The notes beneath the pieces were generated by a model that saw only the letters and a program-made list of their open reading frames with translations, made no database searches and had not been told where the DNA came from. Shown here piece by piece: positions 1-64,000 of a stretch of DNA of 64,000 bases. Numbering within the stretch: the stretch's first letter is position 1; each line of letters opens with the position of its first letter. The DNA is from Planotetraspora sp. GP83 (GTDB taxonomy: Bacteria > Actinomycetota > Actinomycetes > Streptosporangiales > Streptosporangiaceae), in the NCBI RefSeq assembly GCF_041262585.1, contig NZ_JBGCBZ010000002.1, forward strand, positions 1 through 64,000, read 5' to 3'. The position numbers and the translations under genes are program-made.

Positions 1-94
1 TGATGCCCAGTTCGAAACAGGACAGCAGGTTCATGAACCGCGCGGGTCCAACCATGTATTCACGGAATCGCGCGAGCGTGGCTTCTGCGGTCAT
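1..94 (-). CDS. 5' end (first 31 codons) of a second O-methyltransferase paralog; the gene body lies left of the window
   Basis: nt 1-94 are 100% identical to nt 1156-1249, the N-terminal codons of the OMT at 185-1249, including the ATG (rc cat 92-94). The flanking upstream sequence is only ~70% similar. Confidence 0.5.
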   Translation of the reverse strand, partial: MTAEATLARFREYMVGPARFMNLLSCFELGI

Positions 95-184
95 GTTCTG
101 ATCCCTCCGAGTCATGCGGTTCGTGAAAGAGGTGTACGGGGTGGATTCGCTATCCCTGCGTGGAGCCGGTCCCACGCCGGCCGG

Positions 185-1249
185 TCACACGGTCTTCGTC
201 GCGCTCAAAATGCCCTGCAAGGGGAGGGCGTCCGGGGGCAGTTCGGAAGGATGCTGGGCGATCGCCTTCGTGACGGTGAAACCGCATTCTTCCAACCAGC
301 TCCGGAACGTCGACAGCTTCTGCGGCCCGCCCTGCCCTGTAGCGCAGCCGAGGAAGAAGCTCGGGTAGTAGTCGACGGTGCCGGATTCCTTGATGTCCTC
401 GGAATAGATCGGCACCAGGATGTGGACCTGGCCGCCGACCTCCAGCGAGTCCCGGACGCCGTTGAGGATCTTGAACACCTCGCTCTTGTCGAACATGTTG
501 AGGAAGTGTTTGATCAGCACGACGTCGAAGCCCTTGGGAACCTCCACGAAGACGTCACCGCCGATGAACGAGCATTGCTCGTCCACCCCGTGCTCCCGGA
601 AGTTCCTCAGGCACGCCTCTTCCCGGCCGGGCAGGTCGAACGTCGTCACCCGTAGCCCGGGCGACGGCTTCATCTTGAGGGTGTGGATCGCGCCGAGGCC
701 GGTGTTGCCCGCCAGGTCGAGAACCCGCGAACCCGCCGGGATGTCGACGTTGTCGAAGAACCAGGGGTCGATGCGGGCGGTGACCGAGTCCATCAGCCTC
801 GACCAGGATTCCCGCAGGTCCGCGTGCACGGTCATGGCCTCGTACAGGTCCCCGTCGAACCCGTAGAGCTCGCGAAGGCCGACGGGCTTGCCGGTCCGCA
901 CGCTCTCGGTGAGGTAGAACAGCTGCCGGAGCGTGGTGACCTTGATCTTGTCCATGAAGTCGAGCGGCCGCTTGAGGTCGATGTCGTCCAGCTCAGCGAG
1001 CGCGTCGAGGGAGTACGCCCCGGACGCCTCGTCGTAGGCGACGAAACCCTCCTTGACCGGCAGGAACAGCAGCTGCTCCACGGCCGCGGGCTTGGCCCCG
1101 GCAACGGCGCCGAGCTCGACCGCGGTCATGCCGGGGCCAGCCCGGAGCGCGTCGATGATGCCCAGTTCGAAACAGGACAGCAGGTTCATGAACCGCGCGG
1201 GTCCAACCATGTATTCACGGAATCGCGCGAGCGTGGCTTCTGCGGTCAT
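185..1249 (-). CDS. class I SAM-dependent O-methyltransferase (family 2; N-terminal dimerisation/winged-helix domain plus C-terminal methyltransferase fold)
   Basis: 354-aa ORF. SAM-binding motif LDLAGNTGLG and the typical COMT-like architecture. ATG start with no long upstream extension. Confidence 0.8.
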   Translation of the reverse strand: MTAEATLARFREYMVGPARFMNLLSCFELGIIDALRAGPGMTAVELGAVAGAKPAAVEQLLFLPVKEGFVAYDEASGAYSLDALAELDDIDLKRPLDFMDKIKVTTLRQLFYLTESVRTGKPVGLRELYGFDGDLYEAMTVHADLRESWSRLMDSVTARIDPWFFDNVDIPAGSRVLDLAGNTGLGAIHTLKMKPSPGLRVTTFDLPGREEACLRNFREHGVDEQCSFIGGDVFVEVPKGFDVVLIKHFLNMFDKSEVFKILNGVRDSLEVGGQVHILVPIYSEDIKESGTVDYYPSFFLGCATGQGGPQKLSTFRSWLEECGFTVTKAIAQHPSELPPDALPLQGILSATKTV

Positions 1250-1607
1250 GCACTAATCCCTTCGAGTTGGTTACGCTCCAGCGGCACATAACGCGAACCC
1301 GCTGCCACCCCGATGAGGAGCACTGTGGGGCACCGCGCCGCGTCGCCACGATCCGGCGGGGACCCGGGCGGTCGCGGCTACCCACTCTCCAGCATCGGCC
1401 ACGGGACTTGGCTGGGACTGTTCGGCGAGTTGGCGTCGACTTGGCGGCCGCCACGATGGTGCGGCGGCCGGGCGCACATCGCCGCAGGTCTACCGCTGTA
1501 GACGTATCGACAACGGTGATGTCCGACCATTCGCGGCCGACCGCCTCACCAGTACCAGAATGAGTCGGTCACGCGGAATGCCACCACAGAACACCAATTA
1601 TCAGGTT

Positions 1608-1640
1608 TCTTGACAACCGCCTGTGGCGAATATACGATCG
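1608..1640 (+). promoter_or_regulatory. candidate sigma70-like promoter (TTGACA, 17-bp spacer, TACGAT) facing the SARP gene
   Basis: cTTGACAaccgcctgtggcgaataTACGATcgg lies in the AT-richer divergent intergenic region between the OMT and the SARP gene. Confidence 0.3.
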
Positions 1641-1957
1641 GTCGGAGTTTATAGTTCACAATTCAAGAGTTCGCGATTCGAGATCAGCCACCGGGTGGCG
1701 GCCACTTGGCCATGGCTGTTCATATCACGCGACGCGCGGTGACGAGTAGTTGTCCGCGCCGCCTCCAGGAAAGCCGACTTGGTGCTGGTCCACCGGCACC
1801 CGCGACTCGATTGTCGCGCGTGATCTGGTGACCTCACCAGTGCCAAGGCGGCAGGAGAACGTGTCCATGGCTTGGCCATTCGCGTTGTCCGGAGAGGAGA
1901 ATCGACATCCGGATTCACCTTCTTGGGCCGCTGCGGATTTTCTGCGCTGACGGCGAG

Positions 1958-2728
1958 ATGTCGCCGGTCGCGCGGAAACCGCGGCAGATTCTCGCTCTGC
2001 TCCTGCTCAACTACTCGCGGGTCGTGCCCACGGCCGCGTTGATAGATGAGCTGTGGGACGGGTCCGCACCGAAAACGGCGCGCGCGGCCGTGCAGATCTA
2101 CGTCTTCGAACTGCGCAAGAGACTCGCCGAGGCCACCGGCCTCAGCATGGACGCCGTCGGCAACGAGATCTTGCGCAGGGCGCGCAACGGCTACGAGTTC
2201 GTCGCCGAACCGACCTGGTTCGACCTACGGTCCTTCCGTCAACGGGAGCAGACGGGGGTGGCCGCCGTGGCCGAGGGCGACCTGATCAAGGCCGCTCGGG
2301 ACTTCCACACGGCGCTGTTGATGTGGAGTGGTCCGGCGTTGGCGGGCGTCGAACCGGGGCCGAGCATCCGGGCCGAGGTGGCCGGGCTCGAGCAGTCGAG
2401 GGCCACGATGCTGAACCACCGCATCGGACTGGAGCTGAGGTTCGGCAGACACCGGGAGATCCTGGGCGAGCTGATAAACCTGGTGTCGCACGACAGGTTC
2501 AACGAGGACCTGCACGCGCAGTTCATCATCGCGCTGTACCGCTGCGGCTACCGCGCCTGCGCGCTGGAGGCGTTCCGCCGGCTGCGCGAGGACATGGTCG
2601 CCAGGTTCGGCTTGGAACCGTCCCCCAAGTTACAGAGGTACTACCACGCGATCCTCACCTCCGACCCGGGGCTGGACGAGATGCCGGTATGGCCGCTGCC
2701 CAGCGAACTCCCGGCGCTGCAGCCGTAG
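1958..2728 (+). CDS. SARP-family transcriptional activator (OmpR-type winged helix + BTAD). The true start is probably ~19 codons upstream of the first ATG.
   Basis: Protein ends in the BTAD motif ...HAQFIIALYRCGYRACALEAFRRLR. The conserved SARP N-terminus (RIDIRIHLLGPLRIFCADGE) is encoded in frame upstream of ATG 1958, after a GGAGAGGAGA Shine-Dalgarno-like run at 1891-1900. In-frame TTA at 2630-2632. Confidence 0.85.
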   Translation: MSPVARKPRQILALLLLNYSRVVPTAALIDELWDGSAPKTARAAVQIYVFELRKRLAEATGLSMDAVGNEILRRARNGYEFVAEPTWFDLRSFRQREQTGVAAVAEGDLIKAARDFHTALLMWSGPALAGVEPGPSIRAEVAGLEQSRATMLNHRIGLELRFGRHREILGELINLVSHDRFNEDLHAQFIIALYRCGYRACALEAFRRLREDMVARFGLEPSPKLQRYYHAILTSDPGLDEMPVWPLPSELPALQP

Positions 2729-2741
2729 CGCAAGCCCGCCG

Positions 2742-3551
2742 CTACACGGCTTTGGCATTGCCGTAGCCGCCTGCGGCGTCGACGGCCGCGGTGTCGGCGA
2801 CCCGCATGACGTGCCACAGCCGGGAGATCCGGTTGGACGGCGCTATGCCGAGTTCGTCCTGTATGTTCCGCCGCAGCCGGTCGAACACCTCGAGGGCCTG
2901 GGTCCGGTATCCCGAACGGTACAGGGCGATCATGAACTGGGCGTGTAGCTCTTCGTGATGCGGATGCCGGACGACGAGCCTGGCCAGCTCGCTCAGCATC
3001 TCGCGGTGCCTGCCCATGTCCAACTGCGTACCGAAGAACAGGACCAGTGTGTCCAATCTGGACTGGTCGAGCTCGGCAACGGCGGCCCGGAGCAGCCTGC
3101 CGTGGTCGACGTCCAGCAACGCCGGGCCCCGCCACAACCCCAGTGCCTCACTCAGCAGCCGGCTGGCGCCGAGGACGTCCCCGGTGTTCAGCAGTGTCCG
3201 CCCCAAGGACCGCAGCCGGTGGAACTCGGGCAGGTCGAAGGACGCCTTGCCGAGGTCCAACCGGTAGCCGCCGACGTGAGTTTGCAGCAGGTCTTGTGCG
3301 ACCAGGTCGCGCGGAACACCGAGCTTTCGAGCGAACTCCGTACGTAGGTAGAAGATATGGGTCTGCAGCGTGGTCGCGGCGCTCCGCGGCGGCGAGTTGT
3401 CCCACAATTCGGTGATCAGCGAACTAGTCGACACCCGGTGCGGTTCGTTGAGCAGCAACAAGGCAAGCAACTGCCGAGGCTTCCCGGTAATGTGCACCAG
3501 GTCTTCGCCGTCTCGCTGGATGGACAGCGAACCCAACACCTGAAATTCCAT
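2742..3551 (-). CDS. SARP-family transcriptional regulator (second copy, convergent with the first)
   Basis: Internal Met gives MEFQVLGSLSIQRDGEDL... followed by a BTAD (HAQFMIALYRSGYRTQALEVFDRLR). The ORF-track start at 3647 adds 32 unlikely residues. Confidence 0.8.
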   Translation of the reverse strand: MEFQVLGSLSIQRDGEDLVHITGKPRQLLALLLLNEPHRVSTSSLITELWDNSPPRSAATTLQTHIFYLRTEFARKLGVPRDLVAQDLLQTHVGGYRLDLGKASFDLPEFHRLRSLGRTLLNTGDVLGASRLLSEALGLWRGPALLDVDHGRLLRAAVAELDQSRLDTLVLFFGTQLDMGRHREMLSELARLVVRHPHHEELHAQFMIALYRSGYRTQALEVFDRLRRNIQDELGIAPSNRISRLWHVMRVADTAAVDAAGGYGNAKAV

Positions 3552-3687
3552 AAACCCACCCAGATGCACCGCGTCGAGAATACCCGCCGGACGGCGGCCG
3601 CGCCAGCGCTGTCGCTCTCCTGGAGAACGTGCGACGACGGGCTTCACGGCGATTACGGCAAATAGCGCAATGCCCGCGCCGCCGGGT

Positions 3688-4650
3688 TTACCGCGCGAAG
3701 ACCAAAGTGGTGGGCGACGGCGTCGAATGGAACGAGACGTCGTCGAAACCCGCCTCCGTGAGCCAGGCCCGGTAGTCGGCCTGCCGCCAAGTCCCGCCCT
3801 TCTTGCTCTTGAGCAGCATTTCCGAGGCGAACAGGAGCGGGAAGAACGGGCCGCCGCGGTCGTCGTCGACGACGTAGTCGCAGACGACCAGCGTGCCCCC
3901 GGGCTTGAGGGCTGCCCTGACCTTCGCGAAAATCGCGATGTTGTCCTCCGGCCCTTCCTGGTGCGCGACGTGCGAGTACACCGCGATGTCGTAGGCGGCG
4001 GTGCCGAACTCCACAGTGTGGAGGTCCCCGTCGACGCAGGTGAACCGGTCGGCCACCCGCCGCTCCTTCAGCAGCCTGTGAGCGATCGCGTTGATCGGCC
4101 CCCAGTCGAGCTGGGTCGAGCGGGCGGCGGGGTTGAGCTCGAGCCAGATGGCCGAGAAGATGCCCGAGCCGCCGCCGAGGTCGAGGATCGAGACCTCCCC
4201 GGCCTCCGCCAGCCCCAGCAGGTCGGCGGCGACCGTCGCCACCGGGACCGACTGCGCGGCGATGGCGGGGACCACGTCCTCCCAATGCGGGTTGTCGGCC
4301 ACCTCGGTCATGGCGTCCACCGGTCCCCCTGTGCGAAACACCTCGAGCAGGCTTCCCATCTTGTCCATCTGCCCCAGCTTGAGCTTGGCGTAGCCGCTCA
4401 AGCTGGCGGGCCTGCCGTCGACAAGGAACGCGGCCGCTTCTGCGGTGTTGCGGTAGCTCGCGCCGTGCAGCTCGACCAGGCCCAAGCCGACGAGCCCGTC
4501 GAGCAGGGTCTGCGCACCCCGCTTCGAGATCCCAGCTTTGGCGGCCAGCTGGTCCGCAGTGTCCACACCCGCGTCGAGGTGGGTGAAAAGCGAGTACTTC
4601 GCCGCCGAACCGAGGATGCCGGTGGCCCAGTAGCCGTTGGCGATCTCCAT
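3688..4650 (-). CDS. O-methyltransferase (COMT-like: dimerisation domain + Methyltransf_2)
   Basis: Sequence from the internal Met MEIANGYWATGILGSA... SAM motif ILDLGGGSGIFS. Start set at ATG (rc cat 4648-4650). Immediately downstream of the type III PKS on the same strand. Confidence 0.8.
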   Translation of the reverse strand: MEIANGYWATGILGSAAKYSLFTHLDAGVDTADQLAAKAGISKRGAQTLLDGLVGLGLVELHGASYRNTAEAAAFLVDGRPASLSGYAKLKLGQMDKMGSLLEVFRTGGPVDAMTEVADNPHWEDVVPAIAAQSVPVATVAADLLGLAEAGEVSILDLGGGSGIFSAIWLELNPAARSTQLDWGPINAIAHRLLKERRVADRFTCVDGDLHTVEFGTAAYDIAVYSHVAHQEGPEDNIAIFAKVRAALKPGGTLVVCDYVVDDDRGGPFFPLLFASEMLLKSKKGGTWRQADYRAWLTEAGFDDVSFHSTPSPTTLVFAR

Positions 4651-4748
4651 GATCCGGTCCGGCCTCGGTTGGTCGTTACTCACGCTGCCTCCTGAGTCCT
4701 GCGTGTAGGTGGCACGCGACCGCGCGCCGATGTTCCGGCGGCCGGCCC

Positions 4749-5846
4749 TCAGTGGGACGCCGATACGGCCTCGGGAATCCGCTCCATGCTCGCCGGCGCG
4801 TCCAGGGACCAACTACCCACCGCCATTTCCGCGGTGATGCCCGGTCCGAAACCGGCGATCACACCGGTGGCACCGGGTGTCATCGTGTCTTCCTCGAACA
4901 GCCTGCGCAGCGCGTCGAGCACCACAGCGCTGGCGATGTTGCCGTACTCGGTCAGCGTCGCCCAGCTGTGGCGGAACATGCTGTTGTCGACACCGAGGTA
5001 CTTGCTCAGGTCGGCCAGGATCCGCGGGCCGCCCGCGTGGATGACGTAGAAGTCGAGGTTGCCGACGTCCCAGCCGTGGTCGAGGGCGAGTTCGCGCAGC
5101 ACCGGGGCGAGCGGCTCCATCGTCCCGGGCACCCGGCGATCCAGTTGGAAGTGGAAGCCGGTGGAGCGCACGGCGTAGGAGATCCAGTTCTCGGTGTCCG
5201 GGATGATGTAGGAGGCGTTGCGCTCCAGCGCCACACCGTAGCCGCCGCTCCCCCGCACCACGGCGGCCGCGACCCCGTCTCCGAACAGCCCGTCGGACAG
5301 CAGGGACCCGACACCGTCGTCCTCGGGCTGGTAGCACAGCGAGCACAGCTCGCAGGAGACGATCAGGACGTTGTTGTCCGGATAGGCCATGCAGAAGTCG
5401 TGGGCGCGGTTGATCGCCGCGCCGCCCGCCGCGCAACCCAGCTGCGCGATGGGAATCTGCCGGGTGTTGTACCGGAATCCCATGTTGTTGATCAACCATG
5501 CGGTCTGCGACGGCATCGTGAACCCGGTGCACGACACGAAGATGATCGCGTCGATGTCCTGCGCCGTCAGCGAGGCGTTCGCCAGGGCCTCCTCGATGAC
5601 CACGGGGCACCTCTTCTGCGACTCCAACTCGAAGATGCGGTTGCGCTCCTCGAAGCCGGGGTGGCGCAGCGTATCCTCGATGGGCTGCACCAAATGCCGC
5701 TTCTGCACGCCCGTGTTCCTGATCAATCGGAGCGCCAACGGAAGCTGCGGCTTTCCGGCGTGTGCCTTCTCGGCGAATTTCAACGTGTCGTCCAGCGTGA
5801 TGACATATTCCGGCACACGCACCGACGGCTTGCATAACGTTGGCAT
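4749..5846 (-). CDS. rppA: type III polyketide synthase, RppA-like 1,3,6,8-tetrahydroxynaphthalene (THN) synthase
   Basis: 365 aa. Cys-His-Asn triad contexts are present (FVSCTGF, YVIHAGGP, GNIASA). Near-collinear with RppA as recalled from memory: MxTLCxPxVxVPEHVIT..., QIPIAQLGCAAGGAAINRAHDFC, GFGPGITAE. Confidence 0.9.
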   Translation of the reverse strand: MPTLCKPSVRVPEYVITLDDTLKFAEKAHAGKPQLPLALRLIRNTGVQKRHLVQPIEDTLRHPGFEERNRIFELESQKRCPVVIEEALANASLTAQDIDAIIFVSCTGFTMPSQTAWLINNMGFRYNTRQIPIAQLGCAAGGAAINRAHDFCMAYPDNNVLIVSCELCSLCYQPEDDGVGSLLSDGLFGDGVAAAVVRGSGGYGVALERNASYIIPDTENWISYAVRSTGFHFQLDRRVPGTMEPLAPVLRELALDHGWDVGNLDFYVIHAGGPRILADLSKYLGVDNSMFRHSWATLTEYGNIASAVVLDALRRLFEEDTMTPGATGVIAGFGPGITAEMAVGSWSLDAPASMERIPEAVSASH

Positions 5847-6000
5847 GTCTGGAGTCTCCTCCTGTAGAAGTCCACCCTCTGTGCGGAAAGCGCCCTTCCT
5901 GTACCCCCGGTAAAGCTGTCAGGTCACAACGCGCGGCATACGCCGCGCCGCGGATCGCCATCGGCTCGGAGATACACGTTCACTACCGTCGCCCATCTCG

Positions 6001-6030
6001 CTTGCCGTGGGCTTGGCGTGGACTTGGCAC
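6001..6030. promoter_or_regulatory. three direct repeats with 11-bp periodicity (CTTGCCGTGGG / CTTGGCGTGGA / CTTGGCAC) ~155-185 bp upstream of the rppA start; candidate SARP operator
   Basis: Seen directly. SARPs bind direct repeats spaced one helical turn apart near the -35 element of their target promoters. Confidence 0.3.
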
Positions 6031-6145
6031 CCCTTCCGGCGGCGGAGGAGGAAGACACTTGGGACGCGCTTGCCCCAACGGCGCGGTCGCACCGTCTGAC
6101 GAGGGTTCCGGTGTCGCACAGGGTGCAGGCGCCCGCGGCGGACTT

Positions 6146-6607
6146 CTATCCACTGTGGAGGGCGATGATCTCCTCCACCGTCCGGCGCAGCATGGCGATC
6201 CGGTCTTGACCGAGGTGCAGCACCCACTGCTGTTCGATGTCCCTGAGGATTCGCGCGGCGGCCGCCTGGCCCGCCACGCCCCGCTCGGTCAGCCGGATGA
6301 TCTTCGCCCGGCGGTCCTTCGGGTCGGTCGCCCGCTCGACGTAGCCGAGCCGCTCGAGTTCGTCGACCAGCTCGGCGATGGCCTGTTTCGTGAGCCCGGC
6401 GCGGTCGGCGAGCACGGTCAGCCGCGCCCCCTCCTCGTCGATGAACCGGAAGACGGAGCCGTGCCGGTACCGGATTCCCTCCAACCCCTCCTCGCCGAGC
6501 CGCTGGTGGAGCAACTCGATCGTGATGTCCTTGGCCCGTGTGAGCAGAGCGGGAAGCGGCGCCTGGCCCGCGTCCTCCTCGCCGCGCTCCCCGGATTGCG
6601 TCGTCAT
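6146..6607 (-). CDS. MarR-family transcriptional regulator
   Basis: Winged-helix region ...LTVLADRAGLTKQAIAELVDELERLGYVERATDPKDRRAKIIRLTERG. Start taken at ATG (rc cat 6605-6607) rather than the TTG at 6655. Confidence 0.8.
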   Translation of the reverse strand: MTTQSGERGEEDAGQAPLPALLTRAKDITIELLHQRLGEEGLEGIRYRHGSVFRFIDEEGARLTVLADRAGLTKQAIAELVDELERLGYVERATDPKDRRAKIIRLTERGVAGQAAAARILRDIEQQWVLHLGQDRIAMLRRTVEEIIALHSG

Positions 6608-6785
6608 CCCGAGCGACCTCTCTAATGCAGCCCACTTCGTCAGGCTGCTTGACAATACAATACTCCTAATAGGACAGTAGCTTTACTGAACTTGACAACC
6701 ATGATGCGACCGAGCGAGCCATCGTGTGTTGTCGTATGGCCGATCCAGTGGCGAATCCCCGAATACCGGTAGAGGTGGGAATTTG

Positions 6786-8204
6786 ATGAGCCGTTTCGAC
6801 CACGAGGGAAACAAGGTCACCGGCGTCGACGCCGCGGCGATCGACGCTTTGGCCAAGCAGGTGAAGGGTCCGGTGCTCACCCCTGACAACGAGCAGTACG
6901 ACGCCGAACGCGCCGGGCACCAGACCACCCGCTGGCACCGGCCCGACGTGGTAGTGGGCGCGATCGGGCCCGCCGACGTGCAGGCGGCGGTGGCGTTCGC
7001 GCACAGCCACGGACTCCCGGTGGCGGTGCAAGGCACAGGGCACGCGCTCTCCGCCGTCGCCGCCGAGGGCGGAGTGCTGATCAACACCTCACGGATGGCG
7101 GATGTCCGGGTGAATACCGAGGCGGGCACCGTGTGGGTGGGCGCCGGGACGAAGTGGGACCAAGTGATCCACGAGGCGGCAGCGGCCGGGCTGGCCCCGC
7201 TGTCGGGCTCGGCCCCGGGCGTCGGCGTGGTCTCCTACACCCTCGGCGGCGGCTTGGGCCCGCTGTCGCGGCGGTACGGGTACGCCGCCGACCATGTGCG
7301 CAGCATCGACGTCGTCACGGCGGACAGCACGCTGCGGCACGTCACCGAGACCTCCGACCCGGACCTGTTCTGGGCGCTGCGCGGCGGCCGGGACAACTTC
7401 GGCGTGGTGACCGGCATCGAGGTCGACCTCATGCCGATCACGACGATCTACGGCGGCGGACTGTTCTTCGACGCCGGGTCGGCCGCCGAGGTCCTCGACA
7501 CCTACGCGCAATGGACGACCACCGTGCCCGACGAGATGACCTCGTCGGTCGCGCTGATCTCCTTCCCCGAGGTCCCGGCGCTCCCGGAGCCGTTGCGCGG
7601 CCGCTACGTCGTCCACATCCGTATCGCCTACGCCGCAGACACCCTCGGGGCGGGCGAGGGCCTGGTGGCGCCGCTGCGGGCGCTCAACCCGTTCATCGAC
7701 ACCGTCGCCGAGATACCCTTCGCCCAGGCCGGATCCATCCACAACGACCCGCCCTTCCCGGGGACCTTCGAGTCCGGCACCGCCCTGCTGGGCGAGTTCG
7801 ACTCCGCCGCGGTGCGCGCCCTGCTCGAGCACGTCGGCCCCCAAGCACCGGTGCCGCACGTCGTCGAACTGCGCCACCTCGGCGGGCAGCTCGCCCGTCC
7901 CCCCGCCGTCCCGAACGCCGTCGGCCATCGCAACGCGCGTTACGTGATCAACGTGGTCTCCCGGCTGGAGCGCGCCGAGATCACCGCCGTCCGGCCCGCG
8001 CACGAGCGCGTGTTCGCGGCGATCATGCCGTGGACCACCGGCGGCCGGGCGCTGAACTTCATGATCGGCGAGAATGACGCCAAGGACGTGGCCTCCGCGT
8101 ACGACCCCAAGGACTACCAGCGCCTGACCGAGGTCAAGGCCGTCTACGACCCCCAGAACATCTTCCGGCTCAACCACAACATCCCGCCCGCCGTCGCCGG
8201 GTGA
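6786..8204 (+). CDS. FAD-linked oxidase, berberine-bridge-enzyme-like (FAD_binding_4 + BBE C-terminal domain)
   Basis: Start at ATG 6786 after GGAGGTGGG. GxGH-type FAD-binding region (VAVQGTGHALS) and the C-terminal BBE signature YDPQNIFRLNHNIPP. Confidence 0.8.
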   Translation: MSRFDHEGNKVTGVDAAAIDALAKQVKGPVLTPDNEQYDAERAGHQTTRWHRPDVVVGAIGPADVQAAVAFAHSHGLPVAVQGTGHALSAVAAEGGVLINTSRMADVRVNTEAGTVWVGAGTKWDQVIHEAAAAGLAPLSGSAPGVGVVSYTLGGGLGPLSRRYGYAADHVRSIDVVTADSTLRHVTETSDPDLFWALRGGRDNFGVVTGIEVDLMPITTIYGGGLFFDAGSAAEVLDTYAQWTTTVPDEMTSSVALISFPEVPALPEPLRGRYVVHIRIAYAADTLGAGEGLVAPLRALNPFIDTVAEIPFAQAGSIHNDPPFPGTFESGTALLGEFDSAAVRALLEHVGPQAPVPHVVELRHLGGQLARPPAVPNAVGHRNARYVINVVSRLERAEITAVRPAHERVFAAIMPWTTGGRALNFMIGENDAKDVASAYDPKDYQRLTEVKAVYDPQNIFRLNHNIPPAVAG

Positions 8205-8307
8205 CCCCGGCAGGCAAGAGCGCGGGGTATCACTCTGGATGCTCTGTCTCTACTCCTTTCGGTGGTGACGGAAAGTCAGGCCGAGAGGATGCGGTGGTAG
8301 CAGCGCG

Positions 8308-8325
8308 AAGCCGGCCCGGCCGGCT
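8308..8325. terminator. GC-rich palindrome (AAGCCGGCC-CGGCCGGCT) between convergent genes; putative bidirectional terminator
   Basis: Perfect 8-bp inverted repeat abutting the stop codon of the hydrolase gene (rc TGA 8325-8327) and ~100 bp after the oxidase stop. Confidence 0.3.
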
Positions 8326-9161
8326 CAGCCGGCCGCACGCGCGGCGTCCTCGATGAGGCGGGTGGTGGTCCCCGGGTGGCTGATCATGGCGACGTGGGAG
8401 GCGGCGACCTCGACGACGTGGGCCTTGGCACGCTCGTAGAAGAAGCGTTCCAGGGCGGGCGGGATGGCCTTGTCCTGGGTGGCGACCAGCCCCCAGGAAG
8501 GGATCGAGTGCCAGGCGGCGGCCTTGGTCACGTCGGTGAAGGAGGAGGCGCTGAAGGGCCGCTGGGTGGCCTGCATGAGCCGGGTGGTGGAGGCGGGCAG
8601 GTCGGCGGCGAACGCGGCCCGGAACTTGTCGGCCCGCAGGTAAAGGTCGGTGCCGGTGGTGCCGTCCGGGTTGGCGTAGGGGACCTCCTGCACGGCGGCG
8701 GGGATCTGGGTGCCTGGGTATTTGTTGATCAGGACGCCGAGCTGTTCGCCTTCGTCGGGAACGAACGCGGCGATGTAGACCAGCGCCTTGACGTTGGGGT
8801 TGTCGGCGGCGGCGTTGGTGATCACGGCGCCGCCGTAGGAGTGGCCGACCAGCACGATCGGGCCGTCGATCGACTTCAGGACGCTGGCGATGTACGGCGC
8901 GTCGGTGGGCAGCCCGCGCAGCGGGTTGGCGGGGGCGATCGTCTGGTAGCCGTCGTGCTGGAGCCGGCTGATCACGCCGTTCCAGTTGGAGCCGTCGGCG
9001 AAGCCGCCGTGCACCAAGACGATCGTGGGCTTGGCCGTGGGAGAAGCGCCCTCGTGCGCGGCGGTCGCGGACGCGGACGGCACGGTGAGCAGCGCGGCGG
9101 CCAGGCCGCCGGCAGCGACGGCGAGCACCATACGGCGCGGCAATGCGGAACGAGCGTTCAT
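8325..9161 (-). CDS. secreted alpha/beta-fold hydrolase (signal peptide)
   Basis: Start at ATG (rc cat 9159-9161): MNARSALPRRMVLAVAAGGLAAALLTVPSASATAA..., GHSYGG nucleophile elbow. The longer 482-aa ORF is a GC-frame extension overlapping the next gene. Confidence 0.75.
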   Translation of the reverse strand: MNARSALPRRMVLAVAAGGLAAALLTVPSASATAAHEGASPTAKPTIVLVHGGFADGSNWNGVISRLQHDGYQTIAPANPLRGLPTDAPYIASVLKSIDGPIVLVGHSYGGAVITNAAADNPNVKALVYIAAFVPDEGEQLGVLINKYPGTQIPAAVQEVPYANPDGTTGTDLYLRADKFRAAFAADLPASTTRLMQATQRPFSASSFTDVTKAAAWHSIPSWGLVATQDKAIPPALERFFYERAKAHVVEVAASHVAMISHPGTTTRLIEDAARAAG

Positions 9162-9274
9162 GTCTGTCTCCAGTGGGAGTTGGTTGGGGGAACCGGGTGG
9201 GCCCGGCCGACTCGGTGAACCCAGGAGCGGCGCTCGGCCTGTACGGCACGGCCCCTGGTCAGCCAGGGTCGTCG

Positions 9275-9949
9275 TCAGGCGGCGGCCTGGCGGATGAGGG
9301 CGGCCACCGCCGCGGGCTGCGACAGGTAGACCGAGTGGCTGCCCGGCGTCTCCGCGACGGTCGCCCCGGCGCGCTGCGCCATGGCGCGCTGGGCCGGCGG
9401 CGGGATCATCCGGTCGTCGGTCGCCACCAGGTACCAGGAAGGCTTGGCGCGCCACGCGGGTTCGGCGACCGCGCCGCCGAGGGCGTCCACGCCCCACGGG
9501 ACCTGCGAGTCGGCCATGAACGCCGCCTGGTCGGCGGGCAGATCTCCCGCGAACGACGCGGCGAACTTGTCCCGGTCGAGGAAGAGGAACCCGTTCACCG
9601 GGGGCAGGATCGGCGGGACGGGCGCGCCGGGCGGCGGGTCGGCGATGAGCGTGTTGACCGACTCGCCCTTGTCCGGGGCGAAGGCTGCGATGTACACGAG
9701 TGCCGCGACGTCCGGGTGGCCGCCCGCCTCGGTGATCACGACGCCGCCGTAGGAGTGGCCGACCAGGACGCACGGGCCGTGCAGGCCGTCGACGACCTGG
9801 TGAGTGGCGGCGACGTCCCCGGCCAGGGACAGGGTCGGGTTCTGCACGACCGACACGCGGAAGCCGTCGGCGACGAGCAGGTCGTAGACGGCCTGCCAGC
9901 CGGAGCCGTCGACGAAGCCGCCGTGGACGAGCACGATGTTGCGGATCAT
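9275..9949 (-). CDS. alpha/beta-fold hydrolase (cytoplasmic paralog of the preceding gene)
   Basis: MIRNIVLVHGGF... and GHSYGG. ~50% identical to the neighbour but lacks a signal peptide. Confidence 0.75.
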   Translation of the reverse strand: MIRNIVLVHGGFVDGSGWQAVYDLLVADGFRVSVVQNPTLSLAGDVAATHQVVDGLHGPCVLVGHSYGGVVITEAGGHPDVAALVYIAAFAPDKGESVNTLIADPPPGAPVPPILPPVNGFLFLDRDKFAASFAGDLPADQAAFMADSQVPWGVDALGGAVAEPAWRAKPSWYLVATDDRMIPPPAQRAMAQRAGATVAETPGSHSVYLSQPAAVAALIRQAAA

Positions 9950-10022
9950 GGCGTTCCTCTGCGAGGGGAGAAGGGGTGGAACACGTCCCACGGTAGGAAC
10001 CGGGCGGCTCCCCTCGCGTACG

Positions 10023-12734
10023 TCAAATGATGTAGTCGCCCTCCCTCGCGGCCATGAGACGGCTCAGCTCACCGCGCGTGGTGATGCCGAGCTTGGGGAA
10101 GATGCGCGACAGGTGCGTGCTGACCGTGCGGGGCGAGACGAACAGCCGCTGGCCGATGTCGCGGTTGGTCAGGCCGTCCGCGACGAGCTGCGCGATCTGG
10201 AGCTCCTGGGCGGTGAGCCGGTCGCGGGTGTCGTGCTTGCGGCGGATCCGCTCGCCGCTCGCGCGCAGCTCGCGCAGCGCGCGCTCCGACCAGGGCACCG
10301 CGCCGAGCGCGTCGAACGCCTCAGCCGCCGCGCGTAGCGGCGCCCTGGCCTCGGCGGCACGGCGCTGGCGGCGCAGCCACGCGCCCCACGCGTGCCGCAG
10401 CCGCGCCCGTTCGAACGGCCAGCCGACCAGGTCCTCGCGCAGCGCCTGCGTGAACAGCTCCTCGGCGGTCTCGTCGGGCGCGGTGACGGCCCTGACGTAG
10501 GCGAGCGCCACGTGCCCGACCGGCGACCCGCTCTCCTCGATCACCGGGGCCAGCTCGTCTGCGACCGCGCGCAGCTCCTCCTGCCGTCCGCTGAGCAACG
10601 CCGCCTCCGCCAGGTGCGGCAGCGCCCACAGCCGCATGTACTGGCTGTAGCTGACTTCGCTGGGGTCGAAGATCGGGCGCAGCGCGTCCCAGGCCGCGCC
10701 GAAGGTCCCGTCGGCCAGCTCGGCGGCTCCGCGCGCGAGCTGCACCAGGGCCAGCATCGGGTGCGCGCCCGCCGACAGGAACGCCCGTTCGGCCTGCGCG
10801 GCGAGGTCGCGCGTGACGTCCGTCGCGCCGCGCAGCGCGTGGATCTCGGCGGATACTGCGTCCGCGGTGAGCACCCACTGCGGCTGCCTGGTCTCCACGG
10901 CCAGCGCCCTGGCCTCGGCGGCGGCGACGACCCCGAGCCGGGTGTCGGCGAGTCGCGCCGCCGACGTCGTCTGCCCGACGAGCGCCTGCGCGAGCGCCCC
11001 GAACGGCCCCCGCGCCCGCATCCCCGCGATCGCCTCCGCGTACAGCCGCGCGCCCAGCGGGAACGCCCCGACCGCGTTCGCCGCGTTGCCCAGCAGTTGC
11101 AGGTTGTGCGGGCTGACCCAGCTCGCCGTGCTCAGCGCGTCGAGCCGGGCCAGCGACTGCCTGCCGCGCTCCACCGGGGCGATCACCGCGAGCGACGCGA
11201 CGATCTGCGGGTCGTCCGGAGGCACGGCCAGCCGTTCGATCGCGGCGAGCAGGGGCGCGCGGACCTCCCGCGTGGGGTTGGAAAAGAACCAGCGCGTGCT
11301 GACGCTGGCCAGCCAGCGCAGCGCGAACGCCGAGCCGTCACGTGCGCGCATCTCGTCGAGGAACCCGGGGAGGTCGGACAGCCGGTCCACGCCGGTCCAC
11401 ACGAAATGCAGGGTGATGTCGCGGAAGTAGGTGAGCCTGGACCGGTCGACCGGGGCGAGGTCGGCGTCCTCCGCGCGGCCGACGAGGCGTTCCAGGGCGG
11501 CGCGGTCGCCGAGGTCGAAGGCCATCGCGGCGGCGTCGATCAGCCGCGCGCCCCGGCGGGCCGGGTCGGCGCTGAGGTAGGCGGCGCGCTCCATCGCCTC
11601 CAGCGCAAGCCCCGACGCGCCCCTGCCGTGGGCGCGCATCGCGGCGGCGGCGAGCCCGGCTGCGACGTCGTCGTCGTGGGACGTCGCGGCGGCCGCCCGG
11701 TGCCAGATCCTGCGGTCGTCGTCATCGGGCAGGGCGGCGGCGAGCGCGGCGTGTGCGTCGCGTAACAGGTCGGCCCCGGCCGCCTGGACGATCGCCGACC
11801 TGATCAGGGGGTGCCGGAACCTGACGCGCACGGCGTCGGCCACGACCAGCCCCGCCCGGGTCGCGGGGGCCAGCGCGGCCGCCTCGATCGGCGCGCCCGC
11901 CAGCAGGGACGCGACCCGTGTGTTCTCCTCGATCGCGTCGTGCTCGTTGACGGCGGCGATGAGAGCCAGGGTCCTGGTGTCGGCGGGCAGCGCGGCGAGC
12001 GCCTGGGCGAACGCGCGTTCCAGCCGCTCCGTCAGAGGCAGCCTGCTCGACGCGAGCATCTCCTGGTCCTGCCGGGACGCCAGCGCGGCGAACTCCATCA
12101 GCGCGAGCGGGTTGCCCGCCGCCTCCGCCAGCACGCGGGCGCGCAGCGCGGTGCCCAGGTCGGGCGCGACCCTCGCCAGCAGCTCCGCCGCCGCCTGGTG
12201 GGTCAGCGGCGGCACGGTCAGCGCGGGCAGCCCCGACGCGGCGAGCCTGGCCTGGGAGTCGGCGTCGTCGCGCAGGGTCGCCAGCAGCACGACGGCGTCC
12301 GAGCGCAGCCGGCGGCCGACGAACGCGAGCGCCTCCCAGCTCGGCCCGTCCAACCAGTGCGCGTCCTCGACGGCGAGCACCACGGGCGTGTCGCCCGCCA
12401 GCGCGGACAGCCGGTGCAGCACGGACATCGCGGTGCGCAGCGGCCCGCCGTCGAGGTCACCGGGCTCGAGCCCGGTCCCCGCGAGCAGCCTGCGCAGACC
12501 CTCGTACGGGACCTGGGCTTCGGCGGGCACGCCGGTCACGGTCAGCACGCGCGCGCCCCTGGCCTCGGCCTCGGCCGTGGCGGCCCCGAGCAGCGCCGAC
12601 TTGCCGACGCCCGCCGCGCCGCTCAACACGAGCGCCCCGCCGCCTTCCTTCGCGCCGTCCAACAGTGCCAGCAGGTCGCGCAGTTCGGCGTCTCGTCCCA
12701 CGAGGGCGTGCAGTGTCACGAGGACGATGCTCAC
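10023..12734 (-). CDS. LAL-family regulator (N-terminal AAA/Walker NTPase + C-terminal LuxR-type HTH)
   Basis: 903 aa. Walker A GAAGVGKSALL. C-terminal LTAQELQIAQLVADGLTNRDIGQRLFVSPRTVSTHLSRIFPKLGITTRGEL. Confidence 0.85.
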   Translation of the reverse strand: MSIVLVTLHALVGRDAELRDLLALLDGAKEGGGALVLSGAAGVGKSALLGAATAEAEARGARVLTVTGVPAEAQVPYEGLRRLLAGTGLEPGDLDGGPLRTAMSVLHRLSALAGDTPVVLAVEDAHWLDGPSWEALAFVGRRLRSDAVVLLATLRDDADSQARLAASGLPALTVPPLTHQAAAELLARVAPDLGTALRARVLAEAAGNPLALMEFAALASRQDQEMLASSRLPLTERLERAFAQALAALPADTRTLALIAAVNEHDAIEENTRVASLLAGAPIEAAALAPATRAGLVVADAVRVRFRHPLIRSAIVQAAGADLLRDAHAALAAALPDDDDRRIWHRAAAATSHDDDVAAGLAAAAMRAHGRGASGLALEAMERAAYLSADPARRGARLIDAAAMAFDLGDRAALERLVGRAEDADLAPVDRSRLTYFRDITLHFVWTGVDRLSDLPGFLDEMRARDGSAFALRWLASVSTRWFFSNPTREVRAPLLAAIERLAVPPDDPQIVASLAVIAPVERGRQSLARLDALSTASWVSPHNLQLLGNAANAVGAFPLGARLYAEAIAGMRARGPFGALAQALVGQTTSAARLADTRLGVVAAAEARALAVETRQPQWVLTADAVSAEIHALRGATDVTRDLAAQAERAFLSAGAHPMLALVQLARGAAELADGTFGAAWDALRPIFDPSEVSYSQYMRLWALPHLAEAALLSGRQEELRAVADELAPVIEESGSPVGHVALAYVRAVTAPDETAEELFTQALREDLVGWPFERARLRHAWGAWLRRQRRAAEARAPLRAAAEAFDALGAVPWSERALRELRASGERIRRKHDTRDRLTAQELQIAQLVADGLTNRDIGQRLFVSPRTVSTHLSRIFPKLGITTRGELSRLMAAREGDYII

Positions 12735-12758
12735 ACCGCACGCCCCGCGCCGTCCAAT

Positions 12759-12983
12759 TCAGCCCGCGCCCTGCCGTTCCGACCGGATGTGCGCGAGCAC
12801 CGCCAGGACGCGGCGGTGCGAGTCTGGCGAGTCGCGCAACCCCAGCTTGGCGAAGATCTGCGCCACATACGCTTCGACCGCGCACTCGGTGATCGTCAGC
12901 CGGGCCGCGATGGCGCGGTTGGGCAGGCGCTGCAGCCACACCGCGCTGCCGAGCGACAGGAGGATTGCCCCTATCTGCCAAGA
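12759..12983 (-). pseudogene. 5'-truncated remnant of a NarL/LuxR-type response regulator (C-terminal HTH only). The in-frame stop-free stretch reaches 12983.
   Basis: Encodes only ...IGAILLSLGSAVWLQRLPNRAIAARLTITECAVEAYVAQIFAKLGLRDSPDSHRRVLAVL (LuxR HTH). No receiver domain, upstream in-frame stop at 12984-12986, and repeat R1 begins ~70 bp upstream. Confidence 0.55.
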
Positions 12984-13051
12984 TCAACGGTGCTCGCAAG
13001 AGTCGTCAGAACCGCGCAGAACCCGGCTCAGCCTGGTTGCCGTGACCAGCG

Positions 13052-13118
13052 GGAAAAGACAAACCCACAGGTGAGAACCTTATAACCGGTCCGGTTCGAT
13101 TTCACGTCACCCGCTCCA
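13052..13118. repeat. repeat R1: ~65-bp imperfect direct repeat (pairs with 31352-31418) carrying a GGTTCGATT T-loop-like motif
   Basis: gaaaagacAAACCCACAGGTGAGAaccttataaccggtCCGGTTCGATTtcaCGTCACCCGCTCc. ~81% identity to R2. A further short shared block (aacccggc) lies 30 bp upstream in both copies. Confidence 0.6.
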
Positions 13119-13253
13119 CTACCTCAATGACGCTCGGTCATCCCAACGCTCCCATCAGCCGTCCATGGTCGGCCGCCGACGGCTAAGCTCGGTAGCAGAT
13201 GCCTCGGCTCGCTTACCACGTCAGGGCACCTATCAGCGCAAGGAGGTAGCGGC

Positions 13254-13625
13254 ATGACCGCCCAACCGCACGAACTGATCAGCGTTCGGACGCCTGAACA
13301 GATCGTGGAGTCTCTGAAGGCCGATCGGAGTCCGCGTAACATCCGTGCTTGCCTTCCTCCTACCGATCGCGACTACTTCGACAGGGACTACCGGCGGGCC
13401 ATGACCAAGGCCACCGAGGAACTAGACCTCGCGCCTGTCAACACCCTGCTCACTCATTGGTGGCACATGGCCAGGATGAAGGCGACTGGGGAGTACGAAA
13501 CGGTCCTGGAACACGGCGCTCGCATCCAAGAGCAGATCGAACGGGGCGAATACGTCCCGGGGAGACCGCTGCGGGAGGTTATTGCCGAACGAGCATCCGA
13601 ACTCGGCGTGCAACTCGACCTTTAG
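13254..13625 (+). CDS. hypothetical protein; possible antitoxin partner of the downstream RelE/ParE-like gene
   Basis: 123 aa. Stop TAG abuts the ATG of the next gene. RBS AAGGAGG 6 nt upstream. Confidence 0.45.
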   Translation: MTAQPHELISVRTPEQIVESLKADRSPRNIRACLPPTDRDYFDRDYRRAMTKATEELDLAPVNTLLTHWWHMARMKATGEYETVLEHGARIQEQIERGEYVPGRPLREVIAERASELGVQLDL

Positions 13626-13949
13626 ATGTACACGGTTGGCAAGAGCAAGCAGGTAGACGAGCAGATCGCTACCCTTCCCGCCGAAGCGCTCGCAGCGTTC
13701 CACGAGGTGACTGTGTTCCTTCAAGTCGCGCCTTGGAACGGCAACCCCTTCATAGGAGAACGGCCCGACGCCCCGATGCGGACCCAGACGTTCGGTGGTG
13801 GCGGTTCGGGCATGGTTACCTACCTGACGTCGAGTACCGACGCCTGGTGGAGATCATTCAAGTTGCTTGGTACGACTGAGCGCCACAGAAGACAGACGTG
13901 CCCGTTGCGTGCCCGTCCGCTCGGCGATCAGCGATCAGCGGGGACCTAG
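13626..13949 (+). CDS. RelE/ParE-like toxin-fold protein (putative type II TA toxin)
   Basis: MYTVGKSKQVDEQIATLPAEALAAFHEVTVFLQVAPWNGNPFIGERPDAPMRTQTFGGGGSGMVTYL... matches the RelE/ParE pattern of small proteins. Operonic with the upstream small gene. Confidence 0.4.
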   Translation: MYTVGKSKQVDEQIATLPAEALAAFHEVTVFLQVAPWNGNPFIGERPDAPMRTQTFGGGGSGMVTYLTSSTDAWWRSFKLLGTTERHRRQTCPLRARPLGDQRSAGT

Positions 13950-14158
13950 GGCACGGGGGCCGACGCCGTCCGGATCGCAGAGCCATGCGCCGTCTTCCAC
14001 GGAGTGTCCTCCGGCAGGTCGAATTGTGCAAACCACTCCTCCCGGGTTTTGAAGGGAGCGGGGGGAGGCTCGTCGACATACCCCAGTGCCGTCTTCCAGA
14101 ACTGGGCGAGGAGCTGAGCGTTCGTACGGTCAAGGGTCAGATCGATTCTGGCTGCCAT
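13946..14158 (-). CDS. small VOC/glyoxalase-like domain protein (70 aa)
   Basis: MAARIDLTLDRTNAQLLAQFWKTALGYVDEPP... resembles the N-terminal beta-alpha-beta-beta-beta module of glyoxalase/bleomycin-resistance proteins. Short, so uncertain. Confidence 0.3.
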   Translation of the reverse strand: MAARIDLTLDRTNAQLLAQFWKTALGYVDEPPPAPFKTREEWFAQFDLPEDTPWKTAHGSAIRTASAPVP

Positions 14159-14275
14159 GACAGGACCGTACTGCGCGCCTCTGACAGTCGCGGCTGGGCC
14201 GTGTCCTTGAGAAACCACCCCTGGCCGTGGCTGCATCGCCTTGAGCCTTCCGGGCAGGACTTCGGCTGATCGGCC

Positions 14276-14932
14276 TCAACCGCGGGTGCCTGGGCCGGTG
14301 TCGCGGACCAGCAGAGCTGCCTGGACGCGGTTGGAGCAGTCGAGCTTGGCCAGGATCCTGCTTACGTACGTCTTGATGGTCGTTTCGGTCATGCGCAGCC
14401 GCCGGCCGATCTCGGCGTTGGACATGCCCTCGGCCAATAGGTGGAGGACTTCCGACTCGCGGGGCGTGAGCGCCGCCAGCCGCTCGGCCGCTTCCCGCCG
14501 GCGCCGGGCGTCTATGGGCGTGACCATGCCCAGCACCAGCCGGGTCACCTCGGGGGACAGGTAGGCGTCACCGACATGCGCCGCCCGGACCGCGCGGATC
14601 AGTTCGTCGGGCGTACAGTTCTTGAGCACGAACCCGGCCGCGCCGTTCTGCAGCGCGCGCAGCACGTTCGGCTCCGCGCTGAACGAGGTCAGCACCACGA
14701 TCCGCAGCACGGGCACCTGCCTGCGCAGCTCCTCGATCGCGCTCAGCCCGTCCAGCACCGGCATTTTGATATCGATCAGCGCCACGTCGACGCGGTGCCT
14801 GATCGCCTCGTTCACGGCCCCCCGGCCGGTTTCGGCCTGGGCGACGACCTCGATGTCGGCCGCCGATTCCAGCACGGTGCGGATGCCGGCTCTGATCAGC
14901 GGCTCGTCGTCGGCGACCAGAACCCTGATCAC
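14276..14932 (-). CDS. NarL/FixJ-family response regulator (REC + LuxR HTH)
   Basis: MIRVLVADDEPLIRAGIRTVLE...; C-terminal LTPRESEVLHLLAEGMSNAEIGRRLRMTETTIKTYVSRILAKL. Confidence 0.9.
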   Translation of the reverse strand: MIRVLVADDEPLIRAGIRTVLESAADIEVVAQAETGRGAVNEAIRHRVDVALIDIKMPVLDGLSAIEELRRQVPVLRIVVLTSFSAEPNVLRALQNGAAGFVLKNCTPDELIRAVRAAHVGDAYLSPEVTRLVLGMVTPIDARRRREAAERLAALTPRESEVLHLLAEGMSNAEIGRRLRMTETTIKTYVSRILAKLDCSNRVQAALLVRDTGPGTRG

Positions 14933-14933
14933 C

Positions 14934-16174
14934 TCAGCGCACTCCCAGCAGCATGCTCGCGGGCAAGAGTGCGAACATCAACACCGCGGTGGCGAACCCG
15001 ATCACCACCGTACGGATGTGTCCGACCGCGGGCAGGTCATCGTCGTCGGCCGTCTCCCCTGGCGAGCTTACGAGCCGGACTGGAAGCTCTTCGGCGACGG
15101 CGGGCAGCATCGCGACGAGCCGGAACATTCCATCGGAAATGCTGTGATCCAGGACCCCGCCTACCGGTCGTACCCGCTCGCCCAGCCCGGACAGGCCGTG
15201 CCGGGCCCCCTCGGCAGCCGGGAGAACCGGATGGTCTTGGAGCGGATTGGCGACGGTGAGCAGCAGCGTGTCCGGCTCCCACTCGACGCTCACCGTGATC
15301 GGCTGGTCAGGGGCGTGTTTGGCCGCGTTGGTCAGGCCTTCCTCGACCACTCGGTACGCCGCCTGCCCGGCCGCAGGGGACAGCAGCCGCGGCTCTCCGC
15401 GCTGCCGCAGCGTCACTGTCACTCCGGCCGCCTGGAACTCCTCCACCACCGTGCCGATCGCCTCCACTCCAGGCGACCGCCCTGGCGTTTCATCCTCTGC
15501 GCGAAGCACCCCGACCAGCTCGTACAACTCATTCATGGCGCCACGCGCCGCCTTCGCCAGTTGCTCGACGGCCTGCCGCTGCTGCGGCGGCAGCGGCGAC
15601 ACCTCCAGCGCGGCCGCCTGGACTGACACCAGGCTGAGCCGGTGACCGAGGGAATCGTGCATGTCTCGGGCGATCCGCAGCCGCTCACCCAGCCGCTCCT
15701 GCTCGACAAGGAGCTCCCGCTGGCGGCGGAGCTGCCGGTTGTGCTGATCGAGTGCCGACACCAGCCGCTCATGCTGGGCGAGGTATCGGCCGGCCAGCAG
15801 CGGCAGCGCCACGAACACGACGTACGTCGAGACAATGCGGGGAATCGCCTGCGGCTCCGCCGACTCGGTCACGAACTGTACGCCGAGGCCGCCCAGCGCC
15901 GCGCCGACGACCATGGCTGTGTCCGACCGCGACAGGACAGCATGACCGGCCTGGTAGGCGGCCCAGAGCAGCAGGACAAACGACCCACCGGTCAGCGAGG
16001 CGAGCACCAGCGCGGCGACGAACGCAGCCATGGGTGTCCGGTGTCCCAGCGCGATCACCATCGCGACAGCCAGCGCGTAGATCGGTACGCCCCAGAGGGG
16101 CAGACCACCCGGGTGCCCGGCCATGAGCGCGGTGTCCGCGACAACCACGACAGCGACGAGAAGGTGTCGGGTCA
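14934..16174 (-). CDS. sensor histidine kinase (HisKA_3/DesK-type, 4-5 TM helices) paired with the response regulator
   Basis: Start at ATG (rc cat 16172-16174): MTRHLLVAVVVV... H-box ARDMHDSLGHRLSL. HATPase_c motifs. Stop overlaps the response-regulator start region. The 643-aa ORF-track version is an upstream extension. Confidence 0.85.
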
Positions 16175-16268
16175 TGGTCACCAGGCTACTGCTCGGCCGC
16201 CGCGTCAACTTTGGTCGGCGCAGACCGGCGACTTTCGAGGACTGCCCGCGGCCGGCCCGGCTCCTACG

Positions 16269-17192
16269 GTGAGCCAGGTGATCGAAGTGCGGAACCTCAG
16301 CAAGAGATACGGGAAAGCTGTCGCGGTCGACGAGCTGTCCTTCACGGTGCGGCCCGGCCAGGTAACCGGGTTCCTCGGGCCGAACGGGGCCGGCAAGTCC
16401 ACCACGATGCGAATGATGCTGGACCTCGACCGCCCCACCGGAGGTCAGGTCCTCATCGACGGCAGGCATTACCGGCGGCTGCCCGAGCCGCTGCGGCACG
16501 TCGGCGCCCTGCTGGAGGCCAAGGCTGTGCACGGCGGCCGCAGCGCGTACCACCATCTGCTGTGGCTGGCCCAGAGCAACCGGATCCCCAAGGCGCGGGT
16601 GCGGCAGGTCCTCGCGCTGGTCGGACTGGAGCACGCCGCCAGGAAACGGGCCGGGACCTTTTCCCTCGGCATGGCCCAGCGGCTCGGCATCGCCGCGGCA
16701 CTGCTCGGAGACCCACCGGTGCTTCTTCTGGACGAACCGGTCAACGGGCTCGACCCCGAAGGCATCCTTTGGATCCGGAACCTGATGAAGGGATTGGCCG
16801 CGGAGGGCCGCACAGTGTTCGTCTCCAGCCACCTGATGAGCGAGACGGCGCTCGCCGCGGAGCACCTCATTGTGATCGGCCGCGGCCGGCTGCTCGCCGA
16901 CACCAGCGTGCGGGAGTTCATCCAGGAAAACGCACGCTCGTATGTACGGATCCGTACGCCCGAGCCGGAGCGGATGCGCGACGCCCTAACCGGGGCCGGC
17001 ATCAGAGTGAAGCAGACAGCCGATGGCGCGCTGGAGGCATACGAGACGGAGGCCGCGAAGATCGGCGAACTCGTCGCCGCCAACAGCCTGACGGTGCACG
17101 AGGTCAGCACCCAGTCGGCTTCGCTGGAGGAGGCGTTCATGCGGCTTACCAGCGACGCCGTGGAGTATCGGGCCGGAGGTCTGCAGCAGTGA
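16269..17192 (+). CDS. ABC transporter ATP-binding protein
   Basis: GTG start. Walker A GPNGAGKST, signature LSLGMAQRL, Walker B LLLDEP. Confidence 0.85.
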   Translation: MSQVIEVRNLSKRYGKAVAVDELSFTVRPGQVTGFLGPNGAGKSTTMRMMLDLDRPTGGQVLIDGRHYRRLPEPLRHVGALLEAKAVHGGRSAYHHLLWLAQSNRIPKARVRQVLALVGLEHAARKRAGTFSLGMAQRLGIAAALLGDPPVLLLDEPVNGLDPEGILWIRNLMKGLAAEGRTVFVSSHLMSETALAAEHLIVIGRGRLLADTSVREFIQENARSYVRIRTPEPERMRDALTGAGIRVKQTADGALEAYETEAAKIGELVAANSLTVHEVSTQSASLEEAFMRLTSDAVEYRAGGLQQ

Positions 17193-17977
17193 GCAGAACC
17201 TCCCCACGAGCGGTCCTCACCGCCGAATGGACCAAGATCCGGACTGTGCGGTCGACGGTGTGGACGCTGCTGCCGACGTTGGTCCTCAGCGTGGGCCTCG
17301 GCTTCCTGGTCGGGCTCAGCTTCCGTAACGGCTTCTCCCACATGTCCCGCGAGCAGCAGGAGACCTTCGACCCGCTCTTCGCCACCTTCTACAGCCTCAC
17401 CCTCGGCCAGCTTGCCCTGGTGGTGTTCGGGGTGCTCGTCATGAGCAGCGAATACAGCTCCGGGTCGATCCGCGCCTCGCTCGCGGCGGTGCCGCGGCGC
17501 GGCCTGTTCTACGGCTGCAAGCTGCTCGCGGCGACATTGCCGGTTCTCGGCGTCTCGCTGGTCACCGTGCTGGCCACCTTCTACACGGCACAGGCGGCGC
17601 TTGGCCCACACCGCACCCCGCCTGGCTCGGACGGTGCACCCCAAGCCATTGTGGGGGCCTGCCTCTACCTGACACTCATCTCCCTGTTCGCCACGGGTGT
17701 GGCGGCAATGTCGCGCAGCTCGGTGCGCTCGCTCGCGATCCTGCTCCCGCTGCTCTTCCTTGGCTCACAAGGGCTCGGCAACGTCCCGAAGGTGAAGACC
17801 GTCGCGCAGTACCTGCCGGACCAGGCCGGCATGGTGATCATGCATCTTGCCGGCCCGCCGGGTGACCCGCGCTTCGCCCGCCCCTACGGCCCGTGGACCG
17901 GACTGGGTATCGTCGCGCTCTGGACCGCCGCCTCGCTTATCGGCGGCTACCTGGTCCTGCGCCGCCGCGACGCTTGA
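17189..17977 (+). CDS. ABC-2 family transporter permease (6 TM helices)
   Basis: GTG start overlaps the ATPase stop in a GTGA coupling motif. Hydrophobic ABC-2 type-like protein. Confidence 0.8.
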   Translation: MSRTSPRAVLTAEWTKIRTVRSTVWTLLPTLVLSVGLGFLVGLSFRNGFSHMSREQQETFDPLFATFYSLTLGQLALVVFGVLVMSSEYSSGSIRASLAAVPRRGLFYGCKLLAATLPVLGVSLVTVLATFYTAQAALGPHRTPPGSDGAPQAIVGACLYLTLISLFATGVAAMSRSSVRSLAILLPLLFLGSQGLGNVPKVKTVAQYLPDQAGMVIMHLAGPPGDPRFARPYGPWTGLGIVALWTAASLIGGYLVLRRRDA

Positions 17978-18095
17978 ACGGTCGCGACAGGTGCCGCCGC
18001 GACGGAGGGGGCAGCGCCCCTCGGCCGGGTGCCGGTCAGCCCCCGGCGAGGTGGAGGCCACACCTGTCGGGCCTCCACCTGCTTCTCCGGGCTGA

Positions 18096-18716
18096 TCACT
18101 CGAGCGTGCCTGGACCGTTCTCCTCGATATGGCCGTCGGCCAGGCGGCCGACGCGGGAGAACGGCGCGCGCCACATCGGATACATGACCGGACCGTCGGG
18201 CAGCCGGACCAACTCCGGCATGTCTACGTAGCCGTGCCGGAGATAGAGCCGGCGGCTCGCCTCACTGCTGGCCTCCAGGTAGGCCGGCATCCCCTGGGCG
18301 TCGAGCCGCCGGTGGTGCTCCTCCAGCAGCAGACTGCCGAGGCCACGCCCGGTCTTCCCCCGTACCAGAGCGATGAATGCCAGGTAGTGGTGCGGCTCGG
18401 TCGGGTGGAGCTTGTCCATCTGCCGGCCGAGGGTGTCGTACCTATCGGCGTATTTCCCGGCGAAGGAGGCGATCGCCTCCTCCTCGCCCGGGATCTCCGG
18501 GAACGGCGCGGTGAACCAGACCGCGACCCCGGCGAGCTCGCCTGACTCGTGGATCCCGTAGACGTCGCCGTGGTCGAGCGCGTGCGCGACGTACATGGTG
18601 AAGAACCGCAGCTGGATCGGCGGCCGATCCTGCGCCGGAGGGATGAGCCAAGTGCTGATCGCGTCGGAGCCGAACGTGTCGGCGATGACCGCGCCGGCCA
18701 CGGCGGCGTCCGTCAT
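18096..18716 (-). CDS. GNAT-family N-acetyltransferase
   Basis: Start at ATG (rc cat 18714-18716): MTDAAVAGAV... Acetyl-CoA-binding motif RGKTGRGLGSLLL. Confidence 0.75.
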   Translation of the reverse strand: MTDAAVAGAVIADTFGSDAISTWLIPPAQDRPPIQLRFFTMYVAHALDHGDVYGIHESGELAGVAVWFTAPFPEIPGEEEAIASFAGKYADRYDTLGRQMDKLHPTEPHHYLAFIALVRGKTGRGLGSLLLEEHHRRLDAQGMPAYLEASSEASRRLYLRHGYVDMPELVRLPDGPVMYPMWRAPFSRVGRLADGHIEENGPGTLE

Positions 18717-18733
18717 CCGGGTGATCTCAGCCG

Positions 18734-20206
18734 TCACTTTGAGCCTCCCGTGACGGCCTGCGCGCCGAAGCCGATGTTGGCGTACACCTCCGGCCTGGTC
18801 GCCTTCAGCACACGAGCCCACACGACGCCGAAGACGATCGCGACGACGAAGATGCCGGGCAGGATCCAGCGAAGGACCGAGTCGGGCGCGACCCCCAGGA
18901 CCGTGTCGAAGTTGATCAGCGTCAGTCCGATGATCACACATAGCGCCAGGGCCGCCAGGGCCGGGGCGACGCGTGTCCGCCACGCCGTCTCCCCCGAGGG
19001 GTTCTTGGAGAAGAACACGATCACCGCGATCGAGGTGACGGCGAGCAGGGCCAGCAGCCCGAGGCCACCGAACGCGCCGAAAGTGAAGAACAGTTTCGTG
19101 ACCGGATCGAGGCCGGTGATCGCGTAGACGGCGATCACAATCAGCCCGAGCGCCGTCTGCAGCAACGATCCGGCCACCGGAGCGGCGGTGCGGGCCGAGG
19201 TGCGCCCGAACACCGGGGGAAGCACGTTTTCACGGCCCAGGGCGAAGATGTAGCGGGCCGTGGTGTTGTGGAAGGCGATCATGCAGGCGATGCTGCTGGT
19301 CACGAACAGCACGGAGCCGATCGCCGCGACGGTGGAGCCCAGATGGGCGGCCGCCTGGTTGAAGACGAGCACGGGCCCCTGTTCGGACGCCGCCTTGACG
19401 ATTCCGTCCGGCCCGGTCGGCACCGTCTGGGCCCAGGCGGAGATCGCGTACAGGACCGCGATGATCGCGATGCCCAGGTAGGTGGCGACGGGGACGGTCC
19501 TGTCGCGGTCCCTGGACTCCTCGGCGAAGACCACCGACGACTCGAATCCGGCGAACCCCGCGACGACAGTGGCGAGCGCGGCGCCCACACCGGGCACGAA
19601 CAGCGAGCCCGGGGTGAAGCCCTCGAAGTTGACGCCGCTCGGGGCGGCGTGGAACAGGTCACCGATGTCGAACACCAGGACGACGGTGATCTCGCTGACC
19701 AGCAGGACAGAGAGGACCTTGCCGTTGACGTCCACCCGCAGCAGGCCGAGCAGGCCGGTCAGCGCCCACGCCGCCAGCGCGATCACCCACCACGCGGGCG
19801 AGGCGTCGAACCAGTCGCGGAGCAGCGGCTCGGCCGCCGACCCGATGATTCCGTAGAGGCCAAGCTGCAGCGCGTTGTAGGCCAGCAGTGCCACCCACGC
19901 GGTCACCACCCCCTGCGTCCGGCCGAGCCCTTGGGCGGCATAGGCGTAGAACGCGCCCGCGTTCACGACGTGCCTGGCCATCGTCACGTATCCGACAGCG
20001 AAAAGCGCGAAGATCGCGCCCAGCATCAGGAACGCGAACGGCACACCGATGACGCCCGTCACCGCGTACGCCGTCGGGACCGAACCCGCGACGACCATCA
20101 GCGGCGCCGCCGCGGAGATGACGAAGAACACGACCGATGGGATGCCGAGCCGATCGTTGGCCAGCGCGCCGGACACGGCGCTGGGTCGTTGCTCTGTGAG
20201 GGACAT
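18734..20206 (-). CDS. APC-superfamily amino acid permease
   Basis: 490 aa with 12-13 predicted TM segments and APC-like composition. Confidence 0.8.
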   Translation of the reverse strand: MSLTEQRPSAVSGALANDRLGIPSVVFFVISAAAPLMVVAGSVPTAYAVTGVIGVPFAFLMLGAIFALFAVGYVTMARHVVNAGAFYAYAAQGLGRTQGVVTAWVALLAYNALQLGLYGIIGSAAEPLLRDWFDASPAWWVIALAAWALTGLLGLLRVDVNGKVLSVLLVSEITVVLVFDIGDLFHAAPSGVNFEGFTPGSLFVPGVGAALATVVAGFAGFESSVVFAEESRDRDRTVPVATYLGIAIIAVLYAISAWAQTVPTGPDGIVKAASEQGPVLVFNQAAAHLGSTVAAIGSVLFVTSSIACMIAFHNTTARYIFALGRENVLPPVFGRTSARTAAPVAGSLLQTALGLIVIAVYAITGLDPVTKLFFTFGAFGGLGLLALLAVTSIAVIVFFSKNPSGETAWRTRVAPALAALALCVIIGLTLINFDTVLGVAPDSVLRWILPGIFVVAIVFGVVWARVLKATRPEVYANIGFGAQAVTGGSK

Positions 20207-20805
20207 CCGGAAACTCCGTTAGATGGGGGGTGGGGGTCGCCAACGGTTGATCACACGGCTTCGCCGACGGCGACCTCGGTCTGAACGATGAGTCTCTGCA
20301 GCGGTACGGGGAAGCATGGCGATCGTGGCGGCCGCGAACGCGGGATCGCGCTCCCGCAGAGCCCGCTGGGCACCGCCGGTGGCGACGACAAGCCCGACGA
20401 GAGCCCAACGACGAGCCCGTGGAGGACGCGGTCACCGGCCCCGGGCGGCCTGCCCCGCTGGACGGCGAGGGTTAGGCGGGCGAGCGGCCACGCGGCCGTG
20501 TTGGCATTCACGGGGGCCGCGGGCTTGAAAGATCACCTTTAGGCACGAACCGCGATGATATAGGCGAATTGTTCAATCTGTCATCGATGAAAAAGTTTCG
20601 GATCGTCCGAGAAACAGTCCGCCCTCAATCCCCCAATGGCCGGATATATGCTGAGATGTTATCCTTCCGACCTAATGCGGACAGCGACCAGCGCGGAAAT
20701 CACGGCTCATGGTCACTCGGCCGGCGTATATCCGGCTGCGCGAGTCTCCATGCGTGACCCGCTTCCCACCGGCGCCGATAGCGCGCGGTCGGGGGCGGAA
20801 GACGA

Positions 20806-21231
20806 TTACTTCGGCAGCACGCCGATTTGCTGCAGTACGGCGAGCACGTCGTAATAGTCCGTCTGCCGCCTGATCAGGCCGTCTTCGGTGAACTCCATGA
20901 GGCTCAGCCCGCGGTTGTCGATGCGGCTGCCTCTGGCGGCGCTTTCCGGCAGGTGCGGGAAGTTGCCCAGCAGGGTTCCCGTCCCGTTCCAGGGCACGGC
21001 TGCCCGGCGGTCCGCGATGACGGCCTCGCCCATCTCGACATGGGTGTCCGGACACGCCTCGACCCATATCCGCATGAAGTCCGCCAGCTCCTTGCGTCCC
21101 TTGAAGGTCCGCCGAAGGGCGATGTCCTCGAAGACGGCGTCCTCGGTGTAGCACTCCGCCCAGCGCTCGGCGTCGTAGCTGTTGAAGGTGGCGAACCACT
21201 TCTCGATCGTGTCGGCCGGATCGTTCGTCAT
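20806..21231 (-). CDS. SnoaL-like / NTF2-fold protein (polyketide-cyclase-like or ketosteroid-isomerase-like)
   Basis: 141 aa. MTNDPADTIEKWFATFNSYDAERWAECYTEDAVFEDI... is a typical SnoaL_2 N-terminus. Confidence 0.65.
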   Translation of the reverse strand: MTNDPADTIEKWFATFNSYDAERWAECYTEDAVFEDIALRRTFKGRKELADFMRIWVEACPDTHVEMGEAVIADRRAAVPWNGTGTLLGNFPHLPESAARGSRIDNRGLSLMEFTEDGLIRRQTDYYDVLAVLQQIGVLPK

Positions 21232-21640
21232 CGCCTTGCCTTCTTTCCGGTGAGGGGCTTTCGCTGAGCCGAGCCGTACAGGGCTGGGGGAAACGGGCGA
21301 TCAGGGGCCTACCATTCGCGATCGATCAGGAGAGCCGAGAGCTCCTCGAGATCCTCACGCGCGCCCCCGGCGACGGAAGAAGCTGCCAACGACCTGGTTG
21401 GCCTCGAGAAACATCTCCTCGATGGCGTCTCCCCGTGATCCGACATCAGCTCCGAACAGCGATCGGATGTCGCCTGGTGGGCGGCTCTCGGCCGCACGCC
21501 GAAAGAATTGGCCGGCGGGTGCCGGTGGACTTCGCGGATGAGCCGCGGCACAACGCGATCCGCGTCATTCACGCGGAGATTTTCTACAAATGGCTTGGCA
21601 CGGCTGCGGGGAGGGCAGTGGTCTCACGGCCGGCGGCTCG

Positions 21641-24600
21641 TCAATGAGCCGATCCGTCAGGCAGGGCCGCACGTTCGATCGCCTTCTCGACGCCCCCTAC
21701 GCGGTCGGCGAGGAGACCGATGGCGCCGACGGCCCGGGAGACGGGGTCGTCTCCGTCCCCGCCCAGGGCCTTGGAGCGGAGGTAGCCGGATTTCACCTCC
21801 GCCCAGCGCCTGGCCTGGTCGGCGGTCATCGTGCCGCGCAACTCCGCCAGCTTGAGCAGGTTGGCCTCGGCCCCTGAGGCGAGAGTCTGGGCCTCCCCCA
21901 GGTAGTGGTCGTCGATCACCGCGTGGAGTTCGCCGTCGTTCATGACCGGAGCTATCCGCTCGGCCAGCTTGTTCATGTTCCGGTACGACCCCTGCAGCTG
22001 GAAGGGGGGCTCCGTGCGAGAGGCATCGGACTGGGCGGCCGACGCGATGTACGCCTCGTTGATCGCCAGCACGACTTCCTGGACCCGCAGAAGCTTGTCC
22101 AGCACCGCGAGGATCTGGTCGAGCTCGACTCTGGAATAGGGGTGGCTCAGCTGGTCGGCGCGCACCCCCGAATCACCTCGTGCCAGCCGTACCAGCAGTT
22201 CGACGTCGGCGCGGTCCCGCGTGGAGAGCGGCGCGAGAACGGGATTGGAAGTCAGCGCGTTCTCTATGTAACTCAGCGCGAACAGTTCCTCCTTGCCGGA
22301 CAGCACGTCGCCGAGGTTCCACACGTCGGCACGGTTGGCCAGCATGTCCGGGATGCGGAACCGCCCGCCCGACTCGGTGTACGGGTTGCCCGCCATGCAG
22401 ACGGCGAAGCGCTTGCCGCGCAGATCGTAGGTCCGGGTCCGGCCGTTCCAGACGCCCTCCATCCGGCGCTGCGCGTCGCACATCGAGATGAACTTCTGCA
22501 GCAGCTCGGGAGAGGTGTGCTGGATGTCGTCCAGATAGAGCAGCACGTTGTTCCCGCATTCCAGCGCGAACGAGACCTTCTCGATCTCCTGTCGCGCGGT
22601 GGCGTCCGGCGCCTGCGCCGGATCGAGCGAGGTGATCGCGTGGCCGAGTGACGGGCCGTTGACCTTGACGAACACCAGACCCAGCCGGCTCGCGACGTAC
22701 TCCATGAGCGTCGTCTTGCCGTACCCCGGCGGGGAGATGAGCAGCAGGAGCCCCATCTGATCGGTGCGCTTGGCCTCCCCCGCCGCGCCGAGCTGCTTGG
22801 CCAGGTTGTCACCGATCAGCGGCAGGTACACCTCGTCCAGCAGCCGGTTGCGCACGAACGCGCTCATCACCTTGGGCTGGTATTCGCCGAGCCGCAGCCG
22901 CGCCCGCTCGCGCTCGATGAGTTCGTTACGCCGCCGCTGGTAGGCCCGGTAGGCGGGCACCCGCTCGGTCCGGAACCGCCGGGTGCGGGTGAGCGTCTCG
23001 TCGAGGCGCAGCCCGAGGCTCCGCCCGGACAGCCGGGGATGCGCGCCCAGCAGACGCTCGACGGTGGTCGTCAGCGCCGCCGACGAGTCGTACCGCGGGA
23101 CATCACACAGCTGTACGGCGATCGCCTCCGCGAGGTCTCCGGCCTGTACAGCTCCCGCTTCCGCGTTCTGTTCGCCGGATTCGCGCAGGAAGGACGTGCG
23201 CAGGAAAGCCGCCAGCCAGGCCTCCGCCAGCTGATACCGGACTCCCAGGGCTCCCGGGACTCCCGGGACTCCCGCGGCGTCCGGATCATCGTCCAGGGCG
23301 CGCAGATCGTCCTCGAACTCCTTGAGGGAACCGCCGAGTGCCGCTCGAAACCTCCCCAGGATGCCTCGGGCGGCGGCGCTGGTGACGAAGCCGGAGGGCG
23401 AGCTCGACAGCTCCTCGAAGAGGTACTCCCCCGCGAGGCCGGTCTCACCGCCCGGCAGTCCGGCATCCCGCAGGAAACCGGCCATGGCCGACGCCAGTTC
23501 GGCTCGGATCTCGCCGATCGCGTCCATCCGAGGCTGCGAGAGCCGGGCCACCTCCGCCCCATGCCCGAACGCGCCCCGGGCCCGGGCCAGTGATCGGGCC
23601 CGCGTGGTCCAGGCCCTGCGGGCGGCCTCCGCCGTACCGAACGTCCAGAAGAGCTGTGCCGCGGCCCGCGCTTCGGGCGGGAAGCGCAGCAGACCGGCTC
23701 CCGTGTGGAGGCGGAGCAGGGCATCGAGGATCGCGGCGGCGTCCTGGTCATGGACGCCGCGCTCGTAACCCTCGTCGTAACGCGTCTCCGCGACGCGGCG
23801 CACCACCCCGAGCAGACCGCCGTCGGCGAGCGCGGCCGCGTGCAGAGCGTCGAGAGACAGTCCCGCGCCGCTGACGGCATCGGCCCCCGCGAGGCCGCCG
23901 GCCTCCGCTTCGGCGAGGATCGAAGCGGCGAGATGTTCCGCCCGATACACGTCGGCGGACTCGGAGACGAGCAACTGGTCCCAGAACGGCCGGGTCGCCT
24001 CGAACGACTCCTCGTCGACAGGCGACCGGTAGTCGGTCCCGGTGATGGCGAACGCCATTCGCCCGTCCAGGGGAACGAGCGTGAGGTCGAGCGGCTGGGT
24101 GTTGACGGCGAACCGGTGACGGCCGAGGCGGATGGTCGTCCCGGCGTCGGAGTAGAGGTCGACGCGGTCGCGCAGGGCACGGCCCGCGTCCAGGCGGGCC
24201 GACTTGATCCGGCCCTCCAGCTCTTCGGCCCGGACCTGGTCACCCAGCGAGCGCAGCTCATCGGCGACCGTTCGCAGCTTGGCCACCATGGGATCGGAGG
24301 CGAAGTAGGTGTTCACCTCCTCGATCGACTCGAGGCTCACAACACGCCGTCGCACGCTGCTCAGGATCCGGTCGGCGGAGACCGCCAGCCTGTCGGCCCG
24401 GCGCGCGCGCTCGTCCAGCAGCGCCTGCTTGCGTGAGGAGAACGCCTCGTAGACGTCCTCCCGCTTCTGCTCCAGCCGGGCCACGAGGTCGTCGAACTCC
24501 CCGAAGCGAGACCCCAGGTTCTCCAGTTGGAGCAGCAGTCGGCCCAACTGCTCGTCGCAGTGCTCGGGGGTGTCCGCCACCGCGAGCGCGCCGGTTATGG

Positions 24601-26707
24601 TCTGGCCGAGCACGGCGAACTCGGCGGCGAAGCCGGCCCTTCCTTCGGCCGCGAGCAGCTCCCCGCGTTTCGCCGCGAGAGTGGCCCGGGCCCGGTTGAT
24701 CCCGCCGAGCACCTCCCCGATCCGTTCCAGAATCGCGGTGCGCACGGTGACGTCGGTGATCTCCAGGGTGCCGACGACCTCGGTCAGGATCGCCAGCCCC
24801 TCGCCCTGCTCCACCAGCCGCTCCGAGATCGGCGCGGACTCCGCGACGGTCCTGATGGCCTGGGCGTCCGAGGTGAGCCGTTCCACGTCGGCGTGGTAGC
24901 CGGTGAACGCGTCGTCACGCTGGAGGAACGCGACAGCGCGCTGCGCGGCCGCGGCGAGCTCGGTCTCGAGGTGGCCGGCCAGCGCGTCGACCCGCTCGGT
25001 GTCGATGTAGCGCAGCTCCCGCAACGTCGCGAGGCGTCCCTGCGCACGCCGCAGCTCAGCGAGCTGCCGCACCCACGCGTCAGACGTCATGGGCGACTCG
25101 CCGCGCGCCTGCCGTACCAGCGACTCGATCCGCGCGGCGGCCTCGTCCAGCTCGGACGCCGCCTGGCGGGTGAGCGACTGGACCTTCTCGAACTCGTCCA
25201 GCACCTGCTCGGCGGTCGCCCTGACGTCGGCGAGCGGCGAGCGGAGATCGTGGTCGTTCAGCCAGTGGTAGTGGTCGAAAGCCCGGACGCATGCCGCGAT
25301 CAGCGCCTCGAAGACCGGCACCGACGGCGCCATCTCCTCGACCATGCGGACGACGGACAGGCAGTCCGAGACCCCGCGCACCAGCTCGGCGTTGCCGATG
25401 CGCTCCAGCGGCCCGGCGCCCACCGGCTGGGCCGCGGCGAAGGTGTCCGAGACGTACGGCGTCTGCCATACCTGCATGGGATGGACGCGGGTCGGCTCGT
25501 CACCGGTCGCCCGGAACACCACGAGGGTTCCGTCGTCGAACAGCGAGTAGCCGTGGCACGGGATCGGGTTGGCGACCTCCTTGCGGATCACGTTGTACGG
25601 CAGCAGCAGCGTCCGGCCCTCCGCCCTCGCGTGGAAGACGTAGAGCACGTCCTCCCCGTTGGGTGAGCGGATGACGCGCTCGAACTCCAGGCTGGCGACG
25701 TCCGTGTCGAAGGTCTTCGCCGTACCGGTGGCGAGGTAGTAGCCACCGGGGAAGATGATGCCCTGGTCTTCGGGTAGCCGCTGGCAGGCCTGTCCGATGC
25801 CGTCCAGCCGGACCACGCCTCTGGTCCTGGTGTTGAACACCAGGTGCCGCCACTCGGCCTCGTTGTAGGGCCGGATGCGGAGCAGGATCAGCGGACCGAC
25901 CCTGGCATAGTGGACGTCCGCGTCCGCCAGGCTCTGCAGCGGCTCGACGACGGGCTCACGGTAGATCCCCTCACCGGTCTCGGTGTTGTTCTCGACCTTG
26001 ACGGTGAGGTCGCCGCCCACGGTCTCGACGAACACCTCGTCGCCGATCGAGATGTGCGGGTGACGGCCGAGGACGTGGTCGTCCCTGGTGGTCGCCGTCC
26101 ACTCGAAGTCGTGCGACGGCGGGAAGACGTGGTCACGCTCGCCCCGGTTGTCCAGGTAGCTGACGGAGCCATCGGTTCCGACGCTCCATCGCAGCACTCG
26201 GATGTCCTGCGGGCCGGTCTGGAAGACGGCCAGCAGCCGGCCTTCCAGCCGGCGCAGCTGCGTCAGCCGGGTTTCCTTGTAGTACCGGTACAGTTCGCCG
26301 AAGTCCCGCTCGAACTGCTGGTCGTCGAGCAGCAGGGGGGCGTCGTCGAACCGGAAGGCGTCGCCGTCGCGGATGAAACGGTGACACGAGAACACGTCCC
26401 GGACGGTCGTCTCGGACTTCAGCCCGATGAACACGTTGTAGCCGAACAGCATGACCCCGCCCACCGACACGATGTCGCGGGGCACGCAGTTGTTCTCGGT
26501 GCGGATGCGCTCGGTGCCGACCAGCCGGAGCTCGGCGCCGCCGAAGACCTCCAGGCGCCGGGCGTTGAGCGCCTCGGCCCGGCGGGCGAGCTCCTTGGCC
26601 TGCTCGGACAGCCGGGACCGGAGCACCTCATAGGTGCCCGCGTCGAGCCCCGCCCGCGTCTCGATGAGCTGTGTCTCGGTGAGCTGTGTCTCGATGGCCT
26701 CTGTCAC
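21641..26707 (-). CDS. giant (1688 aa) protein with a C-terminal MoxR/AAA_5-type ATPase domain and a long uncharacterised, coiled-coil-rich N-terminal region
   Basis: GTG start 7 nt after the flotillin stop. Walker A LLLISPPGYGKTTL, Walker B NNVLLYLDDIQH, then a MoxR-like sensor region RTRTYDLRGKRFAVCMAGNP. I did not recognise any domain in the first ~1150 residues. Confidence 0.85.
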   Translation of the reverse strand: MTEAIETQLTETQLIETRAGLDAGTYEVLRSRLSEQAKELARRAEALNARRLEVFGGAELRLVGTERIRTENNCVPRDIVSVGGVMLFGYNVFIGLKSETTVRDVFSCHRFIRDGDAFRFDDAPLLLDDQQFERDFGELYRYYKETRLTQLRRLEGRLLAVFQTGPQDIRVLRWSVGTDGSVSYLDNRGERDHVFPPSHDFEWTATTRDDHVLGRHPHISIGDEVFVETVGGDLTVKVENNTETGEGIYREPVVEPLQSLADADVHYARVGPLILLRIRPYNEAEWRHLVFNTRTRGVVRLDGIGQACQRLPEDQGIIFPGGYYLATGTAKTFDTDVASLEFERVIRSPNGEDVLYVFHARAEGRTLLLPYNVIRKEVANPIPCHGYSLFDDGTLVVFRATGDEPTRVHPMQVWQTPYVSDTFAAAQPVGAGPLERIGNAELVRGVSDCLSVVRMVEEMAPSVPVFEALIAACVRAFDHYHWLNDHDLRSPLADVRATAEQVLDEFEKVQSLTRQAASELDEAAARIESLVRQARGESPMTSDAWVRQLAELRRAQGRLATLRELRYIDTERVDALAGHLETELAAAAQRAVAFLQRDDAFTGYHADVERLTSDAQAIRTVAESAPISERLVEQGEGLAILTEVVGTLEITDVTVRTAILERIGEVLGGINRARATLAAKRGELLAAEGRAGFAAEFAVLGQTITGALAVADTPEHCDEQLGRLLLQLENLGSRFGEFDDLVARLEQKREDVYEAFSSRKQALLDERARRADRLAVSADRILSSVRRRVVSLESIEEVNTYFASDPMVAKLRTVADELRSLGDQVRAEELEGRIKSARLDAGRALRDRVDLYSDAGTTIRLGRHRFAVNTQPLDLTLVPLDGRMAFAITGTDYRSPVDEESFEATRPFWDQLLVSESADVYRAEHLAASILAEAEAGGLAGADAVSGAGLSLDALHAAALADGGLLGVVRRVAETRYDEGYERGVHDQDAAAILDALLRLHTGAGLLRFPPEARAAAQLFWTFGTAEAARRAWTTRARSLARARGAFGHGAEVARLSQPRMDAIGEIRAELASAMAGFLRDAGLPGGETGLAGEYLFEELSSSPSGFVTSAAARGILGRFRAALGGSLKEFEDDLRALDDDPDAAGVPGVPGALGVRYQLAEAWLAAFLRTSFLRESGEQNAEAGAVQAGDLAEAIAVQLCDVPRYDSSAALTTTVERLLGAHPRLSGRSLGLRLDETLTRTRRFRTERVPAYRAYQRRRNELIERERARLRLGEYQPKVMSAFVRNRLLDEVYLPLIGDNLAKQLGAAGEAKRTDQMGLLLLISPPGYGKTTLMEYVASRLGLVFVKVNGPSLGHAITSLDPAQAPDATARQEIEKVSFALECGNNVLLYLDDIQHTSPELLQKFISMCDAQRRMEGVWNGRTRTYDLRGKRFAVCMAGNPYTESGGRFRIPDMLANRADVWNLGDVLSGKEELFALSYIENALTSNPVLAPLSTRDRADVELLVRLARGDSGVRADQLSHPYSRVELDQILAVLDKLLRVQEVVLAINEAYIASAAQSDASRTEPPFQLQGSYRNMNKLAERIAPVMNDGELHAVIDDHYLGEAQTLASGAEANLLKLAELRGTMTADQARRWAEVKSGYLRSKALGGDGDDPVSRAVGAIGLLADRVGGVEKAIERAALPDGSAH

Positions 26708-26714
26708 GGGCGCG

Positions 26715-28790
26715 TCAGTGCTTCCCGGAGTTGAGTGCCGCGACCGGCTGCTCGGCCACGCCCAGCCGCTGCGCGGCGCTCAGCAGATCCTGCAGCTTGC
26801 CGGCGTCGGGGCCACCCGCCTTGATCAGCTTCACGAGCAGGGCGGACAGCGTGAGATTCCGCACGTCCGCCGTGTCCAGCGAGCCGAGCATCCGGGAGAG
26901 GTCCTGCGGAAGGCTTAAGGTCCCGTCGAGGTACGGCGTGGCGAGCGCCCGTGCCACGCTCGAATTCTCGACGAAGCCGTCCACGCTCTTGCCCATCGTG
27001 ATCGAGCTCATGAGCCGGTCGAAGAAGATGCTCTCGCCGCCGACGATATCGATGTCGGCCTTCTCCAGTCCCGCCGCCAGCACGGTCGCCTGCGCCTGCG
27101 CGACGTCCCGCTGGACGTCGATGCTCTTGAGACGGATCTCCTTCTCCGCGTCCAGCCGGAGCCGGTACTCCTCGTGCCCGCGGCTCGCCTCGTCCAGCGC
27201 GGCCAGCGCCGCGGCCTTCTGGGTGAGGCCTTCCGCCTCGGCCTTGAGCTTCTCGCCCACAGCCGCCGCGGCGGCCAGCGCCATCGCCTGCTCACCCTCG
27301 GCTTCCGCCTTGAGCTTCTCACCCATGGCCAGCGCGGCGGCGAGGGCCTTCTCCCGCTCGACGGTGGCCTCCGCGCGTCCCATCTTCTCGACGGCTTCGG
27401 CGTCGCGCTCGCGCACCTGGACCTCGGCGAGCCCGACCGCGGCCGCCTCCGCCTGGAGACCCTCCGCGAGGCGGATCTTCGCCCGGCTGTCGAGCTCGGC
27501 CGCCTGCTGGCGGGCCTCGGCGAGGACGAGCTCCTCACGGGCCTTGTACTTCGCGGCCTGCTCGGCGGCCTCGGCGGCCTTGATGTCCTTGACCAGGTTC
27601 TCCTGCGCCACGGCCTCGGCCTGGATCACCAGCGCCTGTCGCGTCCGCTCCGCCTCCTCGACGACACGCAGGCGCTTGATGTTCTCCTCCTGCTCTGCGA
27701 CCGTCTTGTCCACCGCGATCCGCTCGCGCGTCACCTCGGCGATCGCCCGCTTCTCGACCTCGAGTTCCTTGTCCTTGGCGATTCGCGACAGCTCGGTCTC
27801 GCGCTCCCGGGCGATTACCTCGAGCATGCGGTCCTTCTCGATCCGCTCGCTCTCGATCGCGATGACACGCTCGCGGTTCTTCTCCGCGACGGCGATCTCC
27901 CTCGCCCGGTTCTCGTGCTGGATGCCGAGTTGCTCGTCGGTGCGGATGTTCGCGGCCTGGGCCTTCAGCCGCTCCTCGGCCTGGACCCTGGCGGTCTCGG
28001 CCTCCTCGCGCGCCTTCATGGTCTCGATCTCGCGCCTCTGCTTGGTCTCCGCGTCGGCCTGCCGTCGCTCCAGCTCCAGGATGGCCTCCCGCGCGTCGAC
28101 ATTCTGGCGGGTGATCTCCTTCTGCTCGTTGCGCTGATACTCGTTGGTCCGGATGTGCTCTATCGCGGTCAGCTCAGTGATCTTGCGAATGCCCTGCGCG
28201 TCGAGGATGTTGGCCGGGTCGAGCTGCGCCATGGGCGTCTGCTCGAGGAAGTCGATGGCGGCGTCCTCGAGGCTGTAGCCGTTCAGGTCGGTGCCGATCA
28301 CCCGGACGATCTGGTCGCGGAACTCGTCGCGCTTCGTGTAGAGGTCGACGAAGTCGAGTTGCTTGCCGACCGTCTTGAGCGCCTCGGAGAACTTGGCGTT
28401 GAACAGCACCTGCAGCGTCGACTCGTCGCTGGCCCGGGCGGTGCCGATCGCCTGGGCCACCTTGATGACGTCTTCGACGGTCTTGTTGACCCGCACGAAG
28501 AACGTGATGCGTATGTCGGCCCGGATGTTGTCCCGGCAGATCAGCCCCTCCTGGCCGGTCCGGGTGATCTCGATCGTCTTCACCGAGATGTCCATCACCT
28601 CGGCCTTGTGCAGCACGGGCAGGACGATGGCGCCGGTGAACGTCACGTCGACGTTCCTGACCTTGGAGACGATCAGGGCCTTACCCTGCTCGACCTTGTG
28701 AAACAGCCGGGTCACGGCGAACACGAGACCGATGACGACGAGAAGGAGAACGGCGAGAAGAACGCCCATCCCCGTGGTGATGACATCCAT
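26715..28790 (-). CDS. flotillin-family protein (SPFH/band-7 domain + long Ala/Glu-rich coiled-coil repeats)
   Basis: N-terminal TM helix then SPFH core (EQGKALIVSKVRNVDVTFTGAIVLPVLHKAEVMDISVKTIEI...). Central EA-repeat region with internal duplicated units (GEKLKAEAEG x2). Confidence 0.85.
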   Translation of the reverse strand: MDVITTGMGVLLAVLLLVVIGLVFAVTRLFHKVEQGKALIVSKVRNVDVTFTGAIVLPVLHKAEVMDISVKTIEITRTGQEGLICRDNIRADIRITFFVRVNKTVEDVIKVAQAIGTARASDESTLQVLFNAKFSEALKTVGKQLDFVDLYTKRDEFRDQIVRVIGTDLNGYSLEDAAIDFLEQTPMAQLDPANILDAQGIRKITELTAIEHIRTNEYQRNEQKEITRQNVDAREAILELERRQADAETKQRREIETMKAREEAETARVQAEERLKAQAANIRTDEQLGIQHENRAREIAVAEKNRERVIAIESERIEKDRMLEVIARERETELSRIAKDKELEVEKRAIAEVTRERIAVDKTVAEQEENIKRLRVVEEAERTRQALVIQAEAVAQENLVKDIKAAEAAEQAAKYKAREELVLAEARQQAAELDSRAKIRLAEGLQAEAAAVGLAEVQVRERDAEAVEKMGRAEATVEREKALAAALAMGEKLKAEAEGEQAMALAAAAAVGEKLKAEAEGLTQKAAALAALDEASRGHEEYRLRLDAEKEIRLKSIDVQRDVAQAQATVLAAGLEKADIDIVGGESIFFDRLMSSITMGKSVDGFVENSSVARALATPYLDGTLSLPQDLSRMLGSLDTADVRNLTLSALLVKLIKAGGPDAGKLQDLLSAAQRLGVAEQPVAALNSGKH

Positions 28791-28802
28791 CCAAGTCCCC
28801 TG

Positions 28803-29429
28803 TCAGTGGAGGTCGTAGGGCATGACCCAGAAGAACTCGCCCTCTGGGTCGTAGTCGAAGATGAGGGCGGAGCTGCCGGCGCGGAGATCGTCGGCTCCCG
28901 TCTGGCGCACCTGGACGAGGGCCGAGGAGCCGTCCTCCGCCGTGACCTCGGCCTGGCCGAAATCGGGTCCGACCCGTCCAGTACGGATGACGCACATGCG
29001 GCCGACGAAGTCGCTCCGCGACGGCGCGGGCACGGCCGGGAACAGCGCGCGGATCGGCAGCACCAACAGGCGGGTGCACAGCCAGCCGGCGAGAAGCGCG
29101 ACCAGAAGGACAGCGGTCCGTGCGGCCGTCCCCTCCACCAGCGCCGCGCCGGCGAGGCTGACGAACCAGGAGATCACCACCATGAGCGAGATCACGACGC
29201 TGGCCGGCACTCCGCGCAGCCCGATGCCGGTCAGGAGATCGTCGGGCAACTCCAACCCCAGGCCCCCCAGCGGCACGAGCAGCCAGTAGCCGATGACGAC
29301 CAGCAGCATGAAGCTGAACAGGACCGCCGGGAACCCGAGCGCCGCGCCCACGAAATCCCGCATTGACTCCCACCGTTTTGCGAGCGTCTCCCCCGAGACG
29401 TAACGCATTATTGCCCGATAGCCAGGCAA
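28803..29429 (-). CDS. NfeD-like membrane protein (TM helices + C-terminal OB-fold), the usual operon partner of SPFH proteins. Alternative ATG start at 29408.
   Basis: 3-4 TM helices followed by a soluble beta-rich tail ...GRMCVIRTGRVGPDFGQAEVTAEDGSSALVQVRQ.... 12-nt gap to the flotillin gene. Confidence 0.7.
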   Translation of the reverse strand: MPGYRAIMRYVSGETLAKRWESMRDFVGAALGFPAVLFSFMLLVVIGYWLLVPLGGLGLELPDDLLTGIGLRGVPASVVISLMVVISWFVSLAGAALVEGTAARTAVLLVALLAGWLCTRLLVLPIRALFPAVPAPSRSDFVGRMCVIRTGRVGPDFGQAEVTAEDGSSALVQVRQTGADDLRAGSSALIFDYDPEGEFFWVMPYDLH

Positions 29430-29485
29430 TTGTCAGCATCTATTTCGCTTGGAATAGTGGGCACTTTTCGCCGTTTTCGCGCGTT

Positions 29486-29507
29486 GTTACCGACGCCCAT
29501 AGGTAAC
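29486..29507. promoter_or_regulatory. perfect inverted repeat GTTACC-N10-GGTAAC in the promoter region of the NfeD-flotillin-ATPase operon; candidate operator
   Basis: Seen directly, ~55-80 bp upstream of the operon's first start codon. Confidence 0.3.
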
Positions 29508-29606
29508 ACAGCAGAAGACAGGCCGCGGCTGCCGGCCCGCGAACACCACCGCAGGGACGCGTTGCCGTCTGCTCGCCCGGCGAGCTGGGACTTGTCGCCC
29601 GGCGAG

Positions 29607-30419
29607 CTAGGACTTGCGGGCTACGGCCCCGTACAACGATGCCTCGGCCAACGGGACGGGCTCGATTTCGGGGTAGTCCGGACGCCAGGCGGAGACGGGA
29701 ACCACGCCCGGATCAACGAGGTCGAGCCCATCGAAGAAGCTCTCGACCTCCCCGAGACCGCGGATCCGAAGATCGATGCCGGCCCTGGTGTAGATCTGGC
29801 TGCCGGTCTCGGATTGGCCGGGGGGCAGATGGTCGCCCGTCCCATGGGACAGGGCAAGGTAGCTACCTGGCGGAACGGCGTCGATCAACTGGTTGACGAT
29901 CGCGTACGGCTGATCCTGGTCTGGGATGAAATGGAGAATCGCGAACAGCAACACGGCGATCGGTTGCGAGAAGTCCAGTGCGCTCATCCGCTTGTCGGAC
30001 AAGATCTCGCCGGGGTCGCGCAGGTCGGCATCGATGTAATCGACGACTCCGTCCGCGGTGGTCAACAGTGCCCGAGCGTGAGTGAGCACGATCGGGTCGT
30101 TGTCCACGTAGATCACGCGCACATCCGGGTCGATACGTTGAGCGACCTGGTGGGTGTTGTTCGCCGTGGGGATCCCCGTACCGATATCTATGAACTGCCT
30201 GATCCCGGCCTCTGCCGCCAGATAGCGGATAACACGCCCGAGGAAGGCTCGATTCTCCCGGGCCGTGGTCCGCATTGCCGGAAAGTTGGCCAGGACCTTC
30301 TCGGCGGCTTCGCGATCGGACGCGAAATTGTCCTTTCCGCCGAGATAGTAGTCGTACATCCGGGCCGAGCTCGGGATGGTCGGATCGATGACGATCGGAT
30401 CCCGATCCCAGGCAGCCAT
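29607..30419 (-). CDS. SAM-dependent methyltransferase of the DUF574 (AdoMet_MTase, PF04672/Methyltransf_19) family
   Basis: Start ATG (rc cat 30417-30419): MAAWDRDPIVIDPTIPSSARMYDYYLGGKDNFASDRE... is the hallmark N-terminus of this actinobacterial family. DIGTGIP SAM motif. Confidence 0.75.
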   Translation of the reverse strand: MAAWDRDPIVIDPTIPSSARMYDYYLGGKDNFASDREAAEKVLANFPAMRTTARENRAFLGRVIRYLAAEAGIRQFIDIGTGIPTANNTHQVAQRIDPDVRVIYVDNDPIVLTHARALLTTADGVVDYIDADLRDPGEILSDKRMSALDFSQPIAVLLFAILHFIPDQDQPYAIVNQLIDAVPPGSYLALSHGTGDHLPPGQSETGSQIYTRAGIDLRIRGLGEVESFFDGLDLVDPGVVPVSAWRPDYPEIEPVPLAEASLYGAVARKS

Positions 30420-30449
30420 TCCCGCATCCTTCCGTCTGTATAAGCACAC

Positions 30450-30848
30450 TGTAGATCATCTGGGTGTTCCCATTCGCCGGGGGCGCTTCCCCGCCAAGCC
30501 GCTGACGCTCGCGTTCTGCGCGCTGACCCGCCAGGTGGCCGCCACGCCGCGGCCATGCGCATGGAGTCATGACGAGTGAGTCTTGGACGGCGCGCGCCCC
30601 CGATCTCATCGTGGTGAGCGGTACGCCGAGCGCTCTGCCGGAAGGGTGACAGACATCCCGGCCCGCACGCGCGGACGACCACGTCATCTGCGCGGTCGTC
30701 TTCACGGTTGCCACGGGATCAAGCCAGTCGAAGGCAGCAGGAGCGGCCCCTCCAACTCTTCGAGCAGTCGCACACATGAGGCATGGTGCTTGTCATCCCG
30801 ATCGACAACAGCGATCAATGGACCCGTGTCCAGGAGCGTGGCGGTCAC
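30450..30848 (-). pseudogene. vapC: vapC-like PIN-domain toxin gene, disrupted (frameshift/premature stop after ~48 codons)
   Basis: GTG at rc 30846-30848 overlaps the VapB stop (GTGA). It encodes VTATLLDTGPLIAVVDRDDKHHASCVRLLEELEGPLLLPSTGLIPWQP*, a canonical PIN N-terminus. PIN-like residues continue in another frame (..DWLDPVATVKTTAQM..). Confidence 0.5.
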
Positions 30849-31108
30849 GTTGACCGATTGAACCGCTCCGCCAGCAGATCTTCGACCCGTTCCGACAGAT
30901 CCCCCTGACCGGAGGCACCAATCCCCGCGATCGACAACCGCCGACGGCGAACGGGCTCAGACGGTTCAGCTGATGCCGCCTCAGCCAAGTCAGGGTCCGT
31001 CTTCACCAAACGCAGGAGACGACGCGCCTGGTCCGGTGACAGCCGGTCCACCAGGTGGTGAAGCTCCTCATGCGCATGCCCGGCGCTCATAGCAACGAGT
31101 CTACGCAA
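30845..31108 (-). CDS. vapB: VapB-like type II antitoxin (small DNA-binding protein)
   Basis: 87 aa: MSAGHAHEELHHLVDRLSPDQARRLLRLV..., acidic C-terminus. Stop overlaps the GTG of the PIN gene. Confidence 0.5.
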   Translation of the reverse strand: MRRLVAMSAGHAHEELHHLVDRLSPDQARRLLRLVKTDPDLAEAASAEPSEPVRRRRLSIAGIGASGQGDLSERVEDLLAERFNRST

Positions 31109-31406
31109 GCGACATCGCCTGCGTCAGTGACTGCAGCGCCGGGTTCACCCTGTGGGCGCCGTAGTCGGGGCTGGCCGCCGGATGCTCGCAGAACAGGTAG
31201 GGCGCCACAAGCCAGGAGACCGTGGGCAGGGTGCCGTCCTTGCAGTGCTGGTCGAAGGCGGTCAGATCCCACTTCGTCATCACGTTGACGTACCGCGGGT
31301 CGTCCTTGGCGAAGGCGTGGAACCCGGCATAACCCCATGGGTCACGAACTGCCGAAACAGCAAACCCACAGGTGAGAGTCCTGTTACTGGCCCGGTTCGA
31401 TTCCCG
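31101..31406 (-). pseudogene. internal fragment of a phosphoesterase-family (phospholipase C / acid phosphatase, PF04185) gene; no start codon, reads into repeat R2
   Basis: Stop-to-stop frame encodes ...DPWGYAGFHAFAKDDPRYVNVMTKWDLTAFDQHCKDGTLPTVSWLVAPYLFCEHPAASPDYGAHRVNPALQ. The LPxVSW..P...EHP block is the conserved phosphoesterase motif. Confidence 0.45.
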
Positions 31407-31418
31407 TCACCCGCTCGC
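31352..31418. repeat. repeat R2, partner of R1 (13052-13118)
   Basis: gaaacagcAAACCCACAGGTGAGAgtcctgttactggcCCGGTTCGATTcccGTCACCCGCTCg. Confidence 0.6.
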
Positions 31419-31486
31419 AACCTCTTCCGGGGAACCGCTCGCTCCGAAAGGCGGGGCGGGCGGCGCGGCGCGGCGGTGATGGGTGA

Positions 31487-31629
31487 TCACCGGCGCAGCA
31501 GGAGCCGCAGCACCCGCAGGGCCCGGGCCCGGCGGTCGGGCTTGGCCGAGAACAGGTAGACGACCGCGGGGGTGGCCACCAGGAGCGCGCCGATGGTGCC
31601 GAGGTCCGCCAGCTGGGTGAGGATGGTCA
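31487..31629 (-). CDS. small (47 aa) single-TM protein with an Arg-rich C-terminus; hypothetical
   Basis: ATG preceded by AAGGGA 8 nt upstream. MTILTQLADLGTIGALLVATPAVVYLFSAKPDRRARALRVLRLLLRR. Confidence 0.3.
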
Positions 31630-31989
31630 TGGGGTGCGTCCCTTTCGCGTGTGGAGTGCGCCCCGTGGGGTGGTGTGGTGCCGGCGACGGTTGCGACGGG
31701 GCCGGGCCACGCCACCCCGATTCACCTGCCGGTACGGCGGTGCGGGACCGCCATCGGCGGGGATGCCGACGGCGTATCTCCAAGGTGCGGTACGCCAGAG
31801 CCCCGTTGACGATCTCGTCCGATCGTTGACGGGAACGGATGAACCCGTACACCTCATGACGCCCGCTGACAGACGCGGACACCGGTAGGGCGCTGACGAA
31901 TCCTGACGAACCCCTCCCTCCCGGGGGAGAGTGCGGCCATTTCTGGCGGCAGTTCCGCAAAGGGGCTTTACGTTTTCTGACGGTCTGGA

Positions 31990-33420
31990 ATGCTCGATCC
32001 CGCCATGCCCGACGCCCCCGCCACCCCGCCCGGCGACGACGCCCTGGCCGCCCTGCGCGACCGGCTCCAGGAGCTGTATCGCCACCGCGGCAGGCCCAGC
32101 TACCGCCAGCTGGCCGACCGCACCGGCGCACTGAGCCACACCACCGCCCACGCGGTCATCCGCTGCCAGAAGCTGCCACGCTGGGGCCAGATCGAGCTCA
32201 CCGTCGAGGCGCTCGGCGGCGATGTGGAGGAGTTCCGCGCCCTGTGGCTAGCCGCCGACGAAGCCGCCACCCGTGCGGCGGCCACGCCGCCCCCAGCCGA
32301 GCCGACGGGGCTGTACCAGCCGGTCGGCGAACTCCTCACCGGCCACACCCACCCGGTCTGTGGGGTGGCCTTCCACCCTGACGGCCACTTACTCGCTACC
32401 ACTGGCGCCGACACGACGGTGCGGCTGTGGGACACCATCACCGGCCAACCCATCGGCGAGCCCCTCACCGGCCACACCAACGTCGTCTGGAGGGTGGCCT
32501 TCCACCCGGACGGCCACCTCCTCGCCACCGCCAGCTACGACAAGACGGTGCGGCTGTGGGACGTCGCCACCGGCCAGCAGGTCGGCGAGCCCCTCGCACA
32601 CACCGACCTCCTCATCGGGGTGGCCTTCCACCCCGACGGCCACCTCCTCGCCACCAACGGTAAGGGGGAAACGGTCTGGCTCTGGGACCCCATCACGCGC
32701 CAGCCCGTCGGCGCGCTTCTCACACACACCGGCTCCCTCATCGGGGTGGCCTTCCACCCCGAGGGCCATCTCCTCGCCACCACAAGCCACGACCAGACAG
32801 TTCGGCTGTGGGACGTCGCCACCGGCCAGCAGGTCGGCGAGCCCCTCACCGGCCACACCCGCCCCGTCTATGGGGTGGCCTTCCACCCCGACGGCCACCT
32901 CCTCGCCACCACTGGCGCCGACACGACGGTGCGGCTGTGGGACACCAGCACCGGCCAACCCATCGGCGAACCCCTCACCGGCCACACCGACGCTGTCTCG
33001 AAGGTGGCCTTTCACCCCGACGGCCACCTCCTCGCCACCGCCAGCAACGACGCCACGGTGCGGCTGTGGGACACCATCACCGGCCAACCCATCGGCGAAC
33101 CCCTCACCGGCCACACCGGCTGGGTTCAAGGGGTGGCTTTCCACCCCGACGGCCACCTCCTCGCCACCAGCGGCTGGGACCGCACGGTGCGGCTCTGGCA
33201 GGGCCCGCGCGCATCCGATCCTCAGGCGTCGCGCCGACGCGTTCAGGACCTGCGCGCCCGGCTGGCGAAACTACGCACCGCCCACGACCGGCTGGTACGT
33301 GAGGTTGCCGCCGTACGGGGTGAACGTGACCAGCTGCTCGCCAAGATCGCCGAGTGTCGGGACAATCTCACAGACCAGGCGCCGGAAGGAAGACCGGATT
33401 CCGCAGAGCACCCTGTATGA
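31990..33420 (+). CDS. HTH (XRE-like) - WD40 repeat protein with C-terminal coiled coil
   Basis: N-terminal ...GRPSYRQLADRTGALSHTTAHAVIRC. Seven WD40 units (GHTxxVxxVAFHPDGHLLATxxxDxTVRLWD), each ~126 bp and highly similar at nucleotide level. Confidence 0.85.
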   Translation: MLDPAMPDAPATPPGDDALAALRDRLQELYRHRGRPSYRQLADRTGALSHTTAHAVIRCQKLPRWGQIELTVEALGGDVEEFRALWLAADEAATRAAATPPPAEPTGLYQPVGELLTGHTHPVCGVAFHPDGHLLATTGADTTVRLWDTITGQPIGEPLTGHTNVVWRVAFHPDGHLLATASYDKTVRLWDVATGQQVGEPLAHTDLLIGVAFHPDGHLLATNGKGETVWLWDPITRQPVGALLTHTGSLIGVAFHPEGHLLATTSHDQTVRLWDVATGQQVGEPLTGHTRPVYGVAFHPDGHLLATTGADTTVRLWDTSTGQPIGEPLTGHTDAVSKVAFHPDGHLLATASNDATVRLWDTITGQPIGEPLTGHTGWVQGVAFHPDGHLLATSGWDRTVRLWQGPRASDPQASRRRVQDLRARLAKLRTAHDRLVREVAAVRGERDQLLAKIAECRDNLTDQAPEGRPDSAEHPV

Positions 33421-33519
33421 CGTTCTCAACTCCAACTTCCTGCCCCACCAGAGGAGCAGGACTCGGAGCGGGTTGGACGAGGCTCCGTAAATCGGCGCAG
33501 GTCTCCGAGGACCCATAGC

Positions 33520-34182
33520 TCACAGCGATCGGGCGAGACGGAACCCGAGGTCGTCGATGCGAAAGGTCGGGTGACTCTTCCGGCGGCACGACGCCCGGCA
33601 TCCTCGGGGTCGATCATGCGCACCTCCACCCCGGAACACGCGGTACGGGCCATAGACCCCGGGATCATAGAGATCCCAGCACCACTCCCACACGTTGCCG
33701 ATCATGTCGTGGACACCCCACGCGTTCGGCGCCTTGGTCGCGACGTCATGCACTTCGCCGCCGGAGTTCTCGCGGTACCAGGCGATCTCGTCCAACTCTC
33801 CGTAGCGAACACCGGAGGTCCCGGCCCTGCACGCGTACTCCCACTCCGCCTCGGACGGAAGGCGATAGCCGTCGGCCGCCCAGTCGCAAACCACGTCCTG
33901 CCCGTCGGGGTCATCACCCATCCGGTAGCAGGGTTCGAGCCCCGCCTCCTGCGAGAGCAGGTTGCAGAACCGAACGGCCTCCTTCCAGGAGACCTCGGTC
34001 ATCGGCATCCGCGGCCCCGCCGAGCTGTCGAGCCCCTCGCCTCGAACCGCGCGGTACAGCTCACGGGTCACCGGATACGGCGCCAGCCGGAAGGCCCCGA
34101 CCTCGACCTTCCAGTTCGTCTGCGTGCCCTCGTCCCGCAGGACGATCTCACCGGCAGGGATCCCGATCATGTGCTCGGCCAT
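33520..34182 (-). CDS. FGE-sulfatase domain protein (SUMF1/EgtB/PvdO family)
   Basis: Start MAEHMIGIPAGE (rc cat 34180-34182). Motifs RLPSEAEWEYACRAGT, GNVWEWC. Confidence 0.8.
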   Translation of the reverse strand: MAEHMIGIPAGEIVLRDEGTQTNWKVEVGAFRLAPYPVTRELYRAVRGEGLDSSAGPRMPMTEVSWKEAVRFCNLLSQEAGLEPCYRMGDDPDGQDVVCDWAADGYRLPSEAEWEYACRAGTSGVRYGELDEIAWYRENSGGEVHDVATKAPNAWGVHDMIGNVWEWCWDLYDPGVYGPYRVFRGGGAHDRPRGCRASCRRKSHPTFRIDDLGFRLARSL

Positions 34183-34225
34183 TCCTGACGCGGCATCGGG
34201 GCCAGTGCTTCCACCGGGTGAAGCC

Positions 34226-34933
34226 TTACCAGGGGATGGGGCCTGTGGCATCGAAGTAGCCTCCGGTCGGACCGTCGGGGCCCACCTGCGCCATGCGAAC
34301 GATGATCTCGGCGCCCTCCTCGACGGTCTGCGTGCCGCTGTGCCCGTTCAGGTCCGTCGCGGTGTAACCGGGCTCCACCGCGTTGATCCGCATGCCCGGG
34401 AACGCCTTGGCGTACTGCACGGTGATCATGTTGACCGCGGCCTTCGACGCCGGATAGGCGACCCCCGGGTACGCGTACGCCGGTGCGCCCGGGGCGGAGA
34501 CCCGGGCCATCGACGCCAGACCGCTGCTCACGTTCACCACGACCGGGGCCGCGGACCGCCGCAGCAGCGGCAGGAACGCGTGGGTGACCCGCACAACGCC
34601 GAAGACGTTCGTCTCGAACACCTGCCGCATTATGTCGGCGGTCACCTCCGCGGCGCCGACCACGGTGTTCCCTTCGCCGCGCCGTTCGATGCCGGCGTTG
34701 TTGATCAGCACGTCCAGCCCGCCGTCGGCGTCGATGGTTTTCGCCGCGTCCGCGACGGACGCGTCGTCGGTGACATCGATGAGGAGCATCCGCGCGCCCA
34801 GCTGCTCAGCGGCCCGGCGCCCGCGTTCGGCGTTCCGGCTGCCCACGTAGACGGTATGACCTGCTGCGATGAGTCGGCGGGCGGTCTCAAAGCCCAGCCC
34901 CTTGTTCGCTCCGGTGATCAGTGTTGTCGTCAT
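34226..34933 (-). CDS. short-chain dehydrogenase/reductase (SDR)
   Basis: MTTTLITGANKGLGFETARRL.. (TGxxxGxG), NNAG, catalytic YxxxK (YPASK). Confidence 0.85.
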   Translation of the reverse strand: MTTTLITGANKGLGFETARRLIAAGHTVYVGSRNAERGRRAAEQLGARMLLIDVTDDASVADAAKTIDADGGLDVLINNAGIERRGEGNTVVGAAEVTADIMRQVFETNVFGVVRVTHAFLPLLRRSAAPVVVNVSSGLASMARVSAPGAPAYAYPGVAYPASKAAVNMITVQYAKAFPGMRINAVEPGYTATDLNGHSGTQTVEEGAEIIVRMAQVGPDGPTGGYFDATGPIPW

Positions 34934-35057
34934 GCCTCCAGCCTTCCAGCCGGGCGGTATGGTCAGCCACTCGTCCCGTCTTCCTGGGACTACCGGTACC
35001 AGGCAGGTCCCGCGGCCGGCGGTGCTCACTGGTGGGCATGGCGACCGGCAGGCCACC

Positions 35058-35100
35058 CAGGTCACCCAGGTCACCCAGGTCACCATGGTCGACCCGCCAC
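35058..35100. repeat. intergenic 9-bp tandem repeat (CAGGTCACC x ~4)
   Basis: cacccaggtcacccaggtcacccaggtcaccatggtc lies between the SDR and DUF2332 genes. Confidence 0.5.
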
Positions 35101-35108
35101 GGCATGAG

Positions 35109-36050
35109 TTACGCGAACCAGGTGATCGCCTGGCCGTGCGACCGGGTCCAGGCGAGCGGCGTCCCGTCCAGCGCGAGCACGTTGTGCAGCACCGCGCCTG
35201 GCGGCTTCGGCAGCGCGTCGTACGGCAGCACGTCAGGGGCCTCGTTCGCGATCCAGTGCCCGGGTAGCGCGCGTACGACCCCGGTGAACGCCTCCCGCCG
35301 TGGCGCCGGCACCTGGTACATCACGGAGGTGTGGAACACCACCAGCGTCGCGCCGGCCGGTGCCCGCGCGGCCAGCGCCGGGAGGTCGTCCACCAAGTCG
35401 CCGCGCACGAGTAGCGGCGGATCGGCCGCGGCTACGGCCGCTGCGGCCCGCAGCCGGGCGCGGCGTTGTGCGTGCTCCGGCCAGATCAGGGCGTCGAGCC
35501 ACGCGACGTCCGCGGAGTCGGTCACGTCGAGCGGGTTCAGATCCAGGCCGGCCCGCCACACCACATCGGGTACGCAGGCCGGCGGCGCCACTCCGGTCGC
35601 CGCGCAGTCGAGGACCGGTTCGCCAGAGCCGATCATGTGTTGCCCGTAGCGGTAGGCGTACCGGTCGGGGTAGAGGCACAGCCCGGCGGACGCGCCGACC
35701 TCCAGCAGCGCGAGCGGCTGCGGCAGCGCGGCGAGCACTGGCAGCAGTACGGCACACCGCCCCGCCTCGTTCGTCTGCGTGGCCCGGGTGCCCATCTCCG
35801 CCTCGATCGCCGGCCAGTTCGCCACCGTGTAATCGTGGAACGCGGCCGGGTCATCGACCGGGCCGCCGAGGAACCGTACGACACCGAACAGCAGGTTCGG
35901 CTGCCGCTTGATCGGCGGAAGCGTGCCGAGCAGGGCGAGCACCTCGTCGTCGCGGGAGACCGCGAGAGACAGGCGCTCGTACGCGGCTGACACGCCGTGC
36001 GCCTCGCGCGCGGCGAACTCGGCGTATTCCGCAGCGGTCGTCATGTGCAA
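35109..36050 (-). CDS. DUF2332-family protein (uncharacterised)
   Basis: 313 aa. N-terminus TAAEYAEFAAREAHGVSAAYERLSL... resembles DUF2332 proteins of actinobacteria. Confidence 0.5.
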   Translation of the reverse strand: MHMTTAAEYAEFAAREAHGVSAAYERLSLAVSRDDEVLALLGTLPPIKRQPNLLFGVVRFLGGPVDDPAAFHDYTVANWPAIEAEMGTRATQTNEAGRCAVLLPVLAALPQPLALLEVGASAGLCLYPDRYAYRYGQHMIGSGEPVLDCAATGVAPPACVPDVVWRAGLDLNPLDVTDSADVAWLDALIWPEHAQRRARLRAAAAVAAADPPLLVRGDLVDDLPALAARAPAGATLVVFHTSVMYQVPAPRREAFTGVVRALPGHWIANEAPDVLPYDALPKPPGAVLHNVLALDGTPLAWTRSHGQAITWFA

Positions 36051-36117
36051 ATGATCTTCATCGCGCGGACTCGGCCCACCAGCCGGCCGATGCGTCCCAA
36101 GGGCAACAGATGCCGAT

Positions 36118-37986
36118 TCATGCCTGGAGGCGCAGACGCTGATTGAAGTGGTGTCCGGCGCGGAACCGAGCCTCCTCCGCGCTGTAGAACCGGGCGAGCC
36201 TGGTCAGCGCCGCCTGGCTCGCTTCGGGACCGTCGTCGGCGAACGCGCGGCTGCGGGCGAAACTCCGCAGTGGCTCCTGGTAGTAGTACCGGTCCAGGCC
36301 TCCAGGCTCCAGCAGGTGCATGTCCACGAGGGATTCCAGCAGCGCCGAGGTGTCGCCGGGCGGCAGGTCCAACAGGGCCGAAGCGGCGGTGAGCGAGATG
36401 TCCGGCCCATCCGCCAAGGAGAGCAGGCGGAACGCCCTCGCCTGCGTGGGTGACAGCTGCTCCATCGCCGAAGTGTACGGCCGGTCGATGGCCGCGCAAT
36501 CCGGCGGGAGCACTGGCGAGCCAGGGTCGGGCCTGCTGAGCCGTTGCCTCGCCTCCGCGATGCTCCAGCCCGGCCGCGCGGCGATCCGCGCGCCGACCAC
36601 CTGCAGCACCTGCGGCAGGCCGGCGGTGTTCCGGACAATCTCGCGGATGTCCGCCAGCTCCGGGCGCACCCGTTCGATGCCGATGAGCCGTTCCAGCAGG
36701 GCGACCGAGTCGTCCTCGCTCAGCCCGCCCAGCTTCAGCCAGTGCACGTACGCCAGGCCGTACAGCCGCTGCCGCGCAGTGATTATGACCGTGGACCCGC
36801 CCGGGCCGGGCAGCAGCGGCCGCACCTGCTCGGTGTCGCGGGCGTCGTCCAGCACGACGAGCAGCCGGCGGCCGGTGGTCAGCGTCCGCCACAACGCCAC
36901 CCGCTCGCTGAACGACTCGGGCAGCCCCGCGTACGGCACGCCGACGCCACGCAACAGCTCGGCCAGCGGCTCGCCGGCCGCGCCGAGGTCGACGAACAGC
37001 TGACCGTCGGGGAAGCTCGCGGCGACCGCATGCCCGACGTGCACGGCGAGAGTGGTCTTGCCGATGCCGGCGAGCCCCTCGACACCGACCACCGGCACGC
37101 TCGCGTTGGACGGGGTCAGTGCGTCGGCCATACGGTATTTCGTCTCGTCTCGGCCGACGAAGTCCGGCAGGTCAGGCGGCAGCTGCGCGGGGATGCGCGA
37201 CGGAGTCATCGCCGGCGTCGGTGCGACGGGAGCGGCCAGCGCCGGGTCGGACACGAGGATCCGCCGCTGCATCTCCCGCAGGTCCGGGCCGGGGTCCAGG
37301 CCCAGCTCGTCGGCGAGCAGCCGCTGGACCTGCCCGAACACGGCGAGCGCGTCGGCCTGCCGGCCCGACCGGTACAGCGCGAGCATCAGCAGCTCGCGTG
37401 GCCGTTCCCTCAGCGGCTGCTCGGCGATCACCTCTGCCAGCTCGGCGGCCGCCTCGACGGGCCTGCCCGACTCGATGTCGGCCGCCGCCAAGTCTTCGAT
37501 CACCGTGAGCCGCAACTGCCCGAGCCTGGTGCGTTCGAATTCGGCGTACTCACCGTTGACGCCGGCGAGCGGCGTGCCGTGCCACAGATCGAGCGCGGTG
37601 CGCAGCGCGGTCGCCGCGGCGGGCGCGTCACCGGCGCGGCGGGCCTCCCTGGCGACCCCGAGCTGCCGATGGAACTCGGTGAGGTCGAGCTCCTCGGCCC
37701 GCACCGCGTAGCCGCCGCCGAGCGACTCGATCACCGTCGCCGGGTGGCCGGGATCGAGCACGCGGCGCAGCCGGGACACGTACGAGCGGACCATGCCGAT
37801 CGCGGCGGGCGGCGGAGCGCCGCCCCAGATCGCCGTGACCAGTTGGTCGGCCGAGGCGGGCGTGCCCGCCTGTAGCAGGAGGATCGCGAGGATCGCCCGC
37901 TGCTGCGGGGAGCCAAGCTCGATCTCAACGTCCCCGCGCCAGGCACGCACCGGACCGAGCAGCTCGAACCGCAGCTGTTCGCCCAC
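36118..37986 (-). CDS. AfsR-like regulator: SARP DNA-binding/BTAD + NB-ARC NTPase, no TPR array
   Basis: MGEQLRFELLGPVRAWRGDVEIELG..., BTAD, then P-loop GVEGLAGIGKTTLA and hhhhDD (LLVVLDDA). Confidence 0.85.
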   Translation of the reverse strand: MGEQLRFELLGPVRAWRGDVEIELGSPQQRAILAILLLQAGTPASADQLVTAIWGGAPPPAAIGMVRSYVSRLRRVLDPGHPATVIESLGGGYAVRAEELDLTEFHRQLGVAREARRAGDAPAAATALRTALDLWHGTPLAGVNGEYAEFERTRLGQLRLTVIEDLAAADIESGRPVEAAAELAEVIAEQPLRERPRELLMLALYRSGRQADALAVFGQVQRLLADELGLDPGPDLREMQRRILVSDPALAAPVAPTPAMTPSRIPAQLPPDLPDFVGRDETKYRMADALTPSNASVPVVGVEGLAGIGKTTLAVHVGHAVAASFPDGQLFVDLGAAGEPLAELLRGVGVPYAGLPESFSERVALWRTLTTGRRLLVVLDDARDTEQVRPLLPGPGGSTVIITARQRLYGLAYVHWLKLGGLSEDDSVALLERLIGIERVRPELADIREIVRNTAGLPQVLQVVGARIAARPGWSIAEARQRLSRPDPGSPVLPPDCAAIDRPYTSAMEQLSPTQARAFRLLSLADGPDISLTAASALLDLPPGDTSALLESLVDMHLLEPGGLDRYYYQEPLRSFARSRAFADDGPEASQAALTRLARFYSAEEARFRAGHHFNQRLRLQA

Positions 37987-38054
37987 CAGACCTCCTCGGG
38001 AACCGACCGCACACTCAAGCGCCGCAACCGCCGGCGTACGGCCGATATTCCGGG

Positions 38055-38672
38055 TCAGCCCGCATCGAGGAGGTCTTCGAACGGCGTCGGCTCGAACGGA
38101 TCTCGGCCAACCGGCGCATCTCGTCGGTGGATCTCCGCGGCGAGCTGAGCCGCGGCCCGGTCGATCCGGCGGGCCAGCAGGTCCGGGGCGGCCGCGCCGC
38201 CCCAGTCCTCCGGCGCCGCGAACACCGAGGTCGGCACGACCACACCTCGCAGATAGGTGAACAACGGCCGCATAGCGTGCTCCAGCACGAGCGAGTGCCT
38301 CGCGGTGCCGCCCGTCGCGCCGATCAGCACCGGCTTGTCCGCCAGCGCCTCGCCGTCCAACATGTCGAGGACGTCGAAGAACGTCTTGAACATTCCACTG
38401 TAGGAGGAGGCGAACGTGGGAGTCACGGCGATCAGCCCGTCGGCTCCGGTCACCGCGTCGAATGCGTCCCGGAGCTCCGGGGCGGGGTAGCTGCTGACCA
38501 GGTTGTTGACCAGGTCGTGCGCGTGGTCGCGGACCTCCACCACGCGCACCTCCACCTCGTCGCCCACCTGGCGCAGCTCCCGCTCCGTGGCCGCGGCCAG
38601 CCGGTCGGCGAGCAGCCGGCTCGACGACGGGCGGCCGAGCCCGGCGGACACAACGGCGATGGTGCGCTTCAT
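38055..38672 (-). CDS. NAD(P)H-dependent FMN reductase
   Basis: MKRTIAVVSAGLGRPSSSRLLAD... flavodoxin-like fold, typical partner of LLM monooxygenases. Confidence 0.75.
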   Translation of the reverse strand: MKRTIAVVSAGLGRPSSSRLLADRLAAATERELRQVGDEVEVRVVEVRDHAHDLVNNLVSSYPAPELRDAFDAVTGADGLIAVTPTFASSYSGMFKTFFDVLDMLDGEALADKPVLIGATGGTARHSLVLEHAMRPLFTYLRGVVVPTSVFAAPEDWGGAAAPDLLARRIDRAAAQLAAEIHRRDAPVGRDPFEPTPFEDLLDAG

Positions 38673-39754
38673 CAGGCTCTCGCCGCCTTCAGTGACTCGT
38701 GCGTCGGCGCGTCCGGGATGTGCGCCGGACGCACCACCGCGAACTCCTTACGGAGCACGGGGACGACTTCCTCGCCGAGGAAGTCGATCTGCTCCAGCAC
38801 CGCCTTGAGGGGCAGGCCCATGCCGTCCACATTGAACAGCTGGCGCTGGTAGTCGCCGAAGTGCTCCCGGAACCGGAGCGTCGTGTCGATGACCTCCTGC
38901 GGGCTGCCCACCACCAGCGGCGTGTACTGCATGGTCTCCTCAAGCGACGGCCCGCTGCCGTACGCCGGGGAGCTGTCGAAGTACGGGCGGAACTCGGCGA
39001 TCGCGTCCTGCGATCTGCGCCGCATGAACACGTGCCCGCCGAGCCCGACGATCGCCTGGTCGGCCGGTCCGTGCCCGTAGTGCTCGAAGCGCGTGCGGTA
39101 CAGATCGATCATCTGCCGGGTGTGCTCTATCGGCAGCAGGACGTTGTTGTGGAAGAACCCGTCGCCGTAGTAGGCGGCCTGCTCGGCGATCTCCGGGCTG
39201 CGGATCGAGCCGTGCCAGACGAACGGCGGCACGTCGTCGAGCGGGCGCGGGGTCGAGGTGAACGCCTGAAGCGGCGTGCGGAACTTACCCTGCCAGTCGA
39301 CCACGTCCTCACGCCACAACTGGCGTAGCAGCGCGTAGTTCTCCACCGCGAGCGCGATCCCGTCGCGGATGTCCTTGCCGAACCACGGATACACCGGGCC
39401 GGTGTTACCGCGGCCCAGAATCAGGTCGACCCGGCCGTCCGCGAGGTGCTGGAGCATCGCGTAGTCCTCGGCGATCTTCACCGGATCGTTCGTGGTGATC
39501 AGCGTCGTCGACGTCGACAGCAGGATCTCGCTGGTCCGCGCCGCGATGTAGCCGAGAATCGTGGTGGGCGACGACGGGACGAACGGCCGATTGTGGTGCT
39601 CTCCCATCGCGAAGACGTCGAGGCCCACCTCCTCCGCCTTCAGCGCCATCTCGACAAACCCCTTGATCCGCTCGTACTCGGTCGGCGCGCGCCCGGTCGT
39701 GGGATCGGGCACGATGTCGCCGACCGTGAAGATGCCGAATTGCATGGCTTTCAT
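38672..39754 (-). CDS. LLM-class (luciferase-like) flavin-dependent monooxygenase
   Basis: MQFGIFTVGDIVPDP..., TIM-barrel LLM signature regions. Stop/start adjacent to the FMN reductase. Confidence 0.75.
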   Translation of the reverse strand: MKAMQFGIFTVGDIVPDPTTGRAPTEYERIKGFVEMALKAEEVGLDVFAMGEHHNRPFVPSSPTTILGYIAARTSEILLSTSTTLITTNDPVKIAEDYAMLQHLADGRVDLILGRGNTGPVYPWFGKDIRDGIALAVENYALLRQLWREDVVDWQGKFRTPLQAFTSTPRPLDDVPPFVWHGSIRSPEIAEQAAYYGDGFFHNNVLLPIEHTRQMIDLYRTRFEHYGHGPADQAIVGLGGHVFMRRRSQDAIAEFRPYFDSSPAYGSGPSLEETMQYTPLVVGSPQEVIDTTLRFREHFGDYQRQLFNVDGMGLPLKAVLEQIDFLGEEVVPVLRKEFAVVRPAHIPDAPTHESLKAARA

Positions 39755-39757
39755 CCC

Positions 39758-40702
39758 TCAGCTCGTGAACTTGTCGTGGTTGGCGGCGAGCCAGGTGGCG
39801 AAGTCCTGCAGCCGCGGGTTGAGCTCCCGCACCTTTTCGGGGTCGCGGACGCCGGCGAACACGTCCTCGTGCTCGGCGTAGAAGAAGAACATGTTCGCGG
39901 CCTCGTCGGCGATCGGGGACGGCCACCCGCGGACCACGTCGAGACTCGCCGGCCGGTAGAGGACGGGCTCGCCGAGCTCTTTGCTGAACGCGGCGGCGTA
40001 CTCCTCGCCGGTCAGGTTCTCGCCGGAGATGTTGATCGTCTGCCCGACCAGCTCCGTGCCGCGCTTGAAGATGCCGAACGCGGTGCGGCCGATGTCCTCG
40101 GACGCGATCCCGGGGAGCTTCCGGTCGCCCATCGGGAGATTGATCGCGAGGGTGCCGTCCTCACCGCGCGCCGGGCGGAATAAGTCGAGGAACGCCTCGA
40201 AGTAGAACGTGGTGGACAGGAACGTGGTCGGCACACCCGCGTCGGTGAAGAACGAGTCGGCCTCGCCCTTGCCGTCGAAGTGCGGCACCTTGTACTTGCC
40301 GTGCAGCGTCGGGACGCGATCGTCGTGGAGCGGGATGTGCTCGCGGGTGTCGGGCAGCGTCGACCAGATGACGTGCTGGAGCCCCGCGGCCTTGGCGGCC
40401 GCGGCCATCGCGCGGGCCTGGGCCTGCTCACGCTCGACGGACTGCAGCTCCCAGAACGCGGTGACGAAGTAGGCGCCGTACGCGCCCTGCAGTGCCCTCG
40501 TCAGGCCTGCCTCGTCGTCGGCGTCCGCGGCCACGACCTCGGCGCCGCGGTCGGCCAGCGCCTTCGCGGCGTCCGAGTCGGGCCGCCGCGTGAGCGCGCG
40601 GAGGGCGAACCGTCCCGCCGGGTCATCGAGGATGGCACGGGCCAGACCGCCACCCTGCTGGCCGGTGGCGCCGACCACGGCAATGATCTTCTTGTCGATC
40701 AT
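39758..40702 (-). CDS. NmrA-family NAD(P)-binding protein
   Basis: KIIAVVGATGQQGGGLARAIL... Rossmann motif; NmrA-like length and pattern. Confidence 0.75.
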   Translation of the reverse strand: MIDKKIIAVVGATGQQGGGLARAILDDPAGRFALRALTRRPDSDAAKALADRGAEVVAADADDEAGLTRALQGAYGAYFVTAFWELQSVEREQAQARAMAAAAKAAGLQHVIWSTLPDTREHIPLHDDRVPTLHGKYKVPHFDGKGEADSFFTDAGVPTTFLSTTFYFEAFLDLFRPARGEDGTLAINLPMGDRKLPGIASEDIGRTAFGIFKRGTELVGQTINISGENLTGEEYAAAFSKELGEPVLYRPASLDVVRGWPSPIADEAANMFFFYAEHEDVFAGVRDPEKVRELNPRLQDFATWLAANHDKFTS

Positions 40703-41015
40703 CGGGACCTACTCCCCTGGTCACCTGCGATCGGTCGTTCCGATCACGTCCCCATGGAAGCGCCGCGGCATTGACACCTCGTGCACGTCTGCTTCATGTG
40801 CCGTCCACGCCTGTCGCGCCGCCTTGCCGCAGTCGCGAAGTCTGGTGTGTGTGTGCGTGACACCGGCGCCATGGCGGGCACCATCAACATCAACAGCATC
40901 ATCCGCGGGCGCTTCCAATCCGCCTCGCTCGCCTATGCGGCCTTCGCTCCCACCGCCGGCCGGGCATCGAGCTCGACGCCCCACCGGTCCGGGTGGGCGG
41001 CACGCCGATGGGGGG

Positions 41016-42612
41016 TCATGACTCCTGCGGAACCTGTAGCGCAGCCAGATTGTCGCGCGTTATCCGCGTGTAAGGGTGATCACAACCGAGCACCCTTTCC
41101 ATCTCCGTGATCGTCTGCTTGTAGAGCGCGGTCGCCCCATCCAGCCTGCCCGCCGACCGATACGCCCCCGCGAGATTGCTCTTGGACATCAGCGTGTCCG
41201 GGTGATCCGCCCCGAGCACCCGCTCCCGGTCCGCCAGCGTGCGCTCGTGCAACCCGATCGCCTCGTCCGACCTCCCCGCCGACCCGTAGGCATTCGCCAG
41301 GTTGTTCTGCGACATCAGCGTGCAGGTATGGTCCGCACCAAGCACCCGCTCCCGGTCCGCCAAGGTCCGCTCGTGCAACCCGATCGCCTCATCCAGCCTG
41401 CCCGCCGACCAATACGCCCCCGCGAGATTGCTCTTCGAGGTCAGCGTGTCCGGGTGATCGGCACCCAACAGGCGATCCTGATCTGCCAGCGTCCGTTCGT
41501 GCAACCCGATCGCCTCGTCCAGCCTGCCCGCTGACCGGTACGCATAAGCCAGATTGTTCCGCGACATCAGCGTGTCCTGATGATCTATCCCGAGCACCCG
41601 CTCCCGGTCCGCCAAGGTCCGCTCGTGCAGCCCGATCGCCTCATCCAGCCTGCCCGCCGACCGATACGCACGGCTGGGCGTAGCTCAACCGAGGCGGGCC
41701 GACGATGCGGGTGGCAGCCAACGCCAGTGCCAGGGGCAGGTGATCCACCTCGTCGATGAGCGCCCGGGCACCGGGACCGTCGGCCGGGCCCACTCGCTCA
41801 TGGAGGAACGCCAGAGCCTCGTCGGTGGTGAAGCGGTCCACGGGGACCATGTCGGCCAGGGTGCCGAACTCCTGACGATTGGTGGTGATGAGCACCTGAG
41901 CATGGCCGACAGTCGGCAGATATTCGCTCAGCAGGTCGGGGTCCACGGCGTTGTCGAAAATAATGAGGTACGGCACGCGGCGGCCTTCGAGCCATTCCCG
42001 CACCCGATGCCCAGTACGGATGGAGTCCTCACCCAAGATGCGGATATTGAGCGCTTGGGCCATCGTGTCAAGACCGCTGAACAGTTGTTCCTGCGTTTCC
42101 GCCGTAAGCCAGGCGACCGGAACACCCGAGTCCAGCGACGATCGCGCATAAGCCGCGGCAAGCTGCGTTTTGCCGACTCCACGCGCTCCGGTGAGCGAAC
42201 ACACGGCCGCTGGACGACCTCCCGCCAGCGCCTCGCCGATTCGCTCCATCAGGTCGGTTCTCCACTGGAACGCCTTGGGCGCCCGAGGCAGATATCCGAT
42301 CAACGGCGGCACACCGGCAAGCTGCGCGGCTCCTACGTCCAATGCGAGCGGTGTGCCTTCGGGAGTGAATTGAGGTGGATCCGCCGGCGCTTTCTCCTCA
42401 GCGAGGTCAAGGCGTGAACGGCGGCCGACCCTCTCGGAGGCCTCCTTGCCGACCCAGAGACTCGTCGGAGTAGCCAGGACTCCGACCACCAGACCCACGA
42501 TGATGCCGGTCTCATCCAGTGCGAGGCCGTACACGTCGCAGACCCACCAGGAACCTATGGCGGCGAGCACTGGTAGGACCGTGGCGACCAGCACCCTCAG
42601 CGCCCGTCGCAC
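41016..42612 (-). pseudogene. TM-anchored NB-ARC + TPR STAND protein split by a frameshift near 41641-41685 (NB-ARC ORF 41641-42612, TPR ORF 41016-41684)
   Basis: NB-ARC part has a TM helix, P-loop GARGVGKTQLA and LIIFDNA. The TPR reading frame continues without a start codon upstream to 41684 (..ATPSRAYRSAGRLDEAIGLHERTLADRERVLG..) and overlaps the NB-ARC stop at 41641-41643 in a different frame. Confidence 0.6.
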
Positions 42613-42788
42613 TGTTCATCACCGCCCGGGAACCCGCCTGTATGCCGTGACAACGGGCTCGTGCGAGCCCAAGTTCCCCCCGACGTCAGCATAGGGCGGC
42701 GAGTCACCAAGGTGAAGGTCACCAACGGCGGGTCTCAGCCGGCCGGCGGCCCGGTCGTGGGCCGTTGCCGCAAGGGAGAGTCAGCCTG

Positions 42789-43463
42789 TCACGACGGCGG
42801 CAGGCCGAAGAGTGTGAAGAACCGCTGCCCCGCGGCCTGGTCCCCGGTCACCTCCAGGACCCCCGCGTCGACGGCCGACGCGACGGTCGCGTCAGTGAAG
42901 ATCAGGCTCAACAGCGTCGGGACGTCGGCGCGGGCGGTGGCGTCCACGTCCGCGCGCGCCCCTCGCACGACGCTGATCGACGCCGGCTCCACCTCGACAT
43001 CGAACGAGTCCACGCCGACGAGGAGACGGACGGCCATCGTCGGGACTCCGTCCGCGGGCGGGAGATAGAGCGCCTTCAGCAGCAGCATGAAGGCGTCGGT
43101 GCTCATGTCGGCACCGTCCTTCCCCTGGATGTGCGCTCCCCAGCGGGCCAGGGCGATCAGTACGGCCTCCAGTTGCCGTCCTCGCTCCGTGAGCTCGTAC
43201 ACGTGCGTGCTCACTGGCGGGCCGAGCTCCACCCGGCGCACGACGCCGTTCCCCTCCAGCTCCCTGAGTCGCTGGCTCAGCACGTTCTGGCTCGCCTTCG
43301 GCAAGCCGCCGCGCAGGTCCCTGAAGCGCTTGGGGCCGAACATCAACTCGCGGGCGATCAGCAGGGCCCACCGCTCACCGATGACGTCCATGGCGAGGGC
43401 GGCTCCACAGGCGTCCTCATAGCTCCTCTGCGACACAGATCGAGGATACGCACGAGCACTCAT
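42789..43463 (-). CDS. HxlR-family winged-helix transcriptional regulator with a C-terminal extension
   Basis: ...CGAALAMDVIGERWALLIARELMFGPKRFRDLRGGLPKASQNVLSQRLRELEGNGVV. Confidence 0.7.
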   Translation of the reverse strand: MSARAYPRSVSQRSYEDACGAALAMDVIGERWALLIARELMFGPKRFRDLRGGLPKASQNVLSQRLRELEGNGVVRRVELGPPVSTHVYELTERGRQLEAVLIALARWGAHIQGKDGADMSTDAFMLLLKALYLPPADGVPTMAVRLLVGVDSFDVEVEPASISVVRGARADVDATARADVPTLLSLIFTDATVASAVDAGVLEVTGDQAAGQRFFTLFGLPPS

Positions 43464-43507
43464 CAGTGCTACTCTCGCACTCATTGGTCCTAATCTAGGA
43501 GTAAGCA

Positions 43508-44230
43508 ATGGACGCACTGCTTGAAAAGGTGCTCGAAGCCCACGGCGGGCTCGACCGCTGGAAGAACCTCTCGACCATCAGCGCACGGATCACGTACGGT
43601 GGCCCATTCTGGGAGTTCAAGGGCCACGCCGACTTCGCCGGCGCCGACACCCTGGAGGCGAACCTCCAGGAGCAGCACTCCCGCCAGGTCCAGGAGTCGA
43701 CCGGCCGCACGGTCGTCTTCGACAAGAAGGCGAACCGGATCACCGTCACCGGAGCGGACGGCGAGATCATCGAGGCGCTCGACGACCCGCGCGCGAGCTT
43801 CGACGGCTACACCCCGGACACCAGGTGGAGCCTCGCGCGGATCGCCTACTTCCGCAGCTACGCCACCTGGCACTACCTGGTCGAGCCGTACGTCTTCACC
43901 TGGCCCGGCGTCGATGCGCATGAGGTGGAGCCGTGGACGGAGAACGGGCAGACCTGGCGCGTCCTCAGCGTGACCTTCCCCGACTCGATCGACACCCACT
44001 GCGAGACGCAGCTCTACTACTTCGACGAGGCCGGTCTGCTACGCCGGATGGACTACCAGCCCGTCGTCAACGGCCAGACGCCGGTCGCCCACTACATCCG
44101 CGAATCCCGGACGTTCGACGGGATCACGGTGCCGATCAAGCGGCACATCCACGTCCGTAACGAGGATCGGACACCGGACCTGTCGTGGATCCCGATCACA
44201 CTGGACCTCGGCGAGGTCAGGTTCAGCTGA
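43508..44230 (+). CDS. hypothetical protein, divergent from the HxlR regulator
   Basis: 240-aa ORF with normal codon usage and no motif I recognise. Confidence 0.4.
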   Translation: MDALLEKVLEAHGGLDRWKNLSTISARITYGGPFWEFKGHADFAGADTLEANLQEQHSRQVQESTGRTVVFDKKANRITVTGADGEIIEALDDPRASFDGYTPDTRWSLARIAYFRSYATWHYLVEPYVFTWPGVDAHEVEPWTENGQTWRVLSVTFPDSIDTHCETQLYYFDEAGLLRRMDYQPVVNGQTPVAHYIRESRTFDGITVPIKRHIHVRNEDRTPDLSWIPITLDLGEVRFS

Positions 44231-44468
44231 CGGGCTGACGCCGGCCTCGCGAGCAGGCCGCGCGCGAGACTCGAACAACTCCTCGTACTGCCCGAGGTCG
44301 AAACCGAACAGCGGGAACGACTCCGTGAAGGAAACCACGGCCGAGGATGATCTCGGCCCGGCCCTGGGACACACCGACAGCCTCGGACCGACGCCTCCTT
44401 GCCACCGTTTGGGCGCTTTCATATGGTGTCGGGAAAGCGGTTTCCGAGGCGGCGCGGAAGAGGACAGC

Positions 44469-46073
44469 ATGGAACAGGCCGAGGTTCTGATCATCGGTGC
44501 CGGGGCGTCGGGCGGTGTCGCGGCCGCCGCGCTCGCGGACGCGGGTTTCGATGTGCTGTGCCTCGAACAGGGCACGTGGCCCGACCGGGCCGACTTCCCC
44601 GCGCAACGGATGACCTACGAGCTCGAGGCCCGCAAACAGTGGTCGGGCAGCCCGAACGTACGGCGGAACGCCGCCGACTACCCGATCGACGACGGCGACT
44701 CCGACATCGTGCCGCTCATGTACGCCGGTGTCGGCGGCAGCATGACCCTCTATGCGGCGGACTGGCCCCGGCTCCTGCCGTCCGACTTCCGGGTCCGGTC
44801 GCTCGACGGCGTCGCCGACGACTGGCCGCTGCGCTACGCGGACCTGCGGCCCTATTACGAGCGCACCGACGTGGCCTTCGGGGTCTCCGGTGCCGGCGGC
44901 GACCCGGCCTACCCGGATGGGGCGGAACCGCCGCTGCCGCCCCTGCCCATCGGGCAGACCGGGCTGCGGATGGCCCGCGCGCACGACCGGCTCGGCTGGC
45001 ACTGGTGGCCGGCGGCGCAGGCCGTGCTGTCGGCTCCCTACGCCGGACGCCGGCCGTGCGTCCAGTACGGCGCGTGCATGCAGGGCTGCCCCGAAGGCGC
45101 CAAGGCGTCGACCGACCTGACCCACTGGCCGGCCGCCATCGGCAGGGGCACCCGGCTCATCACGGAGGCGCGGGTGGCCCGCATCCTCGTCTCGCGCCAG
45201 GGCCTGGCGACCGGCGCGGAGTTCGTCCGTCCCGACGGGTCGTGGGACATCGCGCGCGCCGACGTCGTCATCCTGGCGGCCAACGCGGTGGGCACGCCCC
45301 GGATCCTGCTCAACTCCGCGTCGCCGCTTCACCCGCAGGGCCTGGCCAACTCCAGCGGCCTGGTGGGGCGGCGGCTGATGGTGCACCCGTTCGCGAACGT
45401 CCTGGGCTACTTCGACGACGACATGGCCAGCTGGAACGGGCACGTCGGCGCCAAAATCACCTGCTATGAGTTCTACGAGACCGACCCGGACCGCGACTTC
45501 GTGCGGGGCGCCAAGTGGAGCCTGGCGCCGACGGGTGGGCCCCTGAACGCCGCACTGCCCACGCGAGCCGGCGAGGACGCCTGGGGGCCGGAGCACCACG
45601 AACACGTGCGCCGCCACCTCGGCCGGACGATCAGCTGGGGCATCTTCGGCGAGGACCTGCCGGACGAGTCGAACGCCGTCGAGCTCGACTCATCGCTCAC
45701 CGACTCCTCCGGCATCCCGGCCCCGAAGATCACCTACAAGGTCGGCGCGAACTCGCGGCGGCTGCTGGACTTCCACATCGCGCGCGCCACCGAGTCGCTG
45801 CGCGAGGCCGGCGCCTATGACATCGCCACGGAGTCGCTGATGCGCTACTCCGGCTGGCACCTCCTCGGCACGGCCCGGATGGGCACCGACCCTGCGACCT
45901 CCGTGGTCGACGAGTTCGGCCGGAGCCATGACGTGCCGAACCTCTACCTGATGGACGGCAGCGTGTTCGTCACATCGGGCGGCGTTAACCCGACGAGCAC
46001 CATCGTGGCGCTCGCCCTGCGGTCGGCCGAGCACCTGATCGCCAACCGCAGGCAGCAGCGGATCCCCGCCTGA
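44469..46073 (+). CDS. GMC-family FAD oxidoreductase
   Basis: MEQAEVLIIGAGASGGVAAAALADAG (GxGxxG). C-terminal GMC signature ...GTARMGTDPATSVVDEFGRSHDVPNLYLMDGSVF. Confidence 0.85.
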   Translation: MEQAEVLIIGAGASGGVAAAALADAGFDVLCLEQGTWPDRADFPAQRMTYELEARKQWSGSPNVRRNAADYPIDDGDSDIVPLMYAGVGGSMTLYAADWPRLLPSDFRVRSLDGVADDWPLRYADLRPYYERTDVAFGVSGAGGDPAYPDGAEPPLPPLPIGQTGLRMARAHDRLGWHWWPAAQAVLSAPYAGRRPCVQYGACMQGCPEGAKASTDLTHWPAAIGRGTRLITEARVARILVSRQGLATGAEFVRPDGSWDIARADVVILAANAVGTPRILLNSASPLHPQGLANSSGLVGRRLMVHPFANVLGYFDDDMASWNGHVGAKITCYEFYETDPDRDFVRGAKWSLAPTGGPLNAALPTRAGEDAWGPEHHEHVRRHLGRTISWGIFGEDLPDESNAVELDSSLTDSSGIPAPKITYKVGANSRRLLDFHIARATESLREAGAYDIATESLMRYSGWHLLGTARMGTDPATSVVDEFGRSHDVPNLYLMDGSVFVTSGGVNPTSTIVALALRSAEHLIANRRQQRIPA

Positions 46074-46101
46074 TGGCGGGACGAGTGAAGGAGGCTGCGA
46101 A

Positions 46102-46566
46102 ATGACCGCAGATGCGGTTTCCGTTGACGTCGCCGGCCCCGGTGGGATCGGCGACGCCGGACCGGCCGTACCGGACGAGTGCCGTGACTGGCTGCGGCGC
46201 GTCGCCGACCTGCTGATCCCCGCGTCGGAGACCATGCCCGCCGCGAGTGAGGCGGGCGTCGCCGGCCGTCAGCTCGACGTGGTGCTCAGGAGCCGGCCGG
46301 ACCTGACCCACCATCTGCTGCGGGCATGGACGCTCACCGTCGACGCCGATCCGCCGGAGATCATGGCCGAGCTGGGGGCACTCGATCCCGCCGCCCACGA
46401 CGCCCTCTGCCTGATCATCGCCGGGGGCTATTACACCAACCCGCGTGTCCGCGGGCTGCTCGGGTACACCGGCCAGCAGCCGCACGTCGTCGGCGTCGCC
46501 GAGGACATCGATGAGGAACTGCTGGCACGCGTGATCGAGCGCGGCCCGCGCTACCGCGAGGCCTGA
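46102..46566 (+). CDS. gluconate 2-dehydrogenase subunit-3-like small subunit accompanying the GMC oxidoreductase
   Basis: 154 aa, directly downstream of the GMC gene; typical small partner of GMC dehydrogenase complexes. Confidence 0.5.
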   Translation: MTADAVSVDVAGPGGIGDAGPAVPDECRDWLRRVADLLIPASETMPAASEAGVAGRQLDVVLRSRPDLTHHLLRAWTLTVDADPPEIMAELGALDPAAHDALCLIIAGGYYTNPRVRGLLGYTGQQPHVVGVAEDIDEELLARVIERGPRYREA

Positions 46567-46682
46567 GTCATGTCTGACACTCCCTGACAGCCGCCGCCCG
46601 CGGCGGGGGAACGGCCCCGCCCCCGGCACACCGCTCCTCCCTTTCACCACACCGCGGCACCGACATCCCGGCAAGGACTGAT

Positions 46683-48176
46683 ATGACCAGCGAGACCCAG
46701 ACCCAGACCCAGACCGAGACCGAGCCCCAGACCCGCACCGTCGACACCGTCAATCCGGCCACCGGGCGCCCTCTGCGTTCGTACCCCGCGTTCTCCGACG
46801 AGCAGATCGACCAGGCGCTGGCCGACGCGTACGGCACGGCGCGTGCCTGGCGCGGTGTCGCCGTCGAGGAGCGTGCGAGGCGTCTCGGCGCGGTCGCGGG
46901 CGTTCTCCGGTCGCGCCGGGAGGAGCTCGCCGGGCTCATCACCGCGGAGATGGGCAAACCGCTGCCCGAGGCGCTGGCGGAGATCGACAAGTGCGCCTGG
47001 CAGTGTGACCAGTACGCCACGTCGGGAGCGGAGCTCCTGAAGCCCGAGCACATCGAGACCGCGGCGGAATCGAGCTACATCGTCTACGAACCGCTGGGTG
47101 TCGTGCTCGCGGTGATGCCGTGGAACTTCCCGTTCTGGCAGCTTTTCCGGTTCGCCGTCCCGGCGATGCTGGCGGGCAACACCGTGCTGCTGAAGCACTC
47201 GCCGAACGTCACGGGCTCCGCCCTGGCGATCGAGGAGGTCTTCGCGGCGGAGTTGCCGCCCGGGGTGCTGCGCACGCTCGTCGTGCACGAGAGCGACGTC
47301 CCGGCCGTGGCCGACCGCCTCATCGCCGACAGCAGGGTCGCCGCCGTGACCCTCACCGGGTCGACCCGTGCGGGCGGCCACGTGGCGGCGGCGGCCGGTA
47401 AGGCGCTGAAGAAGAGCGTGCTCGAACTCGGCGGCTCCGACCCGTTCGTGGTGCTCGCGGACGCGGACCTGCGGACGGCCGCGGTGCACGCGGCGAAGTC
47501 CCGTCTGATGTGCGCCGGTCAGACGTGCATCGCGGCCAAGCGGGTGATCGTGCACGCGGACGTCGCCGACGAGTTCGAGCGCCTCTTCGTCGACGCCATC
47601 GCCGCCGCGACCGTCGGCGACCCGACGGCCGAAGGCACGAGCGTGGGGCCGCTCGCCCGCGCGGACCTCCTCGACCACCTGGAGCGCCAGGTGCGGGAGT
47701 CGGTCGCGCAGGGCGCGAAGGTGCTGTGCGGCGGCGAGCGGATGGACGGCGACGGCAACTTCTTCGCGCCGACGGTCCTGACCAACGTGACGCGGGACAT
47801 GCCGGTCTTCAGCGAGGAGACCTTCGGCCCGGTGGCCGCCCTGATCCGCGTCCAGGACGACGAGGAGGCCATCGCCGTGGCGAACGACACAGAGTACGGC
47901 CTGGCGGCCAGTGTCTGGAGCCGCGACGTCGAGCACGCCCTCGCGGTCGGCGGCCGGATCGAATCCGGGTGCCTGTTCGTGAACTCGTTCGTCTCCTCCG
48001 ACCCGAGGGTGCCGTTCGGCGGCATCAAGCGCAGCGGGTACGGCCGGGAGTTGGGGGCGGCCGGCGTCCGCGAGTTCACCAACGTGCGAAGCGTCTGGAT
48101 CGCGCCCACCGCCACCCCGCAACCCGCCACCCCGCAGCCCTCCACCCCGCAGCCCTCCACCGCCGCGACGGAGTGA
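46683..48176 (+). CDS. NAD(P)-dependent aldehyde dehydrogenase (succinate-semialdehyde-DH-like)
   Basis: Catalytic LELGGSDP / CxAAKR. Unusual low-complexity N-terminal extension (TQTQTQTETEPQT) and C-terminal (PQPATPQPSTPQPST) extension encoded by tandem nucleotide repeats. Confidence 0.85.
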   Translation: MTSETQTQTQTETEPQTRTVDTVNPATGRPLRSYPAFSDEQIDQALADAYGTARAWRGVAVEERARRLGAVAGVLRSRREELAGLITAEMGKPLPEALAEIDKCAWQCDQYATSGAELLKPEHIETAAESSYIVYEPLGVVLAVMPWNFPFWQLFRFAVPAMLAGNTVLLKHSPNVTGSALAIEEVFAAELPPGVLRTLVVHESDVPAVADRLIADSRVAAVTLTGSTRAGGHVAAAAGKALKKSVLELGGSDPFVVLADADLRTAAVHAAKSRLMCAGQTCIAAKRVIVHADVADEFERLFVDAIAAATVGDPTAEGTSVGPLARADLLDHLERQVRESVAQGAKVLCGGERMDGDGNFFAPTVLTNVTRDMPVFSEETFGPVAALIRVQDDEEAIAVANDTEYGLAASVWSRDVEHALAVGGRIESGCLFVNSFVSSDPRVPFGGIKRSGYGRELGAAGVREFTNVRSVWIAPTATPQPATPQPSTPQPSTAATE

Positions 48177-48331
48177 CCGGCCCCGTCGCACCGCCGGGCC
48201 GTACGCGTCCCGGAGAGTACGGCCCGGCGGTCAGGACGGCGCGCCGCGTGCGGCCCGGCGTTGGGATGGTCGCCGGACGCACGCCCGGCCACCGCCTCGT
48301 GACGGTGGCCGGGGCTGCTACGACGAGCTGA

Positions 48332-49711
48332 TCAGAAACCGGCGGTTATGCGGGTGAAGTCCCAGTTGTTACCGGACAGGCCGCTGCAGGTCTCCTGAAG
48401 GCCGCCGCCCGCGCACGGACGGTCCCGGTTGACCGACCAGAACGCGAGACGGGTGAGGCCCTTGGAGTTGGCCCAGTCACGGATCTGCGTCCAGGTCGAC
48501 TGGGTGGTGACCTCCCCCTGGTCGGACAGGCCGTTCATGCCGGAGATGCCCATGTGCGCGTACGCCTGGGCGTCGGTCCAGCCCCACGCGTTCTTGAGCG
48601 CGGTCTTCAGTCCCTCGGCCGCGTTGACCGTGCTCTGGTACATGTTCGCGCCGCCGCCGAAGTCGAACGGCATGATCGTGTAGTTGTCGATGGGCACGTT
48701 GAGCGCCCGGGACTGGTTGATCAGCCGGATGCCGTCGCCGCCAGGCCCGCTGGTGCTCGTGCCGAAGGTGAGGGCGACCTTGACGTTGGGGTTGTTCTGC
48801 TTGACGATCTTCAGGCCGCCCAGGATGCGGTCCTGGACCGTGTAGTTCGAGAACTCGTCGGTGTTCTCGATGTCGAAGTCCACCACGGCGGGGCCGACGG
48901 CGTTGATGACCTGCTGCACCGCGCCGGCGAAGGCGGAGGACGACGAACAGTTCGGGCCGAGCTTGTTGCCCGACCAGCCGCCGAAGGAGACCTGGACGCT
49001 GCCGCCCGCCCCCTTGATCGACGAGATCGTCTGCGCGTCCACGCCCCCCGTAAGCGGACGGGAGCCGTCCCACATCGGCGTGCAGCCTCCCCCGGAGAGG
49101 ATGAACGCCATGGTGAAGGACTTGACCCCGGTGGCGCTCATCACCGAGGTGGCGCTGGGCGGGCTGCCCCAGCCCATGTAGAGGTACGGCGCGCCGGGCA
49201 TCTTGCCGGGCGGGGGTGGCGGCGGCGGGGTGGTACCGCTGGGCAGCGTCCACCGCTGGTTGGCCCCGGCGAAGCAGTCCCAGAGCTGGAGCGGGGTTCC
49301 GTCGGCCGAGCTGGGTCCGGTGGCGTCCAGGCACTTGCCGAGAGCGCGCAGGGTGCCGTCGGAGCCGGCCGTCCAGTTCTGCGCCGCCGTGCCGTTGCAG
49401 TCCCAGATCTGCACCTTGGTGCCGTTGGCGCTGCTGGCGGCGGCGACGTCCAGGCACTTGCCGAGCGCCCGGATAGTGCCGTCGGTATCCACGGTCCACT
49501 GCTGGGCGCCGGTGCCGTTGCAGGTGTAGAGCTGCACCTGGGTCCCGTTGGCGCTGCTGGCGGCGGCCACGTCGACGCACTTGCCGCCGTAGCCGGTGAT
49601 CTGTCCTGTGGCCGCCCACGCGGGGACGACGCCGGTCACGACGAGGGACAGGGCGGCCACCAGCGCGCCCACGAGGAGACGCAGGTGGCGGCCGGAGTGT
49701 TGCGATTTCAT
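48332..49711 (-). CDS. secreted ricin-B lectin (beta-trefoil) + GH18 glycoside hydrolase (chitinase-like)
   Basis: Start MKSQHSGRHLRLLVGALVAALSLVVTGVVPAWA (signal peptide). QxW repeats (AQQWT, AQNWT, NQRWT). Pro linker. GH18 DxDxE box (VVDFDIE). Confidence 0.8.
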   Translation of the reverse strand: MKSQHSGRHLRLLVGALVAALSLVVTGVVPAWAATGQITGYGGKCVDVAAASSANGTQVQLYTCNGTGAQQWTVDTDGTIRALGKCLDVAAASSANGTKVQIWDCNGTAAQNWTAGSDGTLRALGKCLDATGPSSADGTPLQLWDCFAGANQRWTLPSGTTPPPPPPPGKMPGAPYLYMGWGSPPSATSVMSATGVKSFTMAFILSGGGCTPMWDGSRPLTGGVDAQTISSIKGAGGSVQVSFGGWSGNKLGPNCSSSSAFAGAVQQVINAVGPAVVDFDIENTDEFSNYTVQDRILGGLKIVKQNNPNVKVALTFGTSTSGPGGDGIRLINQSRALNVPIDNYTIMPFDFGGGANMYQSTVNAAEGLKTALKNAWGWTDAQAYAHMGISGMNGLSDQGEVTTQSTWTQIRDWANSKGLTRLAFWSVNRDRPCAGGGLQETCSGLSGNNWDFTRITAGF

Positions 49712-50382
49712 GGGGGGCGTGTCTCTTTCTTCGAGAGAGGCTTGACTTGAACTAACCTCCGAATTAAGGGCCTGAGAACCTCCCTTGGTCCGCCTTCCCG
49801 CAGGCCGTGACGGGCGGCCCCGATACTGACAGGAAGGTTTCTTATTTATTTTATGATCTGAATTTAAGGCTGGCCGGGCACGGTGAGTCAAGAGGCAAGT
49901 TGCCGGCCGCACTGCCGGTCAGGTTGGATCTCGGTTCTGCCGGGGTCGGAGCCTCCGTGCCCGCCGGCACCGACTGAGGGGCGGATCCTCGATCCCGGCC
50001 ACTGGGCCCCTGAGCCGATCCGGGCGACGCCCGGGGCCTCTCGGAACCAGCCCACCCGGTGCGCCGGGCGGGCCTCCACTCCGGCCAAGGCAGAAATCAA
50101 TCCCTCGGCCGAACACTTCAACCGGCCACGCCAAGATCCAAAAAAAACAGCGGTTAGCATCGCTAATCCTCAGCGCAATATTGGCGCGCGCTTATCGTCT
50201 GGACACTGCATCCGGCGCCCGTGAGACTCGCAGCACAGTGATTGCCCTCAGCCGCGGCGGATGGAAATTCGACAGCACAACGGTCTATCACTTGTTGCAG
50301 CACCCCGAAAAGCGCGACCCCCCGGTCCGGAGTGGCACACCCAAACTGGGATACCACGCCGGGAAGCAAGGAAAGGCAAGCG

Positions 50383-51225
50383 ATGACCACGAAGCGCATT
50401 TCTCTGGCCATCGGCGCGGTGTTCCTCACTGCCCTCACCACGGCGGCATGTGGAAGCTCCGATCCGGCCGCCGGCGACAAGTCCGGAATCGATACCGTCA
50501 AGCCCGGCGTGCTGACCGTGGTCTTCGCGGACTTCCCTTACCCCGGGTTCATCGAAGGCAGCAACCCGACCGCCCCGACGGGCGGTTACTTCGTCGACCT
50601 GACTCAGAAGATGGGCAAGGATCTCGGTCTCAAGGTCGAATACAACAAGATCGACTTCACGGCAATGATCGGTGGGCAGGCGAAGAACTACGACATTTCA
50701 GCCGACACGTTCTCGATCCTTCCGGAGCGCGTCAAGAAATTCGATATGACCACTCCGATATGGTCCGACCATATCGCGATCGCCACCAAAAAGGGCGTGG
50801 ACGCGAGCACCGCCGACAAGATCCGAGAGCTGAAGCTGGGCTCCTGCGGAGCCTGCGACACGGCCCAATACATCAACAACGTGATCAAGCCCAACGTCAA
50901 GCCTCTCGGCTTCGACGAAGACCAGCAGAAGTACGACGCGGTGATGGACGGCCGCATCGACGGCGCCCTCGGCAACCTGCCGACGATCCTTTCCAAGATG
51001 CAGACCCCCAAATACTCCGGAATGCAGGCCGCCTGCCAACTGCCCGAGGAAAGCCAGTACGCCTGGATCCTCAACAAGGGTGCAGCGGTCTTCCCCAAGG
51101 TTCAGGACCTGCTGAAGAAGTACCAGGCGGACGGAACCCTCAAGGCGATGCAGGAAAAGAACGTCCTGCCCACTCTCGGTGGAGTCGATCCGGCTTCCGT
51201 GCCGACATGCCCGTCGTTCGGCTGA
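50383..51225 (+). CDS. amino-acid ABC transporter substrate-binding lipoprotein (SBP_bac_3)
   Basis: MTTKRISLAIGAVFLTALTTAAC (lipobox). Periplasmic-binding-protein type 3 pattern. Confidence 0.8.
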   Translation: MTTKRISLAIGAVFLTALTTAACGSSDPAAGDKSGIDTVKPGVLTVVFADFPYPGFIEGSNPTAPTGGYFVDLTQKMGKDLGLKVEYNKIDFTAMIGGQAKNYDISADTFSILPERVKKFDMTTPIWSDHIAIATKKGVDASTADKIRELKLGSCGACDTAQYINNVIKPNVKPLGFDEDQQKYDAVMDGRIDGALGNLPTILSKMQTPKYSGMQAACQLPEESQYAWILNKGAAVFPKVQDLLKKYQADGTLKAMQEKNVLPTLGGVDPASVPTCPSFG

Positions 51226-51351
51226 CGCCGGCCTCTGCGGCCGGCTCCGGCCGGCCATCGAAGAAGTGATCACGCGGGAGAGCCCGGCCGTCATCCCCCG
51301 GGACGGCCGAGCTCTCCCGCCGAGCAGGGAAGCGGACCAGGGAAGCGAACT

Positions 51352-52365
51352 ATGGATCAAACCATTGAGAATCCAGCGCAGTCGCCGGACGGCCTGTTGG
51401 TCGTCGGGCAGGTTGATTCTGATGGCGACAACGCACCGAACAGATTCCCGAGCATGATTTCACCGATCATCGCGACGGTGCTGTTCCCGCCGGTGGGACT
51501 GGTCTCCCTCATCAACGCGGTCAGATATCGCCGGTCGGTGCGGGAGGGGAGGCCCGCCGTCGCGCAGGCCCTGAGGGCACGGGATTGGGCCACGTACGCG
51601 TTCGGCGCGGCCCTCACCACCCTCATCGTGGTGGCGATCGCGGCGTTTCTCCTGCTCAACGATCACGCCGTGCTGCGTGCGTATTTCGACCTCGACGCCC
51701 TCGGGAAGAGCATCCCGGACATCGCCGGCGCCTTCGTGAGCAACCTCACCGTTTCGATCACCGCCGAAATCGGAATCGTCATCTGGGGCCTTGTTCTCGC
51801 CGTAGGCCGCTCCCTGCCAGGCCGGGCATACCTGCCAATACGACTTATCGTCGTTGGCTACATCGACCTGTTCCGCGCGCTTCCCGGCCTTCTGACGATC
51901 CTTCTGATCGGGTTCGGACTACCCGCCACCGGCATCGGCTTCTTCGCGACCATGTCGCTGTACCAGACGGGCGCCATAGCCCTCATCGTGGTCTACGGCG
52001 CCTACGTGGCCGAGATCTTCCGCGGAGCGATCGACGCGATTCCGAGCGGGCAGCTCGCCGCGGCGCGTTCCCTGGGATTCGGATATTTCGGCGCCATGCG
52101 CCACATCATCTTGCCCCAAGCGATCCGGTCGACTCTGCCCTCGCTGCTGAACTGGTACATCTCCGTGCTCAAGGACACCTCGCTGCTCTCGGTGCTCGGC
52201 CTGGTCGAAGGCCTGACGACAGCGAGAATTCAGGTCACTTTCATGTCGAATCTGAGCCCCCTGGTGGGGGTCTCCCTGTGCTTCCTTGTCGTCACGCTGC
52301 CGCTGTCACGCCTCACGGACTACATCATCATGCGCTCAGCTCGCAAACGCCAGGGAAAGGCGTGA
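51352..52365 (+). CDS. amino-acid ABC transporter permease (His/Glu/Gln/Arg/opine type) with an ~90-aa N-terminal extension
   Basis: EAA-like loop ...AARSLGFGYFGAMRHIILPQAIRSTLPSLLN. Confidence 0.8.
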   Translation: MDQTIENPAQSPDGLLVVGQVDSDGDNAPNRFPSMISPIIATVLFPPVGLVSLINAVRYRRSVREGRPAVAQALRARDWATYAFGAALTTLIVVAIAAFLLLNDHAVLRAYFDLDALGKSIPDIAGAFVSNLTVSITAEIGIVIWGLVLAVGRSLPGRAYLPIRLIVVGYIDLFRALPGLLTILLIGFGLPATGIGFFATMSLYQTGAIALIVVYGAYVAEIFRGAIDAIPSGQLAAARSLGFGYFGAMRHIILPQAIRSTLPSLLNWYISVLKDTSLLSVLGLVEGLTTARIQVTFMSNLSPLVGVSLCFLVVTLPLSRLTDYIIMRSARKRQGKA

Positions 52366-52369
52366 GTGA

Positions 52370-53113
52370 ATGTCATTCGTCAGACTTGAACATGTGGGAA
52401 AGACCTACGGGTCCATAAAGGTGCTGAACGACCTGAATCTCCGGGTCGGCAAGCATGAGGTCGTGTGTCTGATCGGCCCCTCCGGCTGCGGAAAGTCAAC
52501 GATGCTGAGATGCGTCAACGGCCTGGAGTCCATTCAGACCGGAGCCGTCTTCGTCGGCGACCTAGAGGTGTCGAGTCCCATCGTGGACATGAATGCCGTG
52601 CGCCGCCGCGTGGGCATGGTCTTCCAGCACTTCAATCTCTTCCCGCACATGACGGCCATCGAAAACGTCATGGTCGCGCAACGGCGCGTCCTGGGCAGGG
52701 ACAAGGGGGCGGCCCGGGACATCGCTTTCCGGCTCCTCTCCCGCGTCGGCCTGTCGAAGAAGGTCGGCAAATATCCCGAGGCGCTCTCAGGAGGCGAGCA
52801 GCAGCGGGTGGCGATCGCCCGCACGCTTGCCATGTCCCCCCAGGCTCTTCTTCTCGACGAGATCACTTCCGCGCTCGATCCGGAACTCGTCGGCGAAGTC
52901 CTGGAAATCGTCCGCGAGCTCGCGAACGAGGGGATGACGATGCTGCTGGCGACCCATGAAATGAGCTTCGCACGCGAGGTCGCCACCCGTGTGTGCTTCG
53001 TCGCCGACGGCTCGATATACGAGGAAGGCCCCGCGGAGAAGATTCTGTCGGACCCGGATCGGCCGAAGACGCAGGCATTCCTGCGTCGTCTCGTCGAATC
53101 GCACCGGCTCTGA
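52370..53113 (+). CDS. amino-acid ABC transporter ATP-binding protein
   Basis: GPSGCGKST, LSGGEQQRVAIARTLA, LLLDEITSALD. Confidence 0.9.
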   Translation: MSFVRLEHVGKTYGSIKVLNDLNLRVGKHEVVCLIGPSGCGKSTMLRCVNGLESIQTGAVFVGDLEVSSPIVDMNAVRRRVGMVFQHFNLFPHMTAIENVMVAQRRVLGRDKGAARDIAFRLLSRVGLSKKVGKYPEALSGGEQQRVAIARTLAMSPQALLLDEITSALDPELVGEVLEIVRELANEGMTMLLATHEMSFAREVATRVCFVADGSIYEEGPAEKILSDPDRPKTQAFLRRLVESHRL

Positions 53114-53199
53114 TCGCACGGCTCTAATCGCGGCGGCTCTACACATCGGAGCGGCGACCACGGCACAGCGGAAGCCGCGTAATCGGAGATCACAAGTTC

Positions 53200-53703
53200 A
53201 TGACGGACGAGATCGGCTACTACTTCGCCTATTGCACCTGGCTCGACCCTCGGCTCCTCAAGGCGAGGGCTCCCAGCGCGAGGGTCGTCACCCTCGGCAG
53301 AGCTCACAACCGGCGAGTCGAGTTCCGCCGGTCGGCGGACTCGGAAGGCAGCAAGGGCTGGTGTCACCTCTCGGACAGCGGTGACGCCTGGGGCCGGGTC
53401 GCATATGGCGCGATCATCGAAATGGGCCTGCCTCATAACGCGCGGGTCTTCGCGGCGAATGGGGCGCGGTTCCTCAGCGTGTACGGGGATGACGGCGCCG
53501 TCTACGACTGCTGGACGTACTGCCTGAACAATCCGGGTGAGCCGATGAGGGTCCCGGACTATGAGTGGGATCACATCGTGGCCGGCATCGAGGCGTGGGC
53601 CCTGCCGCGGTCCTACGCGGAGGAGTTGCGGGCGACGTATGACGCGGCTGAGGCCTGCCCCGATCCCGGGCGGGCCAACCCGGTCCTCCTCCCGGACGAA
53701 TAG
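53200..53703 (+). CDS. gamma-glutamylcyclotransferase-like (GGCT/AIG2/GGACT-fold) protein
   Basis: N-terminal IGYYFAYCTWLDPRLL resembles the YFAYGSNL motif of the GGCT fold. Confidence 0.5.
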   Translation: MTDEIGYYFAYCTWLDPRLLKARAPSARVVTLGRAHNRRVEFRRSADSEGSKGWCHLSDSGDAWGRVAYGAIIEMGLPHNARVFAANGARFLSVYGDDGAVYDCWTYCLNNPGEPMRVPDYEWDHIVAGIEAWALPRSYAEELRATYDAAEACPDPGRANPVLLPDE

Positions 53704-53747
53704 TCGACGGTCGTACCCGGACACCGGAAGAAAGCGAATCAACACCC

Positions 53748-54926
53748 ATGACCGTGACACAAGACGTCGTCGTCATCGGCGGCGGCCTCAACGGTGCCGC
53801 GACGGCATATCACCTGTCCCGACTGGGCGCGGGGCAGGTCATTCTCCTGACCGGAACCATGGCGGACCGTAGCGCGTCTCAGGACGCCGTCGGCCTGCTG
53901 AGAACCCACCACGACAACAGGCCCGAGGCGGCTCTCGCGGCGGCGAGCATGCCGTTCTTCGAGCATTGGGAGGAGCACGTTGGGGCGCCCAACGGGTGGC
54001 TCCCCTCGGGCTTCATCCGTTTCGTCGGCGAGGACGAGGTCGAGAGCCTCAAGACCAATGTCGCCATTCAGCATGAGCTCGGAGTGGAGGCGCTCGTTCT
54101 TGGCCCCGCGGAGATCGCCGGCCTCCACCCCTACTTCGACCTGCACGGGATCGGCGCGGCGGTCTATGAGCCCAACGCCGGAACGGCCGACAACTGGCAG
54201 TGCACGACGACGCTTCGCGCCGCGGTCAAGCGGCTGGGTGTCCACGTGAGCCCCACGGACGCCACCGCGATTCTGGTCGATGACCGCGGAGTGACAGGCG
54301 TTGAGACCGCCGGCGGGGAGACCATCGCCACGCGGACCGTCGTGCTGGCGGCGGGCGCCTGGTCGAAGCCCCTCGCCGCGTCGGCGGGCATCGCGTTGCC
54401 GCTGGAATCACGGGCGATATCCGTGGGCGAGATCGACCTTCCCGAGGAGCTCGGCCGAGTCAGTTCGTACATGGATCCGATCACCGATTCCTGGCTGACG
54501 CCCAGACCCGGTCGTCGCGGCCTCATCACGCTGCATGACGAGTTCACGGCGAAGCCGGCGGATCCCGACAGGTACGGCCTGCGCGTCGACCCGGCCGCCG
54601 ACGCGGAGGGGATCGCGAAGGTCGCCTCCCGCGTACCGACACTCGGCGGCTCGAAGGTCCGGCGGTCATGGACCAGAGTCGACACCTACGCCCCAGACGG
54701 CAAGCCAATCTTCGGCGGGGTGGATCAGATGCCGGGGTTATACCTGAATGTCGCAGCGGCCGGCAAAGGGCACAAGGTGGCGCCGGCGGCGGGGCTGTCC
54801 CTCAGCGAGCTCATTCTCGGCCACGACACGACGACCGTCGATCTGACGCCGTTCAACCTGAATCGATTCGCGGGTGCCGGGTTCCCGGTGTCCGGCGCGG
54901 AATACGCCAAACGAACCATCGGGTGA
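53748..54926 (+). CDS. FAD-dependent oxidoreductase of the DAO family (sarcosine/pipecolate-oxidase-like)
   Basis: VVVIGGGLNGAATAYHLSR (GxGxxG). DAO-like length and C-terminal ...AAGKGHKVAPAAG. Confidence 0.8.
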   Translation: MTVTQDVVVIGGGLNGAATAYHLSRLGAGQVILLTGTMADRSASQDAVGLLRTHHDNRPEAALAAASMPFFEHWEEHVGAPNGWLPSGFIRFVGEDEVESLKTNVAIQHELGVEALVLGPAEIAGLHPYFDLHGIGAAVYEPNAGTADNWQCTTTLRAAVKRLGVHVSPTDATAILVDDRGVTGVETAGGETIATRTVVLAAGAWSKPLAASAGIALPLESRAISVGEIDLPEELGRVSSYMDPITDSWLTPRPGRRGLITLHDEFTAKPADPDRYGLRVDPAADAEGIAKVASRVPTLGGSKVRRSWTRVDTYAPDGKPIFGGVDQMPGLYLNVAAAGKGHKVAPAAGLSLSELILGHDTTTVDLTPFNLNRFAGAGFPVSGAEYAKRTIG

Positions 54927-54967
54927 GCCCTGCCTCCCGAAGCCCCCGCTACTCAGAGGAATGACAA

Positions 54968-55449
54968 TGACCTCGCCTGATGAATCCACCACCTACTACT
55001 TCGGTTACGGCACCCTGCTGGGAACCGACGAGATGCGGAAGTACTGTCCGGGCGCCGAGAAGGTCGCCGTCGCCTCCTTCCCCGGCCACCGGCTCGAATT
55101 CTGGGCCTACGACGAGAACCGCGTGGGATGCCACCTGGCCGAGGCGCCGGGAACGACGGCGTACGGCGTCGTCTACCGGGTCCCCGATTCGGAGATGGCG
55201 GACCTCGACCGAGCGTCAGGTGTCGGCAACGGCTGGTTCCGGCGCCTGCCCATCGACGTCACCACGGTGGACGGCGTGCCCATGGTGGTCACGACGTACT
55301 TCCTGACGGATCCTCTGCGACCGGCGACCCCCGACGACGCATACGTGGGCCTGGTGCGCGAAGGCTCCCGATCGGCCGGTCTCCCCGAGGACTTCGTCGT
55401 CCGGCTGAACGACTACCTCGACGCGCTGCCCCCTCGCACGACCTCCTGA
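54968..55449 (+). CDS. second gamma-glutamylcyclotransferase-like (AIG2/GGACT-fold) protein
   Basis: TTYYFGYGTLLGTDEMRKY... Paralogous architecture to 53200-53703. Confidence 0.5.
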
Positions 55450-55461
55450 AGGAATATCAAC

Positions 55462-56817
55462 GTGACAAAGTCCACCAAACCCGCGTACTGCATCATCGGC
55501 GCGGGAGCAGCCGGCCTGGCCGCGCTCAAGGCGTTGGTGAGCGCGGGCCACGATGTCACATGTTTCGAACGCAGCGACCGCATCGGCGGGCATTGGCACA
55601 CGGACTACGAGGCGTTGCATCTGATCACGCCCCGGGATTCCTCCGGCTTCGCGGACCGCGAGATGCCCAGCGCCTACCCGACGTTCCCCAGCCGGAACCA
55701 GATGCGGGACTACATCGTCGACTACGGAATGAGCAACGGACTGACCGAGCACATTCTGTTCTCCACAGAGGTGGTCCAGGTCAGACCTGTCAACGGGGAC
55801 TCCAGCCAGGGCTGGCTCGTCTCGACGTCTGATGGCGCGACACGGCACTTCGACGCGGTGATCGTGGCCAACGGACACCTGTGGGATCCCGCCCTCCCGG
55901 ATGTCGCCAGTGGATTCACCGGCGTTTCCCTGCACTCATCTCAATACAGGAACACCCGGGATCTCGAAGGACCGCGAGTCCTCGTGGTGGGCGCGGGCAA
56001 CTCGGGATGCGACCTGGCCGTCGACGCCGCGCAGGGCGGCTTCACCACCAGCATCTCGATCAGAGGCGGCCGGGTCTACCAACCCAAGACGCTGTACGGC
56101 AGGCCGCGCAGCGAGCTGAAGCTCGTCGCGAAACTCCCGCCGCGGCTTCAGGAGCGCGTCCTGCGTGAGCTGGTGAGAATCGCCGTCGGGGACCCGGAAA
56201 GCCATCGCGGGCTCCCGAAGCCCGACAGCCGGAACCTCTTCGAGAACCTCCCCGTCGTCAACAGCCTGCTGACTTACTGGATCGACCACGGTCGTATCCG
56301 GGTGGTGGGCGAGGTCGTCGCCATCGACGGCAGGGCGGTGTCGTTCGCCGACGGCACCACCGAGGAGTTCGACTCCATCCTGTGGGCTTCGGGATTCAAA
56401 GTCGCCCTGCCATTCCTGGAACCCTCCGCCGTCGAGACCCGTGAAGGCGTTCCGTTGAGGGTCGCGGGCGGCGTGCTGCCGCTCAATGCCTCGCGTCTGT
56501 TCTTTGTGGGTCTCATCGCCCCGCGAGGTCCTCAACTGCCCGTCTATTCGGCGCAGTCGGAATTGCTCCTTGACCTGCTGGCCGTCCAGGAGAAGGTGAC
56601 GAAACCCCTGGCGGAATACTTCGGCGGAGCACGGGCCGCGACGGACCAGATCGATCAACTCCGGCATGTGTGGGCGCGAGACATGGCCAAGGCGACGCGG
56701 TTGGCGCGCCGGCTGAAGGAGCGCCCACCGGCGGCCGGTGCTTTTCACCGGCCCGCCCGCTCAGCGTTTCCGGACTCGTCCGTACGGCGGGTCGACCGCG
56801 CCACGGAAGGCCCGTGA
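55462..56817 (+). CDS. flavin-containing monooxygenase (FMO; two Rossmann motifs)
   Basis: YCIIGAGAAGLAALKAL (FAD) and VLVVGAGNSGCDLAVD (NADPH), FMO-like spacing. The C-terminal ~60 residues are low-complexity and the true stop may be earlier. Confidence 0.75.
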   Translation: MTKSTKPAYCIIGAGAAGLAALKALVSAGHDVTCFERSDRIGGHWHTDYEALHLITPRDSSGFADREMPSAYPTFPSRNQMRDYIVDYGMSNGLTEHILFSTEVVQVRPVNGDSSQGWLVSTSDGATRHFDAVIVANGHLWDPALPDVASGFTGVSLHSSQYRNTRDLEGPRVLVVGAGNSGCDLAVDAAQGGFTTSISIRGGRVYQPKTLYGRPRSELKLVAKLPPRLQERVLRELVRIAVGDPESHRGLPKPDSRNLFENLPVVNSLLTYWIDHGRIRVVGEVVAIDGRAVSFADGTTEEFDSILWASGFKVALPFLEPSAVETREGVPLRVAGGVLPLNASRLFFVGLIAPRGPQLPVYSAQSELLLDLLAVQEKVTKPLAEYFGGARAATDQIDQLRHVWARDMAKATRLARRLKERPPAAGAFHRPARSAFPDSSVRRVDRATEGP

Positions 56818-56926
56818 CCACCAGCGGATCTGGTGCTGGAGTGTCGAAACCCAGCGGCTGAGAGCCTTCCAACCGGCTACCGCCTCAGTGATGCTGAGTC
56901 GGCATCACAATGACCTAAGGAGAACT

Positions 56927-58093
56927 GTGACGGACGTCCTCGCGCTCATGGATGAATGGGGTCCGGAGAAGGTTGTCTGTGTCTCGGATCGCAAATCCGG
57001 GATGAAGGGCGTGCTTGTCCTGGACAACACCGCTCGGGGCATGGGCAAAGGCGGCACCCGGATGAGTCCCACATTGTCCGTCAACGAGGTGGCTCGCCTG
57101 GCGCGCACGATGACGTGGAAATGGGCGGCCGCGGATCTTTACTACGGCGGCGCCAAGGCCGGCCTCATGGGGGACCCCAACGCGGCGAACAAGGAGCAAC
57201 TCCTGCGGGCCTTCGCGCGGGCCCTTTCCAACGAGGTGCCGAAGGAGTACGTCTTCGGCCTGGACATGGGGCTTTCGGAGAAGGACGCGGCGATCTTCAT
57301 CGACGAGCTCGGCGATCGTGGAGCGGCGGTCGGCCTTCCCACGGCGCTCGGAGGAGTGCCCTACGACGAGCTCGGGGTCACCGGCTTCGGCGTCGCGGAG
57401 GCGGCCGATGCCGCGGCCCAGACCCTCAGCGTCCCCATGGAGGGCGCCCGGGTCGTCATCCAGGGCTTCGGGGCGGTGGGCGCCGCGGCCGCCGAGCGGT
57501 TCCGCGCCTTGGGAGCCACGGTTGTCGGCGTGTCCACGTCCGTCGGCTCGGTGCACGATCCTGACGGCCTGGACCTGAACCGGCTCCTGCAACTGCGCGG
57601 CGAGGCCGGCGACGGGTGTGTGCGCGAGTACGGCGGGGTCCGGCCGACCGGCGACGCGCTGGCCTTCGACTGCGACATCCTGGTCCCCGCGGCCATCCAG
57701 GACGTGGTGGATGTGGATGTCGCCCGGTCGACGACGGCCTCCCTGGTGGTCGAGGGAGCCAACATGCCGACGACCGGTCCGGCCCTGGAGGTGCTGGCGG
57801 CGCGGGGCGTCTCCGTGGTTCCCGACTTCATCGCCAACGCGGGAGGGGTCATCGCCGCCGCGTTCTCCATGGACAACCGATACTCGCCGTTCGCCACCGA
57901 CCCAGCTCAGATCTTCGCCCACATATCCACGAAGATCCGCGGCAACGCCGCGACGGTGCTGCTGGAGAGCAGCACGCGCGGCACCACGCCGCACGTCGCG
58001 GCCCGGCAGATCGCCCAGGAGCGAGTGCTGGCGGCGATGCGCCTGCGTGGCCGGACCGCGATCGGCGAACACGCCAAGCAGCCCGTGGCATGA
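56927..58093 (+). CDS. Glu/Leu/Phe/Val-family amino acid dehydrogenase
   Basis: GTG start after AAGGAG. Catalytic-Lys region GMGKGGTRM and NAD-binding QGFGAVGAAAAE. Confidence 0.75.
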   Translation: MTDVLALMDEWGPEKVVCVSDRKSGMKGVLVLDNTARGMGKGGTRMSPTLSVNEVARLARTMTWKWAAADLYYGGAKAGLMGDPNAANKEQLLRAFARALSNEVPKEYVFGLDMGLSEKDAAIFIDELGDRGAAVGLPTALGGVPYDELGVTGFGVAEAADAAAQTLSVPMEGARVVIQGFGAVGAAAAERFRALGATVVGVSTSVGSVHDPDGLDLNRLLQLRGEAGDGCVREYGGVRPTGDALAFDCDILVPAAIQDVVDVDVARSTTASLVVEGANMPTTGPALEVLAARGVSVVPDFIANAGGVIAAAFSMDNRYSPFATDPAQIFAHISTKIRGNAATVLLESSTRGTTPHVAARQIAQERVLAAMRLRGRTAIGEHAKQPVA

Positions 58094-58195
58094 GCCGAGC
58101 CCGGCGCCCCGTACAGGCCCCGGCTCCGAGCTCAAAGCCCTGACGGGCTCGGCTGCCCAGCCAGGTTCACGTGACCACAGATTGAGAGAACTGTT

Positions 58196-59803
58196 GTGAC
58201 CCCCACCTCGTCCGCCGCCGCCTCGCCGCCCGCCGCCTTGCCAACTCACGCCTTGCCAACTCACGCCTTGCCAACTCACGCCTTGCCAACCGCCGAGCAC
58301 CTCCGCGAGGAGGCCCAGCGCGCCCTTGAGCGCTGTGGCGTGGACCCCGTGCTGTTGCGTGGCGCCCACTCCTCACGGTCCCCCATCAACGGTGCGGAGT
58401 TGCTGCCGGTCACATGGGTGGACGGCGATGCCGTGGACGAGACGGTGTCGCGCGCCCGGGAAGCCTTTCTCACCTGGCGAGAGACCCCCGCACCCGTGCG
58501 GGGAGCGCTGGTGGGCAGGCTGGGCGATCTGCTTGTCGAGCACAAGCAGGACATCGCGACCCTGATCAGCCTCGAAGTAGGCAAGATCGCCTCTGAGGCG
58601 CTCGGCGAAGTGCAAGAGATGATCGATATCTGCGAGTTCGCCGTCGGCCTGTCCCGTCAGCTCTATGGGAAGACCATGCCGTCCGAGCGTCCCGGTCACC
58701 GGCTCATGGAGACCTGGCACCCGTTGGGGATCGTGGGCGTCATCAGTGCCTTCAACTTCCCGGCGGCCGTGTGGTCGTGGAACGCGGCGGTGGCGCTGGT
58801 CTGTGGTGACACAGTGGTCTGGAAGCCGTCCGAGACGGCGCCGCTGACCGCCCTGGCCTGCCAGGCGGTTCTTCAGCGGGCGATCGAGGAGACGGGAGCG
58901 CCGCGGCATGTCAGCCAGGTCCTGCTCGGCGGAGCCGATGTGGGAGAACGGCTGGTGGACCACCACGACGTGGCCCTGCTCAGCGCCACGGGTTCCACGC
59001 GGATGGGGCGTGCTGTGGGGCCACGCGTGGCGGCCCGGTTCGGCCGGTGCCTGCTCGAGCTCGGCGGGAACAACGCGGCGGTCGTCGCACGATCGGCCGA
59101 CCTCGATCTCGCGACACGTGGCATCGTGTTCTCCGCGGCGGGAACCGCGGGCCAGCGATGCACGAGCATGCGCCGCGTGTTCGTCCACGAAGACATCGCC
59201 GACGAACTGGAACGTCGTCTCGTCGCGGCGTACGCGCGCCTCCCGATCGGCGATCCCACGGCAGACGGAACGCTCGTGGGCCCGCTCATCGACGAGAAGG
59301 CCTTCCAGAGTCTGGCCAGGGCCCTGGACCGGGCGTCTGAGGAAGGGGGAGAGCTTCTGGTCGGCGGAGGACGCCGTCTGGACGACGTGACTCCGGATGC
59401 CTACTACGTCGAGCCGGCCATCGTCCGCATGCCCGCGCAGAGCGCGATCGTGCGGGAGGAGACGTTCGCTCCCCTGCTGTACCTCATGCGCTACCGGGAT
59501 CTTGACACCGCCATCGAGCTCAACAACGACGTGCCGCAGGGTCTGTCGTCGTCGATCTTCACTTCCGACCAGGCGGAGGCGGAGCGGTTCGTCAGCGCTG
59601 TCGGGTCGGACTGCGGCATCGTCAACGTGAACATCGGCACGTCCGGCGCCGAGATCGGCGGCGCCTTCGGTGGCGAGAAGGAGACCGGCGGCGGCCGTGA
59701 GTCGGGATCGGATGCCTGGCGGGCCTACATGCGTCGGGCGACCAACACGATCAACTATTCGGGCGAGCTTCCCCTGGCCCAAGGCGTCGACTTCACCGTC
59801 TGA
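58196..59803 (+). CDS. ALDH7-type aldehyde dehydrogenase (piperideine-6-carboxylate / alpha-aminoadipic-semialdehyde dehydrogenase-like)
   Basis: C-terminal ...NVNIGTSGAEIGGAFGGEKETGGGRESGSDAWRAYMRRATNTINYS is diagnostic of the ALDH7/antiquitin (Pcd/AmaB) subfamily. The N-terminus carries a 3x HALPT repeat. Confidence 0.8.
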   Translation: MTPTSSAAASPPAALPTHALPTHALPTHALPTAEHLREEAQRALERCGVDPVLLRGAHSSRSPINGAELLPVTWVDGDAVDETVSRAREAFLTWRETPAPVRGALVGRLGDLLVEHKQDIATLISLEVGKIASEALGEVQEMIDICEFAVGLSRQLYGKTMPSERPGHRLMETWHPLGIVGVISAFNFPAAVWSWNAAVALVCGDTVVWKPSETAPLTALACQAVLQRAIEETGAPRHVSQVLLGGADVGERLVDHHDVALLSATGSTRMGRAVGPRVAARFGRCLLELGGNNAAVVARSADLDLATRGIVFSAAGTAGQRCTSMRRVFVHEDIADELERRLVAAYARLPIGDPTADGTLVGPLIDEKAFQSLARALDRASEEGGELLVGGGRRLDDVTPDAYYVEPAIVRMPAQSAIVREETFAPLLYLMRYRDLDTAIELNNDVPQGLSSSIFTSDQAEAERFVSAVGSDCGIVNVNIGTSGAEIGGAFGGEKETGGGRESGSDAWRAYMRRATNTINYSGELPLAQGVDFTV

Positions 59804-59846
59804 GACCCTGAACGGCCGGCATGTACGGCCGGCATGGCGCTTGAGA

Positions 59847-60815
59847 TCAACCGTTGTTGCCGGCATCGGGGTGCGTCACGTACCCGGGCGTGGGTGGGCA
59901 CACTCCCGGCCGGGTGCCGACGATCGCGGCGGCGGCTCGTTCGAGCGCCCGCAGGGCCCCGGTGACGGCACGGTTGTACTTCGTCGCCCGATGCAGCACG
60001 GCGACGTGGCGGCGGGCGGTCACGTCCTTCAGAGGGGCCGCGAAGACCCCGTCGCTGGTCACGTGGCTGAGTGCCGGCACGAGGGCGATCCCGAGGCTGG
60101 AGCGTACGAAACTGCGGATGACGTCGTAGTCGTTGCTGCGTACGGCCACGGCGGGCTCGAAGCCCTTACTCGTGCACAGCCGTCTCATGCATTTGGACCC
60201 CGCGGTCCCCTCGCGGGTCGAGACCCAGTTCTCGGTGGCCAGATCGGACAGGACGATGGAGTCCACGGTGGTGAGCTGATGGCCCTCGGGGAGCAGCAGG
60301 ATCAGCTCCTCGTCCAGCAACGGTTTCGCCTGCAGGGTCCGCGGCCAGGACCGTGGAACCAGGTCGTAGTGGTACACCAGGGCAAGGTCGATTCTGCCGT
60401 CCTGGAGGCTGTTCACCAGATCCTCGGACTCACCCTCGTCGAGCAGGATCTCGACCTTCGGATGGTCGTTGAGGAACGCGGCCAGCGCCTCGGGAAGCAG
60501 TCGCTCGCTCGCGGTCGGGAAGCTGCCTATCCGGATGCGCCCGACGGTGCCCTCGGCCATGCCGGTGATGTCGTCCTCGAGCGCCTTCAGGCTTGCCAGG
60601 GTGTCGTGCGCGCGGGCGGCCAGGAACTCCGCCGCCGCCGTGGGCCGCACACTGTGCGCGGCCCGCTCGAAAAGGGGCACCTTGACGACCCGCTCCAGGG
60701 CGGCGATCTGCTGCGACACCGCGGAGCCCGTGTAGCCCAGATCCCGTGCGGCGTCAGCGAACGAGCCAGAACGGATCACGGCGACGAGTGTCCGTAAGTG
60801 AACGGGATTGAGCAT
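59847..60815 (-). CDS. LysR-family transcriptional regulator
   Basis: MLNPVHLRTLVAVIRSGSFADAARDLGYTGSAVSQQIAALE... HTH plus substrate-binding domain. Divergent/adjacent to the catabolic operon. Confidence 0.85.
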   Translation of the reverse strand: MLNPVHLRTLVAVIRSGSFADAARDLGYTGSAVSQQIAALERVVKVPLFERAAHSVRPTAAAEFLAARAHDTLASLKALEDDITGMAEGTVGRIRIGSFPTASERLLPEALAAFLNDHPKVEILLDEGESEDLVNSLQDGRIDLALVYHYDLVPRSWPRTLQAKPLLDEELILLLPEGHQLTTVDSIVLSDLATENWVSTREGTAGSKCMRRLCTSKGFEPAVAVRSNDYDVIRSFVRSSLGIALVPALSHVTSDGVFAAPLKDVTARRHVAVLHRATKYNRAVTGALRALERAAAAIVGTRPGVCPPTPGYVTHPDAGNNG

Positions 60816-61001
60816 CCGAAATCCTATCTACAGCTCAGCCGGCGACTCGGCGACAGGGAGAGCCAAAGCGAACGCTTTGCCTCAGAATAGGTCGTGAACT
60901 GGGGTGATGTGGCCCCACGGCATCCCGATCGTGATCACGGCAGCCCCCGGCGCGCACCATCATTTCGGCCACTGCCGTACCGGTCGGCCGAAGACCAGCG
61001 C

Positions 61002-63869
61002 TCAGTGGGGCAGGTGTTCGGCGAGGAGCTGGGCGAGATGCCGGCCCGTGCGGTCGGTGAGCGTGCTGAGCTGGGTGCGGCAGCTGAACCCGTCGGCGAG
61101 CAGGATGGTGCCTGGCCCGGCCGCCCGGACGGCGGGCAGAAGCCGGTGCTCGGCGACGGCGACGGAGACATCGTGGTGTCCACGCTCGACGCCGAAGTTG
61201 CCGGCCAGGCCGCAACACCCGCCGAGCCGCTCGACGTCGGCCCCGGCGTCCCGCAGCAGGGCGGCGTCGGCGGCCCAGCCCATCACGGCGTGGTGGTGGC
61301 AGTGGGGCTGGGCGACGCCGGTGGTGCCGGTCAGGTCTGGCGGGGTCCAGCCGGGCGTCTGGCCGAGCAGCTCGGCCAGGGTGCGGGTCGCGGCGGCGAC
61401 CTCTCTGGCGGCGACCAGGGCCGCGGCGTGCGCGGCGTCCTCCCCGTCCAGCAGTTCGACGGCGTCAGCGCGTAGCACTCCGGTGCAGGAGGGCTCAAGC
61501 CCGACGATCACGGCGCCGGCCCGCACATGCGGCAGCAGCGCGTCGATCGTGGCGCGTGCCTGTCTTCGGGCGCCGTCCAGCTGGCCGGTGGAGATCCAGG
61601 TCAGGCCGCAGCAGACCGGGCGGTCGGTGACGGTGACGCGGTAACCGGCGTCTTCGAGGACGGCGACGGCCGCCTGCCCGACCTCGGGCGAGAAGGCGTC
61701 CGTGAAAGTGTCGACGAACAGGACGACGTCCCCGTGCTCCGCGGTGCCGGGCCTTACAGGCCGCTGGGCGAACCAGCGCCGGAAGGGGTTCTCCGCGAAT
61801 GCCGGCAGCGACCGGCGCCGGTCGATCCCGGCGCTCCAGGTGACGAGCGGGTGCAGCGTCTTCGACCGCATGGCGACGTTGGCCAGCCTCGTCAGGACGA
61901 CCGAGCGGCCGGCCAGGCGCGCCCAGCGTGGCAGCCACCCGAGGGCGTAGTGGGACCGCGGACGCGGCCGGCGCCGATACCGCTGGTGCAGCGCCTCGGC
62001 CTTGTAGGCGGCCATGTCCACACCGGTCGGGCAGTCCGACGAGCAGCCCTTGCACGACAGGCACAGGTCCAGGGCGTCGTGCAACGCCTGCGATCTCCAC
62101 CCATCCGGGCCGAGGTCGCCCGACACCGCGTCCTGCAGCACCCGGGCGCGGCCACGTGTGGAGTCCTTCTCGTCGCGCGTGGCCACGAAGCTCGGGCACA
62201 TCACGCCACCATCGGCGCTGTTGTCCGCGCGGCACTTGCCCACCCCCGTGCAGCGGTGCACCGCCGCCGACAGATCACCGCCGTCGTGGCGGTACGCCAG
62301 GCCGAGGGTGGCCAGCTCGGCTCGTCTCAACGGCTTCGCCGCCGCGACCCGGACATCGGCCTCGAAGGGGGCAGGACGCACGATCACGCCGGGGTTCAGC
62401 AGGTCATCGGGGTCGAACACGGCCTTGACCCTTTCGAACAGCCCGATCGCCTGTGGCGAGTACATCAGCGGCAGCAGCTCACTCCGGGCGCGGCCGTCGC
62501 CGTGCTCACCGGACATCGACCCGCCGTGCTCGGCCGCCAGAGCGCCCGCGGCGAGCAGGAAGTCGCGGAAGACGCCGGTGCCTCGGTCGAACGGGAAGTC
62601 GATGCGGATGTGGACGCACCCGTCACCGAAGTGCCCGTACGGCAGGCCGGTCAGCCGGTACCGATTCATCAGCGTCTCGAACTCACGCAGGTAGGCGCCC
62701 AGCCGCTGCGGCGGCACCGCGGCGTCCTCCCATCCGGCGTGGGCGGGGGCGCCGGCGGGCGTGCGCGCGGACAGTCCCGCGCCGTCCTCCCGGATCTTCC
62801 ACAGCGCCGCGGCGTGGACGGGGTCGGTGACGACCCGCGAGTCCAGCGCCCCGGCGTCCGCGACCAATCCGCGCGCCGCGGCCCGTACGGCGCCGCTGTC
62901 CTCCCCGGCGAGCTCGACGAACAGCCAGCCGGAACCGCGCGGCAGCTCGGGGACGGCGGCCGGCCCCCGCCGAGCGCGCACCACGTCCACGATCCGCGCG
63001 TCCAGCCCCTCGCAGGCGACGGGGTCGTGCGGCAGGACGGCGGGGACGGCGTCCGCGGCCTCCGCCATCGACGGGTATCCGAGCGCGACCAGAATCCGCA
63101 CGGGAGCGTCCCGCACCAGCCGCACCCGGGCCGCGAGCGTCAAGGCCAGCGTTCCCTCGCTGCCGACCAGTGCCCGCGCGACGTCGAACCCGTTCTCTGG
63201 AAGCAGATGCTCCAGTGCGTAGCCCGACACCTGCCGCCCGAATCTGCCCAGCTCGGTGCGGATCGTCGCCAGGCCGTCGCGCACCACCCCTCGCAGATCC
63301 GTCAGCAGCGGCGAGGTCGCCGTGGGGTTGTCCATCGCGCCCAGCCGCAGCCGCTCCCCCGTACCGGCCAGCACATCGAGCCCCAGGACGTTGTCGCTGG
63401 TCCGGCCGTACCCCAGCGCCCGCGACCCGCACGCGTTGTTACCGATCATCCCGCCCAGCGTCGCGCGGTTGTGGGTCGAGGGGTCGGGGCCGAACCGCAG
63501 GCCGTGCCTCGCCGCCGCCTTCTGCAGGTCCGCCTGCACCACACCGGGCTCCACCAGCGCCGTTCCGCCCTCCGCGTCCACCTCCAGCACGCGGTTCAGG
63601 TGGCGGCTGACGTCCACCACCACACCGGGCCCGACCGCGTTGCCCGCGATCGACGTGCCGGCTCCCCGCATCGTCAGCGGGACGGCATGCTCGCGGCACA
63701 CCCGGAGCACAGCGGCCAGCTCGTCCACATGACGCGGCACCACCACCACCCGGGGAGGGATCCGGTACAGCGACGCGTCAGAGGAGTACAACGACCGGCG
63801 CAGAGGCGACCCGTCCACATCTCCGGCACCCGCCGAACGCAGGGCCGCGACCAGATCCGCGTCGGCCAT
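61002..63869 (-). CDS. fused FAD-linked oxidase (GlcD-like) + 4Fe-4S / CCG-domain (GlcF-like) dehydrogenase
   Basis: FAD_binding_4 region (RGAGTSIAGNAVG), Cys clusters CxxCxxCxxxCP in the C-terminal half. Start at MADADLV (63869) or MTRKDS (63887). Confidence 0.8.
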   Translation of the reverse strand: MADADLVAALRSAGAGDVDGSPLRRSLYSSDASLYRIPPRVVVVPRHVDELAAVLRVCREHAVPLTMRGAGTSIAGNAVGPGVVVDVSRHLNRVLEVDAEGGTALVEPGVVQADLQKAAARHGLRFGPDPSTHNRATLGGMIGNNACGSRALGYGRTSDNVLGLDVLAGTGERLRLGAMDNPTATSPLLTDLRGVVRDGLATIRTELGRFGRQVSGYALEHLLPENGFDVARALVGSEGTLALTLAARVRLVRDAPVRILVALGYPSMAEAADAVPAVLPHDPVACEGLDARIVDVVRARRGPAAVPELPRGSGWLFVELAGEDSGAVRAAARGLVADAGALDSRVVTDPVHAAALWKIREDGAGLSARTPAGAPAHAGWEDAAVPPQRLGAYLREFETLMNRYRLTGLPYGHFGDGCVHIRIDFPFDRGTGVFRDFLLAAGALAAEHGGSMSGEHGDGRARSELLPLMYSPQAIGLFERVKAVFDPDDLLNPGVIVRPAPFEADVRVAAAKPLRRAELATLGLAYRHDGGDLSAAVHRCTGVGKCRADNSADGGVMCPSFVATRDEKDSTRGRARVLQDAVSGDLGPDGWRSQALHDALDLCLSCKGCSSDCPTGVDMAAYKAEALHQRYRRRPRPRSHYALGWLPRWARLAGRSVVLTRLANVAMRSKTLHPLVTWSAGIDRRRSLPAFAENPFRRWFAQRPVRPGTAEHGDVVLFVDTFTDAFSPEVGQAAVAVLEDAGYRVTVTDRPVCCGLTWISTGQLDGARRQARATIDALLPHVRAGAVIVGLEPSCTGVLRADAVELLDGEDAAHAAALVAAREVAAATRTLAELLGQTPGWTPPDLTGTTGVAQPHCHHHAVMGWAADAALLRDAGADVERLGGCCGLAGNFGVERGHHDVSVAVAEHRLLPAVRAAGPGTILLADGFSCRTQLSTLTDRTGRHLAQLLAEHLPH

Positions 63870-64000
63870 GGAGTCTTTCCTCGTCATCTCACGCCACCGG
63901 GATCGGTACGGTCCCGTCGAGGCCGAGCCCTGCCGCGACCTGCCGCAACGACCCCGCGCGCTGCGCCTCGTACAGCTCACCGGGCTCCTGGACCTGGCGG

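What the first reader, a model, noticed from the sequence alone, without database searches (positions are those of the whole stretch)
41016..42612. Membrane-anchored NB-ARC/TPR STAND gene interrupted by a frameshift
An N-terminal TM helix plus NB-ARC NTPase (P-loop GARGVGKTQLA) is followed, in a different frame, by four near-identical 42-aa TPR units. The TPR frame has no start codon and overlaps the NB-ARC stop. It is either a pseudogene, a sequencing error in the highly repetitive TPR DNA, or programmed frameshifting. A TM-anchored STAND protein is an unusual signalling architecture in its own right.
Basis: seen in the sequence. Interest (0 to 1): 0.5.

Follow-up and report, generated by a model that had tools for sequence, protein, structure and literature searches.

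The report
Broken membrane-anchored NB-ARC/TPR gene remnant
This is the wreck of an ordinary actinobacterial NLR-like sensor gene that lost about 0.7-0.8 kb from its middle in an out-of-frame deletion, so it is a pseudogene and neither a simple frameshift nor a new signalling design.

Summary
ORF1 (42612-41641, 323 aa) encodes two N-terminal hydrophobic helices plus an NB-ARC NTPase with the P-loop GARGVGKT. A stop-free frame shifted by +1 (41684-41016) encodes five 42-aa TPR_10 units and has no credible start codon.

The interruption is not a one-base frameshift. Homology of ORF1 to every relative stops at residue 311-313. TPR-repeat DNA starts sharply at 41670/41669.

The closest intact relative is a 785-aa Nonomuraea angiospora protein. 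It is 60% identical to ORF1 and 61-65% identical to the TPR part. It carries 230-270 residues between these two points: a winged-helix domain with an xHRLVQ motif, a helical spacer and 1-2 TPRs. These residues are absent from the whole 64-kb window.

The remnant lies in a 3.4-kb strain-specific segment. A 118-bp relic of a GNAT gene sits beside it, and the flanks are 94-95% identical to another Planotetraspora genome.

Membrane-anchored N-termini are common in this clade: about half of the closest cluster representatives have one.

Verdict: a decayed member of a known family (FxSxx_TPR-like NB-ARC/TPR STAND). Interest is low.

The parts
41674..42612 (-). 5' remnant: ORF1 residues 1-313, comprising the 2-TM N-terminus, a Pro-rich linker, the NB-ARC nucleotide-binding domain and the ARC1 helical domain up to '...HLPLALALAATRIVGPPRLSYAQ'
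   Evidence: Pfam NB-ARC and NCBIfam NF040586 positions 2-193. 60% identity to P0050 residues 1-297. All phmmer alignments end at query residues 300-316, mostly 303-313.
42538..42594 (-). Predicted TM helix 1 (residues 7-25). The GTG start at 42612 keeps it. The RefSeq 309-aa start would cut it.
   Evidence: KD 19-mer mean 2.08. Aligned with the N-termini of P0052, P0064 and P0118. Both annotations appear.
42451..42507 (-). Predicted TM helix 2 (residues 36-54), preceded by the conserved loop motif LD..G
   Evidence: KD mean 1.96. Conserved in P0050, P0052, P0054, P0118 and P0064.
42166..42189 (-). Walker A / P-loop GARGVGKT. Walker B YLIIFDNA is at 41947-41970, VLITTNR at 41875-41895 and HLPLAL (GLPL-like) at 41725-41742. 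All are intact.
41644..41673 (-). Ten junk codons (PCVSVGGQAG) ending ORF1. They are TPR-repeat DNA read out of frame. The stop is at 41641-41643.
41669..41674 (.). Deletion breakpoint. NB-ARC homology ends at Q313 (41674-41676). TPR-repeat DNA homology begins at 41670/41669.
   Evidence: Register alignment of repeat units. Protein alignments. tblastn of P0050: 1-297 maps to 42591-41680 and 529-737 maps to 41669-41043.
41016..41669 (-). 3' remnant: TPR array with one 5'-truncated unit, four full 42-aa units (the last divergent) and a C-terminal tail with the natural stop at 41016-41018. No start codon of its own lies outside the repeats.
   Evidence: TPR_10 x5 at E=1e-59. NF040586 positions 482-692. 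61-65% identity to the P0050 TPRs. The protein collection does not contain this ORF with any of the three start variants tried.
40965..44393 (.). 3.43-kb strain-specific segment holding the remnant, an HxlR-family regulator (42789-43517, -) and a 240-aa ORF with no Pfam match (43508-44230, +)
   Evidence: blastn against Planotetraspora sp. A-T 1434 (L001): flanks are 94-95% identical and this segment has no counterpart. GC is 0.65-0.68 against 0.70-0.75 in the flanks.
40847..40964 (+). 118-bp internal relic of a GNAT acetyltransferase gene, 52 bp from the TPR stop codon
   Evidence: 93% identical to L001 5622-5739, inside an intact 192-aa GNAT ORF there

Best explanation
The locus is a pseudogene. 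It is the two ends of one ancestral gene of about 750-800 aa with the architecture 2TM - NB-ARC - winged helix - helical spacer - TPR, an actinobacterial NLR-like STAND of the FxSxx_TPR-like clade. An illegitimate, out-of-frame internal deletion of about 0.7-0.8 kb fused codon ~313 (just after the GLPL motif of ARC1) to the middle of a TPR unit. This removed the winged-helix domain with its xHRLVQ (MHD-like) motif, the spacer and 1-2 TPRs. Translation from the original start now yields a 323-aa membrane-anchored NBD-ARC1 stub ending in 10 junk residues. The TPR array is left in the +1 frame without a start codon. How the intact family works is inferred, not shown. The TPR array senses a ligand, nucleotide exchange in the NB-ARC drives oligomerisation, and clustering of the N-terminal TM hairpins perturbs the membrane. 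This would resemble TM-effector bacterial NLRs, CC-NLR resistosomes and HeLo/Bell domains. The stub lacks both the sensor and the autoinhibitory winged-helix domain, so it cannot perform this cycle. The intact motifs, the stop-free TPR frame and the coding-like GC3 indicate that the deletion is recent.
For: (1) NCBIfam NF040586 (830 positions): ORF1 matches positions 2-193 and the TPR frame matches 482-692, leaving roughly 290 positions unmatched between them. (2) The intact relative P0050 (WP_357739482.1, Nonomuraea angiospora, 785 aa) aligns 1-297 to ORF1 8-311 at 60% identity and 529-737 or 571-782 to the TPR frame at 61-65%. Both halves are thus about equally distant from one intact protein. 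(3) A multiple alignment with five intact relatives shows a single gap covering the WH region (YPRGVA..., xHRLVQ) and the spacer. (4) The DNA breakpoint is sharp: repeat-unit identity starts at 41670/41669 and nothing upstream matches any unit. (5) tblastn with P0050 298-500 finds nothing in the window at E<0.1. (6) No start codon precedes the first complete repeat, and TPR homology runs up to the breakpoint. The three candidate TPR proteins are absent from the protein collection, while ORF1 is annotated. (7) Locus history: the flanks are 94-95% identical to Planotetraspora sp. A-T 1434, but the 3.43-kb segment is strain-specific and abuts a 118-bp GNAT relic, so the site has suffered other deletions or replacements. 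(8) The relatives listed have a median length of 721 aa and a median of 595 residues from the P-loop to the C-terminus, against about 180 in ORF1, whose P-loop starts at residue 142 of 323.
Against: No read-level data are available and no close (>62%) orthologue exists, so neither the ancestral sequence nor the exact deleted length can be reconstructed. The register of the TPR remnant against intact arrays is ambiguous (230 or 270 aa missing). All NTPase motifs of ORF1 are intact and the TPR frame has no internal stop. A still-functional stub is therefore not excluded, nor is a junction created by recombination between two paralogues rather than a deletion within one gene. RefSeq and GenBank both keep ORF1 as a protein.
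Confidence: 0.85

Rival explanations
1. Assembly or sequencing artefact. The real genome has an intact gene, and the assembler collapsed or mis-joined the repetitive TPR DNA.
For: TPR units are 67-87% identical at DNA level, with near-identical stretches of about 78 nt between units 0 and 2. Many database relatives from metagenome assemblies show frameshift-like tails. The source is a draft assembly with a 423-kb contig.
Against: A repeat collapse joins repeat to repeat. Here one side of the junction is unique NB-ARC sequence, and the missing part is mostly unique WH/spacer sequence. A one-base error cannot remove at least 690 nt. The neighbouring GNAT relic shows that real deletions occurred at this locus.
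Confidence: 0.05
2. A functional truncated or split system. The 2TM-NBD-ARC1 stub is expressed and retained, for example as a sensor-less regulator or decoy of paralogous STANDs. A TPR-only protein made from an internal start (GTG 41597 or ATG 41567) might work with it in trans.
For: Walker A, Walker B, sensor and GLPL motifs are all intact. The TPR frame is stop-free for 222 codons with GC3 of 0.83. NCBI annotates ORF1 as a protein. Short NB-ARC-only entries exist among the relatives.
Against: ORF1 ends in 10 residues of out-of-frame repeat DNA. The TPR homology begins mid-unit, upstream of any start codon. No relative is split at this point. The split copy inspected in Actinosynnema has an in-frame stop at a different site in the WH domain and retains everything. 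In the other inspected copy, from a metagenome, the 294-aa NB-ARC ORF ends in a frameshift-like tail and is followed by separate 165- and 150-aa ORFs, the latter with TPR matches. The winged-helix domain is an integral part of every STAND module (established knowledge of the family). There is no conservation in the sister strain.
Confidence: 0.08
3. Programmed +1 ribosomal frameshifting joins the two frames into one protein.
For: The TPR frame overlaps the ORF1 stop by 44 nt and is +1 relative to it.
Against: The fused product would still lack the 230-270 aa WH/spacer present in all intact relatives and would contain junk residues. The overlap (GCTACGCCCAGCCGTGCGTATCGGTCGGCGGGCAGGCTGGATGA) has no recognisable +1 shift site of the prfB type (read directly). 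All intact relatives are single continuous ORFs.
Confidence: 0.01

Closest known systems
WP_357739482.1 'tetratricopeptide repeat protein', Nonomuraea angiospora (P0050, 785 aa), and similar 2TM-NB-ARC-TPR proteins of Nonomuraea spp. and Amycolatopsis mongoliensis (P0052, P0054, P0145)
   Same: Same N-terminal two-helix hydrophobic hairpin with the LD..G loop. Same NB-ARC, 60% identical through the GLPL region. Same 42-aa TPR_10/12 units, 61-65% identical.
   Different: The window copy lacks the part corresponding to about residues 298-528/570 of P0050 and is out of frame across the junction. The genomic context is not syntenic.
NCBIfam NF040586, FxSxx-COOH system tetratricopeptide repeat protein (NB-ARC + TPR)
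   Same: It is the best-scoring curated family for both halves. P0050 (383.5 bits) and P0054 (304.1 bits) pass its 300-bit cutoff.
   Different: The window pieces score 133 and 170 bits, and an artificial in-frame join scores 294 bits; all are below the cutoff. The ten flanking ORFs scanned against Pfam gave no hit suggestive of an FxSxx-COOH precursor, radical-SAM or peptidase gene. The N-terminal 2TM module is outside the model.
Bacterial NLR-related STAND defence proteins (bNACHT, Avs) and the NB-ARC/TPR NLR-like proteins of filamentous Actinobacteria
   Same: Tripartite logic of N-terminal effector, STAND NTPase and C-terminal repeat sensor. TM segments are a listed module in bNACHT proteins. 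Highly similar internal TPR repeats are a noted hallmark of this class (papers read).
   Different: This is the NB-ARC (AP-ATPase) clade, not NACHT. No PADLOC defence model matches it. No function has been tested for this subfamily, and the copy here is broken.
AfsR-type large SARP regulators (BTAD-NB-ARC-TPR)
   Same: Weak NB-ARC similarity (NF053617, 31 bits). A SARP with an NB-ARC domain lies 3 kb away at 36118-37986.
   Different: There is no BTAD/OmpR DNA-binding domain; the N-terminus is a TM hairpin. The score is far below the cutoff of 1430 bits.

Membership tests
STAND NTPase, NB-ARC (AP-ATPase) clade | Walker A P-loop GxxxxGK[T/S] | tested here: met
   GARGVGKT, residues 142-149, 42166-42189. 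Pfam NB-ARC 25.9 bits against a cutoff of 23.5.
STAND NTPase, NB-ARC (AP-ATPase) clade | Walker B (hhhhD[D/N]), the RNBS-B/sensor-1 region and a GLPL-like motif in ARC1 | tested here: met
   YLIIFDNA, VLITTNR and HLPLAL are aligned with the same motifs in five intact relatives.
STAND NTPase, NB-ARC (AP-ATPase) clade | Winged-helix (ARC2) domain carrying the MHD-type histidine after ARC1 | tested here: not met
   ORF1 homology ends at residue 313. Relatives have YPRGVA...xHRLVQ here. The Pfam match covers only profile positions 2-174 of 248. tblastn finds the segment nowhere in the window.
NF040586 FxSxx-COOH system TPR protein | Whole-protein score at or above the curated 300-bit cutoff | tested here: not met
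   ORF1 133.4 bits, TPR frame 170.3 bits, artificial join 294 bits. The intact relative P0050 scores 383.5 bits.
NF040586 FxSxx-COOH system TPR protein | Genomic association with FxSxx-COOH precursor and maturation genes | tested here: inconclusive
   The ten flanking ORFs scanned against Pfam gave only unrelated families or, for one, no family (SARP, FMN reductase, luciferase-like monooxygenase, NmrA, HxlR, GMC oxidoreductase, aldehyde dehydrogenase, DUF2332, SDR). The whole window and genome were not scanned with the Fxs models.
Kinesin-light-chain-type TPR (TPR_10/TPR_12) sensor array | Tandem 42-aa units matching TPR_10 | tested here: met
   Five TPR_10 stretches at E=1e-59. 126-nt tandem period. 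The closest solved relatives of the P0050 TPRs are kinesin light chains.
Membrane-anchored (TM-effector) bacterial NLR-like protein | N-terminal transmembrane helices upstream of the NTPase | tested here: inconclusive
   Two hydrophobic 19-mers with KD of about 2.0, conserved in relatives. Only hydropathy was available. No dedicated TM predictor or experiment was used.
Programmed ribosomal frameshift gene | The two frames together encode the contiguous full-length protein of the family, with a shift site | tested here: not met
   230-270 residues are missing between the frames. No shift motif is present in the 44-nt overlap.

The most novel reading that the evidence does not exclude
The deletion product is not dead. 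On this reading, the 2TM-NBD-ARC1 stub keeps every NTPase motif but lacks the autoinhibitory winged helix and the TPR sensor. It would be expressed and retained as a sensor-less membrane NTPase that modulates or poisons oligomerisation of paralogous NB-ARC/TPR receptors, a bacterial analogue of truncated NLR regulators.
Probability: 0.06. Interest if true: 0.35.

Novelty: new member of a known kind. Interest (0 to 1): 0.12.

Why it matters
It matters little beyond annotation. ORF1 (WP_370017889.1 / MEZ0071275.1) should be flagged as the 5' fragment of a pseudogene. The 323-aa start fits the family better than the 309-aa RefSeq start. The case is a clean small example of how accessory NLR-like genes of filamentous actinobacteria decay in variable genome spots. 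It also shows that an apparent frameshift between domains should be checked for missing domains before resequencing or recoding is invoked. The intact 2TM-NB-ARC-TPR subfamily is untested experimentally and could be a membrane-acting cell-death or defence receptor. This window, however, holds only a broken copy.

Tried and rejected
- Exact look-up of P0001 in the contig index found nothing, so the caller's gene table for the source contig could not be read.
- The word-indexed protein search found no relative above 48% identity and none covering the N-terminus. The exhaustive HMMER search was needed to find P0050 and the 2TM subfamily.
- PADLOC gave no defence-system match for either ORF.
- The promoter/terminator scan of 40600-43000 found nothing.
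- No direct or inverted repeats bound the 3.43-kb segment, so there is no sign of a mobile element.
- P0050's neighbourhood is not syntenic and gave no clue to function.
- The PDB sequence search matched only the TPRs (kinesin light chains) and no solved NB-ARC relative.
- Rejected as genes: the plus-strand ORFs 41076-41534 and 41740-42417, which are antisense shadows of the high-GC coding strand.
- Rejected: a naturally split orthologue at the same point. The split copies inspected are disrupted elsewhere and in other ways.
- Structure prediction was not run. It would not change the verdict.

Full report
**What is there.** The feature lies on the minus strand. ORF1 runs 42612..41641 (323 aa, GTG start). 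The downstream frame is open from 41684 to the stop at 41016-41018 (222 codons) and is +1 relative to ORF1.

ORF1 has two strongly hydrophobic segments, at residues 7-25 and 36-54, with Kyte-Doolittle 19-mer means of 2.08 and 1.96. A Pro-rich linker follows, then an NB-ARC NTPase. Pfam NB-ARC scores 25.9 bits against a cutoff of 23.5 and matches profile positions 2-174 of 248. The motifs are GARGVGKT, YLIIFDNA, VLITTNR and HLPLAL.

The second frame gives five TPR_10 matches at E=1e-59. They correspond to a 126-nt tandem repeat, x4.3, at 41132-41670. The minor corrections are strand, two TM segments rather than one, and five TPR units.

**Why it is not a simple frameshift.** The NCBIfam model NF040586 (FxSxx_TPR, 830 positions) matches ORF1 over positions 2-193 and the TPR frame over positions 482-692. 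The middle of the model is unmatched.

Intact homologues have about 235-250 residues between the 'LPLALAQAA..L.Y..YL' motif and the first TPR. An exhaustive HMMER search of 1.84 billion cluster representatives found 13,361 relatives at E-values up to 0.001. The relatives listed have a median length of 721 aa. Every alignment to ORF1 ends by residue 300-316, mostly 303-313.

The best intact relative is P0050, WP_357739482.1, a 785-aa 'tetratricopeptide repeat protein' of Nonomuraea angiospora. Its residues 1-297 align to ORF1 8-311 at 60% identity. Its residues 529-737, or 571-782 when anchored at the C-terminus, align to the TPR frame at 61-65% identity.

A multiple alignment with five intact relatives shows one clean gap. 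It covers the winged-helix region (YPRGVA..., xHRLVQ, which is the MHD-like position), a helical spacer and one or two TPRs. tblastn with the missing segment finds nothing in the 64-kb window.

At DNA level the breakpoint is sharp. In register with the other units, repeat identity begins at 41670/41669, and nothing upstream resembles a TPR unit. On the other side, homology to relatives ends at 'RLSYAQ', with Q313 at 41674-41676. The last ten codons of ORF1 (PCVSVGGQAG, 41673-41644) are TPR DNA read out of frame.

The lesion is thus an out-of-frame internal deletion of about 0.7-0.8 kb.

**Context.** The source is Planotetraspora sp. GP83. ORF1 is annotated as WP_370017889.1 (309 aa) and MEZ0071275.1 (323 aa). 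Three start variants of the TPR ORF are absent from the protein collection.

I used the adjacent NmrA-family gene to fetch the syntenic locus of Planotetraspora sp. A-T 1434 (L001):
- Window 36124-40822 matches L001 12578-7879 at 95.4% identity.
- Window 44394-47485 matches L001 3035-3 at 94.1% identity.
- In between, L001 carries ABC-F, GNAT, CGNR zinc-finger and alpha/beta-hydrolase genes.
- The window keeps only a 118-bp internal GNAT relic (40847-40964, 93% identity). It then has a 3.43-kb unrelated segment (40965-44393) with the STAND remnant, an HxlR-family regulator gene and a 240-aa ORF.

No terminal repeats flank the segment. Its GC content is slightly lower than that of the flanks. 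The remnant therefore sits in a spot of repeated gene loss and replacement, which fits pseudogenisation. Pfam scans of ten flanking ORFs gave no hit suggestive of Fxs precursor or maturation genes.

**Rivals.**
- Assembly artefact is unlikely. A repeat collapse joins repeat to repeat, whereas here unique NB-ARC DNA abuts the array and the missing piece is mostly unique sequence.
- Programmed +1 frameshifting is excluded in practice. The fused product would still lack a domain present in all relatives, the 44-nt overlap has no shift site, and intact relatives are single ORFs.
- A 'naturally split' architecture is not supported. In Actinosynnema sp. NPDC053489 a relative is split by an in-frame stop inside the winged helix ('YPRGVA*AVLLS') with nothing missing. 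In a metagenome copy, the 294-aa NB-ARC ORF ends in a frameshift-like tail and is followed by separate 165- and 150-aa ORFs, the latter with TPR matches. These are other decayed or mis-sequenced copies, disrupted at other points.
- A residual function of the 323-aa stub cannot be excluded. All NTPase motifs are intact, and the TPR frame is still stop-free with GC3 of 0.83. This mainly indicates that the deletion is recent.

**How the intact family probably works (inference).** It has the tripartite layout of NLR-like STAND proteins of filamentous Actinobacteria, with NB-ARC/TPR and highly similar internal repeats (paper read). Ligand binding by the TPRs would release autoinhibition. Nucleotide exchange would drive oligomerisation. 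The clustered N-terminal TM hairpins would act on the membrane. TM modules are listed among the domains of bacterial NACHT proteins (paper read).

N-terminal hydrophobic segments are common in this clade. 70 of 141 closest representatives with a recognisable P-loop have one and 38 have two. 14 of the 150 listed hits, including the window's own protein, start their alignment with ORF1 within its first 20 residues, so it runs through the TM region. The 'unusual architecture' is thus a recurrent, if unstudied, subfamily.

PADLOC has no model for it. By sequence, solved structures match only the TPRs (kinesin light chain type).

**Verdict.** The 'frameshift' is an internal deletion. Interest is low.

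Noticed in passing
window 40847-40964 (+): A 118-bp internal relic of a GNAT acetyltransferase gene. It is 93% identical to the middle of an intact 192-aa GNAT ORF in Planotetraspora sp. A-T 1434 (L001 5362-5940). The CGNR zinc-finger and alpha/beta-hydrolase genes that lie between GNAT and NmrA in L001 are absent from the window; only 24 bp remain (40823-40846).
   Followed up: yes
window 36118-37986 (-): A 622-aa SARP-type regulator (Trans_reg_C + BTAD + NB-ARC) without TPRs. The orthologue in L001 (10716-12584) is also 622 aa, so it is probably a genuine medium-sized SARP. Similarity to L001 stops about 6 bp beyond its stop codon (window 36124), which marks another synteny break.
   Followed up: partly
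window 42571-42612 (-): RefSeq starts ORF1 14 codons downstream (309 aa), which truncates the first hydrophobic helix. The 323-aa GenBank start, with RR before the helix, matches the N-termini of intact relatives (P0052, P0064, P0118).
   Followed up: yes
window 42789-44230: An HxlR-family regulator (42789-43517, -) and a divergently overlapping 240-aa ORF with no Pfam match (43508-44230, +). Both share the strain-specific 3.43-kb segment with the STAND remnant. Their origin and their relation to the remnant are unknown.
   Followed up: no
L082 4001-6232 (Actinosynnema sp. NPDC053489): A related NB-ARC/TPR gene annotated as two proteins (275 + 466 aa). It is one reading frame interrupted by a single in-frame stop in the winged-helix domain ('YPRGVA*AVLLS').
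   Followed up: yes
window 41016-41669 (-): The TPR array has a 252-nt higher-order period (86% matches, against 77% for 126 nt). Alternate units are more alike (unit 0 against unit 2: 87%), which suggests duplication of two-unit blocks or gene conversion.
   Followed up: partly
L081 4040-7282 (Nonomuraea angiospora): Upstream of the intact relative P0050 lie two small ORFs (52 and 170 aa), an ABC transporter ATPase and an S26/S24-type signal peptidase. A large BTAD-NB-ARC-TPR SARP lies further upstream. A possible link to peptide export was not examined.
   Followed up: no

Follow-up and report, generated by a model that had tools for sequence, protein, structure and literature searches.

The mammalian saccharopine pathway carries 2-aminoadipate semialdehyde (AASA) through 2-aminoadipate, 2-oxoadipate, and glutaryl-CoA to crotonyl-CoA. 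In the E. coli Puu pathway the ligase PuuA, the DAO-family oxidase PuuB, the aldehyde dehydrogenase PuuC, and the hydrolase PuuD act on gamma-glutamylated putrescine, and in butirosin biosynthesis the GGCT-fold protein BtrG takes off a gamma-glutamyl protecting group. The opine regions occ and noc combine a LysR regulator, an SBP_bac_3 ABC importer, and a DAO-family oxidase. The D-lysine/pipecolate branch of Pseudomonas putida comprises the oxidase AmaA, the L-piperideine-6-carboxylate (P6C) dehydrogenase AmaB, the aminotransferase PP_4108, HglS, and YdiJ/PP_4493 (bioRxiv 10.1101/450254).

We analysed a 64,000-nucleotide stretch of DNA (the window) from the soil actinomycete Planotetraspora sp. 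GP83, in which a nine-gene operon (50383-59803) has about an even chance (roughly 0.5) of encoding the import of a lysine-based compound and its breakdown via 2-aminoadipate. The genes (Table 1) run in one direction with short, operon-like gaps, from the ABC importer through GGCT1, a DAO-family flavoenzyme, GGCT2, a flavin-containing monooxygenase (FMO), and an ELFV-family dehydrogenase to an ALDH7/Pcd-type dehydrogenase, with a LysR gene then convergent. The genes that the sequence-only reading had named are present, and its description of a catabolic, importer-linked unit is borne out. It had started the GGCT2 gene at 54968, which is one base out of frame (54967 or 54961 would fit). The gene order is repeated in Planotetraspora sp. 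A-T 1434, two Streptosporangium genomes, and four metagenome contigs; the nine genes common to Planotetraspora and Streptosporangium have dN/dS values of 0.05-0.44, indicating purifying selection on all of them. This recurrence and selection are far above chance expectation, and two actinobacterial lineages keep the gene set together. A literature search for the combination as a unit found no description, as the sequence-only reading had supposed.

Table 1. Positions of the operon genes and neighboring features in the window.
Feature	Position	Strand	Basis or remark
Conserved 5' control region	50128..50382	+	Near-invariant alignment of window, Planotetraspora, and two Streptosporangium genomes
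Palindrome TTAGCATCGCTAA, putative T-N11-A LysR-type box	50154-50166		Within the control region
SBP_bac_3 lipoprotein, polar-amino-acid ABC importer	50383..51225	+	Pfam SBP_bac_3
ABC permease	51352..52365	+	Pfam BPD_transp_1
ABC ATPase	52370..53113	+	Pfam ABC_tran; GlnQ/EhuA-like
GGCT1, small distinct GGCT-fold family	53200..53703	+	Family profile and AF2 model
DAO-family FAD amine oxidase/dehydrogenase	53748..54926	+	Pfam DAO, 161 bits
GGCT2, GGCT/AIG2-like, YGTLL motif	54967 (or 54961)..55449	+	Pfam AIG2_2 44 bits, GGACT 35.6 bits
Class B flavin-containing monooxygenase	55462..56817	+	Pfam FMO-like PF00743, 146.7 bits
Short ELFV-family amino-acid dehydrogenase	56927..58093	+	Pfam ELFV_dehydrog 184 bits and N domain
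ALDH7/Pcd-type P6C (AASA) dehydrogenase	58196..59803 (ORF)	+	NF050084
LysR-type transcriptional regulator	59847..60815	-	Pfam HTH_1 and LysR_substrate; convergent with operon
YdiJ-like FAD/Fe-S 2-hydroxyacid dehydrogenase	61002..63980	-	Pfam FAD_binding_4, FAD-oxidase_C, Fer4, CCG

There is good support for the lower pathway, which is predicted from the encoded enzymes to run from P6C/AASA through 2-aminoadipate to 2-oxoadipate. The last gene, whose conserved part begins at about 58265, scores 805.4 bits against NF050084, above the equivalog cutoff of 730, and its closest solved structure is the Streptomyces semialdehyde dehydrogenase Pcd (6rtr, S. clavuligerus; 769 bits), followed by human ALDH7A1 at about 499 bits. 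By homology it is a genuine ALDH7/Pcd-type P6C/AASA dehydrogenase, in agreement with its earlier assignment to the ALDH7/AmaB type. The ELFV gene, with a GTG start preceded by AAGGAG, encodes a 388-residue protein that is short like leucine and valine dehydrogenases and carries the domain and catalytic residues of the glutamate dehydrogenase (GDH) family. Aligned to GDH 8i83, it keeps the equivalents of K89 (in GKGG), K113, K125, and D165 and has Ala for S380 (AGGVIAAAF), in C. symbiosum GDH numbering, with K113, K125, and D165 catalytic and K89 and S380 forming the glutamate-specific pocket. The best NCBIfam GDH model (cutoff 620) gives it 186 bits. Its putative substrate is an acidic amino acid, for which we propose 2-aminoadipate or glutamate; the protein could also be no more than a glutamate dehydrogenase.

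A second version of the cluster, on metagenome contig k141_24308, is about 50% identical overall (45-75% for individual window proteins, with 75% for the ABC ATPase and 77% for the N-terminus of the ELFV protein). Its order is ELFV (on the opposite strand), LysR, glutaryl-CoA dehydrogenase, fused E1, SBP, permease, ATPase, GGCT1, GGCT2, DAO, FMO, MFS (an EntS-like exporter), and LysR, so that it keeps the importer, both GGCT-fold proteins, DAO, FMO, ELFV, and LysR and gains a glutaryl-CoA dehydrogenase and a 2-oxoacid dehydrogenase E1. The acyl-CoA dehydrogenase scores 540 bits against the mycobacterial glutaryl-CoA dehydrogenase, and 218 bits against the best compared match not so named. These two enzymes correspond to the canonical downstream steps of the saccharopine pathway, although the E1 is of the PDH/BCKDH type, with alpha and beta fused, and not of the OGDH/DHTKD1 type, and the operon, unlike the mammalian route, has neither a lysine aminotransferase nor a saccharopine dehydrogenase to make AASA. 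Their presence beside the same ELFV gene provides independent backing for flow through the aminoadipate branch. In the fetched stretch of this cluster no ALDH7 appeared, which leaves the P6C step documented for a single lineage. A glutaryl-CoA dehydrogenase fits the route from lysine via 5-aminovalerate to glutarate equally well.

The C6 skeleton would be brought to P6C by the DAO flavoenzyme, whose specificity is beyond what can be read from its sequence. The sequence-only reading had likened it to AmaA, a likeness that the family models do not sustain: the AmaA-type L-pipecolate oxidase model NF050086 gives 29.3 bits against a cutoff of 600, and the PIPOX/MSOX-type model TIGR01377 gives 57.8 against 479.65. 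Its best matches in the PDB are to 1y56_B, which is the beta subunit of L-proline dehydrogenase from P. horikoshii, and to glycine oxidase and SoxB. Catabolism of free pipecolate or of D-/L-lysine, as by AmaA and AmaB of P. putida and with the GGCT-fold proteins and FMO accessory or unrelated, would draw on the Pcd/AmaB-type ALDH and on the first of these matches, an oxidizer of a cyclic imino acid; the locus likewise shares with P. putida an ALDH7-type P6C dehydrogenase leading to 2-aminoadipate, a DAO-family flavoenzyme upstream, and an adjacent YdiJ-like FAD/Fe-S gene that recalls PP_4493 of the 2-aminoadipate route. We consider this account quite improbable, given the mismatch to AmaA and given that the YdiJ-like protein, although its architecture fits, falls far under the cutoff of its top NCBIfam match, the YdiJ D-2-hydroxyglutarate dehydrogenase NF049975 (396 bits against 1350), and is rejected as a YdiJ equivalog. 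ELFV stands in the place of the aminotransferase, no DUF1338/HglS family member was found among the window ORFs scanned, and the locus has an ABC importer of its own as well as an FMO and a pair of GGCT-fold proteins. Since GGCT1, GGCT2, and FMO are tightly conserved together with the importer, they are likely to act on the compound that it brings in. The YdiJ-like gene accompanies the cluster in synteny in both Planotetraspora and Streptosporangium, has a GC3 of 0.90 like the genome background, and is a possible member of the unit. The pipecolate/P6C route proposed earlier is supported for its P6C part, by the ALDH7/Pcd enzyme and the downstream genes of the second version, but not for its pipecolate part, no enzyme from lysine to pipecolate having been recognized in the operon.

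Both small proteins have the GGCT/AIG2 fold, which they share with human GGCT (C7orf24), GGACT, and bacterial BtrG. GGCT1 matched nothing in Pfam or NCBIfam; its family profile matches human GGCT (E=8e-9), and its AF2 model (pLDDT 91.6) aligns by Foldseek to human GGCT with a TM of 0.74 (E about 1e-9) and to GGACT (3jub, 1vkb) with a TM of 0.39-0.42. The family, known from 62 genome loci, is sharply bounded (of 1.84e9 cluster representatives, just 15 reach E<=1e-30) and has the motifs YCTW, GWCH, and DG..Y.C.TY, with Cys12, Cys55, and Cys104 invariant and His56 and Cys153 nearly so. GGCT2 matches human GGCT at E=3e-12, and its phmmer matches are GGCT and YkqA only. At the substrate loop GGCT2 has the canonical YG(T/S)xL form (YGTLL), whereas GGCT1 reads YCTWL, with a family-invariant Cys for Gly; the orthologue of the second version has YGTYL. 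The catalytic general acid/base Glu, which marks active enzymes of this kind and is E98 in human GGCT and E82 in GGACT, has no counterpart in either protein: LDRASGV of GGCT2 aligns with LDEQE98GV, placing Ser at this column in GGCT2 and its orthologues (LDRASGV or LDEVSGV), and GGCT1 of the window reads VFAANGA where its family reads DYDDFER, family Asp86 and Glu88 becoming Ala and Gly, so that its loop is without an acidic residue. Assignment as canonical GGCT or GGACT enzymes is thus not supported for either, and neither is a GGACT identity, on the structural comparison for GGCT1 and the phmmer matches for GGCT2; with the catalytic Glu absent, their activity is uncertain. These results go against the earlier view of the pair as gamma-glutamylamine cyclotransferases.

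They also bear on the substrate that had been suggested with that view. The transglutaminase isopeptide epsilon-(gamma-glutamyl)-lysine, or gamma-Glu-Lys, would be imported and split by the GGCT-like proteins into lysine and 5-oxoproline, with lysine passing to pipecolate, by an AmaA-like DAO to P6C, and on to 2-aminoadipate. The shared fold, the polar-amino-acid type of the importer, the Pcd-type ALDH, and the GDH-like Lys for an acidic side chain in ELFV all agree with such a scheme. It is nonetheless unlikely in view of the missing catalytic Glu, the structural proximity to GGCT rather than GGACT, and the low AmaA score; in addition, no lysine cyclodeaminase, P2C reductase, lysine aminotransferase, or 5-oxoprolinase was recognized among the operon genes, and FMO is left without explanation. 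Because of the lost Glu, the non-AmaA DAO, and the missing upstream enzymes, epsilon-(gamma-glutamyl)-lysine is a possible substrate as one guess among several, without specific support.

The N-terminus of the importer's binding protein, MTTKRISLAIGAVFLTALTTAAC, has by eye a lipobox-like cysteine, and its top NCBIfam matches (Lys/Arg/Orn, cystine, and Gln binders) are each far under cutoff; its PDB matches are generic Gln/Arg binders only and so give no clue to the ligand. With LysR and the DAO-family oxidase, this SBP_bac_3 importer mirrors the Agrobacterium occ and noc regions, where the oxidase (OoxAB or NoxAB) acts on an N-substituted basic amino acid. By this analogy the substrate would be an N-epsilon-(carboxyalkyl)-lysine such as saccharopine, carboxymethyl-lysine, or carboxyethyl-lysine, which the DAO would cut on the lysine side to AASA and an amino acid, with ALDH forming 2-aminoadipate and ELFV deaminating glutamate or 2-aminoadipate. 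The DAO, ELFV, and ALDH steps are then directly explained, and the DAO neighbors (SoxB, glycine oxidase, N-methyl-Trp oxidase, and proline dehydrogenase) are oxidizers of secondary amines. But the two GGCT-fold proteins and FMO, all part of the core that both lineages conserve, are left without a job; the locus lacks an OoxA-type partner subunit and an ornithine cyclodeaminase, having GGCT-fold proteins, FMO, ELFV, and ALDH7 instead, and its host is an actinomycete. We regard an opine-type substrate as improbable.

FMO is a class B enzyme by its FxGxxxHxxxY motif, which reads FTGVSLHSSQY in the translation, and it scores 183 bits against PDB entries 8z12-17; its nearest relatives outside the cluster lie within widespread LysR-FMO-SDR modules. 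Because its relatives include N-hydroxylases (there is a weak Lys_Orn_oxgnase match), the genes could also be imagined as a biosynthetic or tailoring cassette, for example for an N-hydroxylated lysine-derived intermediate from which a cyclotransferase removes a gamma-glutamyl protecting group, with BtrG as the precedent and the EntS-like exporter of the second version as a further point of agreement. An ABC importer with a lipoprotein SBP in the unit, the degradative character of the rest (Pcd, ELFV, and the glutaryl-CoA dehydrogenase and E1 of the second version), and the absence from the unit of any ligase, NRPS, or PKS make biosynthesis very unlikely.

Upstream of the operon lies a conserved control region, beyond which the sequences of these genomes do not align. 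Its palindrome TTAGCATCGCTAA is present in every Streptosporangiaceae-type copy that includes the region; it occurs once in the window, with at least one match in 19 of 100 shuffles. The region matched no Rfam family, and a search for covariation in it gave nothing convincing. With HTH_1 and LysR_substrate domains in the adjacent regulator, which shares 45-46% identity with each LysR gene of the second version, and a putative T-N11-A dyad ahead of the operon, this LysR is probably its controller. The LysR gene is convergent with the operon, divergence being the usual arrangement, and this counts against our preferred explanation.

In that explanation, import and breakdown via 2-aminoadipate, the ABC system would take up a conjugated or N-substituted lysine or pipecolate derivative with a C6 skeleton. 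The GGCT1/GGCT2 pair would cleave or rearrange an amide on the substrate by cyclotransferase-type chemistry with a non-canonical active site, FMO could N-oxygenate a secondary amine in the substrate or leaving group, and the DAO flavoenzyme would oxidize the C6-N bond to give P6C/AASA. ALDH would then form L-2-aminoadipate, and ELFV may deaminate this, released glutamate, or both to the 2-oxo acid, as suggested by its retained Lys for the side-chain carboxylate and the change of Ser380 to Ala; 2-oxoadipate would be handled elsewhere, in the second version by E1 and glutaryl-CoA dehydrogenase. Such a scheme could resemble the Puu pathway in that a DAO-family oxidase and an ALDH act on a gamma-glutamyl-blocked amine and the block is removed afterwards. 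Here, however, a GGCT-fold protein replaces the amidotransferase-type hydrolase PuuD, the ALDH is of the ALDH7 type, and there is no PuuA-like ligase: nothing in the window matched the GS-like protein of the second version, and no Gln-synt domain occurs among the operon genes.

GGCT1-family genes of soil Proteobacteria always adjoin polar-amino-acid ABC importer genes, and at some of these loci a proC equivalog and a DAO homologue are neighbors as well, in what would be the C5 analogue of the P6C step. The operon is a version of an already known pathway type, with two unusual GGCT-fold proteins. A joint reading, which we hold as possible though doubtful, is that GGCT1 and GGCT2 represent a new class of Glu-free GGCT-fold enzymes, acting perhaps through the invariant Cys and near-invariant His, and would open, with DAO and FMO, a new route by which a natural lysine conjugate enters the aminoadipate pathway. 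In the same reading, no L-2-aminoadipate dehydrogenase dependent on NAD(P) would precede the short ELFV enzyme, and the C5 counterpart, from ornithine or proline, would be broken down by the related GGCT1-ABC-VOC-GntR islands of Proteobacteria.

All the genes that the sequence-only reading had placed at 50383-60815 were recovered by an ORF listing combined with a GC3 filter and with Pfam and NCBIfam scans, with a correction to the start of GGCT2, one of the two GGCT-fold proteins, which moves by one base from the out-of-frame 54968 to 54967. The gaps between the coding genes measure 4-126 bp.

Genes of the operon and its convergent regulator (SBP, importer lipoprotein)
Feature	Coordinates	Strand	Remark
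SBP_bac_3 lipoprotein (SBP)	50383-51225	+	Pfam/NCBIfam
ABC permease	51352-52365	+	Pfam/NCBIfam
ABC ATPase	52370-53113	+	Pfam/NCBIfam
GGCT1, 167 aa	53200-53703	+	no family match in Pfam/NCBIfam scans
DAO-family flavoenzyme (DAO)	53748-54926	+	Pfam/NCBIfam
GGCT2, AIG2_2/GGACT domain	54967-55449	+	Pfam/NCBIfam
FMO	55462-56817	+	Pfam/NCBIfam
ELFV dehydrogenase	56927-58093	+	GTG start, AAGGAG in front
ALDH (ORF)	58196-59803	+	Pfam/NCBIfam
LysR	59847-60815	-	convergent with operon

A second version of the cluster was found by searching with the FMO and reading the context of the matches; it lies on metagenome contig ERZ27251455 k141_24308 (L075/L079). Its order is an ELFV gene on the opposite strand, LysR, an acyl-CoA dehydrogenase, a fused E1 alpha/beta of a 2-oxoacid dehydrogenase, SBP, permease, ATPase, GGCT1, GGCT2, DAO, FMO, an MFS exporter and LysR. 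Its proteins are 54, 60, 75, 52, 53, 47, 59 and 46% identical to their window counterparts, and the visible N-terminus of its ELFV protein is 77% identical to that of the window. The acyl-CoA dehydrogenase is a glutaryl-CoA dehydrogenase, scoring 540 bits against the M. smegmatis enzyme of that name versus 218 bits against an acyl-CoA oxidase, the best compared match of another name. A metagenome scan with GGCT2 returned a single additional fragment of this type (L083).

The gene content of the two versions defines a conserved core of ABC importer, GGCT1, GGCT2, DAO, FMO, ELFV dehydrogenase and LysR, to which one lineage adds an ALDH7-type piperideine-6-carboxylate (P6C) dehydrogenase, Pcd, and the other the E1 protein and the glutaryl-CoA dehydrogenase. 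These add-ons correspond to consecutive parts of the trunk that leads from 2-aminoadipate semialdehyde (AASA) through 2-aminoadipate and 2-oxoadipate to glutaryl-CoA, and they are the strongest evidence that the unit degrades a compound with a lysine skeleton. They suggest, too, that the step from 2-aminoadipate to 2-oxoadipate is made by the ELFV enzyme. Directly past the sister cluster (L079, 13806-21302) are an RpiR regulator, an amino-acid permease, a glutamine-synthetase-like protein resembling gamma-glutamylputrescine synthetase (244 bits), an Amidohydro_2 protein, an M20 amidohydrolase, an APH-like kinase and a class III aminotransferase. This stretch looks like an amine catabolic set of the gamma-glutamylation type, which may or may not be tied to the sister cluster.

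The window ALDH scores 805 bits against the NCBIfam model for L-piperideine-6-carboxylate dehydrogenase (NF050084, cutoff 730); among solved structures the closest is 6rtr, 'Semialdehyde dehydrogenase Pcd' of Streptomyces clavuligerus, with 769 bits, and human ALDH7A1 comes behind it with about 499 bits. Near the start of the ORF (58235-58290) a 15-bp tandem repeat, GCCTTGCCAACTCAC, in three copies and a partial one, encodes (LPTHA)n within an Ala/Pro-rich N-terminal extension; gene calls in relatives are of unequal length (511 and 523 aa), which may reflect a variable number of copies or different start sites.

At 388 aa the ELFV enzyme is short, and its N-terminus resembles that of Leu/Val dehydrogenases. 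In an alignment with glutamate dehydrogenases it has the counterparts of K89 (GKGG), K113, K125 and D165 and carries Ala in place of Ser380, the residue roles being those in the C. symbiosum enzyme. Retention of K89 speaks for a substrate that bears a distal carboxylate, glutamate or 2-aminoadipate. The term 'aminoadipate dehydrogenase' was absent among the literature matches listed. In the known pathway this step is carried out by an aminotransferase, for example PP_4108 (10.1101/450254), whereas here a dehydrogenase would take its place.

The assignment of both small proteins to the GGCT fold is confirmed. GGCT2 matches human GGCT (C7orf24) at E=3e-12. GGCT1 has no Pfam match, and a search with the single sequence returned only four relatives; a genome-collection scan and a profile search extended the family to 62 loci and 147 proteins, respectively, and the family profile matches human GGCT at E=8e-9. 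An AF2 model built from a 5-sequence alignment (pLDDT 44) was discarded; rebuilt with 56 sequences, it reached pLDDT 91.6 and TM 0.74 to human GGCT versus only 0.39-0.42 to GGACT. Exhaustive HMMER searching of 1.84 billion cluster representatives gave no more than 15 matches with E<=1e-30 and 48 with E<=1e-10 ahead of the generic AIG2 superfamily; the GGCT1 family is small and has sharp bounds. Its invariant residues are Y8, F9, C12, T13, N37, G53, W54, C55, G99, Y102 and C104, with H56 and C153 nearly so.

The gamma-glutamyl(amine) cyclotransferase activity previously read from this fold is not confirmed. In the column of the catalytic Glu98 of human GGCT, Ser is found in GGCT2 and in every orthologue of it (LDRASGV; LDEVSGV in L079). 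In the GGCT1 family this place is taken by an acidic loop, DYDDFER, which in the window protein is VFAANGA; GGCT1 of Streptosporangium and L079 keeps one Glu in the loop (NEARF/YL), Glu88 in the Streptosporangium type. Of the 57 positions with at least 95% conservation in the family, window GGCT1 departs from it at 15, among them E19, R49, D51, R52 and D86.

Elsewhere, most members of the GGCT1 family come from Proteobacteria of soil and rhizosphere (Herbaspirillum, Azospirillum, Rhizobium/Agrobacterium, Variovorax, Acidovorax, Bosea and Brucella among others), with a few from Chloroflexi and one from a Nocardia. They always adjoin amino-acid importer genes, the gene in these genera lying directly beside those for SBP_bac_3, permease and ATPase. 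This constant adjacency suggests that the compound imported is the one on which GGCT1 acts. The proteobacterial islands (among L013-L071; for example L015, 3427-11003, and L035, 9995-15586) also contain a GntR/FCD regulator, a VOC/glyoxalase-type protein, a conserved 93-aa protein and an EamA exporter, and we know of no description of such a unit. Some GGCT1 loci include in addition a DAO homologue (32-35% identity) and a proC equivalog; the P5C reductase of those loci, set beside the P6C dehydrogenase of the operon, hints at a common theme with a C5 and a C6 form.

The DAO protein is predicted to be a secondary- or primary-amine oxidase, its neighbours being the P. horikoshii L-proline dehydrogenase beta subunit, glycine oxidase, dimethylglycine dehydrogenase and SoxB. 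Its earlier assignment as a pipecolate oxidase was not borne out, the protein scoring just 29 bits with the AmaA model and 58 bits with one of the MSOX/PIPOX type. The FMO carries the class B motif FxGxxxHxxxY, and its closest relatives outside the cluster (52-59% identity) belong to a recurrent actinobacterial module of LysR followed by FMO and SDR, with LysR divergent in three of the five loci (L076, L077, L078, L081 and L082); these five contexts were solely such modules and gave no clue to the substrate. A literature search on the closest structures of the FMO (PDB 8z12-8z17) found nothing, the plasmid collection held no close homologue of FMO or DAO (all matches <35% identity), and a Thioclava context was uninformative. 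Searches with the SBP returned only generic Gln/Arg binders, from which its ligand cannot be inferred.

The nine genes, with LysR and a YdiJ-like gene after them, keep their order in the closest relative, Planotetraspora sp. A-T 1434 (GGCT1 identity 94%), and identically in two Streptosporangium genomes and in metagenome contigs. Pairwise dN/dS is 0.05-0.44 across every cluster gene; GGCT1 has about 0.15 against the two Streptosporangium genomes and GGCT2 has 0.34-0.36. On these values no cluster gene is a decaying pseudogene, and decay of the GGCT-like genes in particular was rejected. The GC3 of the cluster is lower than that of flanking genes (0.81-0.87 versus 0.89-0.95) and the upstream flank differs between genera, which suggests acquisition as one block. 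The upstream neighbours, a GMC oxidoreductase, an ALDH and a ricin-lectin protein, look functionally unrelated to the operon; the last (526 aa, ricin-B-lectin domain, 48332-49912, minus strand, divergent from the operon) adjoins the cluster in Planotetraspora and is absent there in Streptosporangium.

Downstream, the YdiJ-like FAD/Fe-S dehydrogenase gene is syntenic with the cluster and has background GC3. We dropped it as proof of a route from 2-oxoadipate to D-2-hydroxyglutarate because the protein scores far under the YdiJ model cutoff and no DUF1338/HglS protein was present among the window ORFs scanned. Farther off, a 1688-aa DUF3686/DUF7902/AAA ATPase preceded by 691-aa and 208-aa proteins, neither with a Pfam match, looks like a three-gene system (21641-29429, minus strand), and a type III polyketide synthase and an O-methyltransferase adjoining a BBE-like FAD oxidase (3688-8204) may be a small secondary-metabolite cassette.

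The roughly 230 nt before the SBP gene (50128-50382) are nearly invariant among the window, Planotetraspora and the two Streptosporangium genomes, despite divergence at synonymous sites of the genes nearby (dS up to ~0.5); further upstream, the four Streptosporangiaceae genomes do not align. This leader holds a dyad, TTAGCATCGCTAA, of the T-N11-A LysR box type, and could comprise LysR operators and a promoter or else an unrecognised RNA leader. No Rfam family, the lysine riboswitch included, matched in the 5' region, RNAalifold on the four leader sequences gave unconvincing covariation, and sigma-70 and terminator scans yielded nothing exceeding chance.

Together, these results uphold the lysine/P6C/aminoadipate direction of the sequence-only reading and set aside its gamma-glutamyl-lysine and pipecolate-oxidase assignments. 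In the model that we favor, with a probability of about 0.5, an inducible operon would import a lysine-derived conjugate, the non-canonical GGCT-fold pair, DAO oxidase and FMO would turn it into P6C/AASA, and Pcd and then the ELFV dehydrogenase would carry this on to 2-oxoadipate; any individual guess at the substrate is improbable. On the practical side, the cluster suggests new enzymes for the turnover of isopeptides or gamma-glutamyl compounds and for aminoadipate and pipecolate biocatalysis. It also indicates that a dehydrogenase may stand in for the 2-aminoadipate aminotransferase. If our reading is true, the operon would represent an upper pathway, so far undescribed, by which a natural compound derived from lysine enters the known AASA/2-aminoadipate/2-oxoadipate/glutaryl-CoA trunk, and would provide the first functional context for the compact GGCT1 family.
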